From Planctomycetota bacterium (lineage in GTDB: Bacteria; Planctomycetota; UBA1135; UBA2386): DNA of 64,000 nucleotides. The notes beneath the pieces were generated by a model that ran no database searches, had not been told where the DNA came from, and worked only from the letters and a program-made list of their open reading frames with translations. The translations under genes and the position numbers were made by a program. Of the stretch, positions 1 to 64,000 are shown piece after piece. Location: the NCBI GenBank assembly GCA_965228735.1, contig OZ245838.1, positions 3,072,001-3,136,000 of the forward strand. Reading direction: 5' to 3'. Every line of letters starts with the position of its first letter. Within the stretch, counting starts at the first letter, position 1.

Positions 1-2030
1 GTCGGCCGCCCGCTCGGCAACAGCACGAGCGAGCCCGCGGCCGGCACGAGACCCGCCGGCGTCGGCGCCGCGGCACCGAGCGACAGCCACGTGCGCAGCG
101 CATCGATCTCGGCGAGATCCGCCGCGCGCTTCAAAGGCCAGAACGACGGCATGCGCGTGCCCGGCCGCAGCGTCGGCGCGTTCAGCAGCCAGTTCCGGAA
201 CCAGGCGGGCCGCACCCGCTCGTGCTGGATCGACAGATCCATGCCCTGCGGCCCGAGCGAGGGCGCGCCGGCGAACGTGTGACACTGCACGCAGTTCTTG
301 CCTTCGAGACCCGCGAGCGCGTGCCCGCGCTCGGCGTTCGCAACGGAGAACGTCGGCTCGTCGTCGACGACGCCCGGCGCATCCACCTCGCCGAACAGCT
401 CCGCGTACCTCCCCGCGCGATCGGCGGCGACCTTCGGCATCCGGATCGACAGATAGGGCCGCACGCGGTGTCCCTCCGTCAACACACGCTCGATCCACTT
501 CGCCCGCAACCGCGCGCCGACCTGGCTCAGATCCGGCGGGATGCGACCCTCTTCGCCGAGGTCCTCGCGCTCTTGCAGATGCTTCGTCACCGCCGGCGCG
601 AGGCCGCCGCGACCGTCGCGCACGTGGCACGACAGGCAGCCGTCCTGCAGCAGCATGAGCTCGAGCTGCGCCTTGCCGTCGAGCGGCTGCGCGAGGCTCA
701 CCGTCGCGGCACCGTGCAGCGCCTTGGCCGCGGGCGTCGTCGGACACGCCCGGCCGAGCCGCAGCTCGTTCCAGGCTGGCGCCGCCTTCGCCGCCGGCAT
801 CGCCGCGAGCTGGTCGTCCGCGATCTCGTGGCACGCCACGCACTGCCTCGCGTGCGCTGCGGCGCGCCCGCGCGCCACCGCGGCGGCCGCCGGAAAAGCC
901 GCGCGCGGCGGCGGCACGAGCGCCATCGCCCGCGCCTCGGCGCGCGCGGCCGGCAGGATCTGCTCCTCGACGCCAGGACCGGACCACCACACGTCGAGCT
1001 GCTTGCCGCCACCGGCCTGCGTGAACACGACCTCGAGATCGTGCGGTCCGGCCGCGAGCTCGACCGAGCCGCTCTGCTTCTCGTAGGGATGGTTACCGCT
1101 GTTGGTCACGACGCGCTTGCCGTCGATCCACAGCCACGAACCGTCATCGCTCCCCGTCGTGAACTTCCACTTGCCCGCCGCCGGGACGTCGAGGCTGGCG
1201 CGGAACCGGAGCGCGAAGTTGTTGCCGCGGGTCGCCGGCTTCACGTCGATCACGTCGACGACGCCGGCCGCCGCGACCTCGACACCCTCGAGATCCGGCA
1301 CCTTGCCGTTGGTCTTCATCTCGAAGCACTCGAAGCCGAACCCCGGCACGTCCGCGCCGTCATCGTTGGCGTCGCGCACCTGCACCTGCAGCATCCAGGC
1401 CGCGAGCGCGCTCGCCTCCTTCTTGCCGAGACCGAAGTCGTGCGGGACACCGGGCCGACGCGCGCCGGGCTCGAGCAGGAACGCCATGACGTGCGCATGG
1501 TCGGTGCGCGTCGCGAGCTTCTTCAGTGCGTCGGGCGCGTGGCATGCGCCGCACGCGCGCTGGTGAAACAGCTCCTCACCGAGCCGGATCGTGCCCTCGC
1601 TCGTCGCCGCCGGCTGCAGCTCGACGTCGCCGCCGAGGTCGAGCAGCCACGCCGCGAGGTCGCCGGCATCGTCACCACCGTGGTGCGAACGCAGGAACGC
1701 GGCAGCACCGTCGCGCACGTGCCACGCGGATGCATCGACGAGCGCCGGACCGGCGAGCGGCGCGGTCCGCGCAGCGAGCGGCTTCGGGACCGCGTGGCAG
1801 CGCACGCAGCCCGCTCGCCGCACCGCCAGCTCACCGCTGAGCGCCTCGCGACCTTGCGGATCCTGCGACTGCCCGAGTGACTCCGGCGGCGAAGCGAGTG
1901 GCGAAGCGACCGGCGTCGCGACCGACCCGACACCGAACCCGGCGTAGGCGACCGACGACGGTTCGCCGTTGGATCCGGTCCCGCATGCAGCGAGAAGCGC
2001 GAGGGTGGCCGAGAGGGGTAGCCGAGGCAT
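1..2030 (-). CDS. Multiheme (at least 5 CxxCH) c-type cytochrome lipoprotein with internal PA14 domain; 3' end lies outside the window (not in ORF track)
   Basis: Manual translation from ATG 2030: MPRLPLSATLALLAAC (lipobox). CVRCH 1794-1808, CGACH 1539-1553, CVACH 828-842, CLSCH 624-638, CVQCH 279-293. PA14-like segment NFALRFRASLDVPAAGKWKFTTGSDDGSWLWIDG...LAAGPHDLEVVF...WSGPG. No stop before position 1. Confidence 0.9.
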   Translation of the reverse strand, partial: MPRLPLSATLALLAACGTGSNGEPSSVAYAGFGVGSVATPVASPLASPPESLGQSQDPQGREALSGELAVRRAGCVRCHAVPKPLAARTAPLAGPALVDASAWHVRDGAAAFLRSHHGGDDAGDLAAWLLDLGGDVELQPAATSEGTIRLGEELFHQRACGACHAPDALKKLATRTDHAHVMAFLLEPGARRPGVPHDFGLGKKEASALAAWMLQVQVRDANDDGADVPGFGFECFEMKTNGKVPDLEGVEVAAAGVVDVIDVKPATRGNNFALRFRASLDVPAAGKWKFTTGSDDGSWLWIDGKRVVTNSGNHPYEKQSGSVELAAGPHDLEVVFTQAGGGKQLDVWWSGPGVEEQILPAARAEARAMALVPPPRAAFPAAAAVARGRAAAHARQCVACHEIADDQLAAMPAAKAAPAWNELRLGRACPTTPAAKALHGAATVSLAQPLDGKAQLELMLLQDGCLSCHVRDGRGGLAPAVTKHLQEREDLGEEGRIPPDLSQVGARLRAKWIERVLTEGHRVRPYLSIRMPKVAADRAGRYAELFGEVDAPGVVDDEPTFSVANAERGHALAGLEGKNCVQCHTFAGAPSLGPQGMDLSIQHERVRPAWFRNWLLNAPTLRPGTRMPSFWPLKRAADLAEIDALRTWLSLGAAAPTPAGLVPAAGSLVLLPSGRP

Positions 2031-2101
2031 GACCAGGAAGCTTGCCCGGTCGGCAATCAGGGCGCAACGGGGCGCAGCTCGCCCCGCCGCCGGATCGGGA
2101 G

Positions 2102-5002
2102 TCAGCGCTCTTCGGTGTCGTACTCGAGTGCGAACTCGACCGTCGAACCCGGCTGCTCGACCCGCAGCTCCTGCGGTTTCCCCGTGCCGTAGAGCCGCAC
2201 CCGGTAGAGGCCCGTCGCGCGATCGACGAACTGCGCGACCCCCGCTTCATCGAGCGCCGCACTCGCTACGAGCCGGCCCTCACGCAACAGCTGCACGATG
2301 CTGCCAGGCTGCGCGTCCGGCACCGACACCTCGATCGTCGACCCGAGTTCGAGTGGGATCTCGATCGTGCGCCCGCTGATCACGTCGTTCGGCAACGTCA
2401 GCGTCCGAACCGCCGGGGAGTAACCGGCCGCCCACGCGACGACGGTCGCCGACCGCGTGCTGACGCCGAGGATGCGGAACGTGCCGTCCTCCGCCGTGGT
2501 CGTGCGCGGCTCGTAGACCTGCAGGTCACCTTCGTTGCCGACGAACACGCGCGCATTCGCGACCGGCGCGCCCTTGTCGTCGACCACGCGCCCGAGAACG
2601 AACGCGCCACGCTCGAGCACGATGTCCCCGAGGTCGGTATCGACGCTCGGTGAGAAGTCGATGTCCTGGATGAACGGCACGTAGCCTTCGCAGCGGATCT
2701 CGACGCGGCAGGGCCCGACCGGACAGAGCGGCCAGTCGAGCACCCCGTTCTGGATGTCGACGAGACGCGTGCGACTGTTGCGCTCGGTGTTGCTGCCGCG
2801 CGGCTTGATCTGCATCAGGACCGAGGACAGGCGGGTGCGGCCCGGCAGGCCGGACACGCGGGCCACGAGACGGCAGGTCGGCGGCGCATCGAGCTGCACG
2901 CTGACGGCGCGGTCGGTGCGCGGCACCTCGATGGTCGTGCTGTGGCTGTTGTCGAACGTGGTGATCGTGAGCGTGACGTCGCGATCGCTCGGCAGATCGA
3001 GCGCGAACGCGCCGGCCTGGTCGGTGCGCGCCGGCTGGCCGACGGCGTCGTCCACGATGACGATGGCCCCCACCACGGGCTGGCCGTCCTGGTTCTTCAC
3101 CGTGCCGGTCACGCTGCGACCGGCCGGCAGCTCGAGCTCGAGTTCGGGCGGGTCCTCGCCGAGCGCGAGCGTCACCGCGACCTCGTCCTGCCCCGCCGGC
3201 ATCGACGGCAGCCGCGCACGGACGCGATACTCGCCCGGCATGAGGTCGTTCACGACGAACCGCCCGCCGTCGACCGTGGTCACCGTGCGCTGCGCCTGCG
3301 CGCCGAGCACGGACACCGTCGCGCCGGCCAGCGGTTGATCACCCTGCCGCACGACGCCCTCCACGCTGCAGCCGCGCGACATCACGACATCGCCGATGTC
3401 CCCGTTCGCCGCCGCGTCGGCCGCTGCCGGCACGATGAACCGGAGGTTTCGCACCGCGTAATCGCTGAGCTCGTAGCGCAAGGCGAGCGGCCCGGGCGCC
3501 TGCCCCGTGAACTCGAACGTGCCATCCGCACCCGTGATCGCGAGCAGTTCCTTCTGCTCGACGGTCAGCGCGAGCGTCAGGTCCTGCCCCACGGCGCCGA
3601 TCAACGCGGCGAGATCCGAACCGATCAGGCGCGACGCGTTGCTCCCGAACACCGCGACGCCCGCGAGGGGCTGCCCCTCCGAGTCGACGCACCGGCCACG
3701 CACCCGCGTCGGCTGGACGACCGTGAGCTCGAGCTCCGTGCGCGGTGACTCCTCGATCTGCACCGCCTGCTCGAACGACTCGCTGCGCATGAACGAGACG
3801 CCGCGATCGAGCGCCGCGATCGTCGCGCGCCCCGGCGAGACCGGCCGTTCGAACGCGAACGTCCCGTCCGCCGCAGTCGTCACGCGCTGGATCTCGCCGC
3901 CCGTCTCGACGAAGCGCAGCGTCACGCCGCCAACGTCGAGCGCCGGCTGCCCGTCCGCGGGAGGCGCTCCCACGAGTCGGCCGCTGACGCGCGAACGCCC
4001 CGGCATCTCGAGCACCGTCTCCGCCGGCGTGGCCCGCGCGGTGACCGTGCGGCGCAGCGTGCCGTGCTCGGGATGCCGCGCGAGCAGCAGCATCGTGCCA
4101 CGCGCGAGCCCCTCGAGCGCGAACTCGCCGTTCGGCCCCGACGTCGCGCGCACGGGATCGACGAGCCCGAGCCGCCCGTTGGCCGGGAGCAGCACGAGAT
4201 CCGCGCCCACCACCGGCACCTGCCGGGTCGTGACGACGCGGCCGCGGAGCGCGGCGGCGGCAAACGTATTGAACTTCAGCACCGTGTCCACGGTCTCGCC
4301 GATCAACACCGAGCGACTCACGGGCTGCCAGCGCGGATGCCGCGCGACGAGGCGCACGAGCCCGGCGGGCAGGCCCTCGAAGCTGTAGCCGCCGCGCGTC
4401 GTCGTCACGCGCACCTGCGGCCGGCGCTGACCGTCGAGCGACGACTCGATCGCGACGCGCGCGTTCGCGACGGGCTCGCCTTCGACGTCGGTGACGATGC
4501 CGCCGATCGGGAAGCCCTCGGCGAGCTGCAGCTCGAGCTCGTCGCGCAGCCGTGGCACGGCGAAGAAATCCCCGGCGTAGTCCGGGTGCCGATACTCGAT
4601 GAGCAGATCGTGCTCCTCGCTGAGCTCGAACGTGAAGCGACCGTCGGCGTAGGTGTAGGCCTCCTCGAGCAGCTCGTTGCGCCACTCGGGCGCCGCGGTC
4701 GTGGCCTGCATCACGCGCACCTCGGCGCCGGCCGCGGGTTCGCCGAACGGCGTGCGCACGATCCCGCGCAAGGTGCGCAGGATCGGGAGCCGCGGTCGCT
4801 CGGGCTGGGCCGGCGTCGAACCCGGATCCTGGCTGCCCCCGAGCACTTCCCCGATGTCGGCCCGCGGGGTCTCGACGCGCCCGCGCTCGCTCGTGAGCAG
4901 GGACCACACCGACCACGCCAGCCCGGCGAGGACGAGCACGCCGATGACCCAGGACGAACGGCGGTACTGCCGCGGCTTGGTCGTGATCGTCTGCTGCGTC
5001 AC
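2102..5002 (-). CDS. Membrane-anchored protein with multiple carboxypeptidase-regulatory-like (CarboxypepD_reg/SdrD B-like) beta-sandwich repeats
   Basis: N-terminal TM helix (WVIGVLVLAGLAWSVW), then repeated GxVxDxxGxPVxxAxV...TxxDGxF units; GTG start 2 nt after the kinase stop. Confidence 0.85.
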   Translation of the reverse strand: MTQQTITTKPRQYRRSSWVIGVLVLAGLAWSVWSLLTSERGRVETPRADIGEVLGGSQDPGSTPAQPERPRLPILRTLRGIVRTPFGEPAAGAEVRVMQATTAAPEWRNELLEEAYTYADGRFTFELSEEHDLLIEYRHPDYAGDFFAVPRLRDELELQLAEGFPIGGIVTDVEGEPVANARVAIESSLDGQRRPQVRVTTTRGGYSFEGLPAGLVRLVARHPRWQPVSRSVLIGETVDTVLKFNTFAAAALRGRVVTTRQVPVVGADLVLLPANGRLGLVDPVRATSGPNGEFALEGLARGTMLLLARHPEHGTLRRTVTARATPAETVLEMPGRSRVSGRLVGAPPADGQPALDVGGVTLRFVETGGEIQRVTTAADGTFAFERPVSPGRATIAALDRGVSFMRSESFEQAVQIEESPRTELELTVVQPTRVRGRCVDSEGQPLAGVAVFGSNASRLIGSDLAALIGAVGQDLTLALTVEQKELLAITGADGTFEFTGQAPGPLALRYELSDYAVRNLRFIVPAAADAAANGDIGDVVMSRGCSVEGVVRQGDQPLAGATVSVLGAQAQRTVTTVDGGRFVVNDLMPGEYRVRARLPSMPAGQDEVAVTLALGEDPPELELELPAGRSVTGTVKNQDGQPVVGAIVIVDDAVGQPARTDQAGAFALDLPSDRDVTLTITTFDNSHSTTIEVPRTDRAVSVQLDAPPTCRLVARVSGLPGRTRLSSVLMQIKPRGSNTERNSRTRLVDIQNGVLDWPLCPVGPCRVEIRCEGYVPFIQDIDFSPSVDTDLGDIVLERGAFVLGRVVDDKGAPVANARVFVGNEGDLQVYEPRTTTAEDGTFRILGVSTRSATVVAWAAGYSPAVRTLTLPNDVISGRTIEIPLELGSTIEVSVPDAQPGSIVQLLREGRLVASAALDEAGVAQFVDRATGLYRVRLYGTGKPQELRVEQPGSTVEFALEYDTEER

Positions 5003-5004
5003 GA

Positions 5005-7704
5005 TCAGTCGCTCCCGAGCTTCTCCAGCAGGGTCTTGTAGACGGACTGCGTCGGAAAGAGCTGCGCCATGCGAGCCCAGTCGACCCGCTCGGAGGCCTC
5101 GTCGTAGGCGGCGTCATAGGCTTCGACGATGGCCCGCATCGCGTAGGGTTTGTCGACGCAGCGCTGCATGACGACCATCGCGTCATCCGCGGCGCGCAGC
5201 AGCTCGTCATCGCTCTGCAGCCGCAACCGCATGCGCAGGAGCAACGCCTGCGGATCGGTGTCCGCCTGCTCGATCCAGTCGTCGACGTAGGTGCGCGCCC
5301 GTTCGTCCCCGACGCTCATGTGCAGCCGGGCCGCGATCGGCACGACGCCGCGCTGATCGGAGTGGAGCGCGAAGAAGTCCTCGTCGAACCGCGGCAGCAG
5401 CACGCTGAGCGTTTCCGGCGGGATCGGCAGCACGAGCAGGTTGCGCCACGCCGCGACCTGGATCGCCGGCGGCAGCGGCTCACCGTCCGCATCGAGCAGT
5501 TCGCCACGTTGCTGCGGTTCGGCGACGAGCTGCAGCACCGCGCTCCAGCCGCGCATCGGCGAATCCGGATGCACCGACCGTTCGACCTCGGCGCGCGCTT
5601 CCGCCGCGACGGCCCGCTGCTCGACCGGATCGCCCGACAAACCGGCGAGCTGCGCGGCGCGGCGCGCGAACTCGGCCGCGAGCCCCGTCGGCCGGCCGCG
5701 GCGCCCGATCGCCGGCGGCGGCTCACCGAGCAGCTCGAGCGCGAACTCGTGCAGCCGCCGCCGGTCGGCGTAGCCGAGCTCGAACTCCATCATGTTGCAC
5801 TCGGCCGTCGGGCACAGTCCGGCGACGCACCAGAGGAGCCGACCGAAGATCCGCCGCCGCTCGGCCGCCGCGTCCACTAGATCCGCTCGCAGCTGCGCGA
5901 TGCCGCGCGCGATGTCGTCCTTGCCCTCGTCGACGAGCCGCAGCACCGCGAGCAGCGACTTCGGGAAGATCGCGCCCGGCCGCAGGTAACCCGCGAGCGC
6001 GAGATCGGTCTGCGCGTCGCCGACGCGCGCCATCGACTGGGTGAGGTTGGCCACCGCGCGGCCGAGGAAGAGCCGGTACAGCGCGAGTTCGACGTCGAGC
6101 TCGTCGCCCGTGCGGGTCGAGACCGCGTCGGTGATCGCGGCCTGATACTCCCGCCAGGCCTCGTAGCCGCGACCCTCCCGCAGGAGCCGGCTCGCGGACG
6201 GCAACGGATCGTCGACGTAGGCCCGCTCCATCGAGCGGACCATCGGATCGTCCGGCAGCTCGGCGTGGGCCGTCGCGAGCTGCTTCAACACCTCGCCGTC
6301 GGCGGGCGCCACCTCACACGGAATCCCGGTCAGCGCCTCGAGCAGCGGTGCTGGCCCGGCCTGGCCACCCAGCTGACTGCCGATGCCGTTCGCGATCTCC
6401 TGGAGCAGGACCTGGTGCCGCGAGACGAGGTGGTGCCCCTTCTCCGTGCGCCAGAATCCGAGCAACACGAGCGTGACGAGCAACAGGATTGCGGCCGCCG
6501 CGATCGCGCTGGCGAGCCCCGGGTTCTTGCGTGCGCGGCGCAGGATGCGCGTGTGCAGCGGCAGCCGGCGGATGTGCACCGGCTCGCCGTCGCGGATGCG
6601 CAACAGGTCGCGGGCGAGCGCTTCGCCGTCCTGATAGCGATCGGCGGGCTCACGACTCAGCAGCTTCTCGAGCACGGCATCGAGATCGCGCGGCGCCTTC
6701 GGCACGAGCTCCCGCAGCCGGCGCGGCGTGCCGTGCAGGATCGCGGACAGCAGCGCCTCCGTCGTCTTCGCGGCGAACGGCAGCTGCCCCGACACCGTCT
6801 CGAAGATCGTCACCCCGAGCGCGTAGAGGTCGCTCGCGGGCGTGAGTTCGTCACCGAGTGCCTGCTCCGGCGAGCTGTAGTGCAGTGTGCCGAGGAAGCC
6901 GCCGCCCTTGCTCGTGAGCTGCGCCGACACGTTGTCGAGCGCCTTCGCGAGACCGAAGTCCGTGAGCGCGAGCGTGCCGTCGCCCGCGACCAGGATGTTG
7001 CCGGGCTTGACGTCGCGATGCAGCAGCCGCCGCCGGTGCGCGAGCCCGAGCGCGTCCGCCACACCGGCGAAGCGATGCGCGGCCTCGACCGGGTCCATGT
7101 GCGGCCGCCGCAGCCGGCGCGCCCCCGCGATGTGCTTGTCGAGGCTCATGCCGTCGACGCGCTCCATCGTGAAGAACATCATGCCCTGCGACTCGCCGTA
7201 GTCGTAGATCGGGACGATGTGGCGGTGGTGCAGCGCCGCGGTCGCCCGCGCCTCGGCGCGGAAGCGCTTCTGCATCGTCGGGTCGGCCGAGTAGTTCGGC
7301 GACAGGACCTTGATCGCGACCTCGCGCTCGAGCTCCTGCTGGTAGCCGAGGTAGACCGTGCCCATGCCACCGCGACCGAGCAGGCCCTTGATCTCGTATT
7401 CCGCGATCCGCGTCGGGACGTTGGCCGTGCCGCCGACGACCTCGTTCACGAAGTCGAGCGCGTCGAGCCGCGCGATCAGGTCCTCGGACTCGTTCGAACG
7501 TTCCCCGACGAGCGAGTGGCGCAGCGACTCGCTCGTGGTGTCGCCGCGCAGCACCTCGGCCAGGCGAGCGTCCGCGTCGCCGCCATCCGGAGCCGCGCCC
7601 CCGGGGTCGAGCTGCTCCCGACCCGGTCCATCGAGGTCATGACCCTCACCGCCGGCGTCGCGGCGCGCGCCGTTGTCGTCGAGCGGGTGCGGCTCCTTGG
7701 TCAC
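5005..7704 (-). CDS. Hanks-type Ser/Thr protein kinase with TM helix and helical (TPR-like) C-terminal extracytoplasmic region
   Basis: LGRGGMGTVY, VAIK, HRDVKPGN, DFG, GTLHYSSPEQ, SDLYALG motifs; TM ASAIAAAAILLLVTLVLLGFW. Confidence 0.95.
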   Translation of the reverse strand: MTKEPHPLDDNGARRDAGGEGHDLDGPGREQLDPGGAAPDGGDADARLAEVLRGDTTSESLRHSLVGERSNESEDLIARLDALDFVNEVVGGTANVPTRIAEYEIKGLLGRGGMGTVYLGYQQELEREVAIKVLSPNYSADPTMQKRFRAEARATAALHHRHIVPIYDYGESQGMMFFTMERVDGMSLDKHIAGARRLRRPHMDPVEAAHRFAGVADALGLAHRRRLLHRDVKPGNILVAGDGTLALTDFGLAKALDNVSAQLTSKGGGFLGTLHYSSPEQALGDELTPASDLYALGVTIFETVSGQLPFAAKTTEALLSAILHGTPRRLRELVPKAPRDLDAVLEKLLSREPADRYQDGEALARDLLRIRDGEPVHIRRLPLHTRILRRARKNPGLASAIAAAAILLLVTLVLLGFWRTEKGHHLVSRHQVLLQEIANGIGSQLGGQAGPAPLLEALTGIPCEVAPADGEVLKQLATAHAELPDDPMVRSMERAYVDDPLPSASRLLREGRGYEAWREYQAAITDAVSTRTGDELDVELALYRLFLGRAVANLTQSMARVGDAQTDLALAGYLRPGAIFPKSLLAVLRLVDEGKDDIARGIAQLRADLVDAAAERRRIFGRLLWCVAGLCPTAECNMMEFELGYADRRRLHEFALELLGEPPPAIGRRGRPTGLAAEFARRAAQLAGLSGDPVEQRAVAAEARAEVERSVHPDSPMRGWSAVLQLVAEPQQRGELLDADGEPLPPAIQVAAWRNLLVLPIPPETLSVLLPRFDEDFFALHSDQRGVVPIAARLHMSVGDERARTYVDDWIEQADTDPQALLLRMRLRLQSDDELLRAADDAMVVMQRCVDKPYAMRAIVEAYDAAYDEASERVDWARMAQLFPTQSVYKTLLEKLGSD

Positions 7705-7727
7705 GGATCCCTCTTGGGTGGGACGGG

Positions 7728-8249
7728 TCAGGCCTTGAGTTCTTGCGCGAGTCGCTTGAGCGCGCGGCTCAGCAACAGGTGGACCGCGTTCTCGGAACGG
7801 TCCATCCTCTCCCCGACTTCCTTGGCTGACAATCCCTCGATCTTCATCAGCAAGATCACCTCACGGTGATCCTCCGACAGGCGCTCCATCGCCGCGCCCA
7901 GCAGCTCGAGGCGATCGCGCCGATCGGCGTGCGTGACGGGCCCCGAACGACGATCCGTGATCGGCAGCTCGGTCTTGATCGCGTGCTCCTTGCGCGGGTC
8001 GCGCGCGGCGACGCCGAGCTGGTCGCGGATGATTCGCGCGACCTTGCGGCGCGCGAGCGTCACGAGCCAGGCGCCGGCGTTCTCCGCGTCGCTGAGCGTC
8101 GCCCACGAGTTGACCGCCTCGATCGCGACCTCCTGGAGGATGTCCTCGGGGTCCATGCGCGTCCGAAGATTCGGCCCCATACGCAGATAGATCACCGACA
8201 GCAGACGCTCTCGGTGCTGCTCGAAGGCAACCTCGGGGGACAGGGACAT
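7728..8249 (-). CDS. ECF sigma-70 factor (planctomycete-type, kinase-associated)
   Basis: Start reassigned to ATG 8249 (MSLSPEVAFEQHRERL). Region 2 LRTRMDPEDILQEV...WLVTLARRK; region 4 LSEDHREVILL..IEGLSAKEVGERMDRSENAV..LLSRALKRL. Confidence 0.93.
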   Translation of the reverse strand: MSLSPEVAFEQHRERLLSVIYLRMGPNLRTRMDPEDILQEVAIEAVNSWATLSDAENAGAWLVTLARRKVARIIRDQLGVAARDPRKEHAIKTELPITDRRSGPVTHADRRDRLELLGAAMERLSEDHREVILLMKIEGLSAKEVGERMDRSENAVHLLLSRALKRLAQELKA

Positions 8250-8716
8250 GGAACTCGCGGGGCAGATACGCGGCAACGGCCCCAGGATTCGGGCATTCCG
8301 CCGGCCCCAGGCTACTCGATAACGGTCGGACGTGCGAGCCAGGGCCGGTGCGCGATTCGCGGCAGCGTGTTGTGGCGCCGGCCCTTGCGGCGGTCGGGAG
8401 TCAGTCGTGAGCTCGGGCTGCGCCACCCTCCGACGATGCCATCTCGCGCTCGCCGTTCCGCGACTTCCGCGCGACGGCGCGGCGCAGCTTGATGCTGCCG
8501 TGCACCTTCTCGGGCGCCAGATAGAAGAGCGTGCCGTGGCCGATTCCGAAGACGCCGCGATCCCACTGCCGAACGGTCCCACTGCCGAATGGTGGCCACC
8601 GATCTCAGCCCATCGGCAAGGCGCTTCGCAACGGGCAACCCCTCCACCGATGGCCGCAAAGCCCGATGCCACCGGCGGGCCTGCCCACCGCGACCGCGGT
8701 CGGCCGACGGACTATC

Positions 8717-11436
8717 ATGGTCCGCGTCGTGTCGACCCCTCGCCTCACGCTCCTGCTCCTCACCGCGGCCATCGCGCTGACGGACGGTGCGGATGCGCAG
8801 GAGGCTACGCTCTGGATCGTGCACACCCGAGCCGGCGAGTCTCGCACCGCGACGTTGCGAGCGGCGCACACGGCGCTGCGCGAAGGCCGCGCCGCACCCG
8901 ACCTCGCCGCCGAGCTGCGCGCCCTGGCAGCCTCGGCTACGACGGCCATCTCCGGACGGCTGGCGACCGCACCCGACAGCCGGGTCGAAGCGACTCTGGC
9001 CTGCCCACCCGCGGTCGTCGTTCGAGCACCTGCCGCGATGCGCCGTGAACTCGCTCGCCGCGCCGACGTCGTGCGCATCGAGCCCGTGCGCACACTCGCC
9101 GGCAACCTCGCGGACGCGACCGGCAGCGGCAACCACAACGTCGAGTTCGTGCACCAGGTTCACGGCCTGCGCGGCGACGGCCAGACGCTCGCGCTCGTCG
9201 ACTCCGGGGTCGAACTGCGGTTCCTCGGCGGCCAGGCGCCGCACCCCGCGTTCCTCGATGGCGCCGGAGTGAGCCGTATCGTGCGCACGTGGTCGAGTCA
9301 CGGCACGGCGTTGCCGCAGCTCACGGACCAGAACGGCCACGGCACCGGCGTCGGCGCCGTCGCGATCGGGCGGCGCTGGTCCAGCGGCTACGCGGCGGAC
9401 GGCTTCGCGCCCGCGGCACAAGTCGCGTCGTATCGCGTCACCGCGGGCAGCAGCCTGCAAACGACGAACGTCGACCTCGCCCTGGCCTACGGGCAGGTGC
9501 TGCTCGACAAGATCGGCGGCCAACCCATCGGCGTGCTCAACTGCAGCTTCTCGGGCAGCCCCGATCCGACGGCGATCGACCAGCGCGCGCTCGACGAGCT
9601 CGCGCTCTGGGGCGACGTCGTGACCGTGACATCGGCGGGCAAACTGTCGCTGCCGCCCAACTACGACTTCGAACCGACCGCGGCGAGTCAGGCCGCGACC
9701 AACGGCATCGCGGTCGGGGCGGTCACCAAGGGCACGCACGTGGTCGCGCCGTTCTCGCCGTTCGGTCCGCTCGCGGGTGACGCGCGCGCGTCTACCCCGA
9801 CGTCGTGGCGGTCGGCCAAGACGTTCGGGTCGCCGATCGCACGAGCAACTCGACCGTGCTCGTGTCGGGCACGAGCTTCGCGGCACCGATGGTCGCGGGC
9901 ACGGCGCTGTTGCTGAGGGAAGCCCGCCCGGACCTCGACGCGACGGCGATCAAGGGCCTGTTGCTCGCGACCGCGACGGACCTCAGCGCGAGGAACCCGA
10001 CGCTCGACGAGCAGCACTTCGGGAACGGACTGCTGCGCAGCGACCGCGCCGTCAGCGCTGCGCTCGCGGGGGCGGCGGCGTTCCCGAACGGTGATCCCGA
10101 CGCGCTCTACGTCCGGCGCGGCAGCCTCGCGGACGGCGCGACGACGACCGTTCGGCTCACGTTGCCCGCGGCGGTCACGGTGAGCGCCGCGCTCGTGTGG
10201 CCGCGGACCGACACGACCGCCGCCGGCAGCGACGACCTCGACCTCGACGTGTTCGCACCCGGGAACGAACTGCGGGCGCGCGGCAACCTGCAACGCAACG
10301 TCCACGAACGCGTGACGTTCACGACGACCGTCGCGGGCGATCACGACTTCGTGATCACGAGCAACCGCGCGCTCGTCGACGACACGAACTGGACGCTGGT
10401 CGTCGTGCGGGCCGACGGTCAGCCGTCGAGCTCGGCCGTGACCGACCTCGGCGGCGGCTGCCTCGGCACGAGCCGCGACATCGCGCGCCACCTCGTGCTC
10501 CCACCGCTGCCGGGCTTCGGCGACAACCGCACGAACAAGCCGCTGACCGACGTGCCGTTGACGTTCCTCACTGCCTACGACGCCGCGAACGTCACCGGCC
10601 CGCGCACCGTCAGCGCCCTCGCGTTTCGGCGCGCCCGAGAGAGCGGCGCCTCGAGCGCACTCGGCGTGCGGCTGCGCATCACGCTCGGTCACACGAGCAA
10701 CCCGATCGACGGCCTGTCGGCCAACCTGCTGAGCAACTTCCTGACCGCGCCGCCCCCCGTCGTCGCCTACGACGACTGGTTCACGCTGCACCCCGCGCCG
10801 GCGGTGCCGCGCACGGACGACTTCGACTTCGTCGTTCCGCTCACGACGCCGTTCCAACTCGACCCTGCGCTCGGCAACGTGCTCGTGCACCTCGAAGTGC
10901 TCGGCAACGATCAGAACAACGCGCCGCAGCCGATCGCGCTCGACGCGGTCACCGTCACTACCGGCACGACGCGCGGCGGACTCGTGCAGGCCGCGGGCTC
11001 ACCGTTCGCGCTCGTCGTCGAGCAACGGCCCGTGATCGCGTTCGTCGACGACCTGCCGCGCGGGCGCACGCCGCGCCTCGCGCTCGCGGGCCGACCGCGA
11101 CTCGACACGACGCCGACCACGACGTTGCGCGACGCGCGCGAGGACGCGCTCACGGCGCTGCTGTTCGGCAGCAGCGCGACCGTGCAGGGCCAACCGTTGC
11201 CGATCGATCTGCAGCCGTTCGGCGCCACGGGCTGCGCGATCACCGCGGCGCCGGATGAAGTCGCGTTCGTCGTCACGGACGCGAGCGGCGCCGTCACGAT
11301 CGAGCTGCCGCTGCCGAACGATCCGCAGTTGCTCGCGCTGCGCGTTCGCGTTCAGTGCCTGACGCTCGACGCCGCGGCGAACGCCCCCGGCCTCACGACG
11401 AGCAACGGCCTCGAACTCCTGCTCGGCGGCCCCTGA
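8717..11436 (+). pseudogene. Secreted S8 (subtilisin-family) serine protease with PPC-like and C-terminal domains, split by a frameshift near 9781-9790
   Basis: Signal peptide; catalytic Asp (LVDSG) and His (NGHGTGV) lie in the first frame (ORF to 9916), catalytic Ser (SGTSFAAPMVAG) in the second (9805-11436). Frames switch inside cgcgcgcgcg. May be an assembly error rather than a true pseudogene. Confidence 0.8.
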
Positions 11437-11491
11437 TGGTATCCTCCGCGGCGCGCATTCCAGGCCCGTCCGAGCCGCGCAAGGAGAGCCA

Positions 11492-12457
11492 TTGACGACC
11501 GAACCGATCGCCGCGCCGGCCCAGAGCGACAAAGGGCCGCGGGTGCACCGCGACAGCGTGCTGGCCATGGCCACGGCCGGAGTCGTCGCGTTCGTGGCGA
11601 TCGGCCTCGCCTCCCGCTCGATACTGTTCCAGCTCGCCTACTTCACCACGCCGGCAGCCTACGGGTTCTTCGCGATCACCTATGCCGCGATGCATCCACG
11701 CCGGCGCCGTCGTCGTGCGAGCCGCGTCATGATGGTGCTCGCCGCCGTGCCACTCGCCCTCGGGGTGTACACGGCGCTGCAGCAACGCTGGTCCGAGGTC
11801 ACGCTCGTCACGAGCCTCGTAGCGTACGGGCTCGGACCGATCGGCGTCCTCGTCGCGCTGTTTCTCGAGCTGCGCAGCGGCCCGCCGACGGCGGCCGATC
11901 GCGAGCGCGCCGGGCCAGTGGGCTGGTGGCGTGCTGCGGTGCTGTTTGCCTGCGGGCTGACGTCATTCGCCGCCAGCGGTCTCGGCGTCATTCTAGCGTT
12001 CGCGGTGATCCCTGCCGTCACGCTGGTCGCCCTCACCGCGATCCACGGCTGCCGCGGCCGCGCGGCGCAGTTCGCGATCGCAACACTGATCGGGTTCGGC
12101 CTGGCCTGGCTGGGCGCGACCTGGAACGAAGTCCGCCTCGACTGGAGTGACCCCGACGCGGTCGCGGCGTGGGAGCTGGCCTACGGCGCGTATCTCGACG
12201 AGCCCTACCGTACGGCGGTCGTCACCGGCTTCCCGATCCACGGGATCCAGGTCGGCCGTGGGCCAATCGAGTTCCTCGCGCCCGCGAAGGGACTCGGCAT
12301 CCTCGTTGCCAACTACCTGCTGTGCGTGACCGGCGCAGCCCTGCTCGTCCTGCTCGTCAACCGCTTCCGCCAACCCTTCCTGATCACGATCGTTGCCGCC
12401 ATCTCATTCGTCGCCGGCGGCTACGGTGGCTGGAAGCTGCTAGGCCCGCTCTCCTGA
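11492..12457 (+). CDS. Hypothetical polytopic membrane protein, paralogue 1 of tandem triplet
   Basis: AAGGAG RBS before TTG; many hydrophobic helices; shared motif VTGFPIHGI...KGLGILVANY. Confidence 0.8.
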   Translation: MTTEPIAAPAQSDKGPRVHRDSVLAMATAGVVAFVAIGLASRSILFQLAYFTTPAAYGFFAITYAAMHPRRRRRRASRVMMVLAAVPLALGVYTALQQRWSEVTLVTSLVAYGLGPIGVLVALFLELRSGPPTAADRERAGPVGWWRAAVLFACGLTSFAASGLGVILAFAVIPAVTLVALTAIHGCRGRAAQFAIATLIGFGLAWLGATWNEVRLDWSDPDAVAAWELAYGAYLDEPYRTAVVTGFPIHGIQVGRGPIEFLAPAKGLGILVANYLLCVTGAALLVLLVNRFRQPFLITIVAAISFVAGGYGGWKLLGPLS

Positions 12458-13561
12458 TTGCGCACCTGCCGACACCAGCCACGACGATGACCACGACCGC
12501 CACCAGCGAACTCCCGTCCGAACGCGCCTCGTTGTCGCGCGAATCCCTGCTGCGGGTCGCCGCGGTCGCGATCGTCGCGGTCGCGGCGATCGGAGTGAGC
12601 TTGCGAGCGGCGCTGCCATTGGCCTACTCCTTCGCCCACTTCGTCACCCCACCGGCCTACGCGCTCGTCGCGACAGGTTTCGTCACGCTTCATCCGCGCC
12701 TGCGCGGTCATCGCGGAGCTCGCCTGGCGCTGTCCACGGCCGGTGTCCTACTACTTCTCGGGGTGATCAGTCAGGCGGCCTCCCCCTGGATCGGGTTCGG
12801 CATCGCCGCAAAGATCGTGTCAGCGGTCTCGTTCCTGTTCGCCCTGATCAGCCTGATCGGAGCTCCGATCATCGAAGTGCGCAGCGGGCCGACACCCTCG
12901 AGTGGATCCGAGCCGCGCGCGGCGGCCGGGTGGCCGCGGGTCATCCTGCTGTTTCTGGTTGCGTTCGCCTGCTTCGCTGTCAGCGGCGTCAACGTGCTGC
13001 TCACGCTCGCGCTCCTCCCCATGATCGTGCTCTTGGCGCTGCCCACGATCCATGGCTGCCGCGGAACGACAGCGCGTCTGGCCCTCGCGACGCTGGTCGG
13101 CTTTGGCGTGGCCTGGCTCGGTGTCGCGATGAACGTGACCCGCTTTGCCTATGGCGATACGGCGTCGGCGCTCGCCTGGGAGGCCAGGTTCGCTGCCACC
13201 GACGAGCACTTCAAGACGCTGATGGTCACGGGCTTCCCGCTCCAAGGCATCGAAGGCCACGGCGAGGGCGGCGCGCGCGATTACCTACCGTTTCAAAAGG
13301 GGCTCGGCATCCTGGTGGCAAACTTCGTCCTGTGCGTGACCGGGGCCGGCCTGCTCGGTCTGCTCTTGGTGCGCTTCCGCCAGTCCCTCGCAATCGCGAT
13401 CGCGGCGGCTTTCGCGTTGGTCGCGGGTGGCATCGGCGCCTGGCACCTGCTCGTCATGCTCGACTGATTGCGCTCGTTCCGACACCAGCCACGACGATGA
13501 CCACGACCGCCGCCAGCGAACTCCCGTCCGAACGCGCCTCGTTGTCGCGCGAATCCCTGCT
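12454..13561 (+). repeat. Two ~98-bp direct repeats (12454-12551 and 13464-13561) covering the intergenic spacer and first ~21 codons of paralogues 2 and 3
   Basis: Direct comparison: 4 mismatches in 98 bp; offset exactly 1010 bp. Confidence 0.92.
12487..13467 (+). CDS. Hypothetical polytopic membrane protein, paralogue 2
   Basis: Start reassigned to ATG 12487 (MTTTATSELPSERAS); motif TDEHFKTLMVTGFPLQGIEGHGEGGARDYLPFQKGLGILVANF. Confidence 0.85.
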   Translation: MTTTATSELPSERASLSRESLLRVAAVAIVAVAAIGVSLRAALPLAYSFAHFVTPPAYALVATGFVTLHPRLRGHRGARLALSTAGVLLLLGVISQAASPWIGFGIAAKIVSAVSFLFALISLIGAPIIEVRSGPTPSSGSEPRAAAGWPRVILLFLVAFACFAVSGVNVLLTLALLPMIVLLALPTIHGCRGTTARLALATLVGFGVAWLGVAMNVTRFAYGDTASALAWEARFAATDEHFKTLMVTGFPLQGIEGHGEGGARDYLPFQKGLGILVANFVLCVTGAGLLGLLLVRFRQSLAIAIAAAFALVAGGIGAWHLLVMLD

Positions 13562-14462
13562 CAGGATCGCTGCGGTCGCGATTGCCACGCTCGCGGTGAT
13601 CGGGGCGAGCTGGCGCCCGGCCCTCTCGATCGCGTACTTCCTCACACCCCCAGCCTATGCGCTCGCCGCGATCGGCTTCGTCACACTGCACCCGCGGTTG
13701 CGCGGCAACGAGACAGCTCGCCGGGCGCTGTTCGCGGCGAGCTCGGTGCTGCTCCTCGCAATGGCCATCCTGGCCACGGCACCCTGGGCGGGCTACGGCA
13801 TCGCAGCCATCGTGGCGCTGGTCTCGCCCGCGTTCTGCCTGGTCAGCCTGACCGGCTCCTTGTTCACCGAGGTGCAGAACGGGCCGTCACGTGGACCCGA
13901 GACGCCGCCGCCCACCGCGACCGGCTGGCGGCGGGCCTTCCTGGTGCTCGGCTGCGCATTCGCGTGCTTCGCTGCCAACGGCATCAGCGTGGTCCTCTCG
14001 CTCTTGATCGTTCCCCTGGTCGTGCTCTTCGCGCTTCCCGCGATCCACAACTGCCACGGAGCAGCGGCGCGCCTGGTCGTCGCGACCCTGATCGGCTTCG
14101 CCGCAGCGTGGCTCTTCGTGGCGACGAACGAAACCCGAATCGACTGGAGCGACACGACCGCGGCTCTGCAGTGGCAGGCCACCTACTCGGCGACGGACGA
14201 GCACTACAAGACGTTGATGGTCACGGGATTCCCGATCCACGGCATCGAAGGCCACGGCGGCGGCGGCGCGCGGGAGTATCTGCCGTTCGAGAAGGGCCTC
14301 GGAGTCCTGCTGGCCAACTTCGCACTGTGCGTAGTCGGCGCGGGACTGCTCGACCTGTTCTACAGGCGCGACCGCCATGCCGGCGCCATCGGGATCGCCG
14401 CCGCAATAGCGCTGGTGGCCGGAGTCTTCGGCTGCTGGCAACTGGTCGTCATGCTCGACTGA
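13497..14462 (+). CDS. Hypothetical polytopic membrane protein, paralogue 3
   Basis: Start reassigned to ATG 13497 (MTTTAASELPSERAS); motif TDEHYKTLMVTGFPIHGIEGHGGGGAREYLPFEKGLGVLLANF; same C-terminal VMLD as paralogue 2. Confidence 0.85.
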   Translation: MTTTAASELPSERASLSRESLLRIAAVAIATLAVIGASWRPALSIAYFLTPPAYALAAIGFVTLHPRLRGNETARRALFAASSVLLLAMAILATAPWAGYGIAAIVALVSPAFCLVSLTGSLFTEVQNGPSRGPETPPPTATGWRRAFLVLGCAFACFAANGISVVLSLLIVPLVVLFALPAIHNCHGAAARLVVATLIGFAAAWLFVATNETRIDWSDTTAALQWQATYSATDEHYKTLMVTGFPIHGIEGHGGGGAREYLPFEKGLGVLLANFALCVVGAGLLDLFYRRDRHAGAIGIAAAIALVAGVFGCWQLVVMLD

Positions 14463-14479
14463 CGGGACTGCGGGCCACG

Positions 14480-14878
14480 TCAGGCGCGGAGTTCGTCCGG
14501 CAGGCGCTGCACCTTGCCCTTTGGACTGACGCACGCGAGCTTCGTGTGGCCCGTGGCGCAGACGACGCCGTCGTGTTCGCGGCGGCATTCATAGGCGAGC
14601 GTGACCCAGACCTTGGAGCTCTCGGCGACGCGCACGCGAATCTCGACGACGTCGTCGTAGTCGACGGGTTTGTGGTAGCTGCACTGCCAATCGACGATCT
14701 GCAGCAGGAAGCCGGCGTCCTCGATCTCGCGGTAGGTGCGGCCGCGCGCACGCATCCACTCGGTGCGCGCCTCCTCGAACCACGCCACGTAGCTGCCGTG
14801 GTGCGCGACCGCCATGCGGTCGGTCTCGCAGTAGCGCACGCGGACGCGGTGCGTGGGAGGGCCGTCGAACTCCGTCAT
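14480..14878 (-). CDS. Acyl-CoA thioesterase (YbgC/4HBT hot-dog family)
   Basis: VRVRYCETDRMAVAHHGSYVAWFEEARTEW motif; ATGA overlap with the upstream dehydrogenase. Confidence 0.9.
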   Translation of the reverse strand: MTEFDGPPTHRVRVRYCETDRMAVAHHGSYVAWFEEARTEWMRARGRTYREIEDAGFLLQIVDWQCSYHKPVDYDDVVEIRVRVAESSKVWVTLAYECRREHDGVVCATGHTKLACVSPKGKVQRLPDELRA

Positions 14879-15921
14879 GCCTCTTCGTTACGGCGTGCGC
14901 GCGCCGCGGCAAGGCGTTCGTCGGCAATCCGGAGCGCGACCGTGGCCGGCGGCTCCCCGGACGCCTTCGCGTCGTCGAGGATCTGCCCGGCGGTCCGGCC
15001 GATCCGCCGGACGCGATCGAGGCCGACCGGTTGACCGAGGTTGAACGACGCGCCGAGAACGAGCGCGCCTGCGTTGGCCACGAAGTCCGGAACGGCGAGC
15101 ACGCCGCGGTCGTGCAGGGTCGCAGCTGCGCTCGAGGCCGCGAAGATGTTGTTCGCGGCACCGCACACGCCGCGGGCCGGCAACTCGGCCGCCAGCTGAT
15201 CGTCGATCACGCCGCCGAGCGCGCACGGCGCGAACACGTCGCATGCCCGCCGCGAGAGGTCGCCCACGGGCACGACCTCGGCAGCGAAACGATCGCGCGC
15301 GGCCGCGGCCCGTGCCGCCACCGGATCGCAGACGCGCAGCACCGCGCCATCGGCGTGCAGCAGATGGCAGAGCTGCATGCCGACCGCGCCGAGACCCTGC
15401 ACGTTCACGACGAGGCCGCGCCGATCGAGCGCGAGCCGCTCCGCGAGCGCCCCGATGGCGGCGGCGACCCCGGTGGCCGTCGCGACCGCGAGATCGCCCG
15501 GGCCGCGATCCGGGTCGCCGGTCGCCACGGACGACGTCACCGACTCGACGACCCGCAGATCGTCGATCGACGTGCCGACGTCCGGGCCGGTGAAGAAGCG
15601 CCCGGCGAGCCGCTCGACCGCCCGCCCGATGAGCCGATACCCGGCCGCGACATCGAGGCCGGGGTGATCCACCAGCACGGCCTTGCCACCCCCCGCCGCG
15701 ACCTCGGCGAGCGCGCACTTCCGGCTCATCGCCTGCGCCAGCGCGACCACGTCGGCCGCGGCAGCGGCGAGATCGGGGTAGGGCAGGCGCCGGATCCCGC
15801 CGTGCGCGGGCCCGAGGCTCGTGTCGTGCAGCGCGATGATCGCGACGGCCTCGGCGCGGCGATCGCGCAGGACCAGCACCTCCTCGCAATCCGCCGCCGC
15901 GAGCACATCGACAGAAGTCAT
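14875..15921 (-). CDS. Glu/Leu/Phe/Val amino-acid dehydrogenase (Leu/Val/Phe DH-like)
   Basis: IALHDTSLGPAHGGIR, AMSRK, GGGKAV, DVGT, VQGLGAVG, FAPCALGG, GAANN, PDFVANAG; start ATG 15921. Confidence 0.92.
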   Translation of the reverse strand: MTSVDVLAAADCEEVLVLRDRRAEAVAIIALHDTSLGPAHGGIRRLPYPDLAAAAADVVALAQAMSRKCALAEVAAGGGKAVLVDHPGLDVAAGYRLIGRAVERLAGRFFTGPDVGTSIDDLRVVESVTSSVATGDPDRGPGDLAVATATGVAAAIGALAERLALDRRGLVVNVQGLGAVGMQLCHLLHADGAVLRVCDPVAARAAAARDRFAAEVVPVGDLSRRACDVFAPCALGGVIDDQLAAELPARGVCGAANNIFAASSAAATLHDRGVLAVPDFVANAGALVLGASFNLGQPVGLDRVRRIGRTAGQILDDAKASGEPPATVALRIADERLAAARARRNEEA

Positions 15922-15990
15922 CGAGCAGATTCTGGCGCCGAGCGGGAATGCTGGGAAGGATTGAGGCTCACGACCCTCCAAGGACCCGCA

Positions 15991-17016
15991 ATGAAGGCAC
16001 CGTTCATTCTGCTGCTGCTGCTATCCGCCGCCTCGTTCACCGGCTGCGCGACCGGCCCGAGCGACCCGCTGCAGGGCGTCAATCGGGTCGCCGTGCCCGA
16101 CGAGGCCGCCCGCCAGAAGGCGCTCGCCGAGGCGGACAAGCAGCGCCGCAAGTTCGAGACCGTGCTCATCAAGCTCGATCAGGCGATGGAGACCTACGCC
16201 CAGGCGCTCGCCAACCGCGGCTCGCCGCGCGCCGACACCCAGGCCGAGAACGTCGAGAAGCTGATCCGGGACCTCGTGACCGATCGCGGCAGCCAGGTGT
16301 TCCGCAAGCCGGTCAACGCGGAGGACGCCAAGCTCGAGAGGGTGAACGAAGCGCCGACCAACTACTTCGAGCGGCTGCGCGCCGCGGCGATCGACGGCAC
16401 CCACCCGCACTACCAGGGCATCGCACTCGCGGCCCTCGGCTTCTCGGCGCGCGACGACGTGATGCCGATCATCCTGCAGGGCGCGCAACTCGACGATCCG
16501 CTGCTCGTCGATCGCGCGATCTTCGGCCTCGCGATCCTGCGCGCGCCCGACACGCCGCCCGGCGTCATCGGCGCGGTCATCGACGATCGGGACGCGAGCG
16601 ACAACAGTCGAGCGGCCGCGGCCTGGGCGCTGTATCGGCTGCAGGAGCGCAGCAACCGCGAGAGTGAGATCGTCGAGATCTGGCGCCGCCTCGCGGGCCG
16701 CGGCCCGGGCGCCGTTCCGGCCGGCGCGCTCGTGCAGGCGCTGCGCGGCCTCGGGCTGACGCGCGACAAGAAGCACGCCGGCCTCGTCGCGCCGTTCCTC
16801 GACAACAACGTGCCGCTGCTGCGCATGGCGGCGGCGGGCGCGCTCGCACGGATGAATGCGCAGGAGCACGCGCCGGAGATCATCGACCTGCTCGGGCCGG
16901 CCGAGAGCGTGCCGAACGTGCGCCTGCACGCCCGCAAGGCCCTGCAGGCGCTTGCCGGCGACCTCGACTACGGCTACGACGTAGATGCGTGGCGCAAGGC
17001 GTTCGAACGCAAGTAG
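15991..17016 (+). CDS. HEAT/PBS-lyase-like repeat lipoprotein
   Basis: Start ATG 15991 after AGGA; lipobox SFTGC; helical repeats (AAAAWALY, ALRGLG, RMAAAGALAR, RLHARKALQAL). Confidence 0.8.
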   Translation: MKAPFILLLLLSAASFTGCATGPSDPLQGVNRVAVPDEAARQKALAEADKQRRKFETVLIKLDQAMETYAQALANRGSPRADTQAENVEKLIRDLVTDRGSQVFRKPVNAEDAKLERVNEAPTNYFERLRAAAIDGTHPHYQGIALAALGFSARDDVMPIILQGAQLDDPLLVDRAIFGLAILRAPDTPPGVIGAVIDDRDASDNSRAAAAWALYRLQERSNRESEIVEIWRRLAGRGPGAVPAGALVQALRGLGLTRDKKHAGLVAPFLDNNVPLLRMAAAGALARMNAQEHAPEIIDLLGPAESVPNVRLHARKALQALAGDLDYGYDVDAWRKAFERK

Positions 17017-18299
17017 CGGCGAGCCTGCTCGCCGTCACCTTGTTGAGCGCGGGCTGTGATGATGCCCGCGGCGCCGGCGGTGCAGCCGGCCCGAATGGAG
17101 CTGGCTCGAATGGAGCTGGCTCGAATGGGGCTGGCTCGAATGGGGCTGGCTCGAATGGGGCTGGCGCGCAGCACGCGGTGGATCCGCAGCCGCCGGTCGT
17201 CGATCTGGCCGCGATCCCCGATGCCGAACTCGTCGACCGCGTGCTCGCGACCTGCCATGGACCGCTGCGCGGCGACATGGATCGCGTGCAGGTGCGGTTG
17301 ACGCTCGGCGACGGCACGCGCATCGACGCCCACGCCGACCTGCCGGACAAGCTGCGGGTCGTGAGCGAGCAGGGCGCGTTCCTGCTCACGGCCGCCGGCG
17401 CGTTCGGGCTCGGCGCCGCACCGCGCCGGGCAACGGAGGAGGAACGGGGCTGGCTCGAGCAACTGCGCGGGCTCACCGACGCAGCGGCGCTCGGGCCGTT
17501 GCAGCGCGCGACCGGCTGCGAGCGCGCGGCCGACGGAACGTTTCGAATCGCACAGCCGGGTGGCGAGGTGATCGAACTGCGCCTGCGGAAGGACACGCTG
17601 CTGCCCGCGCGCGTCGGTGATGTGACGATCGTGGATCACCTGCGCACCTCGGCGGCGTGGATCACGCAGACCGCCGACCATCCGGTTCTCGGCCGGGTGC
17701 AGGTCTACTTCGAGAACGCCGACGTGCGCCACGCCGCGGACTTCTTCACGCCCCCCGATCTCGGCGACAACGCGACGACGAAGGATCCGGGGACCGGCAC
17801 GCCGCGCATCCGGGTGGGCGGCCCCGAGAAGCCCGCAACGCCGATCGCGCGCGTTGCCAAGGCGACGCGCTGGCTGCTGCTGCCCGACCCCGGCGACTGG
17901 GAGGCGCGTCACGCGATCTACACCCCGGAGCACGACCGTCTCGTCGCCCAGGACCAACGCATCGCGGGCTTCCCGATCTTCGCGATGATCGACGGCAAAC
18001 CCCGGCTGGCCGTGCCGTTCCGCCAGCGCCCCGGCGGGCCGGCAGCGACGCTGCCGAACGACGCCGAGGTGCACGAGCTCGACCGCGGCCGCGAACTCGA
18101 GGTCTACCCACAGGGCGGCGATCTCGCGACGAAGCGCGCCGCCGGCGAGCGCGCGTTGCGCGCCTACCTCGATGCCAACGGTCTCGAGGCCATCGGCCCG
18201 ATCGCGTGCCAGCCGTACGTGCACCTGCACGAGGGCACGCCGGACGCGGCCAGGCTGCGAGACGTGAAGGTGCGGATGTCCGTGCGGATAGGTCAGTGA
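16989..18299 (+). CDS. Hypothetical lipoprotein with NGAGS tandem-repeat linker and possible C-terminal GyrI-like ligand-binding domain
   Basis: Lipobox LSAGC; C-terminus ALRAYLDANGLEAIGP..QPY...KVRMSVRI resembles the end of GyrI-like domains; start uncertain (overlaps upstream gene by 28 nt). Confidence 0.65.
   Translation: MAQGVRTQVAASLLAVTLLSAGCDDARGAGGAAGPNGAGSNGAGSNGAGSNGAGSNGAGAQHAVDPQPPVVDLAAIPDAELVDRVLATCHGPLRGDMDRVQVRLTLGDGTRIDAHADLPDKLRVVSEQGAFLLTAAGAFGLGAAPRRATEEERGWLEQLRGLTDAAALGPLQRATGCERAADGTFRIAQPGGEVIELRLRKDTLLPARVGDVTIVDHLRTSAAWITQTADHPVLGRVQVYFENADVRHAADFFTPPDLGDNATTKDPGTGTPRIRVGGPEKPATPIARVAKATRWLLLPDPGDWEARHAIYTPEHDRLVAQDQRIAGFPIFAMIDGKPRLAVPFRQRPGGPAATLPNDAEVHELDRGRELEVYPQGGDLATKRAAGERALRAYLDANGLEAIGPIACQPYVHLHEGTPDAARLRDVKVRMSVRIGQ
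17092..17165 (+). repeat. 15-bp tandem repeat x5 (CGAATGGRGCTGGCT) encoding NGAGS repeats
   Basis: Read directly: two copies with GGAG, three with GGGG (last copy 14 bp). Confidence 0.95.
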
Positions 18300-19498
18300 T
18301 GCCGAGCCAGCTCGCCCACCATTGGGATCTCGACCCCGAGGTCACGTTCCTCAACCACGGCAGCTTCGGCGCCTGTCCGCGCGTCGTGCTCGAGCGCCAG
18401 TCCGAGCTGCGGCGGCAGCTCGAACGCGAACCCGTGCGGTTCTTCGAGCGCGACTACGAACCGCTGCTCGACGAAGCGCGCACGGTCCTCGCCGGCGTCG
18501 TCGGGGCCCGAACGGACGACCTCGCGTTCGTGCCCAACGCGACGGCCGGGGTGAACGCCGTGCTGCGGTCGCTCGATTTCGGGCCGGACGACGAGCTGCT
18601 CGTCACCGATCACGAATACAACGCGTCACGGAACGCGCTCGATCATCTGATCGAGCGGACGGGCGCCCGCCTCGTGGTCGTGCCGCTGCCGCTGCCGGTC
18701 GAGGACGCCGACGAGATCATCGACGCGGTGCTGTCCCATGTCACGGATCGCACCAGGCTGCTGCTGATCGATCACGTGACGAGTCCGACCGGGCTCGTGT
18801 TGCCGATCGAACGTCTCGTCCCGGCGCTGCGCGAACGGTCCGTGGAGACGCTCGTCGATGGCGCGCACGGCCCGGGGATGCTGCCGCTCGATCTCGATGC
18901 GATCGGCGCCGCCTACTACACCGGCAACTGCCACAAGTGGCTCTGCACCCCGAAGGGCGCGGCGTTGTTGCACGTTCGCCGCGACCGCCAGGACGGCCTG
19001 CTGCCCCCGCAGATCAGCCACGGCCGCAACTCGCAGCGCACCGACCGCTCCCGGTTCCACATCGAATTCGACTGGACCGGCACGAGCGATCCGACGGCGT
19101 GGCTCGCGATCCCGGCGGCCGTCGAGTTCCTGCGCGGGCTGGTGCCGGGCGGCCTCGCCGGACTGCGGCAGCACAACCACGAGCTCGTCGTCGCCGCGCG
19201 CGACCTGGTCTGCGAGCGCCTCGGACTGATGCCGGCCGCGCCGGCCGAGATGCTCGGCTCGCTCGCGTCGATCGTGCTGCCGCAGCGCGACGACCCGGTC
19301 GACGCGAGCGCGCCCCCGACGACCGACCCGCTGCACGACCGTCTCCTCGATGACCACGGGATTCAGGTCCCCGTGATGCGATGGCCGCATCCGCCGCTGC
19401 GCCTGCTGCGAATTTCGGCGCAGGCCTACAACGCCCTGCCCGACTACGAGCGGCTCGCGGACGCGCTCGCGGCCCTCGGATTCGGTAGCACCGACTGA
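18299..19498 (+). CDS. PLP-dependent class V aminotransferase (isopenicillin-N-epimerase/cysteine-desulfhydrase/EgtE-like)
   Basis: FLNHGSFGACP, NATAGVN, DHVTSPTG, VDGAHGPG, GNCHKWLC (PLP Lys), RISAQAYN; start overlaps the upstream TGA. Confidence 0.92.
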   Translation: MPSQLAHHWDLDPEVTFLNHGSFGACPRVVLERQSELRRQLEREPVRFFERDYEPLLDEARTVLAGVVGARTDDLAFVPNATAGVNAVLRSLDFGPDDELLVTDHEYNASRNALDHLIERTGARLVVVPLPLPVEDADEIIDAVLSHVTDRTRLLLIDHVTSPTGLVLPIERLVPALRERSVETLVDGAHGPGMLPLDLDAIGAAYYTGNCHKWLCTPKGAALLHVRRDRQDGLLPPQISHGRNSQRTDRSRFHIEFDWTGTSDPTAWLAIPAAVEFLRGLVPGGLAGLRQHNHELVVAARDLVCERLGLMPAAPAEMLGSLASIVLPQRDDPVDASAPPTTDPLHDRLLDDHGIQVPVMRWPHPPLRLLRISAQAYNALPDYERLADALAALGFGSTD

Positions 19499-19553
19499 CC
19501 GGCTGGGGAATTCCTCCTGCCCCGACCTTCCGCCTGCCGATTCTCGTCCCGGA

Positions 19554-19596
19554 TTCAAACAGTAGTTTGAAACCAACGTTCGTATCTGACTAGACT
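19554..19596 (+). promoter_or_regulatory. Palindromic operator TTCAAAC-AGTA-GTTTGAA (19554-19571) overlapping a sigma-70 promoter (-35 TTGAAA 19567-19572, -10 TAGACT 19591-19596)
   Basis: Perfect 7-4-7 inverted repeat resembling the PsrA-type CAAAC-N4-GTTTG box, plus an overlapping degenerate second copy; directly upstream of the TetR gene. Confidence 0.8.
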
Positions 19597-19603
19597 CCGA
19601 CGC

Positions 19604-20332
19604 ATGGCAACCGCCACCACCCGCGAGCAGATCCTCGATGCTGCCGAGACGCTCTTCGCCGAACACGGCTACACGGCGACGTCGATGCGGCAGCTGACGA
19701 CGGCAGCCGGCGTCAACCTCGCGGCCGTGAACTACCACTTCGGCGGCAAGGAAGAGCTCGCCAAGGCCGTGTTGCAGCGCCGGATCGATCCGATCAACGC
19801 CGAACGGCACCGCCGCCTCGACGAGCTGGAGAATCCCGACGTCGAGGCGATCCTGCGCGCGTTCATCGAGCCGGCCCTCCAGGGCCTCGCCCGGTATGCC
19901 GAGGAGCGCCGCAGAACGGCCCGGGCGAGGAAGGCACGAGGCGCCCGGCAGGGTCAACCCGCCGGCCGCGAACTCAGCGACCTGTTCGGCCGTCTGCTCA
20001 TGGAACGGCCGCCGTTCCTGCGCGAGTTCCTCGCCACGCAATTCGGCGACATCGTCGAACGTTTCACCGCGCAACTGGCGCGCGCCACGCGACGGCGGGA
20101 GTCCGCGACGACGTGGTGGCGCCTGCACTTCACCATCGGCGCGATGGCCCACACCCTGCACAACGCGGCGATGCTCGAGCACCTCAGCGGCGGCCGCTGC
20201 GACCCTGCAAATCTGCCCGAGCTGACCAACGAGCTCGTCGCGTTCGCGACCGCCGGCTTCGAGGCGCCCGCGCCGCGTCGTCCGCGCAAGACCCCGAAGA
20301 CGCCGCGCACCCGCACCGGAGAATCGCGATGA
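19604..20332 (+). CDS. TetR/AcrR family transcriptional regulator (PsrA-like)
   Basis: TREQILDAAETLFAEHGY..TSMRQLT.AAGVNLAAVNYHFGGKEEL. Confidence 0.95.
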   Translation: MATATTREQILDAAETLFAEHGYTATSMRQLTTAAGVNLAAVNYHFGGKEELAKAVLQRRIDPINAERHRRLDELENPDVEAILRAFIEPALQGLARYAEERRRTARARKARGARQGQPAGRELSDLFGRLLMERPPFLREFLATQFGDIVERFTAQLARATRRRESATTWWRLHFTIGAMAHTLHNAAMLEHLSGGRCDPANLPELTNELVAFATAGFEAPAPRRPRKTPKTPRTRTGESR

Positions 20333-21807
20333 CGCTCCGCCGATCCAGCACGCCACTCCGTCCCGTTCTGCTCGCTGCGGCTGTCGTATTCTGCGGCTGT
20401 CGCGCGGCGTCTCCGCCCCCGACGGAGGCGACGGATCTCGGGATCGGCATCCCGGCCCGCTTCGCCGCGGACCCGGCACCAGAAGCAGCGACACCGGAGA
20501 CCGGACGGCTGCTGGCCGAGGACTGGTGGCGGGCGTTCGAAGATCCGACGCTCGACGCGCTCGTCGAACGGGCGCTGACCGACAACCGTGATCTGCAGGC
20601 CGCGGCCGCGCGGGTCGCCGCCGCGGCCGCGTCACGCACGATCGCGGGCGCGGACGCGCTGCCGCAGGCCGACCTCGGCTTCGACAGCAACCGCGCGCGT
20701 CGCATCTTCGTCGGCTTTCCGTTCGGCGGCGGCGGCGTGCCGAGCGCCACGGCGACGACCTGGGGCCTGTCGCTCAACCTACGCTGGGAACTCGACGTGT
20801 GGGGTCGCATCGCAGCGGTCGAATCCGCCGCGATCGCCGACCTCGAGGCCGCCGCCGTCGATCACGGGGCCGCCCGACTCAGCCTCGTCGGTCAGCTCTG
20901 CAAGGCGTACTTCGCGACGACCGAAGCGCAGCAGCAGCTCGCGCTCGCCCGTGCGACCGCGGACGCGTTCCGCGCGACGCTCGAGGACGTGCAGATGCGA
21001 CACCGCGCGGGCGTGCGCCCCGCGACGGACGTCTACCTCGCGGGCACCAACCTGAGTCAGGCCGAGGCGCAGGTCGCTCAACGCGAACGCCTGCTGCAGC
21101 AGGCCGTGCGGCAGCTCGAGACGCTGGCCGGGGGCTACCCGGCCGGCACGACGCTCGCGGCCGTGGAACTGCCGAGTGCGCGACCCACGATACCCGTGGC
21201 GTTGCCCGGCGAACTGCTGCAGCGGCGGCCCGATCTCGTCGCGGCCGAGCGGCGCCTCGCAGCCGCCGGCTGTCGGGTCGACGCCGCACGCGCGGCGCTC
21301 TACCCCCGCCTCAGCCTCACCGCGAGCGGCGGCACGACGAGCGACGAGCTCGACGACCTCGTCGACAACGACTTTCGGGTCTGGAGCATCGGGGCCAACC
21401 TGCTGCAGCCGATCTTCCAGGGCGGGGCACTGCAGGCCGAAGTGCGCCGTAACGAGGCGCTGACCGCGGCGGCGCTCGCGACCTATGCGGGCACCGTGCT
21501 CGGCGCGTTCGCCGAGGTCGAGAACGCGCTCGCCGCCGAGGCGCTGCTCGAGACCCAGGAGCGCCACCTCACCGCCGCGGCCGAACGGGCCCAGGGCGGC
21601 GCCGATCTCGCGCGCGAGCGCTGGGAGCGCGGCGTCGCCGACTTCCTGCTCGTGGCCGACGGACAGCGGCAGGCGTTCCAGACCGAGTCCGCGCGCCTGC
21701 AGCTCGCGCGCCAGCGACTCGACAACCGCATCGACCTCGTGCTCGCACTCGGCGGCGGCTTCGGCCGCGCGACGAACGCCGAGGACACCGACCACTCCGA
21801 GCCGTGA
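20329..21807 (+). CDS. Outer-membrane efflux lipoprotein (NodT/OprM/TolC family)
   Basis: Start ATG 20329 overlapping the TetR stop; lipobox-like FCGC; WWRAFEDPTL, WELDVWGR, LLQRRPDL..AE, LALGGG. Confidence 0.93.
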   Translation: MTLRRSSTPLRPVLLAAAVVFCGCRAASPPPTEATDLGIGIPARFAADPAPEAATPETGRLLAEDWWRAFEDPTLDALVERALTDNRDLQAAAARVAAAAASRTIAGADALPQADLGFDSNRARRIFVGFPFGGGGVPSATATTWGLSLNLRWELDVWGRIAAVESAAIADLEAAAVDHGAARLSLVGQLCKAYFATTEAQQQLALARATADAFRATLEDVQMRHRAGVRPATDVYLAGTNLSQAEAQVAQRERLLQQAVRQLETLAGGYPAGTTLAAVELPSARPTIPVALPGELLQRRPDLVAAERRLAAAGCRVDAARAALYPRLSLTASGGTTSDELDDLVDNDFRVWSIGANLLQPIFQGGALQAEVRRNEALTAAALATYAGTVLGAFAEVENALAAEALLETQERHLTAAAERAQGGADLARERWERGVADFLLVADGQRQAFQTESARLQLARQRLDNRIDLVLALGGGFGRATNAEDTDHSEP

Positions 21808-22991
21808 TGAAAGCACTTCGCCTGATCCTGCAGATCGCGCTTCCCGTTCTCCTCCTCGCCATCGGCGCCACCGTGGCGTTCCAGATCGCGAACCGGCCTG
21901 CGGCCGCAACGCCGGAGCCCCCCGCGTTCGTCGGGCCGCTCGTGCGATCGCTCGCGGTGACGATCGAGGACGTGCGGATCGACGTCCCGGCCCGCGGGGT
22001 CGTCGAGGCGCGCCGCCGGATCGACCTCGCGCCGCAGGTCGGCGGCGAGGTCATCGAGGTCGGCCCCGGGCTCCGCGCCGGCGGTTTCTTCACGCCGGGC
22101 GACGTGCTGCTGCGCATCGACCCCTCCGACTACGAACTCGCGGTCGTGCAGCAGGAGGCCGCGGTCGCGCAGGCCGGTCTGCGGCTGCAGCTCGAACGCG
22201 CGGAGGCCGAGGCCGCGATCACCGCGTGGCGCAAGCTCAACGGCGATGAGCCGGCCGACGACCTCGTGATGCGCAAGCCGCAGATCGCGGACGCGGAGAC
22301 CGCACTCGCGGCAGCCGAGGCGATGCTCGACCGGGCCCGCCTCGACCTCGCGCGCACCACGGTGAAGGCGCCGTTCCACGGGCGCGTCCGCACCGCCGAC
22401 GTCGATCTCGGCCAGGTCGTCGCGCCGCGCGCGCCGGTCGCGCAGATCTACGGCATCGACACGGCCGAGGTCCGCCTGCCGCTCGCCGCGAGCGACGTCG
22501 CGTTCGTCGACCTGCCGATGGGCTGGCAGGAATCCGGCAGCAACCGCACCGGGCCGACCGTCACGCTCACGGCCGACTTCGCCGGCCAGCGGCACGAGTA
22601 TCGCGGCGTGATCACGCGCACCGAGGGCGAGATCGACCGCCGCACGCGGCAGCTCACCGTCGTCGTCCAGGTCGACGATCCGTACGGGCGCAAGGGCGAC
22701 GGCAGCCGGCCGCCGCTCACGCTCGGCATGTTCGTCGAAGCGACGATCACGGGCCGCACGTTCGAGGACGTCGCCGTCATCCCGCGCGGCGCGCTGCGCG
22801 GCGAGAACGAGGTCTGGCTCATCGACGCGGAGAACCGGCTGCAGCGCCGCGAGGTCGAGGTCCTGCGGGTCGATCCGGAGCGGGTCTACGTCCGCACCGG
22901 CCTGCAGAAGGACGAAGTCGTGTGCGTGACACCGCTCGAGGCCCCGGTCGTCGGCATGCCGGTCCGCCTCGTCGAGGAGCCGGGCCGATGA
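21804..22991 (+). CDS. RND efflux periplasmic adaptor (membrane fusion protein)
   Basis: LAPQVGGEV, LLRIDPSDYEL, LARTTVKAPFHGRV, GMFVEATI motifs. Confidence 0.93.
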   Translation: MMKALRLILQIALPVLLLAIGATVAFQIANRPAAATPEPPAFVGPLVRSLAVTIEDVRIDVPARGVVEARRRIDLAPQVGGEVIEVGPGLRAGGFFTPGDVLLRIDPSDYELAVVQQEAAVAQAGLRLQLERAEAEAAITAWRKLNGDEPADDLVMRKPQIADAETALAAAEAMLDRARLDLARTTVKAPFHGRVRTADVDLGQVVAPRAPVAQIYGIDTAEVRLPLAASDVAFVDLPMGWQESGSNRTGPTVTLTADFAGQRHEYRGVITRTEGEIDRRTRQLTVVVQVDDPYGRKGDGSRPPLTLGMFVEATITGRTFEDVAVIPRGALRGENEVWLIDAENRLQRREVEVLRVDPERVYVRTGLQKDEVVCVTPLEAPVVGMPVRLVEEPGR

Positions 22992-25900
22992 AGCTCGACG
23001 CACTGCCGCCGGAGGACCGCAGCGGCTTCTTCGCCTGGTTCACCTCCAACCACGTCGCGGCCACGCTCGTCGCGATCGGCTTCGCCGTCGCGGGCATGTC
23101 CGCGTTGTTCGGCGACCGCGTGCGACGCGAGGTCTTCCCCGAGCTCGCACCCAACGTCATCAACGTCACGGTCGCCTATCCGGGCGCCGCGCCATCGGAG
23201 ATCGAACAGGGCATCTGCCTGCGCGTCGAGGACGCGGTCGACGGCATCACCGGCGTCGACAAGATCACGGCAACGGCGTCGGAGGGCGTCGGCACGGTCG
23301 TCGTGGAGACCCTGCAGGAGGCCGACATCGATCGGGTCTACGACGACATCAAGAACCGCGTCGACGGCATCACGAGCTTTCCCGTCGACGCCGAGGAGCC
23401 GATCGTCTCGCGCATGGTGGTGCGCCGACAGGTCATCAACGTGTCGGTGCACGGCGACGCGTCGGAGGCCACGCTCAAGCACATCGCGGAGCAGGTGCGC
23501 GACGAGCTGTCCGACCTGCCGGAGATCTCGCAGGCCGAGCTCGCCGCCGTTCGACCCTACGAGATCGCGATCGAGGTCTCGGAGGAAGACCTGCAGCGAC
23601 ACGGGCTGACGTTCGACGCAGTCGCGAACGCGGTGCGGCGCAGCAGCCTCGACCTGCCGACGGGCGCGATCCGCGCGCGCGAAGGCGACACCGTGCTGCG
23701 CGTGCAGAGCCAGGCCTACCGCGGCGAGGAGTTCGCGGAGCTCGTGCTGCTGACGCAGACCGACGGCACGCGGATCCGGCTCGGCGACGTCGCCAACGTC
23801 GTCGACGGGTTCGAGGAGACCGATCAGAAGGCCCGCTTCGACGGCAGCAGCGCGGCGCTCGTCAAGGTCTTCCGCGTCGGCGACCAGGACGCGATCCGCA
23901 TCACGAACGCGGTCAAGGACTGGGTCGCGACCGCGGGCAAACGGCTCGTGCCGCCCGGCGTCGAGCTCACGACGTGGCGTGACGAGTCGATCATCCTGCA
24001 GGGTCGCATCGATCTGCTGACGCGCAACGCGATGCAGGGGCTCGCCCTCGTGCTCGTGATCCTCGCGTTGTTCCTGCAGCTGCGGCTGGCGCTCTGGGTC
24101 GCGCTCGGCATCCCGATCGGCTTCCTCGGCACCGTCGCGTTCATGCCGGTGTTCGACGTGTCGATCAACATGATCTCGCTGTTCGCGTTCCTGCTCGTCC
24201 TCGGCATCGTCGTGGACGACGCGATCGTCGTCGGCGAAAACATCGGACACCATCGCCGCCAGGGCACGAGCCCGCTGCTCGCGTCGATCCGGGGCGCGCG
24301 CGAGGTGCGCAAACCCGTCTTCGCGTCGATCGCGACGACGATCGCGGCGTTCCTGCCGATGCTCCTGTCCGTGCCCGGCACGGACGCGCAGGTCTGGCGC
24401 GTGATCCCGCTCATCGTCATCCCGGTGCTCGTGATCAGCCTCATCGAATCGCAGCTCTGCCTGCCGTCACACCTGTCGCTGATGAAGCTCGACGCAGCGG
24501 AGCGCCGCCCGTGGATCGGCGCCCGCGCGCTCGGCTGGGTGCAGAGCCGCTTCGACGGCCTGCTCGAGACGTTCATCCAACGCATCTACCAGCCGATCGT
24601 CGACACCCTGCTGCGCTGGCGCTACGCGACGCTCGCGGGCGCGCTCGCGGCCCTGATCGTCGGCTTCACGAGCCTGATCGCGGGCGGCTACCCGCGGTTC
24701 ATCTTCTTCCCGAGCGTCGAGGGCGACAACATCGTCGTCGCGCTCACGATGCCCGAGGGCACACCGGTCGCGGACACCGTCGCGCACCTGGCCCGGATCG
24801 AGAACGCGGCGCGCACCGTCTGCGACGAGTTCGAAGGCGAACTGGGTGGCCAGCCGATCCTCAAGCACATGCTGGCGACCGTCGGGTCGCAACCGTTCGC
24901 CGAGGTGCAGGCGCGCAACGCCGGCCAGCGCAGCCAGACGTTCGGCAGCGGCTCGCACCTCGCCGAGCTCGACGTGCAGCTCGTGCCGTCCGAGGAACGG
25001 GAGATCGCGTCGGACATCGTCATGGCGCGATTTCGCGAGCTCGTCGGGACGATCCCGGGGGCCACGGAACTCACGTTCTCCACGTCCTTCTTCTCGACGG
25101 GCAAGGACGTCGACGTCGAGCTCTACCACCGCGACGGTGACCAGCTCGAAGCCGCGGCCGCCGCGCTCACGGCGAAGCTCAACGCGATCCCCGAGGTCAA
25201 GGACGTCACGAGCTCGTTCCGGCTCGGCAAGCCCGAGCTGCAGATTGCGATCCGGCCCGCGGCGGAGACGCTCGGGCTCACGCAGATCGACCTCGCGCGC
25301 CAGGTGCGGCAGGCGTTCTACGGTGAGGAGGCGCAGCGCATCCAGCGCGGGCGCGACGACGTGCGCGTCATGGTGCGCTACCCCGAAGCGGATCGGCGCA
25401 CGCTGACCGATCTGCGCGACCTGCGGGTCCGCACGCTGGCGGGCGACGAGGTGCCGTTCACCGAGGTCGCGACGCTCGACCACGGCCGTTCGTACTCGTC
25501 GATCACCCGCGTGGACGGCCGCCGCACGCTGCGCATCAGCGGCGACGTCGAGGAGACCAACAAGGACGCGAGCCCCAACGCGATCAACGCGCAGCTGCGC
25601 GCGGAGATCCTGCCGGCACTCGTCGCGCAGTTCCCGGGTCTCGGGTGGGGCTTCGAGGGCGACGAGAAGAACCGGCGCGAGCTGTTCTCGTCGCTCGCGG
25701 GCGGCTACCTGATCGCCTTGTTCGCGATGTTCGCGATGATCGCGATCTCGCTGCGCTCGTTCCTGCAGCCGTTCTTGATGCTCGCCGCCGTGCCGTTCGG
25801 CCTGCTCGGCGCGATCCTCGGCCACATGATCGAGGGCTACGACGTGAGCATCCTGTCCGCGTTCGGCGGCATCGCGCTGTCGGGCATCGTCGTGAACGAC

Positions 25901-26266
25901 AACATCGTGCTCGTCGACTGGATCAACCGCCGGCGCGAAGCCGGCGACTCCCTGCTCGACGCGGTGAAGACGGCCGGCGCGCGCCGCTTCCGACCGATCC
26001 TGCTCACGTCGCTCACGACGACGGTCGGCCTCGTGCCGTTGATGTACTTCGAGAAGAGCGTCCAGGCGCTGTTCCTCGTGCCGATGGCCGTCGCGCTCGC
26101 CTACGGCGTCGTCTTCGCGACGGTCGTGAGTCTCGTGCTCGTGCCGACGATGTATCTGATCCTCGAGGACTTCCGCGCGGGCCTGCGTCGCGTCGGCCGG
26201 GCCCTGTCGTGGGTCTACGGCGGCGACACCGCGAGCAGGCCGACCGCTGCCGACGCCCGGCCGTAG
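22988..26266 (+). CDS. RND efflux transporter permease (AcrB family)
   Basis: Start ATG 22988; GIVVDDAIVVGENI, RRFRPILLTSLTT; duplicated TM/periplasmic architecture. Confidence 0.95.
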   Translation: MKLDALPPEDRSGFFAWFTSNHVAATLVAIGFAVAGMSALFGDRVRREVFPELAPNVINVTVAYPGAAPSEIEQGICLRVEDAVDGITGVDKITATASEGVGTVVVETLQEADIDRVYDDIKNRVDGITSFPVDAEEPIVSRMVVRRQVINVSVHGDASEATLKHIAEQVRDELSDLPEISQAELAAVRPYEIAIEVSEEDLQRHGLTFDAVANAVRRSSLDLPTGAIRAREGDTVLRVQSQAYRGEEFAELVLLTQTDGTRIRLGDVANVVDGFEETDQKARFDGSSAALVKVFRVGDQDAIRITNAVKDWVATAGKRLVPPGVELTTWRDESIILQGRIDLLTRNAMQGLALVLVILALFLQLRLALWVALGIPIGFLGTVAFMPVFDVSINMISLFAFLLVLGIVVDDAIVVGENIGHHRRQGTSPLLASIRGAREVRKPVFASIATTIAAFLPMLLSVPGTDAQVWRVIPLIVIPVLVISLIESQLCLPSHLSLMKLDAAERRPWIGARALGWVQSRFDGLLETFIQRIYQPIVDTLLRWRYATLAGALAALIVGFTSLIAGGYPRFIFFPSVEGDNIVVALTMPEGTPVADTVAHLARIENAARTVCDEFEGELGGQPILKHMLATVGSQPFAEVQARNAGQRSQTFGSGSHLAELDVQLVPSEEREIASDIVMARFRELVGTIPGATELTFSTSFFSTGKDVDVELYHRDGDQLEAAAAALTAKLNAIPEVKDVTSSFRLGKPELQIAIRPAAETLGLTQIDLARQVRQAFYGEEAQRIQRGRDDVRVMVRYPEADRRTLTDLRDLRVRTLAGDEVPFTEVATLDHGRSYSSITRVDGRRTLRISGDVEETNKDASPNAINAQLRAEILPALVAQFPGLGWGFEGDEKNRRELFSSLAGGYLIALFAMFAMIAISLRSFLQPFLMLAAVPFGLLGAILGHMIEGYDVSILSAFGGIALSGIVVNDNIVLVDWINRRREAGDSLLDAVKTAGARRFRPILLTSLTTTVGLVPLMYFEKSVQALFLVPMAVALAYGVVFATVVSLVLVPTMYLILEDFRAGLRRVGRALSWVYGGDTASRPTAADARP

Positions 26267-26327
26267 CCGCGATCGCGAAGGCGACACTACGACCGAACCG
26301 CGAGCCACGAGCTACGTTGAGGAACGG

Positions 26328-27239
26328 ATGCCGCGCTCCAACCCGCTCGTTATCCTGGCGGTCGCAACCCTCCTGCTGGCGCCGACTCCGACCCAGGACG
26401 GCGCTTCGCCTGGGCACGATTGGCGCGAGGACGCCCGCACTCTCGAGTTCCTGAACGCCCGCGTGGCGTCCCGGCACGCCGAGGGAGATCGCTCGGTCGC
26501 GGCGGCGGCCTGGACGCTGCTGTCCTACACCGCGCGGGGTTCGACGATGCGGAGCGGCAGGCACAGGTCGCACGTCAAGGAACTCACGAAGTGGCTTCGC
26601 GGCATCCAGATCGACGGCGGCAAGCTCGCCCCCGGCAAGCAGCCTTGTCAACGCCTCGACCAGGTCGTCGGTACCCTGGCCCTCGCCGAAGTGACGCTGC
26701 TGTCACACTACACGCTGCTGAAGCCAACTGTCAGCAACGCGAGCCGCGCGACGCTCGATGCACTGACCGACGCGGGCGCCGCCCCGCCAACGGCCGCCGA
26801 GGTGGCCCTGCTGCTCGTGCTGGCGTACACGCTCGACTACGGCAAACTCGAGCACGGCGCGGCCTGCCGCGAGTTGGCGCTGGCGGCTCGCGCCCGACTG
26901 CCGGCTCCGAAGTCGCCCCGCGACCGGGCGGCACATTGCCTCATCGCCCTCCTGCTCGAAGAGCCCGTGCCGAAGGCCCTGACCGTGCAGCGGATCTGGC
27001 CGAAGAACCCCATGGCCGATCCCCTGCACACCTGGCTCGCCGTGCAGGCCCTGGCCCGCACCGACCGGCCGACGTTCGCGGCGTGCGCGAAGGACTTCGA
27101 GAAACTCGCCGCGATGTGCACGCCCGCCGGCGAAGACCGCGGCAGCTGGCCCGCAACCATGGAGTTCGACGCCGTGACGGCGACGGCCGCGCTCGCGGCC
27201 GCGCTCGGCCTCGCCGCCTGCGATCCGCTCGGGAAGTAG
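26328..27239 (+). CDS. Secreted protein resembling planctomycete prenyltransferase/squalene-cyclase-repeat (alpha/alpha toroid) proteins, degenerate
   Basis: Signal peptide; LLSYTARGSTMRSGRHRSHVKELTKWLRGIQ..GG, GTLALAE, GSWP...TAAL pattern. Confidence 0.55.
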   Translation: MPRSNPLVILAVATLLLAPTPTQDGASPGHDWREDARTLEFLNARVASRHAEGDRSVAAAAWTLLSYTARGSTMRSGRHRSHVKELTKWLRGIQIDGGKLAPGKQPCQRLDQVVGTLALAEVTLLSHYTLLKPTVSNASRATLDALTDAGAAPPTAAEVALLLVLAYTLDYGKLEHGAACRELALAARARLPAPKSPRDRAAHCLIALLLEEPVPKALTVQRIWPKNPMADPLHTWLAVQALARTDRPTFAACAKDFEKLAAMCTPAGEDRGSWPATMEFDAVTATAALAAALGLAACDPLGK

Positions 27240-27275
27240 ACGATCCGGGCGCCGCCGCACGTATGCTCGGCCCGC

Positions 27276-30200
27276 ATGCGAACGCGTGCAGCCAGCGTCT
27301 TCGTCTGCCTCGCCCTCGCGGCAACCGCCGCCCCACAGGGCGAGCCGCACAACGGTCCGCGCCCCGTCACGCCCGACTGGTATGCGCTCACGGGCGCCAC
27401 CGTCGTCACGGCACCCGGGCAACGCCTCGCCGGCGTCAGCGTCGTGGTGCGCGGCGGCCGCATCGTCGACGTCACGGACGACGTGCCGGCCGGCGCGACA
27501 CGCATCGACTGCTCCGGTACGACCATCTACCCGGGCCTGATCGAACCGTTCCTGCCCGTCGACTCGCCGGCGCGCGAACCGGACCGCAACGACGCGCACT
27601 GGAGCCCGATGATCCAGCCGCAGCGCGGCGCGCTCGACGGCGACGGGCTGACCGAGGACGACCGCGAAGAACTGCGTGCCCTCGGTTTCGCGGCTGCTGG
27701 AGTCAGCCCGATCGGCGGCATCGTCACCGGCTCGCAGAGCGTCGTGTTGCTCGACGAGCCCGGCCCGACGGAGCGCACGCGCGTGATCCGCGAGCACGCT
27801 GGCCTCGTCGTTCGCCTCGCGCGCAACCGCGGCAGCTACCCGAACAGCGAGATGGGCGCCATCGCGATGCTGCGCCAGACGCTGCTCGATGGGCGGTGGT
27901 ACGACCGCGCGATGCGGGCGGTCGAACGCGATCCGCAACTCGCGAGCGACGCGCCGCCGGTGTCGGCCGCGCTCGCCGCGATGGCGCGACACGCGCAGCT
28001 GCCGCTCTGGCTCGATACGAGCAACGAGCTGCAGGCCCTGCGCCTGCTGCGGATCGCGGCCGAGATGAACCGCGACGCGATCCTCGTCGGCAGCGGCATG
28101 GAGTTTCGCCGCCTCGCCGCGATCGCCGGCGCCGAGCGCCCGATCGTCGTCCCGCTCGAGTTCCCCCGCGCGCCCCGCCTCGACTCGGCCGCAGCCGCCG
28201 CTGCGGTCTCGCTGCGCCAGTTGCTCACGTTCGAGCAGGCGCCGACCAACAGCGCCCGACTCCACCGCGCCAGCGCGAAGTTCGCGTGGACGACCGCGCG
28301 CATGAACCGTCGCAGCGACTTCCGCAAGCGCATGCACGAGGCCATGCAGTGCGGGGTCGACGAGGACGCGGCGCTGAAGGCGCTCACGACCGTGCCCGCC
28401 GAGCTGCTCGGCGTGAGCGCGCAGCTCGGCACGATCGCACCCGGCAAGCTCGCCAACCTCGTCGTCGTCGACGGCAACCTGTTCGATCCCGACAGCGCGA
28501 TTCGCGCGGTATGGGTCGCGGGGCGGCAGCACGAGATCGAGCCCCGGAGCGCCGAGGCGCTCGACGGCGACTGGCGCCTCACGAAGTGGCCAGCAGCCGG
28601 CAAGGCGCCGCAGCTGGCGATCGACGGCGACAGTGTCGAACTCACCGCCGGCGAGGATCGGCTGAAGACCGCGGTCGGCACGCGCGACGCGCACGCGATC
28701 GCGTTGCGGGTTCGCGACGCGTTCGGCCAGGGCAGCGGCGTGTGCTGGCTCCGCCTGCAGCGCGCAGGTGAGGGCCTCTCCGGCACGGGCACGCGCCCCG
28801 ATGGCACCACGTTCGTCATCGCCGCGGAACGCTCGGATCCGGCAACCCCGACCGACCCGGAACGGGAGGACCCGTTCGAACCGCCACCGCTGTCACCGCT
28901 GCCGACCCCCCTCGGCGGCTACGGCACGCCGACACAGCCAGCACCGGAATCGTTCGCGATCACCAACGCGACGATCTGGCCGTCGGACGGACGCGGCGTG
29001 ATCGAGAACGGCGCCGTTGTCGTGCGCGATGGCCGCATCGTGTTCGCCGGCGCGGCCGAGGACATGCCGGCGCTGGCAGCCGGAACGCGCCGCATCGACG
29101 GCCGCGGCCGACACGTCACGCCCGGCCTCATCGATTGCCACTCGCACACCGGTATCTCGGGCGGCGTCAACGAAAGCGGCCAGGCGGTGACCGCGGAAGT
29201 GCGCATCCAGGACGTCATCGATCCCGATGACGCCAACTGGTACCGCCAGCTCGCCGGCGGCGTCACGGCCGTCAACCAGCTGCACGGCTCGGCCAACGCG
29301 ATCGGCGGCCAGAGCTCGACCGTCAAGCTGCGCTACGGCTGCGCGCACCCCGACGAGATGCGCATCGACGGCGCTCCGGGCGGCATGAAATGGGCGCTCG
29401 GCGAGAACCCGCGCCGCGCGAACGGCAACCGCGAGCAGACGCGCTACCCGAGCACGCGCATGGGTGTCGAGGCCCTCATTCGCGACCGCCTCGTCGCAGC
29501 GCAGGCCTACCAGCGGGAGCACACGGCCTACTCCGAACTCGGGCCGCAAGAACGCGCACGCGTCGTGCCGCCGCGGCGCGACCTGGAGCTCGAGGCCATC
29601 GCGGAGATCCTCGCCGGCGATCGCTGGATCCACTGTCACAGCTACCGCCAGGACGAGATCTTCATGCTGTGCGGCGTGGCCGAGGAGTTCGGCTTCAAGA
29701 TCGGCACCCTGCAGCACGTTCTCGAGGGCTACAAGGTCGCCGACGCGATCGCGGCGAACGCGCGCGGCGCGTCGTCCTTCAGCGACTGGTGGGCCTACAA
29801 GTTCGAGGTCTTCGACGCGATCCCGCACAACGGCGCGCTCATGCACGAGGCCGGCGTCGTCGTGTCGTTCAACAGCGACAGCAGTGAACACGCGCGCCGG
29901 CTCAACACCGAGGCTGGCAAGGCCGTGAAGTACGGCGGCGTGCCGCCGGCCGAGGCGCTGGGCTTCGTCACCCGGAATCCGGCGATGCAGCTCGGCATCT
30001 TCGATCGCACGGGTTCCCTGACGGCCGGGAAGGACGCGGACGTCGCGCTGTGGTCGGGCAACCCGCTCAGCTACGCCGCGCGCTGCGTGGCGACGTGGGT
30101 CGACGGCCGGCCGTTGTTCTCGCTCAGCCGCGACGCGCGGCTGCGGACCCGGATCACCGAAGAACGCGCGCGGCTGCTGCAGAAGGCCGCGCTCGCCACG

Positions 30201-30329
30201 CGCCGCCAGCGCGGCGGCGGTGCCGACGGTGCGGGCGGCGACCGATTGCGCGACGCCTACTGGCGGGCCGAGTATCTCGAGGACGCGTACTGCTGCCGCA
30301 ACCACACGCTGAACGGAGGCAACCGATGA
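27276..30329 (+). CDS. Secreted two-domain amidohydrolase family protein
   Basis: Signal peptide; first domain PGLIEPF (no His pair), GTIAPGKLANL; second domain PGLIDCHSH, HCHSYRQDE, QHVLEGYK, NSD, GSLTAGKDAD. Confidence 0.9.
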   Translation: MRTRAASVFVCLALAATAAPQGEPHNGPRPVTPDWYALTGATVVTAPGQRLAGVSVVVRGGRIVDVTDDVPAGATRIDCSGTTIYPGLIEPFLPVDSPAREPDRNDAHWSPMIQPQRGALDGDGLTEDDREELRALGFAAAGVSPIGGIVTGSQSVVLLDEPGPTERTRVIREHAGLVVRLARNRGSYPNSEMGAIAMLRQTLLDGRWYDRAMRAVERDPQLASDAPPVSAALAAMARHAQLPLWLDTSNELQALRLLRIAAEMNRDAILVGSGMEFRRLAAIAGAERPIVVPLEFPRAPRLDSAAAAAAVSLRQLLTFEQAPTNSARLHRASAKFAWTTARMNRRSDFRKRMHEAMQCGVDEDAALKALTTVPAELLGVSAQLGTIAPGKLANLVVVDGNLFDPDSAIRAVWVAGRQHEIEPRSAEALDGDWRLTKWPAAGKAPQLAIDGDSVELTAGEDRLKTAVGTRDAHAIALRVRDAFGQGSGVCWLRLQRAGEGLSGTGTRPDGTTFVIAAERSDPATPTDPEREDPFEPPPLSPLPTPLGGYGTPTQPAPESFAITNATIWPSDGRGVIENGAVVVRDGRIVFAGAAEDMPALAAGTRRIDGRGRHVTPGLIDCHSHTGISGGVNESGQAVTAEVRIQDVIDPDDANWYRQLAGGVTAVNQLHGSANAIGGQSSTVKLRYGCAHPDEMRIDGAPGGMKWALGENPRRANGNREQTRYPSTRMGVEALIRDRLVAAQAYQREHTAYSELGPQERARVVPPRRDLELEAIAEILAGDRWIHCHSYRQDEIFMLCGVAEEFGFKIGTLQHVLEGYKVADAIAANARGASSFSDWWAYKFEVFDAIPHNGALMHEAGVVVSFNSDSSEHARRLNTEAGKAVKYGGVPPAEALGFVTRNPAMQLGIFDRTGSLTAGKDADVALWSGNPLSYAARCVATWVDGRPLFSLSRDARLRTRITEERARLLQKAALATRRQRGGGADGAGGDRLRDAYWRAEYLEDAYCCRNHTLNGGNR

Positions 30330-31687
30330 CCGCTTCTCGCACCGGCTTCTTCGCGCCAGGGGCGCTCACGGCGCTCGTCGTGGCAACGGTCACGAGCGCG
30401 ACTTCGGCGCAGGATCTGCTGCCGAAGGGCGCGCCCGAGCTGCGGCCCGTCCTGCTGCAGAACGGCACGATCCACACGATCAGCGCCGGCACCGTGCTCG
30501 GCGGCACGGTGTGGTTCCACGAGGGCAAGATCCGCGGCGTGACGACGCGCGGCGTGATGCCGGCGATCCCGCCCGGCACCGAACCGCGCAAGATCGACCT
30601 GCAGGGTCGCGACGTGTACCCCGGCATGATCGCGGCGGCGACGACGCTCGGTCTGCAGGAGATCGGCCAGGTGCGCCAGTCGGTCGACGTCAACGAGATC
30701 GGCGACATGACGCCCGAGGTGCTGGCCGCGGTCGCGCTCAATCCGGACTCGACGGCGATTCCCGTCGCCCGTTCCAACGGCGTGCTCGCCGCCGCGGTGT
30801 TTCCGGGGGGCGGCCTGATCGCAGGCCGCGCGTCGATCATCCAACTCGACGGCTGGACCAACGCCGACATGACCGTGATCCGCGACGCCGGGCCCGTGGT
30901 CTCCTGGCCGGCGATGGCGTTCGGTCAGCGCCCGCGCCGGCGCAGTCCGGTGGCGCGCGAGACGAGCGACCCGAACGAGCGCGCGCGCCAGCGCCGGGCG
31001 GCGATCGACCGCGCGTTCCGTGACGCCCGCGCGTGGTCTCGCGCGCACCGCGCCGATCCGAACTTCCCGATCGACGTGCGACACCAGGCACTCACCGCGG
31101 CCGCGCGCGGTGAGAAGCCCGTGTTCCTCTTGGCCGACGAGGTCGAAGCGATCGAGTCGGCCGTGCACTGGGCCACGGATCTCGGCCTGCGTCCCGTGAT
31201 CGTCGGTGGCCGCGATGCGCACGAATGCGCGCGGCTGCTCGTCGAGCGCGAGGTGCCCGTCATCCTGCAGGGCGTGCACAACATGCCGCGGCGCAGCGAC
31301 AGCGCCTTCGACGAACCGTTCACGTTGCCGGCGCGCCTGCACCGGGCGGGGGTGAAGTTCTGCATCGCCTCGGGCGACGGCTACAGCAACGAACGGAACC
31401 TGCCCTACCACGCGGCCACGGCCGCCGCGTTCGGCCTCGACCGGCGCGAGGCGCTCGCGGCCGTGACGCTGCGCGTCGCGGAGATCCTCGGCTGCAGCGA
31501 CCGGCTCGGCGCGCTGAAGGCCGGCTGCGACGCGACGTTGTTCGTGTGCGATGGCAACCCACTCGAGCTCACGACGTCCATCGAGCTCGCGTTCATCCGC
31601 GGCCGCCAGGTCGACCTGCGCAACAAGCAGACGGAGCTCGCGAAGAAGTATCGCGAGCGCTACCGCCAGCTGCGTGAGTCGAAGTAG
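30326..31687 (+). CDS. Secreted amidohydrolase-like protein, probably a non-catalytic partner
   Basis: Start ATG 30326 after GGAGG; PGMIAAATTLG lacks HxH; RNLPYHAA, GALKAGCDATLF. Confidence 0.88.
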   Translation: MTASRTGFFAPGALTALVVATVTSATSAQDLLPKGAPELRPVLLQNGTIHTISAGTVLGGTVWFHEGKIRGVTTRGVMPAIPPGTEPRKIDLQGRDVYPGMIAAATTLGLQEIGQVRQSVDVNEIGDMTPEVLAAVALNPDSTAIPVARSNGVLAAAVFPGGGLIAGRASIIQLDGWTNADMTVIRDAGPVVSWPAMAFGQRPRRRSPVARETSDPNERARQRRAAIDRAFRDARAWSRAHRADPNFPIDVRHQALTAAARGEKPVFLLADEVEAIESAVHWATDLGLRPVIVGGRDAHECARLLVEREVPVILQGVHNMPRRSDSAFDEPFTLPARLHRAGVKFCIASGDGYSNERNLPYHAATAAAFGLDRREALAAVTLRVAEILGCSDRLGALKAGCDATLFVCDGNPLELTTSIELAFIRGRQVDLRNKQTELAKKYRERYRQLRESK

Positions 31688-31708
31688 GCCCTGATTGCCG
31701 CACGGCGA

Positions 31709-32209
31709 TCACCGCTGCAGCAGCGCGCCTGCGAGCGTCGCGACATCCGCAACGAACGCGGTTGCGCCGGCTGATTCGAGGCGGGCGCGGTGGGACTCGG
31801 CACCGATGCCGTGCGGTTCGATCGCAAGCGCGATGCAGCCCGCGCCGCGGGCGGCCTCGACGTCGCTGGGATTGTCGCCGAGCATCCAGGCCCGCTCGAC
31901 GGCGAGCGCCCGGCCCGCGCTCGCGAGGCGTTCGACCGCGAGCCGGACCGGCGCGGGATCGGGCTTGGTCGGGCCGTCGTCCGTCGTGACCAGGGCACCG
32001 ACGAACTCGCGCAGCCCGTGGCGTGACAGCACCGACTCGGCGAGCTGCCGCGGACACGTCGTCACGACTCCGATCGGCCAGCGCTCGGCGAGCGCGGCGA
32101 GCACCTCCGGCACGACGAGCGCGGTCCGGGCGTAGATGTCCGCGAGCACGCCGTCGAGGTCGAAGATCAACGCCTCGGGCGCGGGCAGCGCGGACAGCGG
32201 CGAGGTCAC
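31709..32209 (-). CDS. HAD-superfamily hydrolase (short)
   Basis: FDLDGVL motif I, KPDP, GDNPSD motif IV; GTGA overlap with the cytochrome gene. Confidence 0.88.
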   Translation of the reverse strand: MTSPLSALPAPEALIFDLDGVLADIYARTALVVPEVLAALAERWPIGVVTTCPRQLAESVLSRHGLREFVGALVTTDDGPTKPDPAPVRLAVERLASAGRALAVERAWMLGDNPSDVEAARGAGCIALAIEPHGIGAESHRARLESAGATAFVADVATLAGALLQR

Positions 32210-34320
32210 CGCTGTGACCCCAGGAACTGCCAGATCGCTTCGAACTGCTTCTGCGCGTCGCCGCCGAGAATCTCGGTGAACGCCGTCTTGCCGTTCTGAT
32301 TGGCGTACTTCGGCATCCGCGCGTCAGGATCGATGCGCGGCGGATCCAACAGCCAGCGCGAGTAATACTCGTGGCGCAACCGCTTCCGCGCGAGATACAG
32401 CTCGATGCCCTCGCGCTCGAAGACCTGCTCGGCCTTCTTGTCGCCGAGCGCGTGGCACTGCACGCAGCCGAAACCCGTACCCTGCATGAGCAACGCGCGG
32501 CCGTGGATCGCCATCTGCGCATTCGGCGCGACCTGCGGTTCGTCACCCGCGCCGTAGCCGTGCTCGCGCACGAGCCCCGCGGTGATCGGCGCGCCGCGCA
32601 ATTCGAACGCCGGCATGCGAGCGTGCAGCCATGGGCGCGGCGAGGGCAGCTTGCCCGTGACGAACTGCTCGATCCAGCTCGGCTGCAGCTTGCTGCCGAC
32701 CCACGTCAGCGCGGGCACGCCCTGGGCGGCGGGATCCTGCTCGGGCGGCAACGGCTCGTCGAGTGCGAGCTCGTTGGCGACCTGGGCCCACGTCGACGGC
32801 TGGTCGTCCAGCGCATGACACGCCGTGCAGCGCTGGACGGCGAGGTGCCGCTGGGCATAGTCGATCGGCGAGAGCCGGAACGGCGCGGTCTCCGCGTGCG
32901 GCAGGAACGCGCGCAACGCCGCGATCTCGACCTTACCGAGCCGATGGTTCGGGGCATCGCCGCGCGCGGCCGGGGTGTCCGCGAGACAACCGCGCTTCAC
33001 CTTGAGGTTCTGCAGGTCGGGCGCGATCTCGTCGTCGATCGGAACGTCGAGTTCGTGGCACGCCGCGCACTGCTTGCGTTGCGCGATGCGCCGCCCCTTC
33101 GCCGCGTCGCCATCGACGACGGGCAATGCGACGGACTGCCCCTTCGGAGTCGCGATGAGCAGGTAGGCCGTCAGCTCGATCGCCTCGTCGCGCGACAGCT
33201 TCATGTCCGGCATCCGAACGTGCGGATAGAACTGCTGCGGATCCTGCAGGTAGGCCACGAGCGCCGCGGCGTGCCACTTCTGCCGCACGTGGTGCAGCGG
33301 CAACCGGTCGCCGAGATTGCTCTCGTCGGGCGCGCGATCCGGCGGCACATGACACGCGATGCAGCCGAGCTGCAGGAAGCGGTCCTTGCCCGCGCCGGCC
33401 TTGCCCGCCGGCGGGTCGAACGCGAGCGGCGCGCCAAGGCTCGCGAGCCAAGTCGCGACGTCGGCCGCATCCTCCGTCGTGAGGGCGAATCCCGGCATGC
33501 GCGCGTCGTGCCGGAACGCGGTCGGATCCAAGAGCCACGCCGCCATCCAGTCGCGCCGAAGGCGCGAACCGACGGTGCGCAGGTCGGGCCCGCCCGCGCT
33601 CAGCTCGCCGTAGGCCGACTCACCGTAGCCGCGCTGATCGAACTGATGGCAGCGCGCGCAGCGCCGCTCGCCGAACAGCTGCTGCCCGAGACGACGTTCC
33701 TCGCCCTTCGCGATATCGGCGTCGTCGGCCGGCCACGACAGCAGCTGCGGCTGGATCGGCTCGAACCCGCAGTCGGGCGGCGCCCAGAACAGGCGCAGCT
33801 CGCCGTCGCCGAACGCCGAGCTCTCGAACGTCAACCGCAGGTCGTTCTCGCCCTTGCCGAGCCGGACGGACTTCTCGGTCTCGAGCGGCTGACCGGCGCG
33901 CAGTCCGCCCTCGAGCACGACCTTGTCCTTGATCTCGAGCTTGACCTTGCCGCGCCCGACGATGCGGAAGCGGTAACGGTCGCGCGACGGCACCGTGACC
34001 TTCGCCTCGAACGTCGCGCGGAAGTAGCCGGGTTCGAGGAACGGCGACGGCACCTCGCCGCGCTCGACCGCGAGCGACAGCAGCCGCGCGCGCTGACTCT
34101 GCACCTGGGGCTCACGCCCCCGTGGCAGCACCCGCTCGAACGTCACCTTCGCGCCGCGCACGTTGCCGCCCTGCGGCGCCCGCCCGACGCCCGGCTCGAC
34201 GTGCCGCTCGACGTGCCGCTCGGCGTGCCGATCGGCGACGGCCGCGCCGCCGCCGATCGCAGTGCAGACGACCGTCGCGGCCGCCCACGCGAGAACGATC
34301 CAACCGATCCGCGCCTGCAT
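32206..34320 (-). CDS. Secreted pentaheme c-type cytochrome with N-terminal PA14-like domain
   Basis: CARCH 33646-33660, CIACH 33349-33363, CAACH 33055-33069, CTACH 32815-32829, CVQCH 32452-32466; four RMP Met-ligand motifs; PA14-like FRATFEAKVTVP...VRLGKGENDLRL...LRLFW. Confidence 0.9.
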   Translation of the reverse strand: MQARIGWIVLAWAAATVVCTAIGGGAAVADRHAERHVERHVEPGVGRAPQGGNVRGAKVTFERVLPRGREPQVQSQRARLLSLAVERGEVPSPFLEPGYFRATFEAKVTVPSRDRYRFRIVGRGKVKLEIKDKVVLEGGLRAGQPLETEKSVRLGKGENDLRLTFESSAFGDGELRLFWAPPDCGFEPIQPQLLSWPADDADIAKGEERRLGQQLFGERRCARCHQFDQRGYGESAYGELSAGGPDLRTVGSRLRRDWMAAWLLDPTAFRHDARMPGFALTTEDAADVATWLASLGAPLAFDPPAGKAGAGKDRFLQLGCIACHVPPDRAPDESNLGDRLPLHHVRQKWHAAALVAYLQDPQQFYPHVRMPDMKLSRDEAIELTAYLLIATPKGQSVALPVVDGDAAKGRRIAQRKQCAACHELDVPIDDEIAPDLQNLKVKRGCLADTPAARGDAPNHRLGKVEIAALRAFLPHAETAPFRLSPIDYAQRHLAVQRCTACHALDDQPSTWAQVANELALDEPLPPEQDPAAQGVPALTWVGSKLQPSWIEQFVTGKLPSPRPWLHARMPAFELRGAPITAGLVREHGYGAGDEPQVAPNAQMAIHGRALLMQGTGFGCVQCHALGDKKAEQVFEREGIELYLARKRLRHEYYSRWLLDPPRIDPDARMPKYANQNGKTAFTEILGGDAQKQFEAIWQFLGSQR

Positions 34321-37274
34321 CAGAAGCCCGGGTTCTTGCGCAGTTCGTGGATGGTGTTGTGCAGCTCGCCCTTGAGCTGCTCACCCGCGGCCGTGTCGAC
34401 GTTCCAGTTGATGCGCATCTGGTGCACGGGCTTCATGCCCTCGATCGCGAGGAAGACCGTCTTCTGGTCCGGCCCGACCTTCGCGCTCGTGATCTTCAGC
34501 GGGTCACGGTTCTTCTTGCCGCGTTCGACCTCGCGCCCGGGTTCGAGCACCGACAGCTCGGGCGAGCCGTAGGCCTGCGAGTAACGGTAGTTCCAGACCT
34601 CGACGCCGTAGCTCTCCGGGTCCTCCGCATACTCGAGATCGAGCGCCTGTGGGAACGTCACGTAAACGCCCTCGTCGCACGTCACGAGCTTCGTCGGGAT
34701 GTCGAGCGGCGCGTCCACACGGCGCACGCGATGGAACCCACCCTCGCGCGCGGCGCTCGTCTGCCAGCCCTTGAGTCCGATGACGTAGAGCTGACCGTCG
34801 TGCGGCGAGAAGCGCGGCCGCATGCAACTCGACGAGAAGTCGACGGGCAGCCGCACGACGCCGCCCTGCACCGGCCCTTCATGGTTGCGCGGCCACTCGG
34901 GCATCACGAGGTAGACGGAGCACGTGCCGTAGGAACAGTGCAGGACCGACCCCTGCAGATCGCCCCACTCTTCCGACGTGACGAGCACCTGGCCGCCGCT
35001 GCTGTTGTCGACCTCCATCGGCATCCAGCACAAGGGCAGGTCCGGGCGATCGGGCACCGGCGTGCGATGCGCGCAGTCCTTGACGCCGGCGTAGAAGCCC
35101 GGCTCGTAGAACCAGTTGAGCCGGCACCGCGGCATGTAGGTGCCCTCGTTGTCGCCCGAGGTGAACACCGTGCCGTGCGCACCCTCGTGGACACCGATGC
35201 CGTTGGGCGCGCGCATGCCCGTCGCGATCGGTTCGATCGTCGCGCCGTCCTTGCTGACCTTGAGGATCGTGCCGTGGTGCGGCGCGATGCGCTGGAAGCC
35301 GCGGCCGCCCGGGTTCACCGGCGCCCCCTTGCTGAGATAGAAGTTGCCGGCCTTGTCGGTCTGCAGGTCGAACGCGAACTCGTGGAACGCGTGCGTCACG
35401 TAGACCTGATTGTTGAAGCACTCGTACCAGTCGGCCTCGCCGTTCTTGTCCGTATCGTGCAGTCGCGTGATGCCGTCGCGCCCGTGCACGTGGATCACGC
35501 CGCCGACGACCTTGAGACCGAGCGGGTCATAGAGCCCGGTCGCGAACCGCGTCCAGCGCAGCTCGTCGAGGTCCTCGTCGATGCCTTCGACGATCCAGAC
35601 GTCGCCGTTCCAGGTCGAGACCGCCGCACTCGTCTCGCCGACGAAGTCGAACGCCCCGGTCCGCATGCGCGAGCCGAACCGGTTCTCGAACGGAATCGTG
35701 ATCGTGTCGACCGCGAAGCCGCCCTCCGCGTCGCCACGCGTGCCCTTGGTCGTGATCGCATCGCCCCACTGGCGCGGCGCCGGCCGCCGCGGCAGCGGCG
35801 CGACGGCATCGTCCTCGAACACCTTGCCGAGCGCCTCGATGGCCTTGTCGTCGCCGGCCGCCATCCGCAGCTGCAGCCGCATCGGCTCGGCATGCGCCGG
35901 CACCTTGACGAGGATGCGGTTGGTCTCGACGACGAACTCCGCCGGATCGCCGTGCATCGTCGCCATCAGGTTCTGCCGGCTGCGCCCAACCGCGTCGACC
36001 GCGGCGCGGAACGAGTCGGCGAAGACATCGATCTCCGAGAAGAACGTGCCGCCGTTCTCCACGTGCAGCAGCAGGTGACGGAACGTGCCGAGGCCGTCCT
36101 TCTGGCTCGAGCTCGCTGCGTGCTTGTCACCGGGCCCGAGCTCCGAACTGTCGACCTTGGCGATGCGGGTCCAGCCGGCCTTCTCGGGGTCCTTGGCCTC
36201 GACGTCGGGCGCGGTCGCGGCGGCGCTGCCGTAGATCGTGTAGCGCTGGGTCGCGCGATTGCCCTTGTGCCACGAGTAGGTGCTGATGCGTGACACGGGC
36301 ACCGACTTCTGCAGATCGATGTGCAGGCGACCGCGATCGGAGCGACGCTTGCCGACCTGGTGCTTGTCGAACCAGCAGCTGCCGGCCCAGTCGTCGTCGT
36401 TCTTGCTCGCAACACCGTCCATCAGCGCAGCGACGCCGCCGCCCTTGCCGTTGACCGGCGCGAACTCGCCGCCGACCCGCGTGATCACGGCGCCCGTGCC
36501 GCTGCTGCTGTCGAGGTAGTCGCCAGCGCTCGGGCCTCCCATCGAAAGATCGGACCAATCGACGGTCGTGCCGTCGAGCTCGACGAGGCCATCGACCTCG
36601 GGCACCCATTGCAGCATCGCGACACGCTGCGGCGCGTTCATCTCCATCCGGCCGGCGAGCGCCCCGGCGGGCCCGTCGGCGACGACGAGGATCTGCTCCG
36701 ACTTCGACGGTCCGAGCTCGAGCGTGCGCGTCACGACCCCACCGGGCAGGTAGCCGTAGCCCTCGCGAACCTGCATGTCGTCGACGCGGTAGCCGACGAC
36801 GACCTGACCCTCCTTGAGCCACAGGCCTTCGTACTGCCCCCAGTCGCGCGGCAGCGGCCCGTCTTCGATCGAGCGCGGATCGTCGAGGTCGCCGCGGTGA
36901 GCCCAACCGGGACCGAGCGCCGTCTCCGTGACCTTGCGGCCGCGCAACGCGCACATCGGACCGTGCGCCCCGTCGTAGGCCGTGCCGCGCAGTCGCAGCC
37001 AGCCGTCCGTCCACGCCGCCGAGAGTCGCAGCAGCTCGGTGTCGAACGCGACCGCCCCGACCGGCTTGCCATCGTCCCCCGGCAACTTGACCACGACGCC
37101 CTTGATCGTGTTCCCGCTGCGACCGCCGCCTTCGAACGTGGTCATCAGGTACGGGCCATGATCCATCGAGTACGGCCAGTCCTTCTTCGGGGTGGCCGGG
37201 GCCTGGGCCACCAGGGAGGAGAAGCCGATCTCGACGGCAGCGAACAGAACGAGTGGGGTCGCGAGTCTGCGCAT
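34320..37274 (-). CDS. Secreted DUF6797-like protein with inserted discoidin/galactose-binding-like domain and C-terminal sorbosone-dehydrogenase-like beta-propeller
   Basis: Signal peptide; MDHGP...FDTELLRLSAAW N-domain; propeller motifs RFATGLYDPLGL, DTDKNGEADWYE, IATGMRAPNG, DNEG; stop overlaps the cytochrome start. Confidence 0.75.
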   Translation of the reverse strand: MRRLATPLVLFAAVEIGFSSLVAQAPATPKKDWPYSMDHGPYLMTTFEGGGRSGNTIKGVVVKLPGDDGKPVGAVAFDTELLRLSAAWTDGWLRLRGTAYDGAHGPMCALRGRKVTETALGPGWAHRGDLDDPRSIEDGPLPRDWGQYEGLWLKEGQVVVGYRVDDMQVREGYGYLPGGVVTRTLELGPSKSEQILVVADGPAGALAGRMEMNAPQRVAMLQWVPEVDGLVELDGTTVDWSDLSMGGPSAGDYLDSSSGTGAVITRVGGEFAPVNGKGGGVAALMDGVASKNDDDWAGSCWFDKHQVGKRRSDRGRLHIDLQKSVPVSRISTYSWHKGNRATQRYTIYGSAAATAPDVEAKDPEKAGWTRIAKVDSSELGPGDKHAASSSQKDGLGTFRHLLLHVENGGTFFSEIDVFADSFRAAVDAVGRSRQNLMATMHGDPAEFVVETNRILVKVPAHAEPMRLQLRMAAGDDKAIEALGKVFEDDAVAPLPRRPAPRQWGDAITTKGTRGDAEGGFAVDTITIPFENRFGSRMRTGAFDFVGETSAAVSTWNGDVWIVEGIDEDLDELRWTRFATGLYDPLGLKVVGGVIHVHGRDGITRLHDTDKNGEADWYECFNNQVYVTHAFHEFAFDLQTDKAGNFYLSKGAPVNPGGRGFQRIAPHHGTILKVSKDGATIEPIATGMRAPNGIGVHEGAHGTVFTSGDNEGTYMPRCRLNWFYEPGFYAGVKDCAHRTPVPDRPDLPLCWMPMEVDNSSGGQVLVTSEEWGDLQGSVLHCSYGTCSVYLVMPEWPRNHEGPVQGGVVRLPVDFSSSCMRPRFSPHDGQLYVIGLKGWQTSAAREGGFHRVRRVDAPLDIPTKLVTCDEGVYVTFPQALDLEYAEDPESYGVEVWNYRYSQAYGSPELSVLEPGREVERGKKNRDPLKITSAKVGPDQKTVFLAIEGMKPVHQMRINWNVDTAAGEQLKGELHNTIHELRKNPGF

Positions 37275-37458
37275 GATGAGCGGGCGGATCTTACGGGTCG
37301 CGGGCGAGGAGACGAGTCACGTTCCCGAGCGCACGGTGGCACCGCGCGTTCCGCGCCGGCCCGCCGAAATGGCAAGGGCTCGCGGACCCTGTGCCGATAG
37401 GCCCGAACGGAGAGGGCGGACAGCCGCCAGATCTCGTTCTGCCTGCACGCCGCCCGCG

Positions 37459-39549
37459 ATGACCGCCGCCCGACCGCCAATTGACGAAGCCGCCCGGCTC
37501 GCCACCTTGCATCGGTACGGCGTCCTCGACACCCCGGCCGAGCAGGAATACGACGACATCGCGCAGCTCGCGGCACAGATCTGTGACACCGCGATCGGTC
37601 TCGTCAGCCTGACGGACATCGACCGGCAGTGGATGAAGGCGACGTTCGGGTTCGAGTTGCCCGAGATCCCGCGCGATGGGTCGTTCTGCGATCACGCGAT
37701 CCGACAGCGGGAGCCGGATGTGCTCGTCGTCGAGGACGCGGCGAACGATCCGCGTTTCGCCGCTTCGGCTGCCGTCACCGAGATCGGCCTGCGATTCTAC
37801 GTCGGCGCCCCGATCGTCGCGCCGAACGGCCACGTGCTCGGCACGGTCTGCGTCCTCGATCGGCAGCCGCGGACGGCCACGAGCGCGCAGGTCGCCGGGC
37901 TCACGGCGCTCAGCCGCCAGGTCGTCGCGCTGCTCGAACTGCGCCAGCAGCTGCGCACGCGCGACCAGCTCAACGCCTCGCTGCACGAGACTTCGGAGCT
38001 GCTGCTCGAATCCCAGAGCCTCGCGCGCGTCGGTGGTTGGAGCCTCGACATCGCGACGCACGAGCTCGAGTGGACCGACGAGACGTATCGCATCCACGAC
38101 GCGACTCCCCGCTCGTTCGTGCCGACGGTCGAACAGGCGATCGGCTTCTACGTCCCGTCCTACGTCCCGGTGATCGAGGCCGCGGTGAAGAACGCGATCG
38201 CGTCGGCGCAACCGTTCGATCACGAACTCGAACTCATCACGACGATAGGACGTCGAATCTGGGTCCGCGCGACGGGGCGCCCGCTCGTCGAGAACGGCCA
38301 GGTCACGCGCGTGGTCGGCGCGTTCCAGGACATCACGGCCGTCCGCACGGCGGCCGCCGAGCTGCTCGAGGCGAAGGAAGCAGCGGAGGCAGCCAACGAG
38401 GCCAAGGGCCGCTTCCTCGCGACGATGAGCCACGAGATCCGCACGCCGATGAACGCGGTGATCGGCTACACCAACCTGCTCGAGTCGACCCCGCTGGACG
38501 AGACGCAGCGCGAGTATCTGCGCATCATCGAACGGTCCGGCCAGGCGCTCATGGCGCTGATCAACGACGTGCTCGACTACGCGCAGATCGAAGCCGATCG
38601 CGTGGAGATCGAGGCCATCGACTTCGACCTGCACGAGTCCGTCAACGACATCGCGCGCATGCTGGCGCCGACGGCGATCGAGAAGCGCATCGAACTGCGC
38701 GCCGTCGTGAGCAACGGCCTGCCACGGTTCGTCAATGGCGACATCACGCGCCTCGGCCAGGTTCTGCTCAACCTCATCAACAACGCCGTCAAGTTCACCG
38801 AACGTGGCAGCGTGACGCTGGCCGCCCAGCCGGTCGCCGACGCCGACGACCGGATTCGCTTCGAGGTCCGCGACACGGGCATCGGGATCGCGCAGGATCG
38901 GATCGGCCAGCTGTTCGAGGAGTTCACCCAGGCCGACGCCTCGACCCGGCGGCGATTCGGCGGCACCGGGCTCGGGCTCGCGATCTCGCGCCGCATCGTC
39001 GAGCTCATGGGCGGCGAGATCGGCGCATCGAGCACGGTCGGCCGGGGATCGACGTTCTGGTTCACGGTGCCGCTCCCGGCCAGCAAGTCGGCGGCGACCG
39101 CAGAGGACCCGCAAGGCGCCTCGAACGAGACCGACCCCGCGGTCGAGTCCACCGCTGGCCGCCGCCACGTGCTGCTCGCCGAGGACAACCCGATCAATCA
39201 GCGGCTCGCGCGCGAGTTCCTCACCGCGATGGGATGCGACGTCACGGTCGTCGACGACGGCGCGCAGGCCGTCGAGGCGGTGTCGCAGACCGACTACTCG
39301 CTCGTGCTCATGGACTGCCTGATGCCGGAGATGGACGGCTTCGAGGCGACGCGCTTGATCCGCGAGCTCGAGCGGAAAGGTGCGCGCCCAGCGACGCCGA
39401 TCGTCGCGCTGACGGCCAACGCGCAGCCCGGTGACCGCGAACGCTGCCGCGAGGCCGGCATGGACGACCACCTCGGCAAGCCGTTCCGGCGCTCGGATCT
39501 GGAGCACGTCATCGCGACGTGGAGCCGCGTCGTCGCGGCGGTCGACTGA
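37459..39549 (+). CDS. Cytoplasmic hybrid sensor histidine kinase GAF-PAS-HisKA-HATPase-REC
   Basis: Start ATG 37459; [16 protein letters not shown] (GAF), [15 protein letters not shown] (PAS), [38 protein letters not shown]. Confidence 0.95.
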
Positions 39550-39561
39550 CCGATCTCCGCG

Positions 39562-40203
39562 TTACTTCGCCGCGGACTCGTCGACCTTCTTCACGCCGGC
39601 GGTCACACAGAACCGCAGCGCGTCCTCGACCGTCATGTCGATCCCGCGCACGCGGTCCTCGTCGACGATGACCGTGAAACCGCCGAGCTGGTAACTCATC
39701 GGCAGGTAGACCGCGACCTTGCCATCGCCGATCCCCGCCATGTCGGAGAAGTCGTCGCGCGTGACGAACCCGATCTGTTCGAAGCTGTCCTCGATCTGCA
39801 CGAGCACCACGTGGCGGAACGGCCGCTCGTCCTCGCCGCTGCCGAAGATCCGCACGATGTCGACGATCATCCCGTAGACCGACTTCACGACCGGGATGCG
39901 CTCGAGCATGTGGGTCAGCTGGCGATACAGCGTCCGCGCCACGAACGAGTACATCAGCAGGCCGATCGCGAGGATCAGCAGGATCGACAGACCGAACCCC
40001 ATGCCAGGGCGATACCACCCCCGGGTCACCGTGCCGTCCTCGGCGACCGCACCGTCGACCCAGGCATCGTCGAACAGCAGCAGGAGCAGCTCGTGCAGCA
40101 TGGTCTCGCCGGCGGTCACGGCCCACCAGACGGCCGCGACCGTGAGCGCGACGGGCAGCACCGCCGCGAGCCCGCGGAAGAACAGCTTGGCCAGGAACTT
40201 CAT
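39562..40203 (-). CDS. DUF502 family membrane protein
   Basis: Start ATG 40203; [51 protein letters not shown]. Confidence 0.88.
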
Positions 40204-40499
40204 CGCAGCATCGTGCCCCACGGCAGACCGAAATGCGCTCCCCACCTGGTGTTCTGTCGACCCCACCGCGCCGTCGCGGGGTGTTCCGACCGCGAAACAG
40301 GCTCGGCCGGACCGGTGTCCCGGCCGCGGGACAGGTCATTTCGCTGACTGTCGGGCGGACTTCCCCGAACCGCCGGAGAACGCCATAAACCCCTGTAAAA
40401 CCGCCACTCCACGCCCCATTCCGACACGGTATCCTTGTTGCTGATGGTACGGCTCGACGCGTCCGCTCCCGGACCCGTCCTCCACGACCAACGACGCCT

Positions 40500-42512
40500 A
40501 TGAACCTCTGCCGCATCGTCCTGGCCCTCCTGCCCGCGCTGTTCCTGCTCGCGGAGCCGATCGAAGCCCAGCGCGGCCGCTCGTCGTCGCCGCGGGCCTC
40601 GAGCCCGCGTTCGAGTCCGCGAGTCAGCTCGCCGCGAGTCAGCTCGCCGCGCGTGAGCACGCCGCGCAGCGCCCCGCGGGCCAGTTCCCCGCGCAGCATC
40701 CGCTCGACGCCGCGCACCAGTTCGCCGCGGTCGACGCCGCGCGCGAGCACCCGCCAGGCGACGCCGCGGACGTATACGCCGCGCGCTACCCGCAACTCGT
40801 CGCCGCGGTCCTACACCCCGCCGACCCGAACCAACTCGAACCCGCGGTCGGTCTCACCGCGGTCGAGCGTCCGCTCGACGCCGCGCAGTTATCCGGGGCG
40901 CTCGACAACGCGCAATTCGAACCCGCGCAGTTCGTCGTCGACGACGACTCGTACTCCGACGTACCCGCGCGGTCGCAGTTCGGCGCGCACGTCGGACGGC
41001 AACACGAGCCGGAACGTGACGCCACGTTCGACGGCCCGCCCGATCGGCGGCTCGGTGCGCAGCATCGGCGGCTCGTCGACGCGCAAGTACGAGGTCCGCT
41101 CCAACCCGCGTTCGACCGCGCGCCCCGCGCCGTCGACCACGCGAACGCGCGGCTCGACCCGTTCGACGGCCCGGCCGACGACGCGTGAGCTGTACGACCG
41201 CGCCGGCCGGCGCGCGGCGCCGACCCGCAGCACGACCCGCTACCGCCCGGGCGACGTCACGCCGCGCAGCACGAACACGCGGGGCTCCCGCGGCACCGTC
41301 TCCTCGCGACCGATCAGCACGCCGCGTGGCCGCGGGTCGACGACGCCGTCGCGCACGACGCGCTACAACCCGGCGCGCTCGGCCCCGCGCGGCAACACTC
41401 GCGTGCGGACGACCTCGCCGGGCACCGTCTCGCCGATCCGCTCTCGGGGCGGCAGCGCGGCGGTGCGCGCCAACCCGCGCCCCAATGTAGCCAGCAACTC
41501 GCTCGTGCGCAGCAGCGGCCGCATCAGCGCCTCGCCGCGCCTCAACCCACGGGTCGCGAACGGCCGCACGCGCATCGGCACCCGCGTCACCTCGCGACTC
41601 TACGGCAACGGCCGCTTCGGCTTCGGAGCGCCGGGTTTCGGCGGTCGCGGTTTCGGTGCCGTCGCGAGTTCGTGGTGGGATCCGTGCTTCACCTCGTACT
41701 GGCCGTCGAACTGCTGGAATTGGGGCTTCGGCCGCGGCTGCTACGGCTTCGGCGGCTCGCTGTGGTACCCGTTCTACTGGGGCACGTCGTGGCGCTGGAA
41801 CGGCTTCTACGACAACTGCTGGTGGAACAGCTGGAGTCAGCCCGCGTGGGGCGGCTACTGGTGGTACCCGCAGTCGACCTACTGCCCGACCTACCTCTAC
41901 GTGCCGAGCACGTCGGCCATCTACATCGAGGACGGCTACGAGGGCATCCCGGCGGACCCCGCCGCGGAGGACCTGCCGCCGGTCGCCGCGGACCCGGCGC
42001 CGGCAGCGGCCGACGAGACGCCGGACCTCGCCGCGAAGTACGTCGAGCTCGGTGACTTCTACTTCCGCGCCGGCCGCTTCACCGAAGCGGCGGACGCCTA
42101 CGCCCGGGCCCGCTCCTACGCGCCCGACGACGCGCCGCTGCACTTCGTGCTGGCGGACGCGGCGTTCGCGACCGGCGACTATCACTTCGCGGCGTTCCTG
42201 ATCGCCGAGGGCCTGCGCCTCGACCCGGCGCTCGCCGACGTGAAAGTCGACAAGCGTGAGTTCTACGGCGTCCCGAAGCTGTTCGACGAGCACATGGCCG
42301 CGCTGGACAAGTACCTCGCGGACAAGAAATACGACGCGTCGGCGCACCTCGTGCGCGGCTACAACCTCGCGTTCTCCGGCCGCCCGATGGCCGCGATCGC
42401 GGCGTTCGAGCGCGTGCTCGAGATCGCGCCGGACCACCGCGCCGCGCGCCGCTTCCTCGAGGCCCTCGCGCCGAAGAAAGGCGCGGACGAGGCCAAGCCC
42501 AGCGAGCGCTGA
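40500..42512 (+). CDS. Secreted protein: Arg/Ser/Thr/Pro-rich low-complexity region, Trp/Tyr/Gly/Cys-rich region, C-terminal TPR domain
   Basis: Signal peptide ending IEA-Q; SPR/TPR tripeptide repeats; YVELGDFYFRAGRFTEAADAYARA and AIAAFERVLEIAPDH TPR motifs. Confidence 0.85.
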   Translation: MNLCRIVLALLPALFLLAEPIEAQRGRSSSPRASSPRSSPRVSSPRVSSPRVSTPRSAPRASSPRSIRSTPRTSSPRSTPRASTRQATPRTYTPRATRNSSPRSYTPPTRTNSNPRSVSPRSSVRSTPRSYPGRSTTRNSNPRSSSSTTTRTPTYPRGRSSARTSDGNTSRNVTPRSTARPIGGSVRSIGGSSTRKYEVRSNPRSTARPAPSTTRTRGSTRSTARPTTRELYDRAGRRAAPTRSTTRYRPGDVTPRSTNTRGSRGTVSSRPISTPRGRGSTTPSRTTRYNPARSAPRGNTRVRTTSPGTVSPIRSRGGSAAVRANPRPNVASNSLVRSSGRISASPRLNPRVANGRTRIGTRVTSRLYGNGRFGFGAPGFGGRGFGAVASSWWDPCFTSYWPSNCWNWGFGRGCYGFGGSLWYPFYWGTSWRWNGFYDNCWWNSWSQPAWGGYWWYPQSTYCPTYLYVPSTSAIYIEDGYEGIPADPAAEDLPPVAADPAPAAADETPDLAAKYVELGDFYFRAGRFTEAADAYARARSYAPDDAPLHFVLADAAFATGDYHFAAFLIAEGLRLDPALADVKVDKREFYGVPKLFDEHMAALDKYLADKKYDASAHLVRGYNLAFSGRPMAAIAAFERVLEIAPDHRAARRFLEALAPKKGADEAKPSER

Positions 42513-42549
42513 AGACCGCGCGCTGAGGCCGTGCGCGGAGGCGTGCGCC

Positions 42550-42589
42550 GCGAACGGGCCGGGGGCAGCCGCCCATTGGGCCCGTTCGC
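42550..42589. terminator. GC-rich hairpin after the TPR gene (possible terminator)
   Basis: GCGAACGGGCC (42550-42560) pairs with GGCCCGTTCGC (42579-42589); no U-tract. Confidence 0.35.
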
Positions 42590-42648
42590 CAGCTGCGACC
42601 GAAAGCACAGGTCGCGTCAGAGGCCCGGGCACGCTACTGTGCCGCGCG

Positions 42649-43824
42649 ATGGCCCGACGCATCGACACCTACCTCGAGCAGCTGCTCCCCGACGACAAAC
42701 TCGCCTTCTACGAATCGGTCCGCGACTTCGGGGACGAGGAGATCGCGCCCCACCTGCTGCAATGGGAACGCGATCACCGCCTGGTGCCGGACGAGTGCAT
42801 CCAGGCGATGGGCCAGCTCGGGCTGTTCGGCCTGCCGATTCCCGAGGAATACGGCGGGCAGGGCGGCGACCACACGGACCTCGTGCTCATGGGCCTCGCG
42901 CTCGGCTACCACAGCCAGTCGGTCGCGATCACGCCCGGCGCGGCGATCTCGCTCGGCGCCAAGCCGGTGCTGCTCTGCGGCTCCGAGGAGCAGAAGCGCG
43001 AACACTTGCCGGCCCTGGCGCGCGGCGAGCGCATGTTCGTCTTCGGCCTGTCCGAGCCCGGGCGCGGCAGTGACGCGGCCAACCCCGAGGTCACCGCGGC
43101 CAAGCAGGGCGACAAGTGGGTCATCAACGGCGAGAAGTGCTGGTCGACCAACGCGGCGTGGGCGAGCCACGTCGTCGTGCACGCGCTGACCGACAAGGAC
43201 GCGCCCAACGGCAAGCGCTCGACCTGCTTCATCGTGCCGATGGATCAGCAGGGTGTCTTCTACCAGGAGATGCAGGGCAAGAAGGTGTGGGAGCAGAGCT
43301 CGACCGGGTCGATCATGTTCGACAACGTCGAGGTGCCGCACGACGCGATCCTCGGCAACGAGAACGAGGGCTTCAAGGTCATGGTGACCACGCTCAACGG
43401 CGGTCGCCTGTTCATCGCGGCGCTCGCGATGGCGTCGCTCGCGTTCGCGCTCGACAAGTGCCGCGTCTACGCCGAAGAACGTATCCAGTTCGACGAGAAG
43501 CCGATCGGCCGCTTCCAGCGCGTGCAGGACGTGATCGTCGACATGGACATCGCGCTCGAGCGCGGCATGACCTGGCTCATGCACTGCTGCGACCTCTACG
43601 CGCAGAACAAGCTGGCGCGCGAGCAGGCCGCCAAGGTCAAGGTCGACTGCAGCCGCTCGGCGAGTGAGCTCATCGCGCTCGGTATGGAGATCTGCGGCGG
43701 CGTGGCGTGCTTCGACGAGTTCGGCCTGATCCGGCACCACAACGATCTGTTCGTGACGCGCGTCGGCGAGGGCAGCAACTACGTGCTCAAGGACCTCATC
43801 GTCCGGCCGCTGCGGCAGGGCTGA
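42649..43824 (+). CDS. Acyl-CoA dehydrogenase
   Basis: Start ATG 42649; IPEEYGGQG, FGLSEPGRGSDA, INGEKCWSTNA, TLNGGR, RIQF..PIGRFQ, VGEGSN. Confidence 0.95.
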   Translation: MARRIDTYLEQLLPDDKLAFYESVRDFGDEEIAPHLLQWERDHRLVPDECIQAMGQLGLFGLPIPEEYGGQGGDHTDLVLMGLALGYHSQSVAITPGAAISLGAKPVLLCGSEEQKREHLPALARGERMFVFGLSEPGRGSDAANPEVTAAKQGDKWVINGEKCWSTNAAWASHVVVHALTDKDAPNGKRSTCFIVPMDQQGVFYQEMQGKKVWEQSSTGSIMFDNVEVPHDAILGNENEGFKVMVTTLNGGRLFIAALAMASLAFALDKCRVYAEERIQFDEKPIGRFQRVQDVIVDMDIALERGMTWLMHCCDLYAQNKLAREQAAKVKVDCSRSASELIALGMEICGGVACFDEFGLIRHHNDLFVTRVGEGSNYVLKDLIVRPLRQG

Positions 43825-43836
43825 CCCGGCGGGCTC

Positions 43837-44715
43837 GTGCTCGGCGGCATCGAAGCAGGCGGCACCAAGCTCGTCCTCGCGCTCGCCGAGTCGCCGACCC
43901 GCATCCTGCGCACGACGCACGTCCCGACGACCACGCCCGCGGCCGCACGAACGGCGATCCAGGTGTTCTTCGGCGACCCCGGCGGCCGGCCGCAGGCGAT
44001 CGGCGTCGGCACGTTCGGCCCGGTGCGGCTCGCCGCGGATCACCCGGAACGCGGGCAGATCGAGAACACGCCGAAGCCGGGATGGAGCGGGTTCGACTGG
44101 CGCGCCGTGCTCACGCCGATCGTCGGCGAACGCGCCGCGATCGACACCGACGTCGGCGCTGCCGCACTCGCGGAGGGTGCCCACGGCGCGGCGCGTGGCT
44201 GTCGTGACCTCGCCTACGTGACGGTCGGCACGGGCATCGGTGCCGGCATCGTGAGCGGCGGCCGGCTCGTGCACGGCGCCATGCATCCCGAGTTCGGCCA
44301 CGTGCGCGTGCGGCGAATCGCGGGCGATGCGTTCGCCGGGAGCTGCCCCGCGCACGGCGACTGCCTCGAAGGCCTCGCGAGCGGCACGGCGATCGCCCAG
44401 GCAACCGGTCGCCCGGCCGCGGACGTGCCGCTCACGGACCCGGCGTGGAACCGCGTCGCGAATGCCCTCGGCGAGGCGATGGCGCTGCTCACGCTCACGA
44501 CGATGCCGGAGCGCATCGTCCTCGGCGGCGGCGTGATGCAGCGCGGCGAAGCGTTGCTCGAACGGATCCGCCGCGCGACTGGCGACGCGCTCGGCGACTA
44601 CCTGCCCGACGGGCCGACGAACGACCTCGACACGTTCCTCGTGCTGCCCGGGCTCGGCGATCGTGCGGGCATCGTCGGTGCGCTCATGCTCGCGGAACGC
44701 GCGCTCACGAACTGA
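43837..44715 (+). CDS. ROK family sugar kinase (fructokinase-like)
   Basis: GGIEAGGTK, FGP, TPKPGW, DTDV, YVTVGTGIG, HPEFGH, CPAHGDCLEGLASG. Confidence 0.92.
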   Translation: MLGGIEAGGTKLVLALAESPTRILRTTHVPTTTPAAARTAIQVFFGDPGGRPQAIGVGTFGPVRLAADHPERGQIENTPKPGWSGFDWRAVLTPIVGERAAIDTDVGAAALAEGAHGAARGCRDLAYVTVGTGIGAGIVSGGRLVHGAMHPEFGHVRVRRIAGDAFAGSCPAHGDCLEGLASGTAIAQATGRPAADVPLTDPAWNRVANALGEAMALLTLTTMPERIVLGGGVMQRGEALLERIRRATGDALGDYLPDGPTNDLDTFLVLPGLGDRAGIVGALMLAERALTN

Positions 44716-44731
44716 GCAGCCGTTCGTAGAT

Positions 44732-44799
44732 CCCGAGATCGGCGTCGGCGATGGCGGTGACCCGGTCGATCTCGGGGACTCCGCTCCAGGCCCTCTTCG
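44732..44799. terminator. Hairpins between convergent ROK kinase and response-regulator genes
   Basis: CCCGAGATCG (44732-44741) / CGATCTCGGG (44767-44776); a second short stem CCTCTTC-GA-GAAGAGG begins near 44792. Confidence 0.35.
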
Positions 44800-44826
44800 A
44801 GAAGAGGCCGTCCTGACCAATCGACG

Positions 44827-46187
<1,361 letters not shown>

Positions 46188-46191
<4 letters not shown>

Positions 46192-47639
46192 GCGGGTGTC
46201 GCGGGCAGGTAGAACGTGAAGCAGGAGCCGCCCCCGGGCTGGCTCGCGACGGTGATCCAACCGCCGTGATCGCTCAGTATCCCATGCACGATGGATAGCC
46301 CGAGCCCAGTTCCCTGACCAACGTCTTTCGTGGTAAAGAACGGCTCGAACACGCGACCGACGTGCTCCTCTGCGATGCCGGCTCCCGTATCGCGCACGTC
46401 GACTCGTACGCATTTTGACGGCCGGCCCGCCGGCGCCTCGGGCGACGCCGCCTCCTCGCTGCGGACGTCGACGGTCACGGCCCCACCAGGCTTGCTCGCC
46501 TGAATCGCATTGATCACGAGGTTCGCCAGCACCTGCTGAAGGGCGGAGGGATCGCACTCGACCGCGAGGTCGCCGACGTGGCCCGACACTCTGACGTCGA
46601 CGCTGTGCTGCCTGGCCACGGAGGAGACCATCGCCGCGCTCTCGCGCGCGGCCTGCGCCAGGTTCACGCGCGAGCGCCGCCCCGTCCCACGACGCGCAAA
46701 CGCCAGCAGCTGCCGGATGATCCCGGCCATGCGATCCGCCTGAGCGCCGATGATCCTCGCACTCTCCCGGGCTCCCTCCGGCTCGAGCCGATTCTCCTCG
46801 ATCAGCGCGGCGCGCCCCCCGATGACGTTGAGCGGTGTGCCGAGTTCGTGCGCCACGCCGGACGCGAGCTGGCCGACCGTACGCAGACGGTCGGCGTGAC
46901 GAGACTCCTCGATCGCGGCGATCCTAGCCGCGCTCTCGGACTCGAGCCGGTCGCGCGCTTCGGCCAAGGCGTCACACATCTTGTTGAGACTGTCGCCGAG
47001 CTGGGTGAGCTCGTGGCCCCCGGCGATCACGATCGGCTCGGCGAGGTCACCGCCCGCGATACGCTCGACCTTGGTGATCAATCGGTCCAACGGTCGGCCG
47101 ACGATCCGAACCCCGACGACGAGGACCACCACCGCTGCGGCGCACAGCAGCGCCAGCAAGCGCAAGGCCGACCGGGTGTAGACCCGCCCCTCCCACGCCG
47201 ACAGCACGTCCGCAGCCTGCGAGACCTCGAGTCCACCACGCCGCGCGCCGTCGGTTTCCACCGCGTAGTAGCTCAGCAGCCGCGCCGGCCGGGCCAGTTC
47301 CACGAGTTCACCGCGCTCGAGGCTCACCGCCGCTGCGGCGGCACCTGCGAGCGGCGCGAGCGACGACCCGTCCGGCTCGTCGAACCAGATCCAGCGCACG
47401 TCGACGTAGTCCACGCCGGCGTTCGCGTCTTCGATCAGGTCGAGCGCACGGGTTCGCCCATCGGTCGACCAGACGTCGGAGAGCACCTCGGCGAGCACGT
47501 GGCCGAGGGACTTGGCGTCCTGCCGCATCGCCTCCCGCAGCAGCGCCCGCTCGTGGGCATAGACCAGGTAACCGTCGATCGCGACGAGGACGGCGAGCAG
47601 GCCCACGAACACGGCGACAAGGCGGGCGGTCAGCTTCAT
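46188..47639 (-). CDS. Membrane HAMP-domain sensor histidine kinase, cognate to the sigma-54 activator
   Basis: Two TM helices, HAMP, GVAHELGTPLN, NLVINA, FEPFFTTK, GTGLGL; ATGA overlap with the regulator. Confidence 0.95.
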
Positions 47640-47848
47640 GGCCCGAAGAACCTACCAAGCCCGTCGAGCGAGTCGCCCATGCGTCCGAGTCGCGATTATC
47701 GTGTACTTCGGCAGGTCGACCGTGCCGGCGAGTCTCTCGCGACTCGAGCGGCGCCAGCAGCACCGGGCAGACGCGGCCGGGCGATGGCCGGCTTGCGCCG
47801 GGCTTCGACGGAGCGCCCCGAATGCGACTCGACCGGCGCGGCGGGTGC

Positions 47849-47881
47849 GGGGCGTTCTGCCCCCTTGGGACATTCCGCCCC
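47849..47881. promoter_or_regulatory. Tandem imperfect palindromes; putative upstream activator (enhancer) sites for the sigma-54 activator
   Basis: GGGGCG-TTC-TGCCCC (47849-47863) and GGGACA-TTC-CGCCCC (47867-47881), about 125-157 bp upstream of the -24 element. Confidence 0.55.
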
Positions 47882-48005
47882 CGAAGTCGCAGAGGATCAA
47901 CCGCCCACCGCAGCTCGATCCAGCCGCGAATCGTGAGCCGATCGAGCCGACGCCCCCTTTGGTACGGCGGCCTCCCGCCGAGCCGACCGTCGCCGGCTCG
48001 CGACG

Positions 48006-48021
48006 TGGCACGGCACTTGCT
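48006..48021 (+). promoter_or_regulatory. Sigma-54 (-24/-12) promoter
   Basis: TGGCACGGCACTTGCT matches consensus TGGCACG-N4-TTGCW exactly; divergent from the sigma-54 activator operon. Confidence 0.85.
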
Positions 48022-48358
48022 CCAGCCGGTCCCAGGTCAGCAATCACACCGAGACGAAACGACGATTCGAATGCGCAATGTTTCCGACAACGACGCCCCG
48101 CCATGCGACCGCCGGGCGTCATCAAGGCCGAGCAGCCTCACCGCAGGGGACGACCTCGAAGTGCACCGCTTGATCGCCAGCCAACCGGACCAGTGCGGCG
48201 ATGAGGTCGCCGAAGTCGACGCCGACGGGAAACGCCATCCGACTCGGCCGCCAAGGCCCGGTGCCACGAACCGCGACGACGCCGAGGACGCCGCCCGCGG
48301 GCACCGCGTCGCGACGCCCCACCTCCCAACCGATCCGCCCCGACGCGTCGAGTCTCCA

Positions 48359-48478
48359 ATGCAAACGGCCGAACCTTCGAACGAAACGGGCTACACGATC
48401 CTGCTGAAGGTCGTGCTGATCTTCCTCATCGCCCCGCTGGTGGCGGTCTTCCTGGTCCGCTGGCTCATCGGCGTGTGA
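48359..48478 (+). CDS. Small single-TM membrane protein (39 aa); alternative in-frame start at 48071 (135 aa)
   Basis: MQTAEPSNETGYTILLKVVLIFLIAPLVAVFLVRWLIGV; GC3-rich codons in the hydrophobic part; downstream of the sigma-54 promoter. Confidence 0.5.
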   Translation: MQTAEPSNETGYTILLKVVLIFLIAPLVAVFLVRWLIGV

Positions 48479-48521
48479 CCGCCACCGCGCCGAACCGACT
48501 CCGCAAGACTCGCGCCGGCCC

Positions 48522-49364
48522 CTACGGATCGCGACGGGCCCAGTCTTCGAAGCCCGCGAGTTCATCCGTGTTGATCAGATCGACGCCGCACTCGCGCTGG
48601 ACCGCCCAGGCGGCCGGCGAATCGGGCGTGCCCCACAGGCGAACCAACCGACCCTGCTCGTGCGCCCGCAGCACGAAGCGCGCGAGCAGCGCCTTCTCGA
48701 GGTCGTCGAGCTCCGCGGTGTCGCCGTCGAACAACGCGGACCACGGTTCGCTGATCCACGGCACGAGGAACGGCGACACCTCGGACGCGAGATCCTCGGT
48801 GCGCCCGTCGATCGCGCAGAGCCGTTCGGGTTCGCGTTCGACGAGGTCGCGCGGTCGATCGCCCGACAGGATCACGGACACCGCGCCGCGGTCGACGCCG
48901 TCGTCGCGGTAGACCGAGAGCATGGCGCGATGCTCTGCGAGCGCACGCCGCAGCACGGGGTAGACCGCCGCCCCATCGGCCTTGATGTCGACGAGCAGAG
49001 TGAACGGCTCGCCGCCCGGATGCACCGCACCGCCGTTCTGCTGAACGCGGTCGGCGAGCGGCGCGAGATAGAGCTGCTGCAGCGTCCCGATTCCGACCTC
49101 GTCGAGGTCGTGCGCGACCTGCAGTTCGCCGTCCACGAGGAAGATGTCGACCTCGACGTTGTGGAAGCCGTGCGCGAGCGCGTCGAGCAGCGGCCGCGCG
49201 TGGCGGTAATCGTTGTGAGCGTGCCCCGGGTGCGCCGGCTCGGCGGCGCCGGCGGCCACGCTGCAGCCGCCGGCCATCGTCAGCGCCAGCGCCAGACCGA
49301 GCGACCCGGCCAGGGCCAGCCCGCGTGAGAGCTCCGCCGACAACTCCGTTGCACACCGCTTCAT
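48522..49364 (-). CDS. Secreted or lipoprotein PLC-like phosphodiesterase (GDPD/PI-PLC superfamily, AIM6-like)
   Basis: HAHNDY..ARPL..AL..GF..VEVDI, VAHD, TLQQLYLAPL, LLVDIK, RLWGTPD, GVDLINTD; start uncertain. Confidence 0.85.
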   Translation of the reverse strand: MKRCATELSAELSRGLALAGSLGLALALTMAGGCSVAAGAAEPAHPGHAHNDYRHARPLLDALAHGFHNVEVDIFLVDGELQVAHDLDEVGIGTLQQLYLAPLADRVQQNGGAVHPGGEPFTLLVDIKADGAAVYPVLRRALAEHRAMLSVYRDDGVDRGAVSVILSGDRPRDLVEREPERLCAIDGRTEDLASEVSPFLVPWISEPWSALFDGDTAELDDLEKALLARFVLRAHEQGRLVRLWGTPDSPAAWAVQRECGVDLINTDELAGFEDWARRDP

Positions 49365-49468
49365 ACGGCCAGGAATATCCGCCCAAGTCGTTCTTTGACA
49401 GCGACCTGCAGCAACTTCGCGCCCCCCTCCCGGCACCACCCCGGAGCGGGGTCAATTGACGCGCACGC

Positions 49469-49498
49469 TTGACAGCCCGTTCCTGCGCGCCCTAACAA
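49469..49498 (+). promoter_or_regulatory. Possible sigma-70 promoter of topA
   Basis: Perfect -35 TTGACA (49469-49474); weak -10 TAACAA at 18-nt spacing. Confidence 0.4.
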
Positions 49499-49521
49499 GT
49501 GAACGGAACCCCTCGGAACGA

Positions 49522-52245
49522 ATGGCGAGCAAGAAAGCTACAGGCACCCCGGTCGTGATCGTCGAGTCGCCCGCGAAGGCGCGCACGATCAGCAAGTTCC
49601 TCGGCTCCAAGTACCGTATCGAGGCGAGCATAGGTCACATCCGCGACCTGCCGAACGACGCCAGCGAGGTGCCCGCGAAGCTCAAGAAGGAGAAGTGGGC
49701 CAAGCTCGGCATCGACGTCGACGACGAGTTCAAGACGCTCTACGTGGTGCCGTCCGAGAAGAAGGACCACCTCAAGAAGCTCAAGAGCATGGTGAAGGAC
49801 GCGCCGCTGCTCTACCTCGCGACCGATGAAGACCGCGAGGGTGAGTCGATCTCCTGGCACCTCGTGCAGGAGCTCGCGCCGAAGTGCGACACGGTCCGGC
49901 TCGTCTTCCACGAGATCACCAAGACGGCGATCCAGGAGGCGCTCGACAACCCGCGCGAGATCGACATGAATCTCGTCGAGGCGCAGGAGACGCGGCGCAT
50001 CGTCGACCGCCTCTACGGCTACACGGTCTCGCCGCTGCTGTGGAAGAAGGTGCGACCGAAGCTGTCGGCCGGCCGCGTGCAGAGCGTCGCGGTGCGCCTC
50101 ATCGTCGAACGCGAACGCGAGCGCATGCGCTTCGTGCCCGCCGACTACTGGAGCCTGGCCGGCACGTTCATCGGCGCGCACGGCGACGAGACGCCGTTCG
50201 TGGCCAACCTCGAACGCCTCGGGGACGCCCGCATCGCGACGGGTCGCGACTTCGGTCAGGAGACCGGCAAGCTCACGGACAAGGCCGAGAAGGCCGGTGT
50301 GACGGTGCTGAACGGCGAGCGCGCGAACGCCCTCGCGGCGGAGCTCACGAGCGCGACCGCCAAGGTCCTCGACGTCGAGAAGAAGCCCTACACCGAACGC
50401 CCGTCGCCGCCGTTCACCACGTCGACGCTGCAGCAGGAGGCGGCGCGCAAGCTGCGCTACGCCGCGCAGCGCACGATGCGCGCGGCCCAGCGGCTCTACG
50501 AGAACGGCTTCATCACCTACATGCGCACGGACTCGACGACGCTGAGCCAGCAGGCGATCGCGGCCGCGCGCACGCTGATCGAGCGCGAGTTCGGCAAGGA
50601 GAACCTGCCCGACAAGCCGCGGAGCTACGCGACCAAGGTCAAGAACGCGCAGGAGGCGCACGAGGCGATCCGCCCCGCGGGCACCGAGTTCGTGCACCCG
50701 TCGGAGCTGCCGAAGAGCATGGGGCCGGACGAGCGCGCGCTCTACGACCTCGTCTGGAAGCGCACCGTCGCGTGCCAGATGAAGGACAGCACGGGCTTCC
50801 GCACCAAGATGACGCTCGGCATGGCGACGAAGGAGCAGGGCGAGGCCGTGTTCTCCGTCACGGGCAAGACCATCGAGTTCCCCGGCTATCGCCTCGCCTA
50901 CATCGAGGACACCGAGGACACGGAACAGGCGCTCGCCGACGCCGAACGCGTGCTGCCGAGCCTCGAGAAGGGGCAAACGGCGAACGGCAAGGAGTTCGAG
51001 CCGTCGGGTCACACGACGCAGCCGCCCGGTCGCATCACGGAAGCGGGGCTCATCAAGGAGCTCGAAGCCCGCGGCATCGGCCGCCCGTCGACCTACGCGG
51101 CGATCATCGAGACGATCGTGCGGCGGCAGTACGTGTTCAAGAAGGGCTCGGCGCTCGTGCCGACGTTCACCGCGTTCGCCGTCGTCGACCTGCTGGCCTC
51201 GCATCTCGGCTGGCTCGTGGACTACCAGTTCACGGCCAAGATGGAGAACGATCTCGACGAGATCAGCAACGGCCGCGCGAAGCGCCTCGACTACCTGCAG
51301 CACTTCTACCACGGCAACGGGCAACCGGGCCTGCAGGAGCGCGTGACCGGCGTCGAGGAGGAGATCGATCCGCGCAAGATCTGCTCGATCCCGCTCGGCA
51401 AGGGCGACGACGGCGAGATCGTCGAGGTGCGCGTCGGCCGTTACGGCCCGTTCTTGTCGTGGGGCGAGAAGCGCGTGAGCGTGCCCGACGAGATGGCGCC
51501 CGACGAGGTCACGCTGCAGGTCGCGATCGAGCTGCTCGAGAAGGGCGGCGAGGGGCCGAAGGTGCTCGGGCAGGATCCCGAGACCGGCCAGAACGTCTAC
51601 GCCAAGGTCGGCCGCTTCGGCCCCTACTTCCAGCTCGGCGACCCGAAGGAAGGCAGCAAGAAGAAGGCGGACAAGCCGAAGATGGCCTCGCTGCTGACCG
51701 GCATGGACATCGAGACCGTCACGCTCGACGAGGCGCTCGCCGTGCTCGCGCTGCCGCGCGAGGTCGGCGTGGAGGTCCATCCCGAGCACAAGGACGACGG
51801 CCCGCAACCGATCCTCGCGGCGAACGGGCGCTACGGCCCCTACCTCAAGTGGGGCACGGACACGCGCAGCATCCCCGAGGGCGACACGCCGCTCACGGTC
51901 ACCCTCGAACACGCGCTCAAGCTGTTCGCCGAACCCAAGAAGCGCGGCCGCCGCGCCGCGGCCAAGCCGCGCAAGGAGCTCGGCAAGAACCCCGAGACCG
52001 AGGCCGTCATCAAGCTGCACGACGGCCGCTACGGCCCCTACGTCACGGACGGCACGACCAACGCGTCCCTGCCGCAGGGCGAGGACCCGGACACGATCTC
52101 GCTCGAACGCGCCCTCGACCTGATCGCCGAGCGCGCCGCGAAGGGCGGCAAGAAGAAGAAGAAGGCCAAGAAGAAGGCCGCAAAGAAGAAGACGACGAAG
52201 AAGAAGGCGGTGAAGAAGGCCGCCAAGAAGTCGGACGAGGAGTAG
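49522..52245 (+). CDS. topA: Type IA DNA topoisomerase I with C-terminal GRYGPY repeats and Lys-rich tail
   Basis: IVESPAKA, GHIRDL, LATDEDREGE, SAGRVQS, ITYMRTDS (catalytic Tyr), AQEAHEAIRP, GIGRPSTY; start ATG 49522. Confidence 0.98.
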   Translation: MASKKATGTPVVIVESPAKARTISKFLGSKYRIEASIGHIRDLPNDASEVPAKLKKEKWAKLGIDVDDEFKTLYVVPSEKKDHLKKLKSMVKDAPLLYLATDEDREGESISWHLVQELAPKCDTVRLVFHEITKTAIQEALDNPREIDMNLVEAQETRRIVDRLYGYTVSPLLWKKVRPKLSAGRVQSVAVRLIVERERERMRFVPADYWSLAGTFIGAHGDETPFVANLERLGDARIATGRDFGQETGKLTDKAEKAGVTVLNGERANALAAELTSATAKVLDVEKKPYTERPSPPFTTSTLQQEAARKLRYAAQRTMRAAQRLYENGFITYMRTDSTTLSQQAIAAARTLIEREFGKENLPDKPRSYATKVKNAQEAHEAIRPAGTEFVHPSELPKSMGPDERALYDLVWKRTVACQMKDSTGFRTKMTLGMATKEQGEAVFSVTGKTIEFPGYRLAYIEDTEDTEQALADAERVLPSLEKGQTANGKEFEPSGHTTQPPGRITEAGLIKELEARGIGRPSTYAAIIETIVRRQYVFKKGSALVPTFTAFAVVDLLASHLGWLVDYQFTAKMENDLDEISNGRAKRLDYLQHFYHGNGQPGLQERVTGVEEEIDPRKICSIPLGKGDDGEIVEVRVGRYGPFLSWGEKRVSVPDEMAPDEVTLQVAIELLEKGGEGPKVLGQDPETGQNVYAKVGRFGPYFQLGDPKEGSKKKADKPKMASLLTGMDIETVTLDEALAVLALPREVGVEVHPEHKDDGPQPILAANGRYGPYLKWGTDTRSIPEGDTPLTVTLEHALKLFAEPKKRGRRAAAKPRKELGKNPETEAVIKLHDGRYGPYVTDGTTNASLPQGEDPDTISLERALDLIAERAAKGGKKKKKAKKKAAKKKTTKKKAVKKAAKKSDEE

Positions 52246-52290
52246 CGGGGGCGGCAACGATGCGCTGACCGCGTATGACCCGAGGCATCC

Positions 52291-52806
52291 ATGAGTTCCG
52301 TTCCGGAAGCCATCTTGATCGCCGGGCCGAACGGCGCGGGCAAGACGACGTTCGTCCGAGAACTGCTCCACGTCCTCTATCCGGAATGCACTTTCCTAAA
52401 CGCCGACGAGATCCAGCGCGAAGCCCGCATTTTCCGCCACCCCGTCTCGGCAGGCCGTGAACTACTCCGGCGCCTCGATCAGCTCTTTCGCGACCGGGAG
52501 ACGTTCGCAGTCGAGACAACGCTCGCGACCCGCCTCTACCTCAAGAGAATCCGAGCGTGGTCGAAGGCCAGATACCGGACCACACTCCACTTCATCGAAC
52601 TCCCTTCGCCAGAAGACGCCATTTCACGAGTGGCGATGCGGGTTGCTGCAGGCGGGCACTCGATTCCCGACCACGACGTGCGGCGACGGTTCATACGCGG
52701 GCTCGAGTTGTTGCCGTCATACCGCTCCGCGGTAGATCGGTGGTATCATTGGCGAAGCGACGACCAAGGTCTGACCCTTGAGCAATCCAAAACCAACCGA
52801 TACTGA
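52291..52806 (+). CDS. Zeta-toxin-like P-loop ATPase/kinase (COG4185-like)
   Basis: IAGPNGAGKTT, FLNADEI, FAVETTL, RVAMRVAAGGHSIP...RRRF.RGL. Confidence 0.88.
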   Translation: MSSVPEAILIAGPNGAGKTTFVRELLHVLYPECTFLNADEIQREARIFRHPVSAGRELLRRLDQLFRDRETFAVETTLATRLYLKRIRAWSKARYRTTLHFIELPSPEDAISRVAMRVAAGGHSIPDHDVRRRFIRGLELLPSYRSAVDRWYHWRSDDQGLTLEQSKTNRY

Positions 52807-52978
52807 CGAAGAAGCCGAGCTGAAGATTCTGCTCGAAGCCGCAAGGCGGGCGACGTGGAATGCGCTGCACGGCCCCAGACATCTTCGCAGCGGTCGATTC
52901 CGCCCGGAGAGCCCGGATCGCGAAGAAGAGCCGGCGGATCCAACACCGAGCGACAGCGCGCGAGATTCGCGCAAGTGA
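52778..52978 (+). CDS. Small hypothetical protein, possible antitoxin partner
   Basis: 66-aa ORF overlapping the ATPase 3' end; charged helix EEAELKILLEAARRA; TTG start uncertain. Confidence 0.5.
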   Translation: MSNPKPTDTDEEAELKILLEAARRATWNALHGPRHLRSGRFRPESPDREEEPADPTPSDSARDSRK

Positions 52979-53027
52979 TGTGACGGTCCACTGACCGTCG
53001 TCTGTCGTATCGCGCTATCCTGACCCG

Positions 53028-53669
53028 GTGCTCGGACTCCGCGTGCCGGCCCTCGCCGGCCTCATCGAGCGGCGCGTGCTCGTCAACTACCGGGTCGACG
53101 CCGCGGTGTTGCGCCGCTCGCTCCCGGCGCCGTTCCGGCCGCACCTGGTCGACGGGTTCGGGATCGCCGGAGTCTGCCTCATTCGGCTCGCGCGCGTTCG
53201 GCCGCGATTCCTGCCCGCGTTCTTCGGGCTCGGCTCCGAGAACGCCGCGCATCGGGTCGCGGTCGAGTGGGACACCGAGACCGGCGTGCAGCGCGGCGTG
53301 TACGTGCCGCGCCGCGACACGTCGTCGTGGGTCAACGTCGCGGTCGGCGGATCGCTCTTCCCGGGAGAGCAGCATCGCGCCGTGTTCGAATCGACCGAGA
53401 CCGAGGCTGACGTGCAGATCAAGGTGCGGAGCACCGATGGCGCAACGCGAATCGAGGTCGCCGGCAGCGTCGCGCCGAGTCTGCCCGAAGGCTCCGTGTT
53501 CGAATCCACTGAGGCGGCATCGGCGTTCTTCGAGTGCGGCTCGCTCGGCTACTCCGCGACTGCCGACCCCGGGCGCTTCGACGGCCTCGAGCTCTGCAGC
53601 TCCAAGTGGCAGGTCGAACCCCTCGCGGCGCGCCACGAACCAATCGAGTTCGACCTCCGCAGGCAGTAG
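53028..53669 (+). CDS. DUF2071 (YqjF-like) protein, possibly C-terminally shortened
   Basis: GLIERRVLVNYRVD, GIAGVCLIRL, SENAAHRVAVEW, GVYVPRRDTSS, GSLGYS. Confidence 0.8.
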   Translation: MLGLRVPALAGLIERRVLVNYRVDAAVLRRSLPAPFRPHLVDGFGIAGVCLIRLARVRPRFLPAFFGLGSENAAHRVAVEWDTETGVQRGVYVPRRDTSSWVNVAVGGSLFPGEQHRAVFESTETEADVQIKVRSTDGATRIEVAGSVAPSLPEGSVFESTEAASAFFECGSLGYSATADPGRFDGLELCSSKWQVEPLAARHEPIEFDLRRQ

Positions 53670-53679
53670 CGGAGGACCA

Positions 53680-53796
53680 GCGGCGGTACCGAACCCGCTT
53701 CGAATCCGCCACTGGCCACCGCCGGCAACGCGCGCCGCAGCAACCCGTTGCGACGGACCGTGGGTGGCGAATTCGAAGCGGGTTCGGTAGCGCCGC
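53680..53796. repeat. Long intergenic inverted repeat (33-bp arms, 2 mismatches); REP/MITE-like
   Basis: TACCGAACCCGCTTCGAATCCGCCAC (53687-53712) vs GTGGCGAATTCGAAGCGGGTTCGGTA (53764-53789), extending to 53680/53796. Confidence 0.85.
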
Positions 53797-53832
53797 CCTT
53801 GCGTCCGGCGGGCTGGAGCCGATCATTAGCCG

Positions 53833-54790
<958 letters not shown>

Positions 54791-54798
<8 letters not shown>

Positions 54799-54834
54799 TC
54801 CGGCTTCCTCAGCTGATCCGGCTTCCTCAGCTGA
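54791..54834 (+). repeat. 18-bp tandem duplication (2.4 copies) spanning the nadA stop codon
   Basis: TCAGCTGATCCGGCTTCC x2 + TCAGCTGA. Confidence 0.9.
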
Positions 54835-54949
54835 CTCGGGCCCGGGCCGCGGCGCGGCCGAGGAGCGTCCAAGATCGCGACAGCACCGCCCGAACCGCGC
54901 GCGTTCAAGGGACTTCCCGGGCCGCGTCGATGGCTGCTGCCGAGGTTCC

Positions 54950-55924
54950 GTGCAGCAACGTTCGATCGTTTTCCGAATCACCGCGACCGGCGCGCTCGGT
55001 CTGTTCGGCGCCGTGGGCACCTGCCTCGGCTTCGGACTCGGCGGTGAGATCGGCACGACGGGCGCGCTCGTGGCGCTGGGCGTCGCGCTGACCGGCACGC
55101 TGATCTTCTGGCACCTGGGGCGCGGGCTGCGTGACGACTGGCTCGCGGAATCCCGGGTGCTCGACATCACGTTGACGCAGGGCGCCGCGCGCCGCGAACG
55201 GATCGAGATGGCCCGCGCGATGGCGGCTGCGCTCGGCGACCGCGCGCTGGCGCAGTCGCGCCAGGTCCGCGGTGACCCCGAGAGCATCAAGGTCGCGCAG
55301 ATCATCGATGCGACCCATACCCTCGCGGGCCGGCTGCGCGACGAGGTCGCGGGCCTCATCGAGCGGCTCGATGCGGAGCCGACGCCGGAGCTGCGGTTCC
55401 GCGGAGCGTGTGAGTCGGCGTTGGCGACGGCGAGTGACGCCAACCGGCTCGCGGTCAACGCGGCGCTGAGCGGCACGAACTCGCCGCGCGCCTGGTCCGA
55501 GATCGCGCGCGCGATGCACGGGGTGATGGCGACACTGTCCGCGACGGTGGTTGCAGCCGGTGGCGAACCGCCGAAGGACGCGAGCACGGTCGACGACAGC
55601 AACGAAGTGCGCGACAGCCTCGGCCGCATGCGCGATGCGCTGCGCACGCTGCTCGAGGGTCTCGAGGTCGTGGAGTCGAGCGCGGGCAACCACCACGAAG
55701 TCGCGGACGCCCTCGCGACCGTGTGCGTCGACGCGCGCTTCATCGACCGCGAGCTGTCGAGCCTGCTCGGCGTGGACCACGACGAAGCCGTCACCTCGGT
55801 CGACCTGCCGCCCCACCCCCTCGACTGGGACCGGCTCGAGGCGACCGTCCGGGAGGACGCCTCGCCGGCACCGACACCGACCGAACACAGCGCGGTCGAC
55901 GACGAACCGCAGTCGACCGCCTGA
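54950..55924 (+). CDS. Hypothetical 2-TM protein with degenerate MCP-like helical cytoplasmic domain
   Basis: Two N-terminal TM helices; heptad-rich helices; DANRLAVNAALSG resembles the MCP tip motif. Confidence 0.6.
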   Translation: MQQRSIVFRITATGALGLFGAVGTCLGFGLGGEIGTTGALVALGVALTGTLIFWHLGRGLRDDWLAESRVLDITLTQGAARRERIEMARAMAAALGDRALAQSRQVRGDPESIKVAQIIDATHTLAGRLRDEVAGLIERLDAEPTPELRFRGACESALATASDANRLAVNAALSGTNSPRAWSEIARAMHGVMATLSATVVAAGGEPPKDASTVDDSNEVRDSLGRMRDALRTLLEGLEVVESSAGNHHEVADALATVCVDARFIDRELSSLLGVDHDEAVTSVDLPPHPLDWDRLEATVREDASPAPTPTEHSAVDDEPQSTA

Positions 55925-55982
55925 CGACCGGCCGCGAATCTGCAACCCACAACGCGTGCATGAACGCGCCGGAGGCGGCAAC

Positions 55983-57545
55983 ATGGCGGTGCCAATGACC
56001 GCCGATCGAGCCGGACAGTCCGCGACCGCCAGCAACCCACTCGGCGCCGAACTCGCCGGCGCGCGGACGGCGCAGGCCTGCACCCTCGTGATCTTCGGCG
56101 CGACGGGCGACCTCACCAAACGCAAGCTCGTGCCGTCGCTCATGGGGCTCGCGGAGGACGGTCTGCTGCCGGCCAACTTCGCCGTGGTCGGCTTCGCGCG
56201 TCGCGACTGGAGCGACGCCAAGTTCCGCGCCGAGATGCTCGCCGGGGTCGAAGCCCACCGCAGCGACGCGGTCGACTCGTTCGACGCGCTGCAGGAGTCG
56301 TTCTTCTACCACCGCTCCGACTTCGCGGACGCCGACGGCTACGCGCGCCTCGCGGAGCAGCTCGACGAGATCGACCAACGGGTCGGCACGAAGGGCAACC
56401 GCATCTTCTACCTCGCGACGCCGCCGAGCGCGTATTCGACGATCCTCGACCACCTCGCGGAGAGCGGGTTGTCGGCCGAACGTGATGGTCGGTTCTCGCG
56501 GATCATCGTCGAGAAGCCGTTCGGCCACGACCAGGAGACGGCGCGCGCGCTCAACGACCAGATCCAGAAGGGCTTCGACGAGCGCCAGGTGTTCCGCATC
56601 GACCACTACCTCGGCAAGGAGACGGTCCAGAACATCCTCGCGCTGCGCTTCGGCAACGGGATCTTCGAGCCGCTCTGGAACGAGAAGTTCGTCGACCACG
56701 TGCAGATCACGGTCGCCGAGTCGATCGGAGTCGGCACGCGCGGCGCCTACTTCGAGGAGTCCGGAATCATCCGCGACATGATCCAGAATCACCTGATGCA
56801 GGTGATGACGCTCGTCGCGATGGAGCCGCCGGCCGCGCTCAGCGCCGATGCGGTGCGCGACGAGAAGGTCAAGGTGCTGCGCGCGATCCGCTCGTTCGAA
56901 CCCGCGGAGGTGGACGCGGCGACCGTGCGGGCGCAGTACACCCGCAGCTCGTTCGAGGGCTCGGAGGTCAACGGCTACCACGAAGAGGACGGCGTGGACG
57001 CGAACTCACGGACCGAGACGTTCACCGCGGTGCGGCTGCACGTCGAGAACTGGCGCTGGTCCAAGACGCCGTTCTTCCTGCGCTCGGGCAAGCGGCTGCC
57101 GCGCCGCGTGACCGAGGTGGCGATCCACTTCAAGCATCCGCCGCACGGCCTGTTCGGCACGGCCGAGGGCGCGATGCGGGAATCGAGCCCCAACGTGCTG
57201 CTGCTGCGGATCCAGCCGGACGAGGGCGTCGCGCTGCGGTTCGGGTCGAAGGTGCCGGGGCCGGACATGCGGATCCGCGACGTGCGCATGGAGTTCCGCT
57301 ACGGCACGGCGTTCGGCAACGAGACGGCGGATGCCTACGAACGGTTGCTGCTCGACGCGATGATCGGGGACAGCACGTTGTTCGCGCGGCGCGACGAGGT
57401 CGAGGAAGCGTGGCGCATCGTCGACTCGATCGTCGCGGGCTGGCAGACGAGCACGACGGCACCCGCGAGCTACCCGGCCGGGACCTGGGGTCCGGAGGAC
57501 GCCGGCAGGATCCTCGGCGAGGGCCGCGCGTGGAGGCAACCGTGA
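55983..57545 (+). CDS. zwf: Glucose-6-phosphate 1-dehydrogenase
   Basis: IFGATGDLTKRKL, VEKPFG, RIDHYLGKETVQN, RDMIQNHL, RSGK, AYERL; GGAGG RBS before ATG 55983. Confidence 0.98.
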   Translation: MAVPMTADRAGQSATASNPLGAELAGARTAQACTLVIFGATGDLTKRKLVPSLMGLAEDGLLPANFAVVGFARRDWSDAKFRAEMLAGVEAHRSDAVDSFDALQESFFYHRSDFADADGYARLAEQLDEIDQRVGTKGNRIFYLATPPSAYSTILDHLAESGLSAERDGRFSRIIVEKPFGHDQETARALNDQIQKGFDERQVFRIDHYLGKETVQNILALRFGNGIFEPLWNEKFVDHVQITVAESIGVGTRGAYFEESGIIRDMIQNHLMQVMTLVAMEPPAALSADAVRDEKVKVLRAIRSFEPAEVDAATVRAQYTRSSFEGSEVNGYHEEDGVDANSRTETFTAVRLHVENWRWSKTPFFLRSGKRLPRRVTEVAIHFKHPPHGLFGTAEGAMRESSPNVLLLRIQPDEGVALRFGSKVPGPDMRIRDVRMEFRYGTAFGNETADAYERLLLDAMIGDSTLFARRDEVEEAWRIVDSIVAGWQTSTTAPASYPAGTWGPEDAGRILGEGRAWRQP

Positions 57546-58486
57546 CCTCGACGACGGACCGCGAGCTCGTTCGCCTGCCGGCGCGCGTCGCCGAGCCAAC
57601 CGACGTGCGCGCGGCGCTGCGCGCGCTCTGGCAGGACTCGGACACCGAAGGGGTCGACACGGCGCGCGCGGTCACGATCAACTTCATCGGCGTCACGAAG
57701 CATCCGCGTGATCAGGACGACCCGATGCGCGCTGCTGCCGACGATCTCGTTCGGCGTTCGCCGGCGCGCGTCTTCCTGCTGCACGTGGACGACTCGTTGC
57801 AGGAACCGAGCGTCGAGGTGAGCGCCACGATGCGACAACGGGGGAACACGCGCTTCGTGATCGCGGAGGAGATCCACGTGCAGGCACCGGGCAACTGGTT
57901 CTCGCACGTGCCCGGACTCGTGCGGCCGCTGCTGATCCACGACCTGCCGACGCACGTGTTCTGGGCCGACGACTGGGACGACCGCGAGCGCTTTGCCGCG
58001 ATGCGCCGCCTCGGCGACCACTGCCTCGTCGACACCCAGCGCTTCACCCTGCCCGCGGTCCAGCTGCCCGAGCTCGCGGATGCCCGGGCGACGGGCCGGC
58101 GGATCACCGACCTCAACTGGCTGCGCCTGCGGCCGTGGCGCCGGGCGCTGGCCGAGGCATTCGAACGCATTCGCTGGCGGAGCGACTCGCAGGTGACCGG
58201 CCTCGTGCGGCACGGGACCGCGGGGACGGCCGCCGCGATCCTGCTCGCGGAGTGGTTGCAGGACCGCCTCGCGGCTCGCATCGAGCTCGAGGAGTGCGAC
58301 CATCCGGACGGCTGCCCCGAGTCCGTGCGGCTGCAGTTCGACGGCAACACGATCCAGGTCGGCAGCTCTCCGACCTGCCTCACGATGAACGCGAGCACGG
58401 AAGCCGAGTGCTTCCTGCCGTTGCGTCTGCCGCGCTCGCGCCGCAGTGATGGCGGTCTGCTCGCTGCGGCGATCGACATCGCCTGA
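57542..58486 (+). CDS. opcA: G6PD assembly/allosteric effector protein OpcA
   Basis: GTGA overlap with zwf; SPARV, VRPLLIHDLPTHVFW, TDLNWLRLRPWRRALA. Confidence 0.88.
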   Translation: MTSTTDRELVRLPARVAEPTDVRAALRALWQDSDTEGVDTARAVTINFIGVTKHPRDQDDPMRAAADDLVRRSPARVFLLHVDDSLQEPSVEVSATMRQRGNTRFVIAEEIHVQAPGNWFSHVPGLVRPLLIHDLPTHVFWADDWDDRERFAAMRRLGDHCLVDTQRFTLPAVQLPELADARATGRRITDLNWLRLRPWRRALAEAFERIRWRSDSQVTGLVRHGTAGTAAAILLAEWLQDRLAARIELEECDHPDGCPESVRLQFDGNTIQVGSSPTCLTMNASTEAECFLPLRLPRSRRSDGGLLAAAIDIA

Positions 58487-58547
58487 CGGTCACGCGGCCA
58501 GCGCGTCGATTATCGCGTCTGGGCAGCGCGCAGCGTATCGTCCGGGC

Positions 58548-60065
58548 ATGATCGCCCGTCGTTGGATCGCCGCCACCCTGCTGCTCGGGTTCACCGCCTG
58601 CACGATGCAGGACGACATCAGCCGTCAGGTCCTGCAGCCGCCGGCCGGCTGGCTCGTCGAACCCGCCGACCTCGGTCTGCCGGCCGAGCGGTTCGAGCTC
58701 GAGATCCACAGCGACGCATCGCTCACGGGTTGGTTCCTGCCGCACGAGAACGCCGGGGGCCGAACCGTCGTGCTGTTGCACGCGGAGAACGTCAACGCGA
58801 GCGCGCTGCATCCGTACTACACGTTCTTGCACGACGCGGGCTTCAACGTGCTGGTGTTCGACCCGCGCGGCTACGGCCAGAGTGCGGGCGAGCCGTCGCT
58901 GCGCGCCTGGACCTACGACCTGCGCGAACTGTTCGAGTGGCTCGGCGAACGCCCCGACGTCGACCGCGACCGGATCGCGCTCTACGGCACGTCGATGGGC
59001 AGCGTCGCGGCGATGTTCGCCGCGCGCATGTGCAAACCGTGCCGCGCCGTCGTATTCGAACACCTGCCGAGCCTGCGGGACATGCTGCGTGAGAACGTCG
59101 ACGACCCGAACAGCTTCGCCGGCGCCTACAGCGTCGGGCTGATGGAGTTCGCCTCGCTGCCGCAGAACATCGAGCCGTCGGACAACGCCGCTCGCGCCGA
59201 AGCGCGCGCGCTGTTCGTGGCCACGGAGAACGAGCTCGCGCGCAACCGGCGGTCGTTGATGCGCGCCTACGGCGAGTACGCCGGCGAGAAGCAGCTCTGG
59301 GTCCTGCCGGAGACGGGCCAGGCTCCGCATGCGCTGCTGACGCACGGCGAGCAGTACCGCGCGCGGGTCGTGCAGTTCCTCGACGATGCGTTCGCGGGCC
59401 GCGCTCTGCGCGCAGCGCCGACCGCGAGCAAGGTCCGTGACACGAGCGACGGCGAGGCGTGGTACGAGGTCACGGTGGAGGTCGCGGCGGCGCCGACCGC
59501 GAGCGGCCGCGTCGCGGTCGAGGCCTGCGCGCTGCTCGCGGACGGCACGCCGCGGTTCGCGCGTTCGTGGGCCGACGCCCCGAACGGCAACGTGCGCATC
59601 AAGCTGCCCGAACCACCGGTCCATGTGAGCGCCTGGCCCGTGCCCGGGGCGGTCGCGGACGACGACTCCGTCTTCACCCGACCGACGACCGATCTCATGG
59701 CGGCCTGGCGCCGGATCGCGCCGCTCTGGCCGCTCATCGAGGCGGTGCGCAGCGAAGGCGCGAGCCCGGCGGAGCACCGCGAGCTCGCCGAGGCACTCAC
59801 GCATGTCACGGCGGAGGCGGAGAACGGTCTGCCACAGCTGATCGAGACCGAGCTCAGCGACGTGTTCGTCCTCCTCGGCCTCAGCACCGGTGACAACGCG
59901 TGGCTCGACCGCGCACTCGCGGCCGTCCCCGAACACCCGAACCGCCACTTCTGGCCCGGCCCCGTCGCAACCTACGGCTACCCCCAGGCCGCGGTCATCG
60001 AACGCGCGAAGTTGGGTACGGTGCCCGGCACGAACACCAACCCCCGATCTAGCCGGCAACGCTAG
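58548..60065 (+). CDS. Alpha/beta-hydrolase lipoprotein with C-terminal extension
   Basis: Start ATG 58548; lipobox FTAC; LTGWFLP, FDPRGYGQSAG, YGTSMG nucleophile elbow. Confidence 0.85.
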   Translation: MIARRWIAATLLLGFTACTMQDDISRQVLQPPAGWLVEPADLGLPAERFELEIHSDASLTGWFLPHENAGGRTVVLLHAENVNASALHPYYTFLHDAGFNVLVFDPRGYGQSAGEPSLRAWTYDLRELFEWLGERPDVDRDRIALYGTSMGSVAAMFAARMCKPCRAVVFEHLPSLRDMLRENVDDPNSFAGAYSVGLMEFASLPQNIEPSDNAARAEARALFVATENELARNRRSLMRAYGEYAGEKQLWVLPETGQAPHALLTHGEQYRARVVQFLDDAFAGRALRAAPTASKVRDTSDGEAWYEVTVEVAAAPTASGRVAVEACALLADGTPRFARSWADAPNGNVRIKLPEPPVHVSAWPVPGAVADDDSVFTRPTTDLMAAWRRIAPLWPLIEAVRSEGASPAEHRELAEALTHVTAEAENGLPQLIETELSDVFVLLGLSTGDNAWLDRALAAVPEHPNRHFWPGPVATYGYPQAAVIERAKLGTVPGTNTNPRSSRQR

Positions 60066-60154
60066 TGTAGGGACCCGCGGTGGGCGGAGCCCAGCGGCAT
60101 GTGCGTCCCGCCCCGGGGTGGGGGTTGGTGTTCGTGCCGGGCACCGCGCGCAAC
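60011..60154. repeat. Inverted pair of REP-like units (perfect 27-bp arms) between convergent genes
   Basis: CGGTGCCCGGCACGAACACCAACCCCC (60019-60045) is the exact reverse complement of 60120-60146; each arm contains the palindrome GTGCC-C-GGCAC. Confidence 0.9.
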
Positions 60155-60157
60155 CCT

Positions 60158-61360
60158 CTAGAAGGCGAGGTCGACCCAGACCAGGCGGTGGTCGCTGGCC
60201 TCGACGAGGGCGCTGATCGGATCGGGCGGCGGCGGCCAGAACACGCCGGCCTGGTGCACCGTGAGGTCGCGCGACGGCAGCGCGTAGTCGACGCGCAGGT
60301 TGCCGGGGCCCTTGCCGGGCTCGTCGTTGAAGTCACCGGTGTCGAGCGCGTCGTCGCCGCGGTGCGTGCCGTTGCTGCCGAACTGTTTCTGCGCCGCCAC
60401 CGACCCGCCCGCGCTCGTGGGGCGCGGGTCCTGCACGCGTTCGTGGGTGAGCAGGCTGGTCATGGCCTCGCTGCGCCCGCCGCCGTCGACCGGGTCGCAG
60501 TTGAGGTCCCCGAGGATGACGAACGACGCCGCCCGTGGCAGACCACCTGCTGCGCCCGCGTCGTCGACGATCCAGTCGTCGCGATCGCCCGGCGACAGGT
60601 AGTCGACCCAGAAGCGGATCTCGTCGTGGTTGCGCCGCCCGTTGCGGTCCTCCTCGCCGTTGAACCCCGGCGGTGTGGGATGACTGCAGAGCAGATGCAC
60701 GACCTTGGCCGATGCGCCGGCACCGATGCCGATCGGCACGTCCCAGTGGCTCTTCGACGACAGTCGCAGCTGTTGCCACGTCGCATCCGAATAAAAGCCG
60801 GGCGGCCGCTGCGCGTCCGGCATACGGTGCCACGGGAGCTCCTGGAACGTGCGGATCCGGTCCGTGAGGATCGGGTGCCGCGACAGGACCGCCATCCCGT
60901 ATTGACCCGGATGCCGCCCGAAGCCCCACGCGTCGGCCGGCCCGGTCGTCGCGCCGTCGCCGTCGAGATCGAGACCGGACGGCACGCCGGTGTTCACCGG
61001 GCCCGCGAAACGGAACGTGAAGTCGATCGGGCGTTGGCCCTTCTGCGAGACGGCGAGGTAGCGCTCCGCGAACACCGTCGCCGCCCGGCCGGCGTCATCG
61101 CGATCGAGCTCGCACAGCAACAGGATGTCGACCGCGTTGCGCTGCACGATCTCCGCGATCTTGCGCGCGTGATCCGAGTCACCGGACTCGAGCTCGGCGA
61201 GCATCGCGCCCGGCTCGTCGCGATACATCGACGCGTTGAACGTGGCGACCCGCACGACAGCGACGGCGTCCTGCGCCGAGCGCCGCTGCAGGAACATCCA
61301 CGCCAGCGGCACGCTGAGCACGAGGAAGACGACGGTCAGGACGGTGGTGTTGAGCTTCAT
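60158..61360 (-). CDS. Endonuclease/exonuclease/phosphatase (EEP) family protein, membrane-anchored or secreted
   Basis: VATFNAS, DILLLCELD, RLSSKSHWDV, SHPTPP, RNHDEIRFW, GDLNCDP, LRVDYALPS, ASDHRLVWVD. Confidence 0.92.
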   Translation of the reverse strand: MKLNTTVLTVVFLVLSVPLAWMFLQRRSAQDAVAVVRVATFNASMYRDEPGAMLAELESGDSDHARKIAEIVQRNAVDILLLCELDRDDAGRAATVFAERYLAVSQKGQRPIDFTFRFAGPVNTGVPSGLDLDGDGATTGPADAWGFGRHPGQYGMAVLSRHPILTDRIRTFQELPWHRMPDAQRPPGFYSDATWQQLRLSSKSHWDVPIGIGAGASAKVVHLLCSHPTPPGFNGEEDRNGRRNHDEIRFWVDYLSPGDRDDWIVDDAGAAGGLPRAASFVILGDLNCDPVDGGGRSEAMTSLLTHERVQDPRPTSAGGSVAAQKQFGSNGTHRGDDALDTGDFNDEPGKGPGNLRVDYALPSRDLTVHQAGVFWPPPPDPISALVEASDHRLVWVDLAF

Positions 61361-63339
61361 CAGGAATCTGCCGCGTGGGCCTGCGGCGCCGCGGTCGTGA
61401 ACATCGCCTGGGCGTCCGGCAGCCGATCGTCGGGGCCGAGGACGACGACCGTGTCGCCGGCGAGGAGCACCGTATCGGGCCCGACCGCCGGCAGGTTCTC
61501 CGCACCGCGCCGCACCGCGACGACGGAGCAGCCGGTCCGCCGCCTGACCCCGACGTCCATCAGGGTGTTGTCGATCACGGGCGCGCCTTCGGCAACCGCG
61601 AAGACGCGGAAAGAGATCCCCGGAACGAACTCGGCCAGCCGGGCCCCATCGCCGGACGGCACCTCGGCGAGCCGGTCCGACGCCCCGTGCACGCGCCGCG
61701 CCTCGCGCACCCGGCGACCGATCTCGTCGTCCGTGACGAGGAAGCGCCGGAGCACGCGAACGAGGATCTCGACCGACGCCTCGAGCTCCTGCGGCACGAC
61801 CTCGTGCGCGCCCGCCCGCTGCAGCGACGCGGTCTCGGTGATGTAGACCGACCGCACGATCACGTGCACGCCCGGCCAGTTCTGCTGCGCCAGTTGGGCG
61901 ATGCGCCGGGCAGCGACGCTGTCGTTGACCGCGAGCACGAGGAGTCGCGCACGGTCGATGCCGAGCGACCTGAGCACCGAGATACGGGTCGCGTCCCCGA
62001 GCACGATCGGCACGCCGAGCTTCTTCTCCGCCCGCACGGTCGCCGCGTTGAGCTCCGACACGATGACCGGGATCCCGAGAGCCGTGAGCCCCTGCACGAC
62101 GGCGCGGCCGGTCGGCCCGTAGCCGATGACGATCGCGTGCTGTTCGAGGTCGCGACCACCACCGTGCCGCCCACCGCGGTCACGCATGCTGCGCTTCTGC
62201 GCGAGCCGCGCGACGACGCGGTAGAACACCGGCGTCAACGCGATCGACAGCACGGCGACGATGACGAAGATGCCTTCCATCGTGTCCGTGAGCACGGCGC
62301 CGCGGCCGGCCTGCACGAGTACGAACGAGAACTCACCGACCTGCGCGAGCGCCGAACCCGCGCGCAGGCAGACCCAGAACGGCTGCCCGAGGAGCCGCGC
62401 CGCGAGCAGGATGATCGCCGCCTTGCCCGCGATGACGAGCGCGAGGATCAGCAGCACGCGGAACGGCATGTCCGCGACGATCGAGAAGTCGAACAGCATC
62501 CCGATCGAGACGAAGAACAGGCTCGCGAACGCGTCCTTGAACGGTTCGACCTCGGCCGCCGCGAGGCTGTGATGATCGGAGTCGGCCAGCAGGATCCCGG
62601 CGAAAAACGCGCCGAGCGCGAGCGACATCCCGAGCTGGGCGGTCACGGCGGCCATGCCGAGGCAGAGCGTCGCCAGCAGCAGCACGAACAGCTCGCGACT
62701 GCGGGTTCTGGCCACGACCGTCGTGATCCGCGGCAGCAGCAGCCGCACGACGACGAGCGTGACCGCGAGCAGCACGATGCCCCAGAACACCCCGATCTTG
62801 CCGCTGCCATGACCTTCGACGGCCGCCGCGCCGAGCAACGGCACGACGAGGATCATCGGCACGACCGCGAGGTCCTGCGCGATCGCGATGCCCATCACGA
62901 AGCGGCCGTGCGGCGCGCTGAACTCGCCCGCGTCGGCCAGCATCTTGCTCGCCGCGGCCGTGCTCGACAGGCTCAGCAGGCAGCCGAGGAAGATCGCCTG
63001 CTGCCAGCTCACGCCGAACAGCAGGCTCAGGAGCGCCCCGATCGCGGCCGTGCCGACGACCTGGAACGTGCCGCCGATCGCGATGACCCGCCGCAGGCGC
63101 GCGAGCTGACTGATCGGCATCTCGAGGCCAGCCGCGAACAGCAGCACGACGACCCCGACCTCGGCGAGGTGGCGCACGGATTCTTCGTTGTGCAGCATCC
63201 CGACCCCGTGCGGGCCGACGATGACACCCGCGCACAGAAAACCGACGATCGGCGGCAGCCGCAGCCGGTGGAACGTCACGGCAACGCCGACGCAGATCGC
63301 GAAGAGGGCCGCGAGGTCGAGCAACACGTGGTCGAGCAC
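61360..63339 (-). CDS. CPA2 cation:proton antiporter (KefB/KefC-like) with TrkA-N and TrkA-C domains
   Basis: LAEVGVVVLLFAAGLE, SLSSTA, QDLAVVP, SLFFVSIGM, AQVGEFSFV, IVIGYGPTG, VVAVRRG. Confidence 0.93.
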   Translation of the reverse strand: MLDHVLLDLAALFAICVGVAVTFHRLRLPPIVGFLCAGVIVGPHGVGMLHNEESVRHLAEVGVVVLLFAAGLEMPISQLARLRRVIAIGGTFQVVGTAAIGALLSLLFGVSWQQAIFLGCLLSLSSTAAASKMLADAGEFSAPHGRFVMGIAIAQDLAVVPMILVVPLLGAAAVEGHGSGKIGVFWGIVLLAVTLVVVRLLLPRITTVVARTRSRELFVLLLATLCLGMAAVTAQLGMSLALGAFFAGILLADSDHHSLAAAEVEPFKDAFASLFFVSIGMLFDFSIVADMPFRVLLILALVIAGKAAIILLAARLLGQPFWVCLRAGSALAQVGEFSFVLVQAGRGAVLTDTMEGIFVIVAVLSIALTPVFYRVVARLAQKRSMRDRGGRHGGGRDLEQHAIVIGYGPTGRAVVQGLTALGIPVIVSELNAATVRAEKKLGVPIVLGDATRISVLRSLGIDRARLLVLAVNDSVAARRIAQLAQQNWPGVHVIVRSVYITETASLQRAGAHEVVPQELEASVEILVRVLRRFLVTDDEIGRRVREARRVHGASDRLAEVPSGDGARLAEFVPGISFRVFAVAEGAPVIDNTLMDVGVRRRTGCSVVAVRRGAENLPAVGPDTVLLAGDTVVVLGPDDRLPDAQAMFTTAAPQAHAADS

Positions 63340-63389
63340 GGTCGCAGTATCGGGAGCGGCATCACCGCGGCAACCATCGGGTCGAGCGA

Positions 63390-63425
63390 ATCCCGAGGCC
63401 CATCCCGAGGAACATCCCGAGAACT
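63390..63425. repeat. Three 12-bp direct repeats (ATCCCGAG core) in a divergent intergenic region
   Basis: ATCCCGAGGCCC ATCCCGAGGAAC ATCCCGAGAACT. Confidence 0.75.
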
Positions 63426-63493
63426 GGAGCGGCCCGACCCATTCCGCGATACGGACCGTTCACCCGCCGGTCCCGTTGCCCTAATCTCCCGAG

Positions 63494-64000
63494 ATGTTCC
63501 GACTCGTGAGCTCCGTGCTCGGCATCGTTCTGGCCACGGCAATCACGGCGGGACCGGTGGCCGCCCAACTGCGCGGCGACGGCTACGAGGTCTGGCGGGA
63601 CGAGCGCTACTCGCAAACGGCGAAGGACCCGCGGCGCAACTGTCTCGACCTCTACCTGCCCAAGCTCGAGGACGACGCAACCGCGCCGCCACTCGTCATG
63701 TTCGTGCATGGCGGCTCGTGGATCGCCGGCGGCAAGGGCCGCCATCGTGGACTCGGTGAGCGGCTCGCGCAGAACCAGATCGCGGTCGCGGCGATCAACT
63801 ATCGCCTCGCTCCGGTCGCCGAGTTCCCCGCCCACCTCGAGGACTGCGCGGCGGCGTTCTGCTGGCTGCGGGACCGGGCCGACCGCTTCGGCTACGACCC
63901 GCGGCGCATCGTGCTCATGGGCCACTCGGCCGGCGGTCATCTCTGCGCGCTGCTCGCGCTCGATCGCCGGGCTCAGGAGCGCTTCGGGATCGCACCCGCG
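63494..64000 (+). CDS. Secreted alpha/beta hydrolase (HSL-like carboxylesterase), partial (not in ORF track)
   Basis: Manual translation MFRLVSSVLGIVLATAITAGPVAAQ...LDLYLP...FVHGGSW...INYRLAP...MGHSAGGHL; runs off the window. Confidence 0.9.
   Translation, partial: MFRLVSSVLGIVLATAITAGPVAAQLRGDGYEVWRDERYSQTAKDPRRNCLDLYLPKLEDDATAPPLVMFVHGGSWIAGGKGRHRGLGERLAQNQIAVAAINYRLAPVAEFPAHLEDCAAAFCWLRDRADRFGYDPRRIVLMGHSAGGHLCALLALDRRAQERFGIAPA

Follow-up and report, generated by a model that had tools for sequence, protein, structure and literature searches.

Within a 64,000-nucleotide stretch of a planctomycete genome (the window, meaning the whole stretch of DNA that was analyzed), a gene for a beta-propeller protein is followed directly by a gene for a five-haem cytochrome. 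A preliminary description read the pair as a two-subunit, sugar-oxidizing enzyme, and the locus raises the question of whether the two proteins work together, on what substrate, and with what cofactor.

Gene Organization and Domain Architecture

Three genes lie in the order A, B, HAD on the minus strand: gene A (37274-34320) encodes a propeller protein of 984 aa; gene B (34320-32206) a five-haem cytochrome of 704 aa; and the last gene (32209-31709) a HAD-fold phosphatase of 166 aa. Stop and start codons overlap at both joints, and the reading frames are real and correctly placed, which bears out the translational coupling first proposed. No sugar-metabolism genes flank the A-B locus itself. 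Signal peptides of the locus proteins were judged by eye from hydrophobic N-termini; the HAD protein has no such N-terminus. Its DxD motif is intact, and it matches PF13419 (57.1 bits) and TIGR01549 (30.5, over a cut-off of 23.3), with all named equivalogs below cut-off. The HAD gene had been counted as part of the system. It accompanies A and B in only 25 of 51 loci, and is likely a co-transcribed bystander, not part of the enzyme.

The gene A protein comprises a signal-like N-terminus, a DUF6797 domain, an optional beta-sandwich insert, a six-bladed propeller, and a C-terminal beta-sandwich. Its predicted structure (pLDDT 90.4, pTM 0.90) is almost all beta, and a motif scan found no CxxCH in it. 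The DUF6797 domain, residues about 33-205 (36660..37178, minus strand; Pfam core 75-171, E 9.9e-23), and the all-beta insert, residues about 225-425 (36000..36602, minus strand), are both as anticipated in the preliminary description. The insert resembles F5/8 type C domains only weakly (E 0.023, below cut-off), and is unmatched in 24 of 80 A-type loci. The propeller, recognized by fold search, occupies residues 516-855 (34710..35729, minus strand), and the C-terminal sandwich, with an invariant Tyr902-Gly903, residues 856-975 (34350..34709, minus strand). PDB sequence searches that started from the whole of A, from its profile, or from the half with the propeller returned nothing meaningful; the S100 matches of A reflect a DxDxDG loop only.

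The gene B protein combines a PA14-fold domain, residues 51-197 (33730..34170, minus strand), with five class-I-like c-haem domains (pLDDT 91.2, pTM 0.89). CxxCH motifs at 221, 320, 418, 498 and 619, and Arg-Met-Pro motifs at 274, 369, 568 and 668, match the earlier reading of this protein. The PA14 domain scores 20.2 bits against Pfam, below the cut-off of 24, and matches the PA14 fold with a Z-score of 13.6 (rmsd 2.4, 138 residues aligned). PA14 domains bind calcium and sugar through an Asp-Asp pair. B has Gly-Arg-Gly where its paralogue B2 has this pair, leaving the glycan binding once attributed to B unsupported.

Linkage of the Propeller and the Cytochrome

Gene B lies directly downstream of gene A in 67 of 80 GTDB loci. 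Among the 61 A loci with at least 2.5 kb of downstream sequence, 53 have an adjacent B and 8 do not; five genomes lacking an adjacent B were tested, and all five carry a B-family gene at another site. Likewise, of 52 pentahaem loci fetched, 48 have a propeller adjacent or fused, in line with the expected co-occurrence. Three relatives carry one-frame fusions of PA14, five haems, DUF6797 and propeller (L004, 1404 aa; L005, 1469 aa; and L006, cut by a contig end); all three are from a single family, and may represent one event. The split into A and B is not put down to a frameshift artefact, since the gene order is the reverse of that in the fusions and recurs in 67 loci. Judged from these sequences, A and B belong together as one unit, because synteny and natural fusions both join them. 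One carrier of the A-B family, Tundrisphaera lichenicola P12 (L138), is in culture.

Positions 1..2030 of the window (minus strand) hold the 5' part of the paralogous cytochrome gene B2. It is a domain-shuffled pentahaem/PA14 gene, as first described, but it runs off the window, ends in a DUF6797-like domain, and has its own propeller gene. The full-length protein (844 aa) contains two haems, PA14, three haems and the DUF6797-like C-terminus, and the propeller gene that follows it (500 aa) lies outside the window. Beyond A-B, this genome has two more cytochrome/propeller pairs, which are split at a different point, with DUF6797 at the C-terminus of the cytochrome; their propeller partners pass the DUF7133 cut-off. 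The DUF6797 domain of A matches the C-terminal domain of 43 pentahaem proteins (hhalign, 98.1%). A fourth paralogue joins ThuA, DUF1080, LamG, one haem, DUF6797 and a propeller in one protein.

The Propeller Fold and Its Putative Cofactor Site

According to fold comparison, the closest neighbors of the A propeller are pyrroloquinoline quinone (PQQ) aldose/glucose dehydrogenases and AA12 enzymes (Z 25-28): 3a9g (Z 27.7, rmsd 3.3, 299 aligned), 2ism (27.4), 6i1t (26.3), 6jt5 (25.2) and 1c9u (25.2). Lactonases and NHL propellers score lower (Z 21-23), and HHIP propellers are also among the neighbors (Z 21-24). The kinship to soluble glucose dehydrogenase (sGDH) and AA12 that had been proposed is thus upheld, whereas the glucose/sorbosone-dehydrogenase-like motifs are only partly there: Pfam GSDH (PF07995) does not match A at E 0.01, nor residues 491-984 at E 1, and some relatives of A match it weakly, below cut-off. 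Pfam TrAA12 (PF22807) is absent from the domain matches of A, and a TrAA12 search of 61 genomes gave no match anywhere, its controls being silent too, and was given no weight. Two other kinships were set aside. Galactose-oxidase matches from Foldseek (TM 0.15-0.19, rmsd over 22) stem from domain order alone; and hydrazine synthase is described as a six-blade propeller plus haems (PMC12758564), but no fold or sequence match pointed there.

The residues of the PQQ site were mapped by profile alignments at 13-17% identity, with no visible superposition. His631-Glu632 (35379..35384, minus strand) lies in the loop of the sGDH catalytic histidine (register ±1) and is invariant in 54/54 family propellers; the place of sGDH His144 is taken by His631 or Glu632, both alignments being gapped there. 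Arg688-Ala689 (35208..35213, minus strand) begins at the position of the quinone-binding arginine. Arg688 is kept in all 54 propellers, and the next residue, an Asn in PQQ enzymes, is Ser, Ala or Thr in all 54 and Asn in none. Two alignments place sGDH Lys377, Arg406 and Arg408 at Gly783, Ser816 and Met818 of A; no family propeller (0/54) has arginine at the 406/621 position, and the Lys377 and Arg408 positions are also not kept. The Gln/Glu-Gly calcium loop, on the other hand, is kept, and Glu/Gln710-Gly711, Glu632 and an acid at 583 stand out as invariant. A does not carry the nine-residue PQQ signature of the AA12 enzyme CcPDH, as the Asn431 and Arg621 positions are lost. The positions of CcPDH His539, His560 and Arg273 read Asp756, Tyr782/Gly783 and Gly540 by a two-step, less sure mapping via YliI and an AA12-like Comamonas protein. 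On these alignments, the A propeller appears to have lost the usual PQQ anchors, keeping the quinone-end arginine but losing the asparagine and three carboxylate anchors.

Genes for PQQ synthesis are similarly scarce. The pqqC gene exceeds its cut-off in 0/61 genomes of the class, 1/151 genomes of the phylum, and 1/39 genomes carrying a full-length B-family gene; controls were silent in the own-genome and class searches, while the phylum search matched in genome G153, which serves as the positive. In this genome pqqC is absent, and neither pqqE nor a PQQ alcohol dehydrogenase exceeds its cut-off. A PqqD match sits in a cluster read as lasso-peptide genes and was rejected as a pqq gene. The PQQ chemistry implied at the outset is therefore disfavored both by the lost anchors and by the near absence of pqqC. 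A haem c assembly gene is present in this genome.

Nonetheless, A could be a genuine PQQ-dependent sugar dehydrogenase, holding scavenged PQQ through shifted residues, with B as a quinohaemoprotein-type acceptor. The top structural neighbors of A are all PQQ enzymes, Arg688 and the calcium loop are retained, and sGDH and AA12 are reported to differ in anchors themselves (PMC6881789). PQQ six-blade proteins have been described beside cytochromes, also in genomes without pqq genes (bioRxiv 2026.07.10.737718). The family has further arginines near the top-face loops (555, 556, 667, 757, 819 and 835), and Arg819 (Arg in 40/54), one residue off a PQQ anchor by sequence register only, could replace a lost one. 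However, A itself lacks most of these substitutes, and together with the missing anchors and the distribution of pqqC this makes a PQQ enzyme unlikely.

With sGDH (1C9U), E. coli Asd/YliI (2G8S), 3A9G and 2ISM, A shares the six-bladed fold, secretion, the arginine before the quinone loop, and the calcium loop. It differs from sGDH and Asd in the anchors, in its invariant His-Glu pair and in lacking a GSDH match, and it adds DUF6797, the insert, the C-terminal sandwich and a dedicated five-haem partner. With AA12 (CcPDH 6JT5, TrAA12 6I1T; Z 25-26), A-B has in common a propeller, a haem acceptor and a carbohydrate-binding-type module. Bacterial PQQ six-blade proteins are reported to have an adjacent mono- or dihaem cytochrome c4/c551 (bioRxiv 2026.07.10.737718). 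Where AA12 and these bacterial proteins use one b-haem or one or two c-haems, the A-B acceptor has five c-haems. The terms "multiheme," "PA14" and "azurin" do not occur in the main text of that preprint; its supplementary tables (21,992 proteins) could include relatives.

Relatives and Carbohydrate Context

The link to carbohydrates is seen in the gene context of relatives. At three Bacteroidota loci, the same propeller is fused to azurin (two loci) or to one haem (one locus); all three fusions lie directly behind a DUF1080-PA14-DUF6797-like gene, and a lactonase gene follows directly in two of the three. In Catenovulum, a monohaem-DUF6797-like gene and a propeller lie among glycosidases. The DUF1080 protein BT2157 is reported to hydrolyze 3-keto-trehalose (PMC8121099). 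The 3-ketoglycoside pathway (LacABC, ThuAB; BT2157) is a periplasmic, cytochrome-linked glycoside oxidation, as is proposed for A-B, and DUF1080 and ThuA domains are fused to, or lie beside, members of the A-B family. In A-B, however, the oxidizing subunit would be the propeller, and DUF1080 is not encoded at the locus itself.

The PVC-type haem-binding CxxCH proteins (TIGR02604, HEAT, TIGR02603; DUF7133) have a propeller homologous to that of A (hhalign of the A family against the TIGR02604 protein of this genome, 98.5%, E 1.6e-15), and share with the A-B family the PVC distribution and ThuA/DUF1080/LamG fusions. They differ in that A scores 16.7 bits against a TIGR02604 cut-off of 122.2, and B 31.4 against 68.15 for TIGR02603; A has a DUF6797 scaffold and no HEAT repeats, and the five haems sit on a separate or fused chain. 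One member, a TIGR02604-HEAT-cytochrome protein, was assayed as a beta-galactosidase and is reported to hydrolyze lactose with a Km of 1.8 mM (bioRxiv 047167). As the only assayed distant relative, it counts against an oxidoreductase. TIGR02604 is also listed among putative propeller glycosidases (PMC7397252), and catalysis could fall to Glu632 and the acid at 583, both invariant. The propeller might thus cleave glycosides without net oxidation, by hydrolysis or by transient oxidation and re-reduction, with the haems serving in priming, repair or regulation. This is quite unlikely: the assay was made on a distant branch, as the TIGR02604 score of A indicates, and, were there no net electron flow, it is hard to see why the propeller should keep five haems or an azurin at its side in different phyla.

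An improbable reading makes A-B no enzyme but a sensor of redox state or of carbohydrates, or else a scaffold for storing electrons; its propeller would then bind a ligand, like the non-catalytic HHIP. The lost cofactor anchors, the HHIP propellers among the fold neighbors, and the three or four family paralogues per genome are consistent with it. On the other hand, polar residues at the active-site loops are invariant in 54/54 propellers and the pair has no conserved signalling gene next to it; a kinase gene at 37192-39549 is absent at the same place in locus L008.

Haem 3 of the Cytochrome

The third haem domain of B (motif 418-422 and Cys445; 32986..33069, minus strand) has no Met-Pro, and one free cysteine, Cys445, instead. 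A free cysteine follows haem 3 in 119/119 close homologues and in 149 of 150 distant representatives, compared with 5/150 after haem 4 and 2/150 after haem 5. This conserved cysteine, with the missing methionine, suggests His/Cys ligation of haem 3, with Cys445 as its predicted sixth ligand. The cysteine was not remarked in the preliminary description. The three-haem part of the B family comprises 2448 clusters at 50% identity (E up to 1e-30).

In TsdA and SoxA, a class-I-like haem likewise has no methionine and one conserved free cysteine, about 20 residues before the last helix; the cysteine of B lies only 23 residues after the haem histidine, and its haem is one of five. TsdA is reported to pair Arg119 with Cys123, the arginine four residues before the cysteine (PMC4423706). 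A haem-3 profile matched many class I cytochromes, with TsdA and SoxA not among the best 60 of 276; in a fold search, run with B as a whole, the SoxAX alignments spread over the entire model with a Z of about 6. Neither result speaks for or against kinship. It is highly improbable that haem 3 and its cysteine form a catalytic center for sulfur or thiol redox chemistry, with the propeller binding the substrate, even though the cysteine is so widely kept and the haem cysteine is the reactive residue in TsdA (PMC4423706), for the arginine at minus four, invariant in TsdA/SoxA, is Val441 in B, haem 3 is missing from relatives in which this propeller is paired with azurin or a single haem, and the loci read showed no genes for sulfur oxidation.

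A Proposed Carbohydrate Oxidoreductase

We tentatively prefer the reading, which has a real though less than even chance of being right, that A and B form an oxidoreductase for carbohydrates in the periplasm, its site remodelled and probably free of PQQ. Of the two-subunit sugar-oxidizing enzyme first proposed, the single unit and the sugar-dehydrogenase-like fold have held, and sugar oxidation is still inferred. Domains, gene overlap, co-occurrence and natural fusions were observed directly; the six steps of the mechanism follow in falling strength. First, A and B would assemble as one periplasmic enzyme, with DUF6797 as the joining scaffold, because this domain is found on either partner or between them. 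Second, the propeller would be the catalytic part and the cytochrome an exchangeable acceptor, since relatives swap the five haems for one haem or azurin. Third, the substrate would be a carbohydrate; its oxidation would most likely take place at C3, making a 3-keto-glycoside available to a DUF1080 hydrolase, or at C1, yielding a lactone. Fourth, His631-Glu632, Arg688 and Glu/Gln710-Gly711 would hold a metal or a cofactor other than canonically bound PQQ. Fifth, haem 5, which is next to DUF6797 in the fusions, would take electrons first, and these would run through the haems to the respiratory chain. Lastly, haem 3 would be His/Cys-ligated and serve as a gate or a step of low potential. One point against this chain is that such a haem, placed in its middle, would impede simple downhill electron transfer.

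The pair is likely an undescribed enzyme system. No description of it was found in the main texts searched, which included few subscription papers, and the same search returned no literature on DUF6797 or on "PVC-type heme-binding." A bolder and rather doubtful version is that this large, unnamed family has an sGDH-type propeller that oxidizes glycosides without PQQ via a new His-Glu metal or cofactor site, and a five-haem wire with a Cys-ligated haem. It would then be the periplasmic step, so far missing, by which the breakdown of 3-keto-glycosides begins in planctomycetes and, where azurin is the acceptor, in Bacteroidota.

Planctomycetes and Verrucomicrobia have many propeller-cytochrome proteins of unknown function and few pqq genes, and the A-B family offers a clean test case, being a two-gene or one-chain system with named residues. 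Outside sulfur metabolism, a chain of five haems that includes a His/Cys haem would already be unusual by itself, and direct electron transfer electrodes use enzymes of this type, sugar dehydrogenases with haem wires built in. Should the propeller oxidize sugars without PQQ, a well-known fold would have acquired a new cofactor solution, and glycan breakdown would be coupled to respiration by a new route.

Gene organization

Three genes follow one another on the minus strand: first the propeller gene A (37274-34320, 984 aa), then the five-haem cytochrome gene B (34320-32206, 704 aa), and last a HAD phosphatase gene (32209-31709, 166 aa). All were read as ORFs, and at each joint the stop codon of one gene overlaps the start codon of the next, in line with the coupling noted in the preliminary description. 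In A, DUF6797 spans residues 75-171 (E 9.9e-23), a sequence scan finds no CxxCH, and the structural model (pLDDT 90.4, pTM 0.90) predicts an N-terminal beta domain, an inserted beta-sandwich, the propeller, and a C-terminal sandwich. B carries five CxxCH and four Arg-Met-Pro motifs by sequence scan, and its residues 51-197 match a PA14 fold (Z 13.6), the Pfam PA14 score being under the cut-off. Signal peptides were called by eye. Most of the named closest homologues are labelled Planctomycetota.

Divergent from A lies a hybrid sensor kinase gene (37192-39549, plus strand; GAF, PAS, HisKA, HATPase, receiver). It seems to have been inserted later: in L008, a locus from a relative, a gene resembling the DUF502 gene (39562-40266) immediately precedes A, and the kinase is absent from that place. 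Two overlapping amidohydrolase-family genes (27276-31687, plus strand) run towards the cluster from its HAD side, and L008 and L009, another fetched locus, have similar genes on this side. The gene at 40500-42512 (plus strand) encodes a protein of 670 aa whose N-terminal half is long and rich in Arg, Ser, Thr, and Pro and whose C-terminal part carries TPR repeats.

A and B as one unit

From genomic evidence alone, A and B are read as one unit, and the pairing of propeller and cytochrome first noticed here recurs across genomes. Among the best 80 of 474 A-type GTDB stretches, a B-type gene directly follows A in 67/80 loci; where at least 2.5 kb is available downstream, the figure is 53/61. Of the eight genomes that lack an adjacent B, five were searched, and each of these has a B-family gene at another place. 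Conversely, 61 class genomes were searched and 52 stretches around B-family matches were fetched (12 chosen on sight of the coordinates from both searches and 40 mainly down the score list; roughly twelve other places and every weak single-haem match fell outside the set). In 48/52 of these pentahaem stretches the propeller is a direct neighbour or a fusion partner; two others end at a contig edge and two have other architectures. All of these locus counts are only descriptive, because kin are not independent. Three loci (L004, L005, and L006, the last cut by the contig end) encode PA14, five haems, DUF6797, and propeller in one frame; they belong to one family and may represent one event. Elsewhere, a B-family gene is split over two frames (L047:4827-7587), variants with three or eight CxxCH have no propeller within the fetched stretch (L046:4554-7067, L051:2832-6464), and in two Verrucomicrobiota loci (L121:9136-10146; L128:3158-4045) a protein that is ThuA-like by eye follows A instead of B.

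The HAD gene, proposed as a third member, follows B in only 25/51 assessable loci, mostly those of the closest relatives. Its product has no signal-like N-terminus (by eye), shares 45% identity with a HAD domain encoded at another place in this genome, and is judged not to be part of the A/B unit. In relatives its N-terminus is longer (L008:10310-10957, 215 aa, 59% identical over 150 residues). A paralogous HAD domain ends an ORF at genome 1994159-1996291, the front of which we take to be a histidinol-phosphate aminotransferase.

The system is present several times in this genome. The gene at 1-2030, described as a second pentahaem/PA14 gene, is indeed a second cytochrome copy, but it is incomplete in the window; it extends to 844 aa in all and is followed by its own overlapping 500-aa propeller gene. 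A third pair consists of an 809-aa pentahaem protein with C-terminal DUF6797 and a 496-aa propeller. The fourth paralogue, L003 (genome 3245855-3250330, 1491 aa), has the order ThuA-DUF1080-LamG-one haem-DUF6797-propeller, and its propeller is the closest paralogue of that of A (37% identity). In 43 pentahaem proteins, the domain that follows haem 5 aligns by profile with the DUF6797 domain of A (98.1%); DUF6797 therefore sits on the propeller in the A/B locus and on the cytochrome in the other pairs. The genome also encodes large multihaem proteins with 23, 7, 11, and 12 CxxCH (1451892-1459352 and 3840346-3843120), as well as 14 DUF1080 domains and two TIGR02604 proteins over the cut-off.

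The propeller and its pocket

The reading that we tentatively prefer is that A and B form a periplasmic carbohydrate oxidoreductase with a remodelled, probably non-PQQ site. In a fold search, the nearest solved folds to the A propeller are PQQ aldose/glucose dehydrogenases and AA12 (3a9g, Z 27.7, rmsd 3.3, 299 aligned; 2ism, Z 27.4; 6i1t, 26.3; 6jt5 and 1c9u, 25.2), with lactonases and NHL domains behind (Z 21-23). The sugar-dehydrogenase character claimed for the propeller is thus upheld by its fold, but by alignment most PQQ anchor positions are lost. For this comparison, 54 family propellers were aligned and set against E. coli YliI alone, and 22 of the 54 against a six-sequence YliI profile (98.4%, E 9.6e-15); we assume that sGDH residue numbers carry over onto the YliI motifs. 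Roles of the PQQ-anchor residues follow PMC6881789 (in part). In these alignments, Arg688 is kept in 54/54 at the quinone Arg position and Gln/Glu710-Gly711 at the calcium-loop position. The Asn after the quinone Arg is found in 0/54, the Arg406/Arg621 position is Ser816 (Arg in 0/54), and the Arg408 and Lys377 positions are Met818 and Gly783. The catalytic His position appears to be taken by His631 or Glu632, both alignments being gapped there. Family-specific invariants are His631-Glu632, Gln803-Gly804, Gly836-Trp837, and Tyr902-Gly903. From sequence alignments at 13-17% identity, we read the propeller as having the right fold and the wrong PQQ pocket; counting against this are the low identity itself, Arg819 (Arg in 40/54), one residue from an anchor position, and the differences in anchoring that exist even between sGDH and AA12.

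That A is a true PQQ sugar dehydrogenase with B as its acceptor is therefore a doubtful alternative on these residues, and the genomes bear on it as well. The suggested check for pqq genes returned no match for pqqC in this genome, and neither pqqE nor a PQQ alcohol dehydrogenase over the cut-off; a cytochrome c assembly domain is present. The PqqD domain of this genome lies beside asparagine-synthetase-like and transglutaminase-like genes and an ABC transporter (genome 4648344-4652863), in what is read as a lasso-peptide cluster. pqqC was found in 0/61 class genomes and over the cut-off in 1/151 phylum genomes; a near full-length B-family match (at least 150 bits) occurs in 39/151, one of the 39 being the pqqC genome, with most assemblies incomplete. 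Bacteria can import PQQ (bioRxiv 2026.07.10.737718, in part).

Substrate context in relatives

The propeller of a paralogue matched seven plasmid records, of which four were read. Three Bacteroidota loci carry the propeller as a fusion, with azurin in two and with one haem in the other, each time directly behind a DUF1080-PA14-DUF6797-like gene; in two of them a lactonase gene comes next, and the remaining one is set among glycosidase genes. The Catenovulum locus has a monohaem-DUF6797-like gene ahead of the propeller gene, with DUF1080, GH16, GH2, and GH43 genes nearby. These propellers keep the His-Glu, Arg, and Gln-Gly residues, with one exception (Asp for Glu). What stays constant is thus the propeller, DUF6797, and in most cases PA14, and the one-electron carrier is the part that can be exchanged for azurin or one haem. 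3-Keto-trehalose is a substrate of the DUF1080 hydrolase BT2157, and there are known 3-ketoglycoside dehydrogenases that are linked to cytochromes (PMC8121099, in part). By analogy, the DUF1080 context points to possible glycoside oxidation at C3, and the lactonase neighbours to possible oxidation at C1; among single-chain proteins, L003 is the one best suited to probing the 3-keto-glycoside idea.

It is unlikely that the propeller instead cleaves glycosides with no net oxidation, although the one assayed distant relative, a TIGR02604-HEAT-cytochrome protein, is reported to hydrolyse lactose (bioRxiv 047167, in part; echoed in PMC7397252, in part). Counting against the sugar-oxidation reading, as that assay does, the flanks of the A/B locus hold no sugar genes and the PA14 of B lacks the Asp-Asp pair. 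That A/B is a sensor or scaffold complex and not an enzyme seems quite improbable.

The cytochrome and haem 3

In B, haems 1, 2, 4, and 5 are followed by Met-Pro some 50-70 residues on; haem 3 has a shorter domain without Met-Pro and a free Cys instead, Cys445. This Cys lies within 45 residues of haem 3 in 50/51 pentahaem proteins (further on in the remaining one) and follows haem 3 in 119/119 close homologues with five motifs from a single-sequence search. It also occurs in 149/150 distant representatives, a count biased upward since these were drawn with a profile holding the haem-3 Cys; a free Cys follows haems 4 and 5 in 5/150 and 2/150. When the profile is aligned to a class I cytochrome, no residue stands at the place of the usual Met, and the Cys lies about ten residues ahead of that place. 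His/Cys haem ligation is known from TsdA and SoxA (PMC4423706, in part), and the simplest reading is that haem 3 would be ligated in this way through Cys445. However, haem 3 of B lacks the Arg characteristic of TsdA and SoxA, and Cys445 may form an inter-subunit disulfide or a third thioether. That haem 3 with its cysteine is itself the active centre is very improbable.

Relation to known systems

A is homologous to sGDH/Asd, AA12, and TIGR02604, yet falls outside each by that family's defining tests. By analogy, the A/B oxidoreductase most likely works like AA12 or a quinohaemoprotein, with a catalytic propeller, a haem acceptor, and carbohydrate-type modules. The original proposal of a sugar-oxidising system is partly supported, in its A/B unit and dehydrogenase fold but not in its HAD member or implied PQQ chemistry. 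Planctomycete-type cytochromes with carbohydrate-binding modules have been noted as of unknown function (PMC5615132, in part), and PQQ propellers have been modelled beside mono- or dihaem cytochromes (bioRxiv 2026.07.10.737718, in part). A search of the open literature found no publications on DUF6797 or the A/B five-haem pair. The family is large, with 2448 clusters at E up to 1e-30 for the cytochrome, and is widespread and undescribed. Two of its features are odd and directly testable: the PQQ pocket is read as stripped and carries an invariant His-Glu pair, and one haem is likely Cys-ligated.
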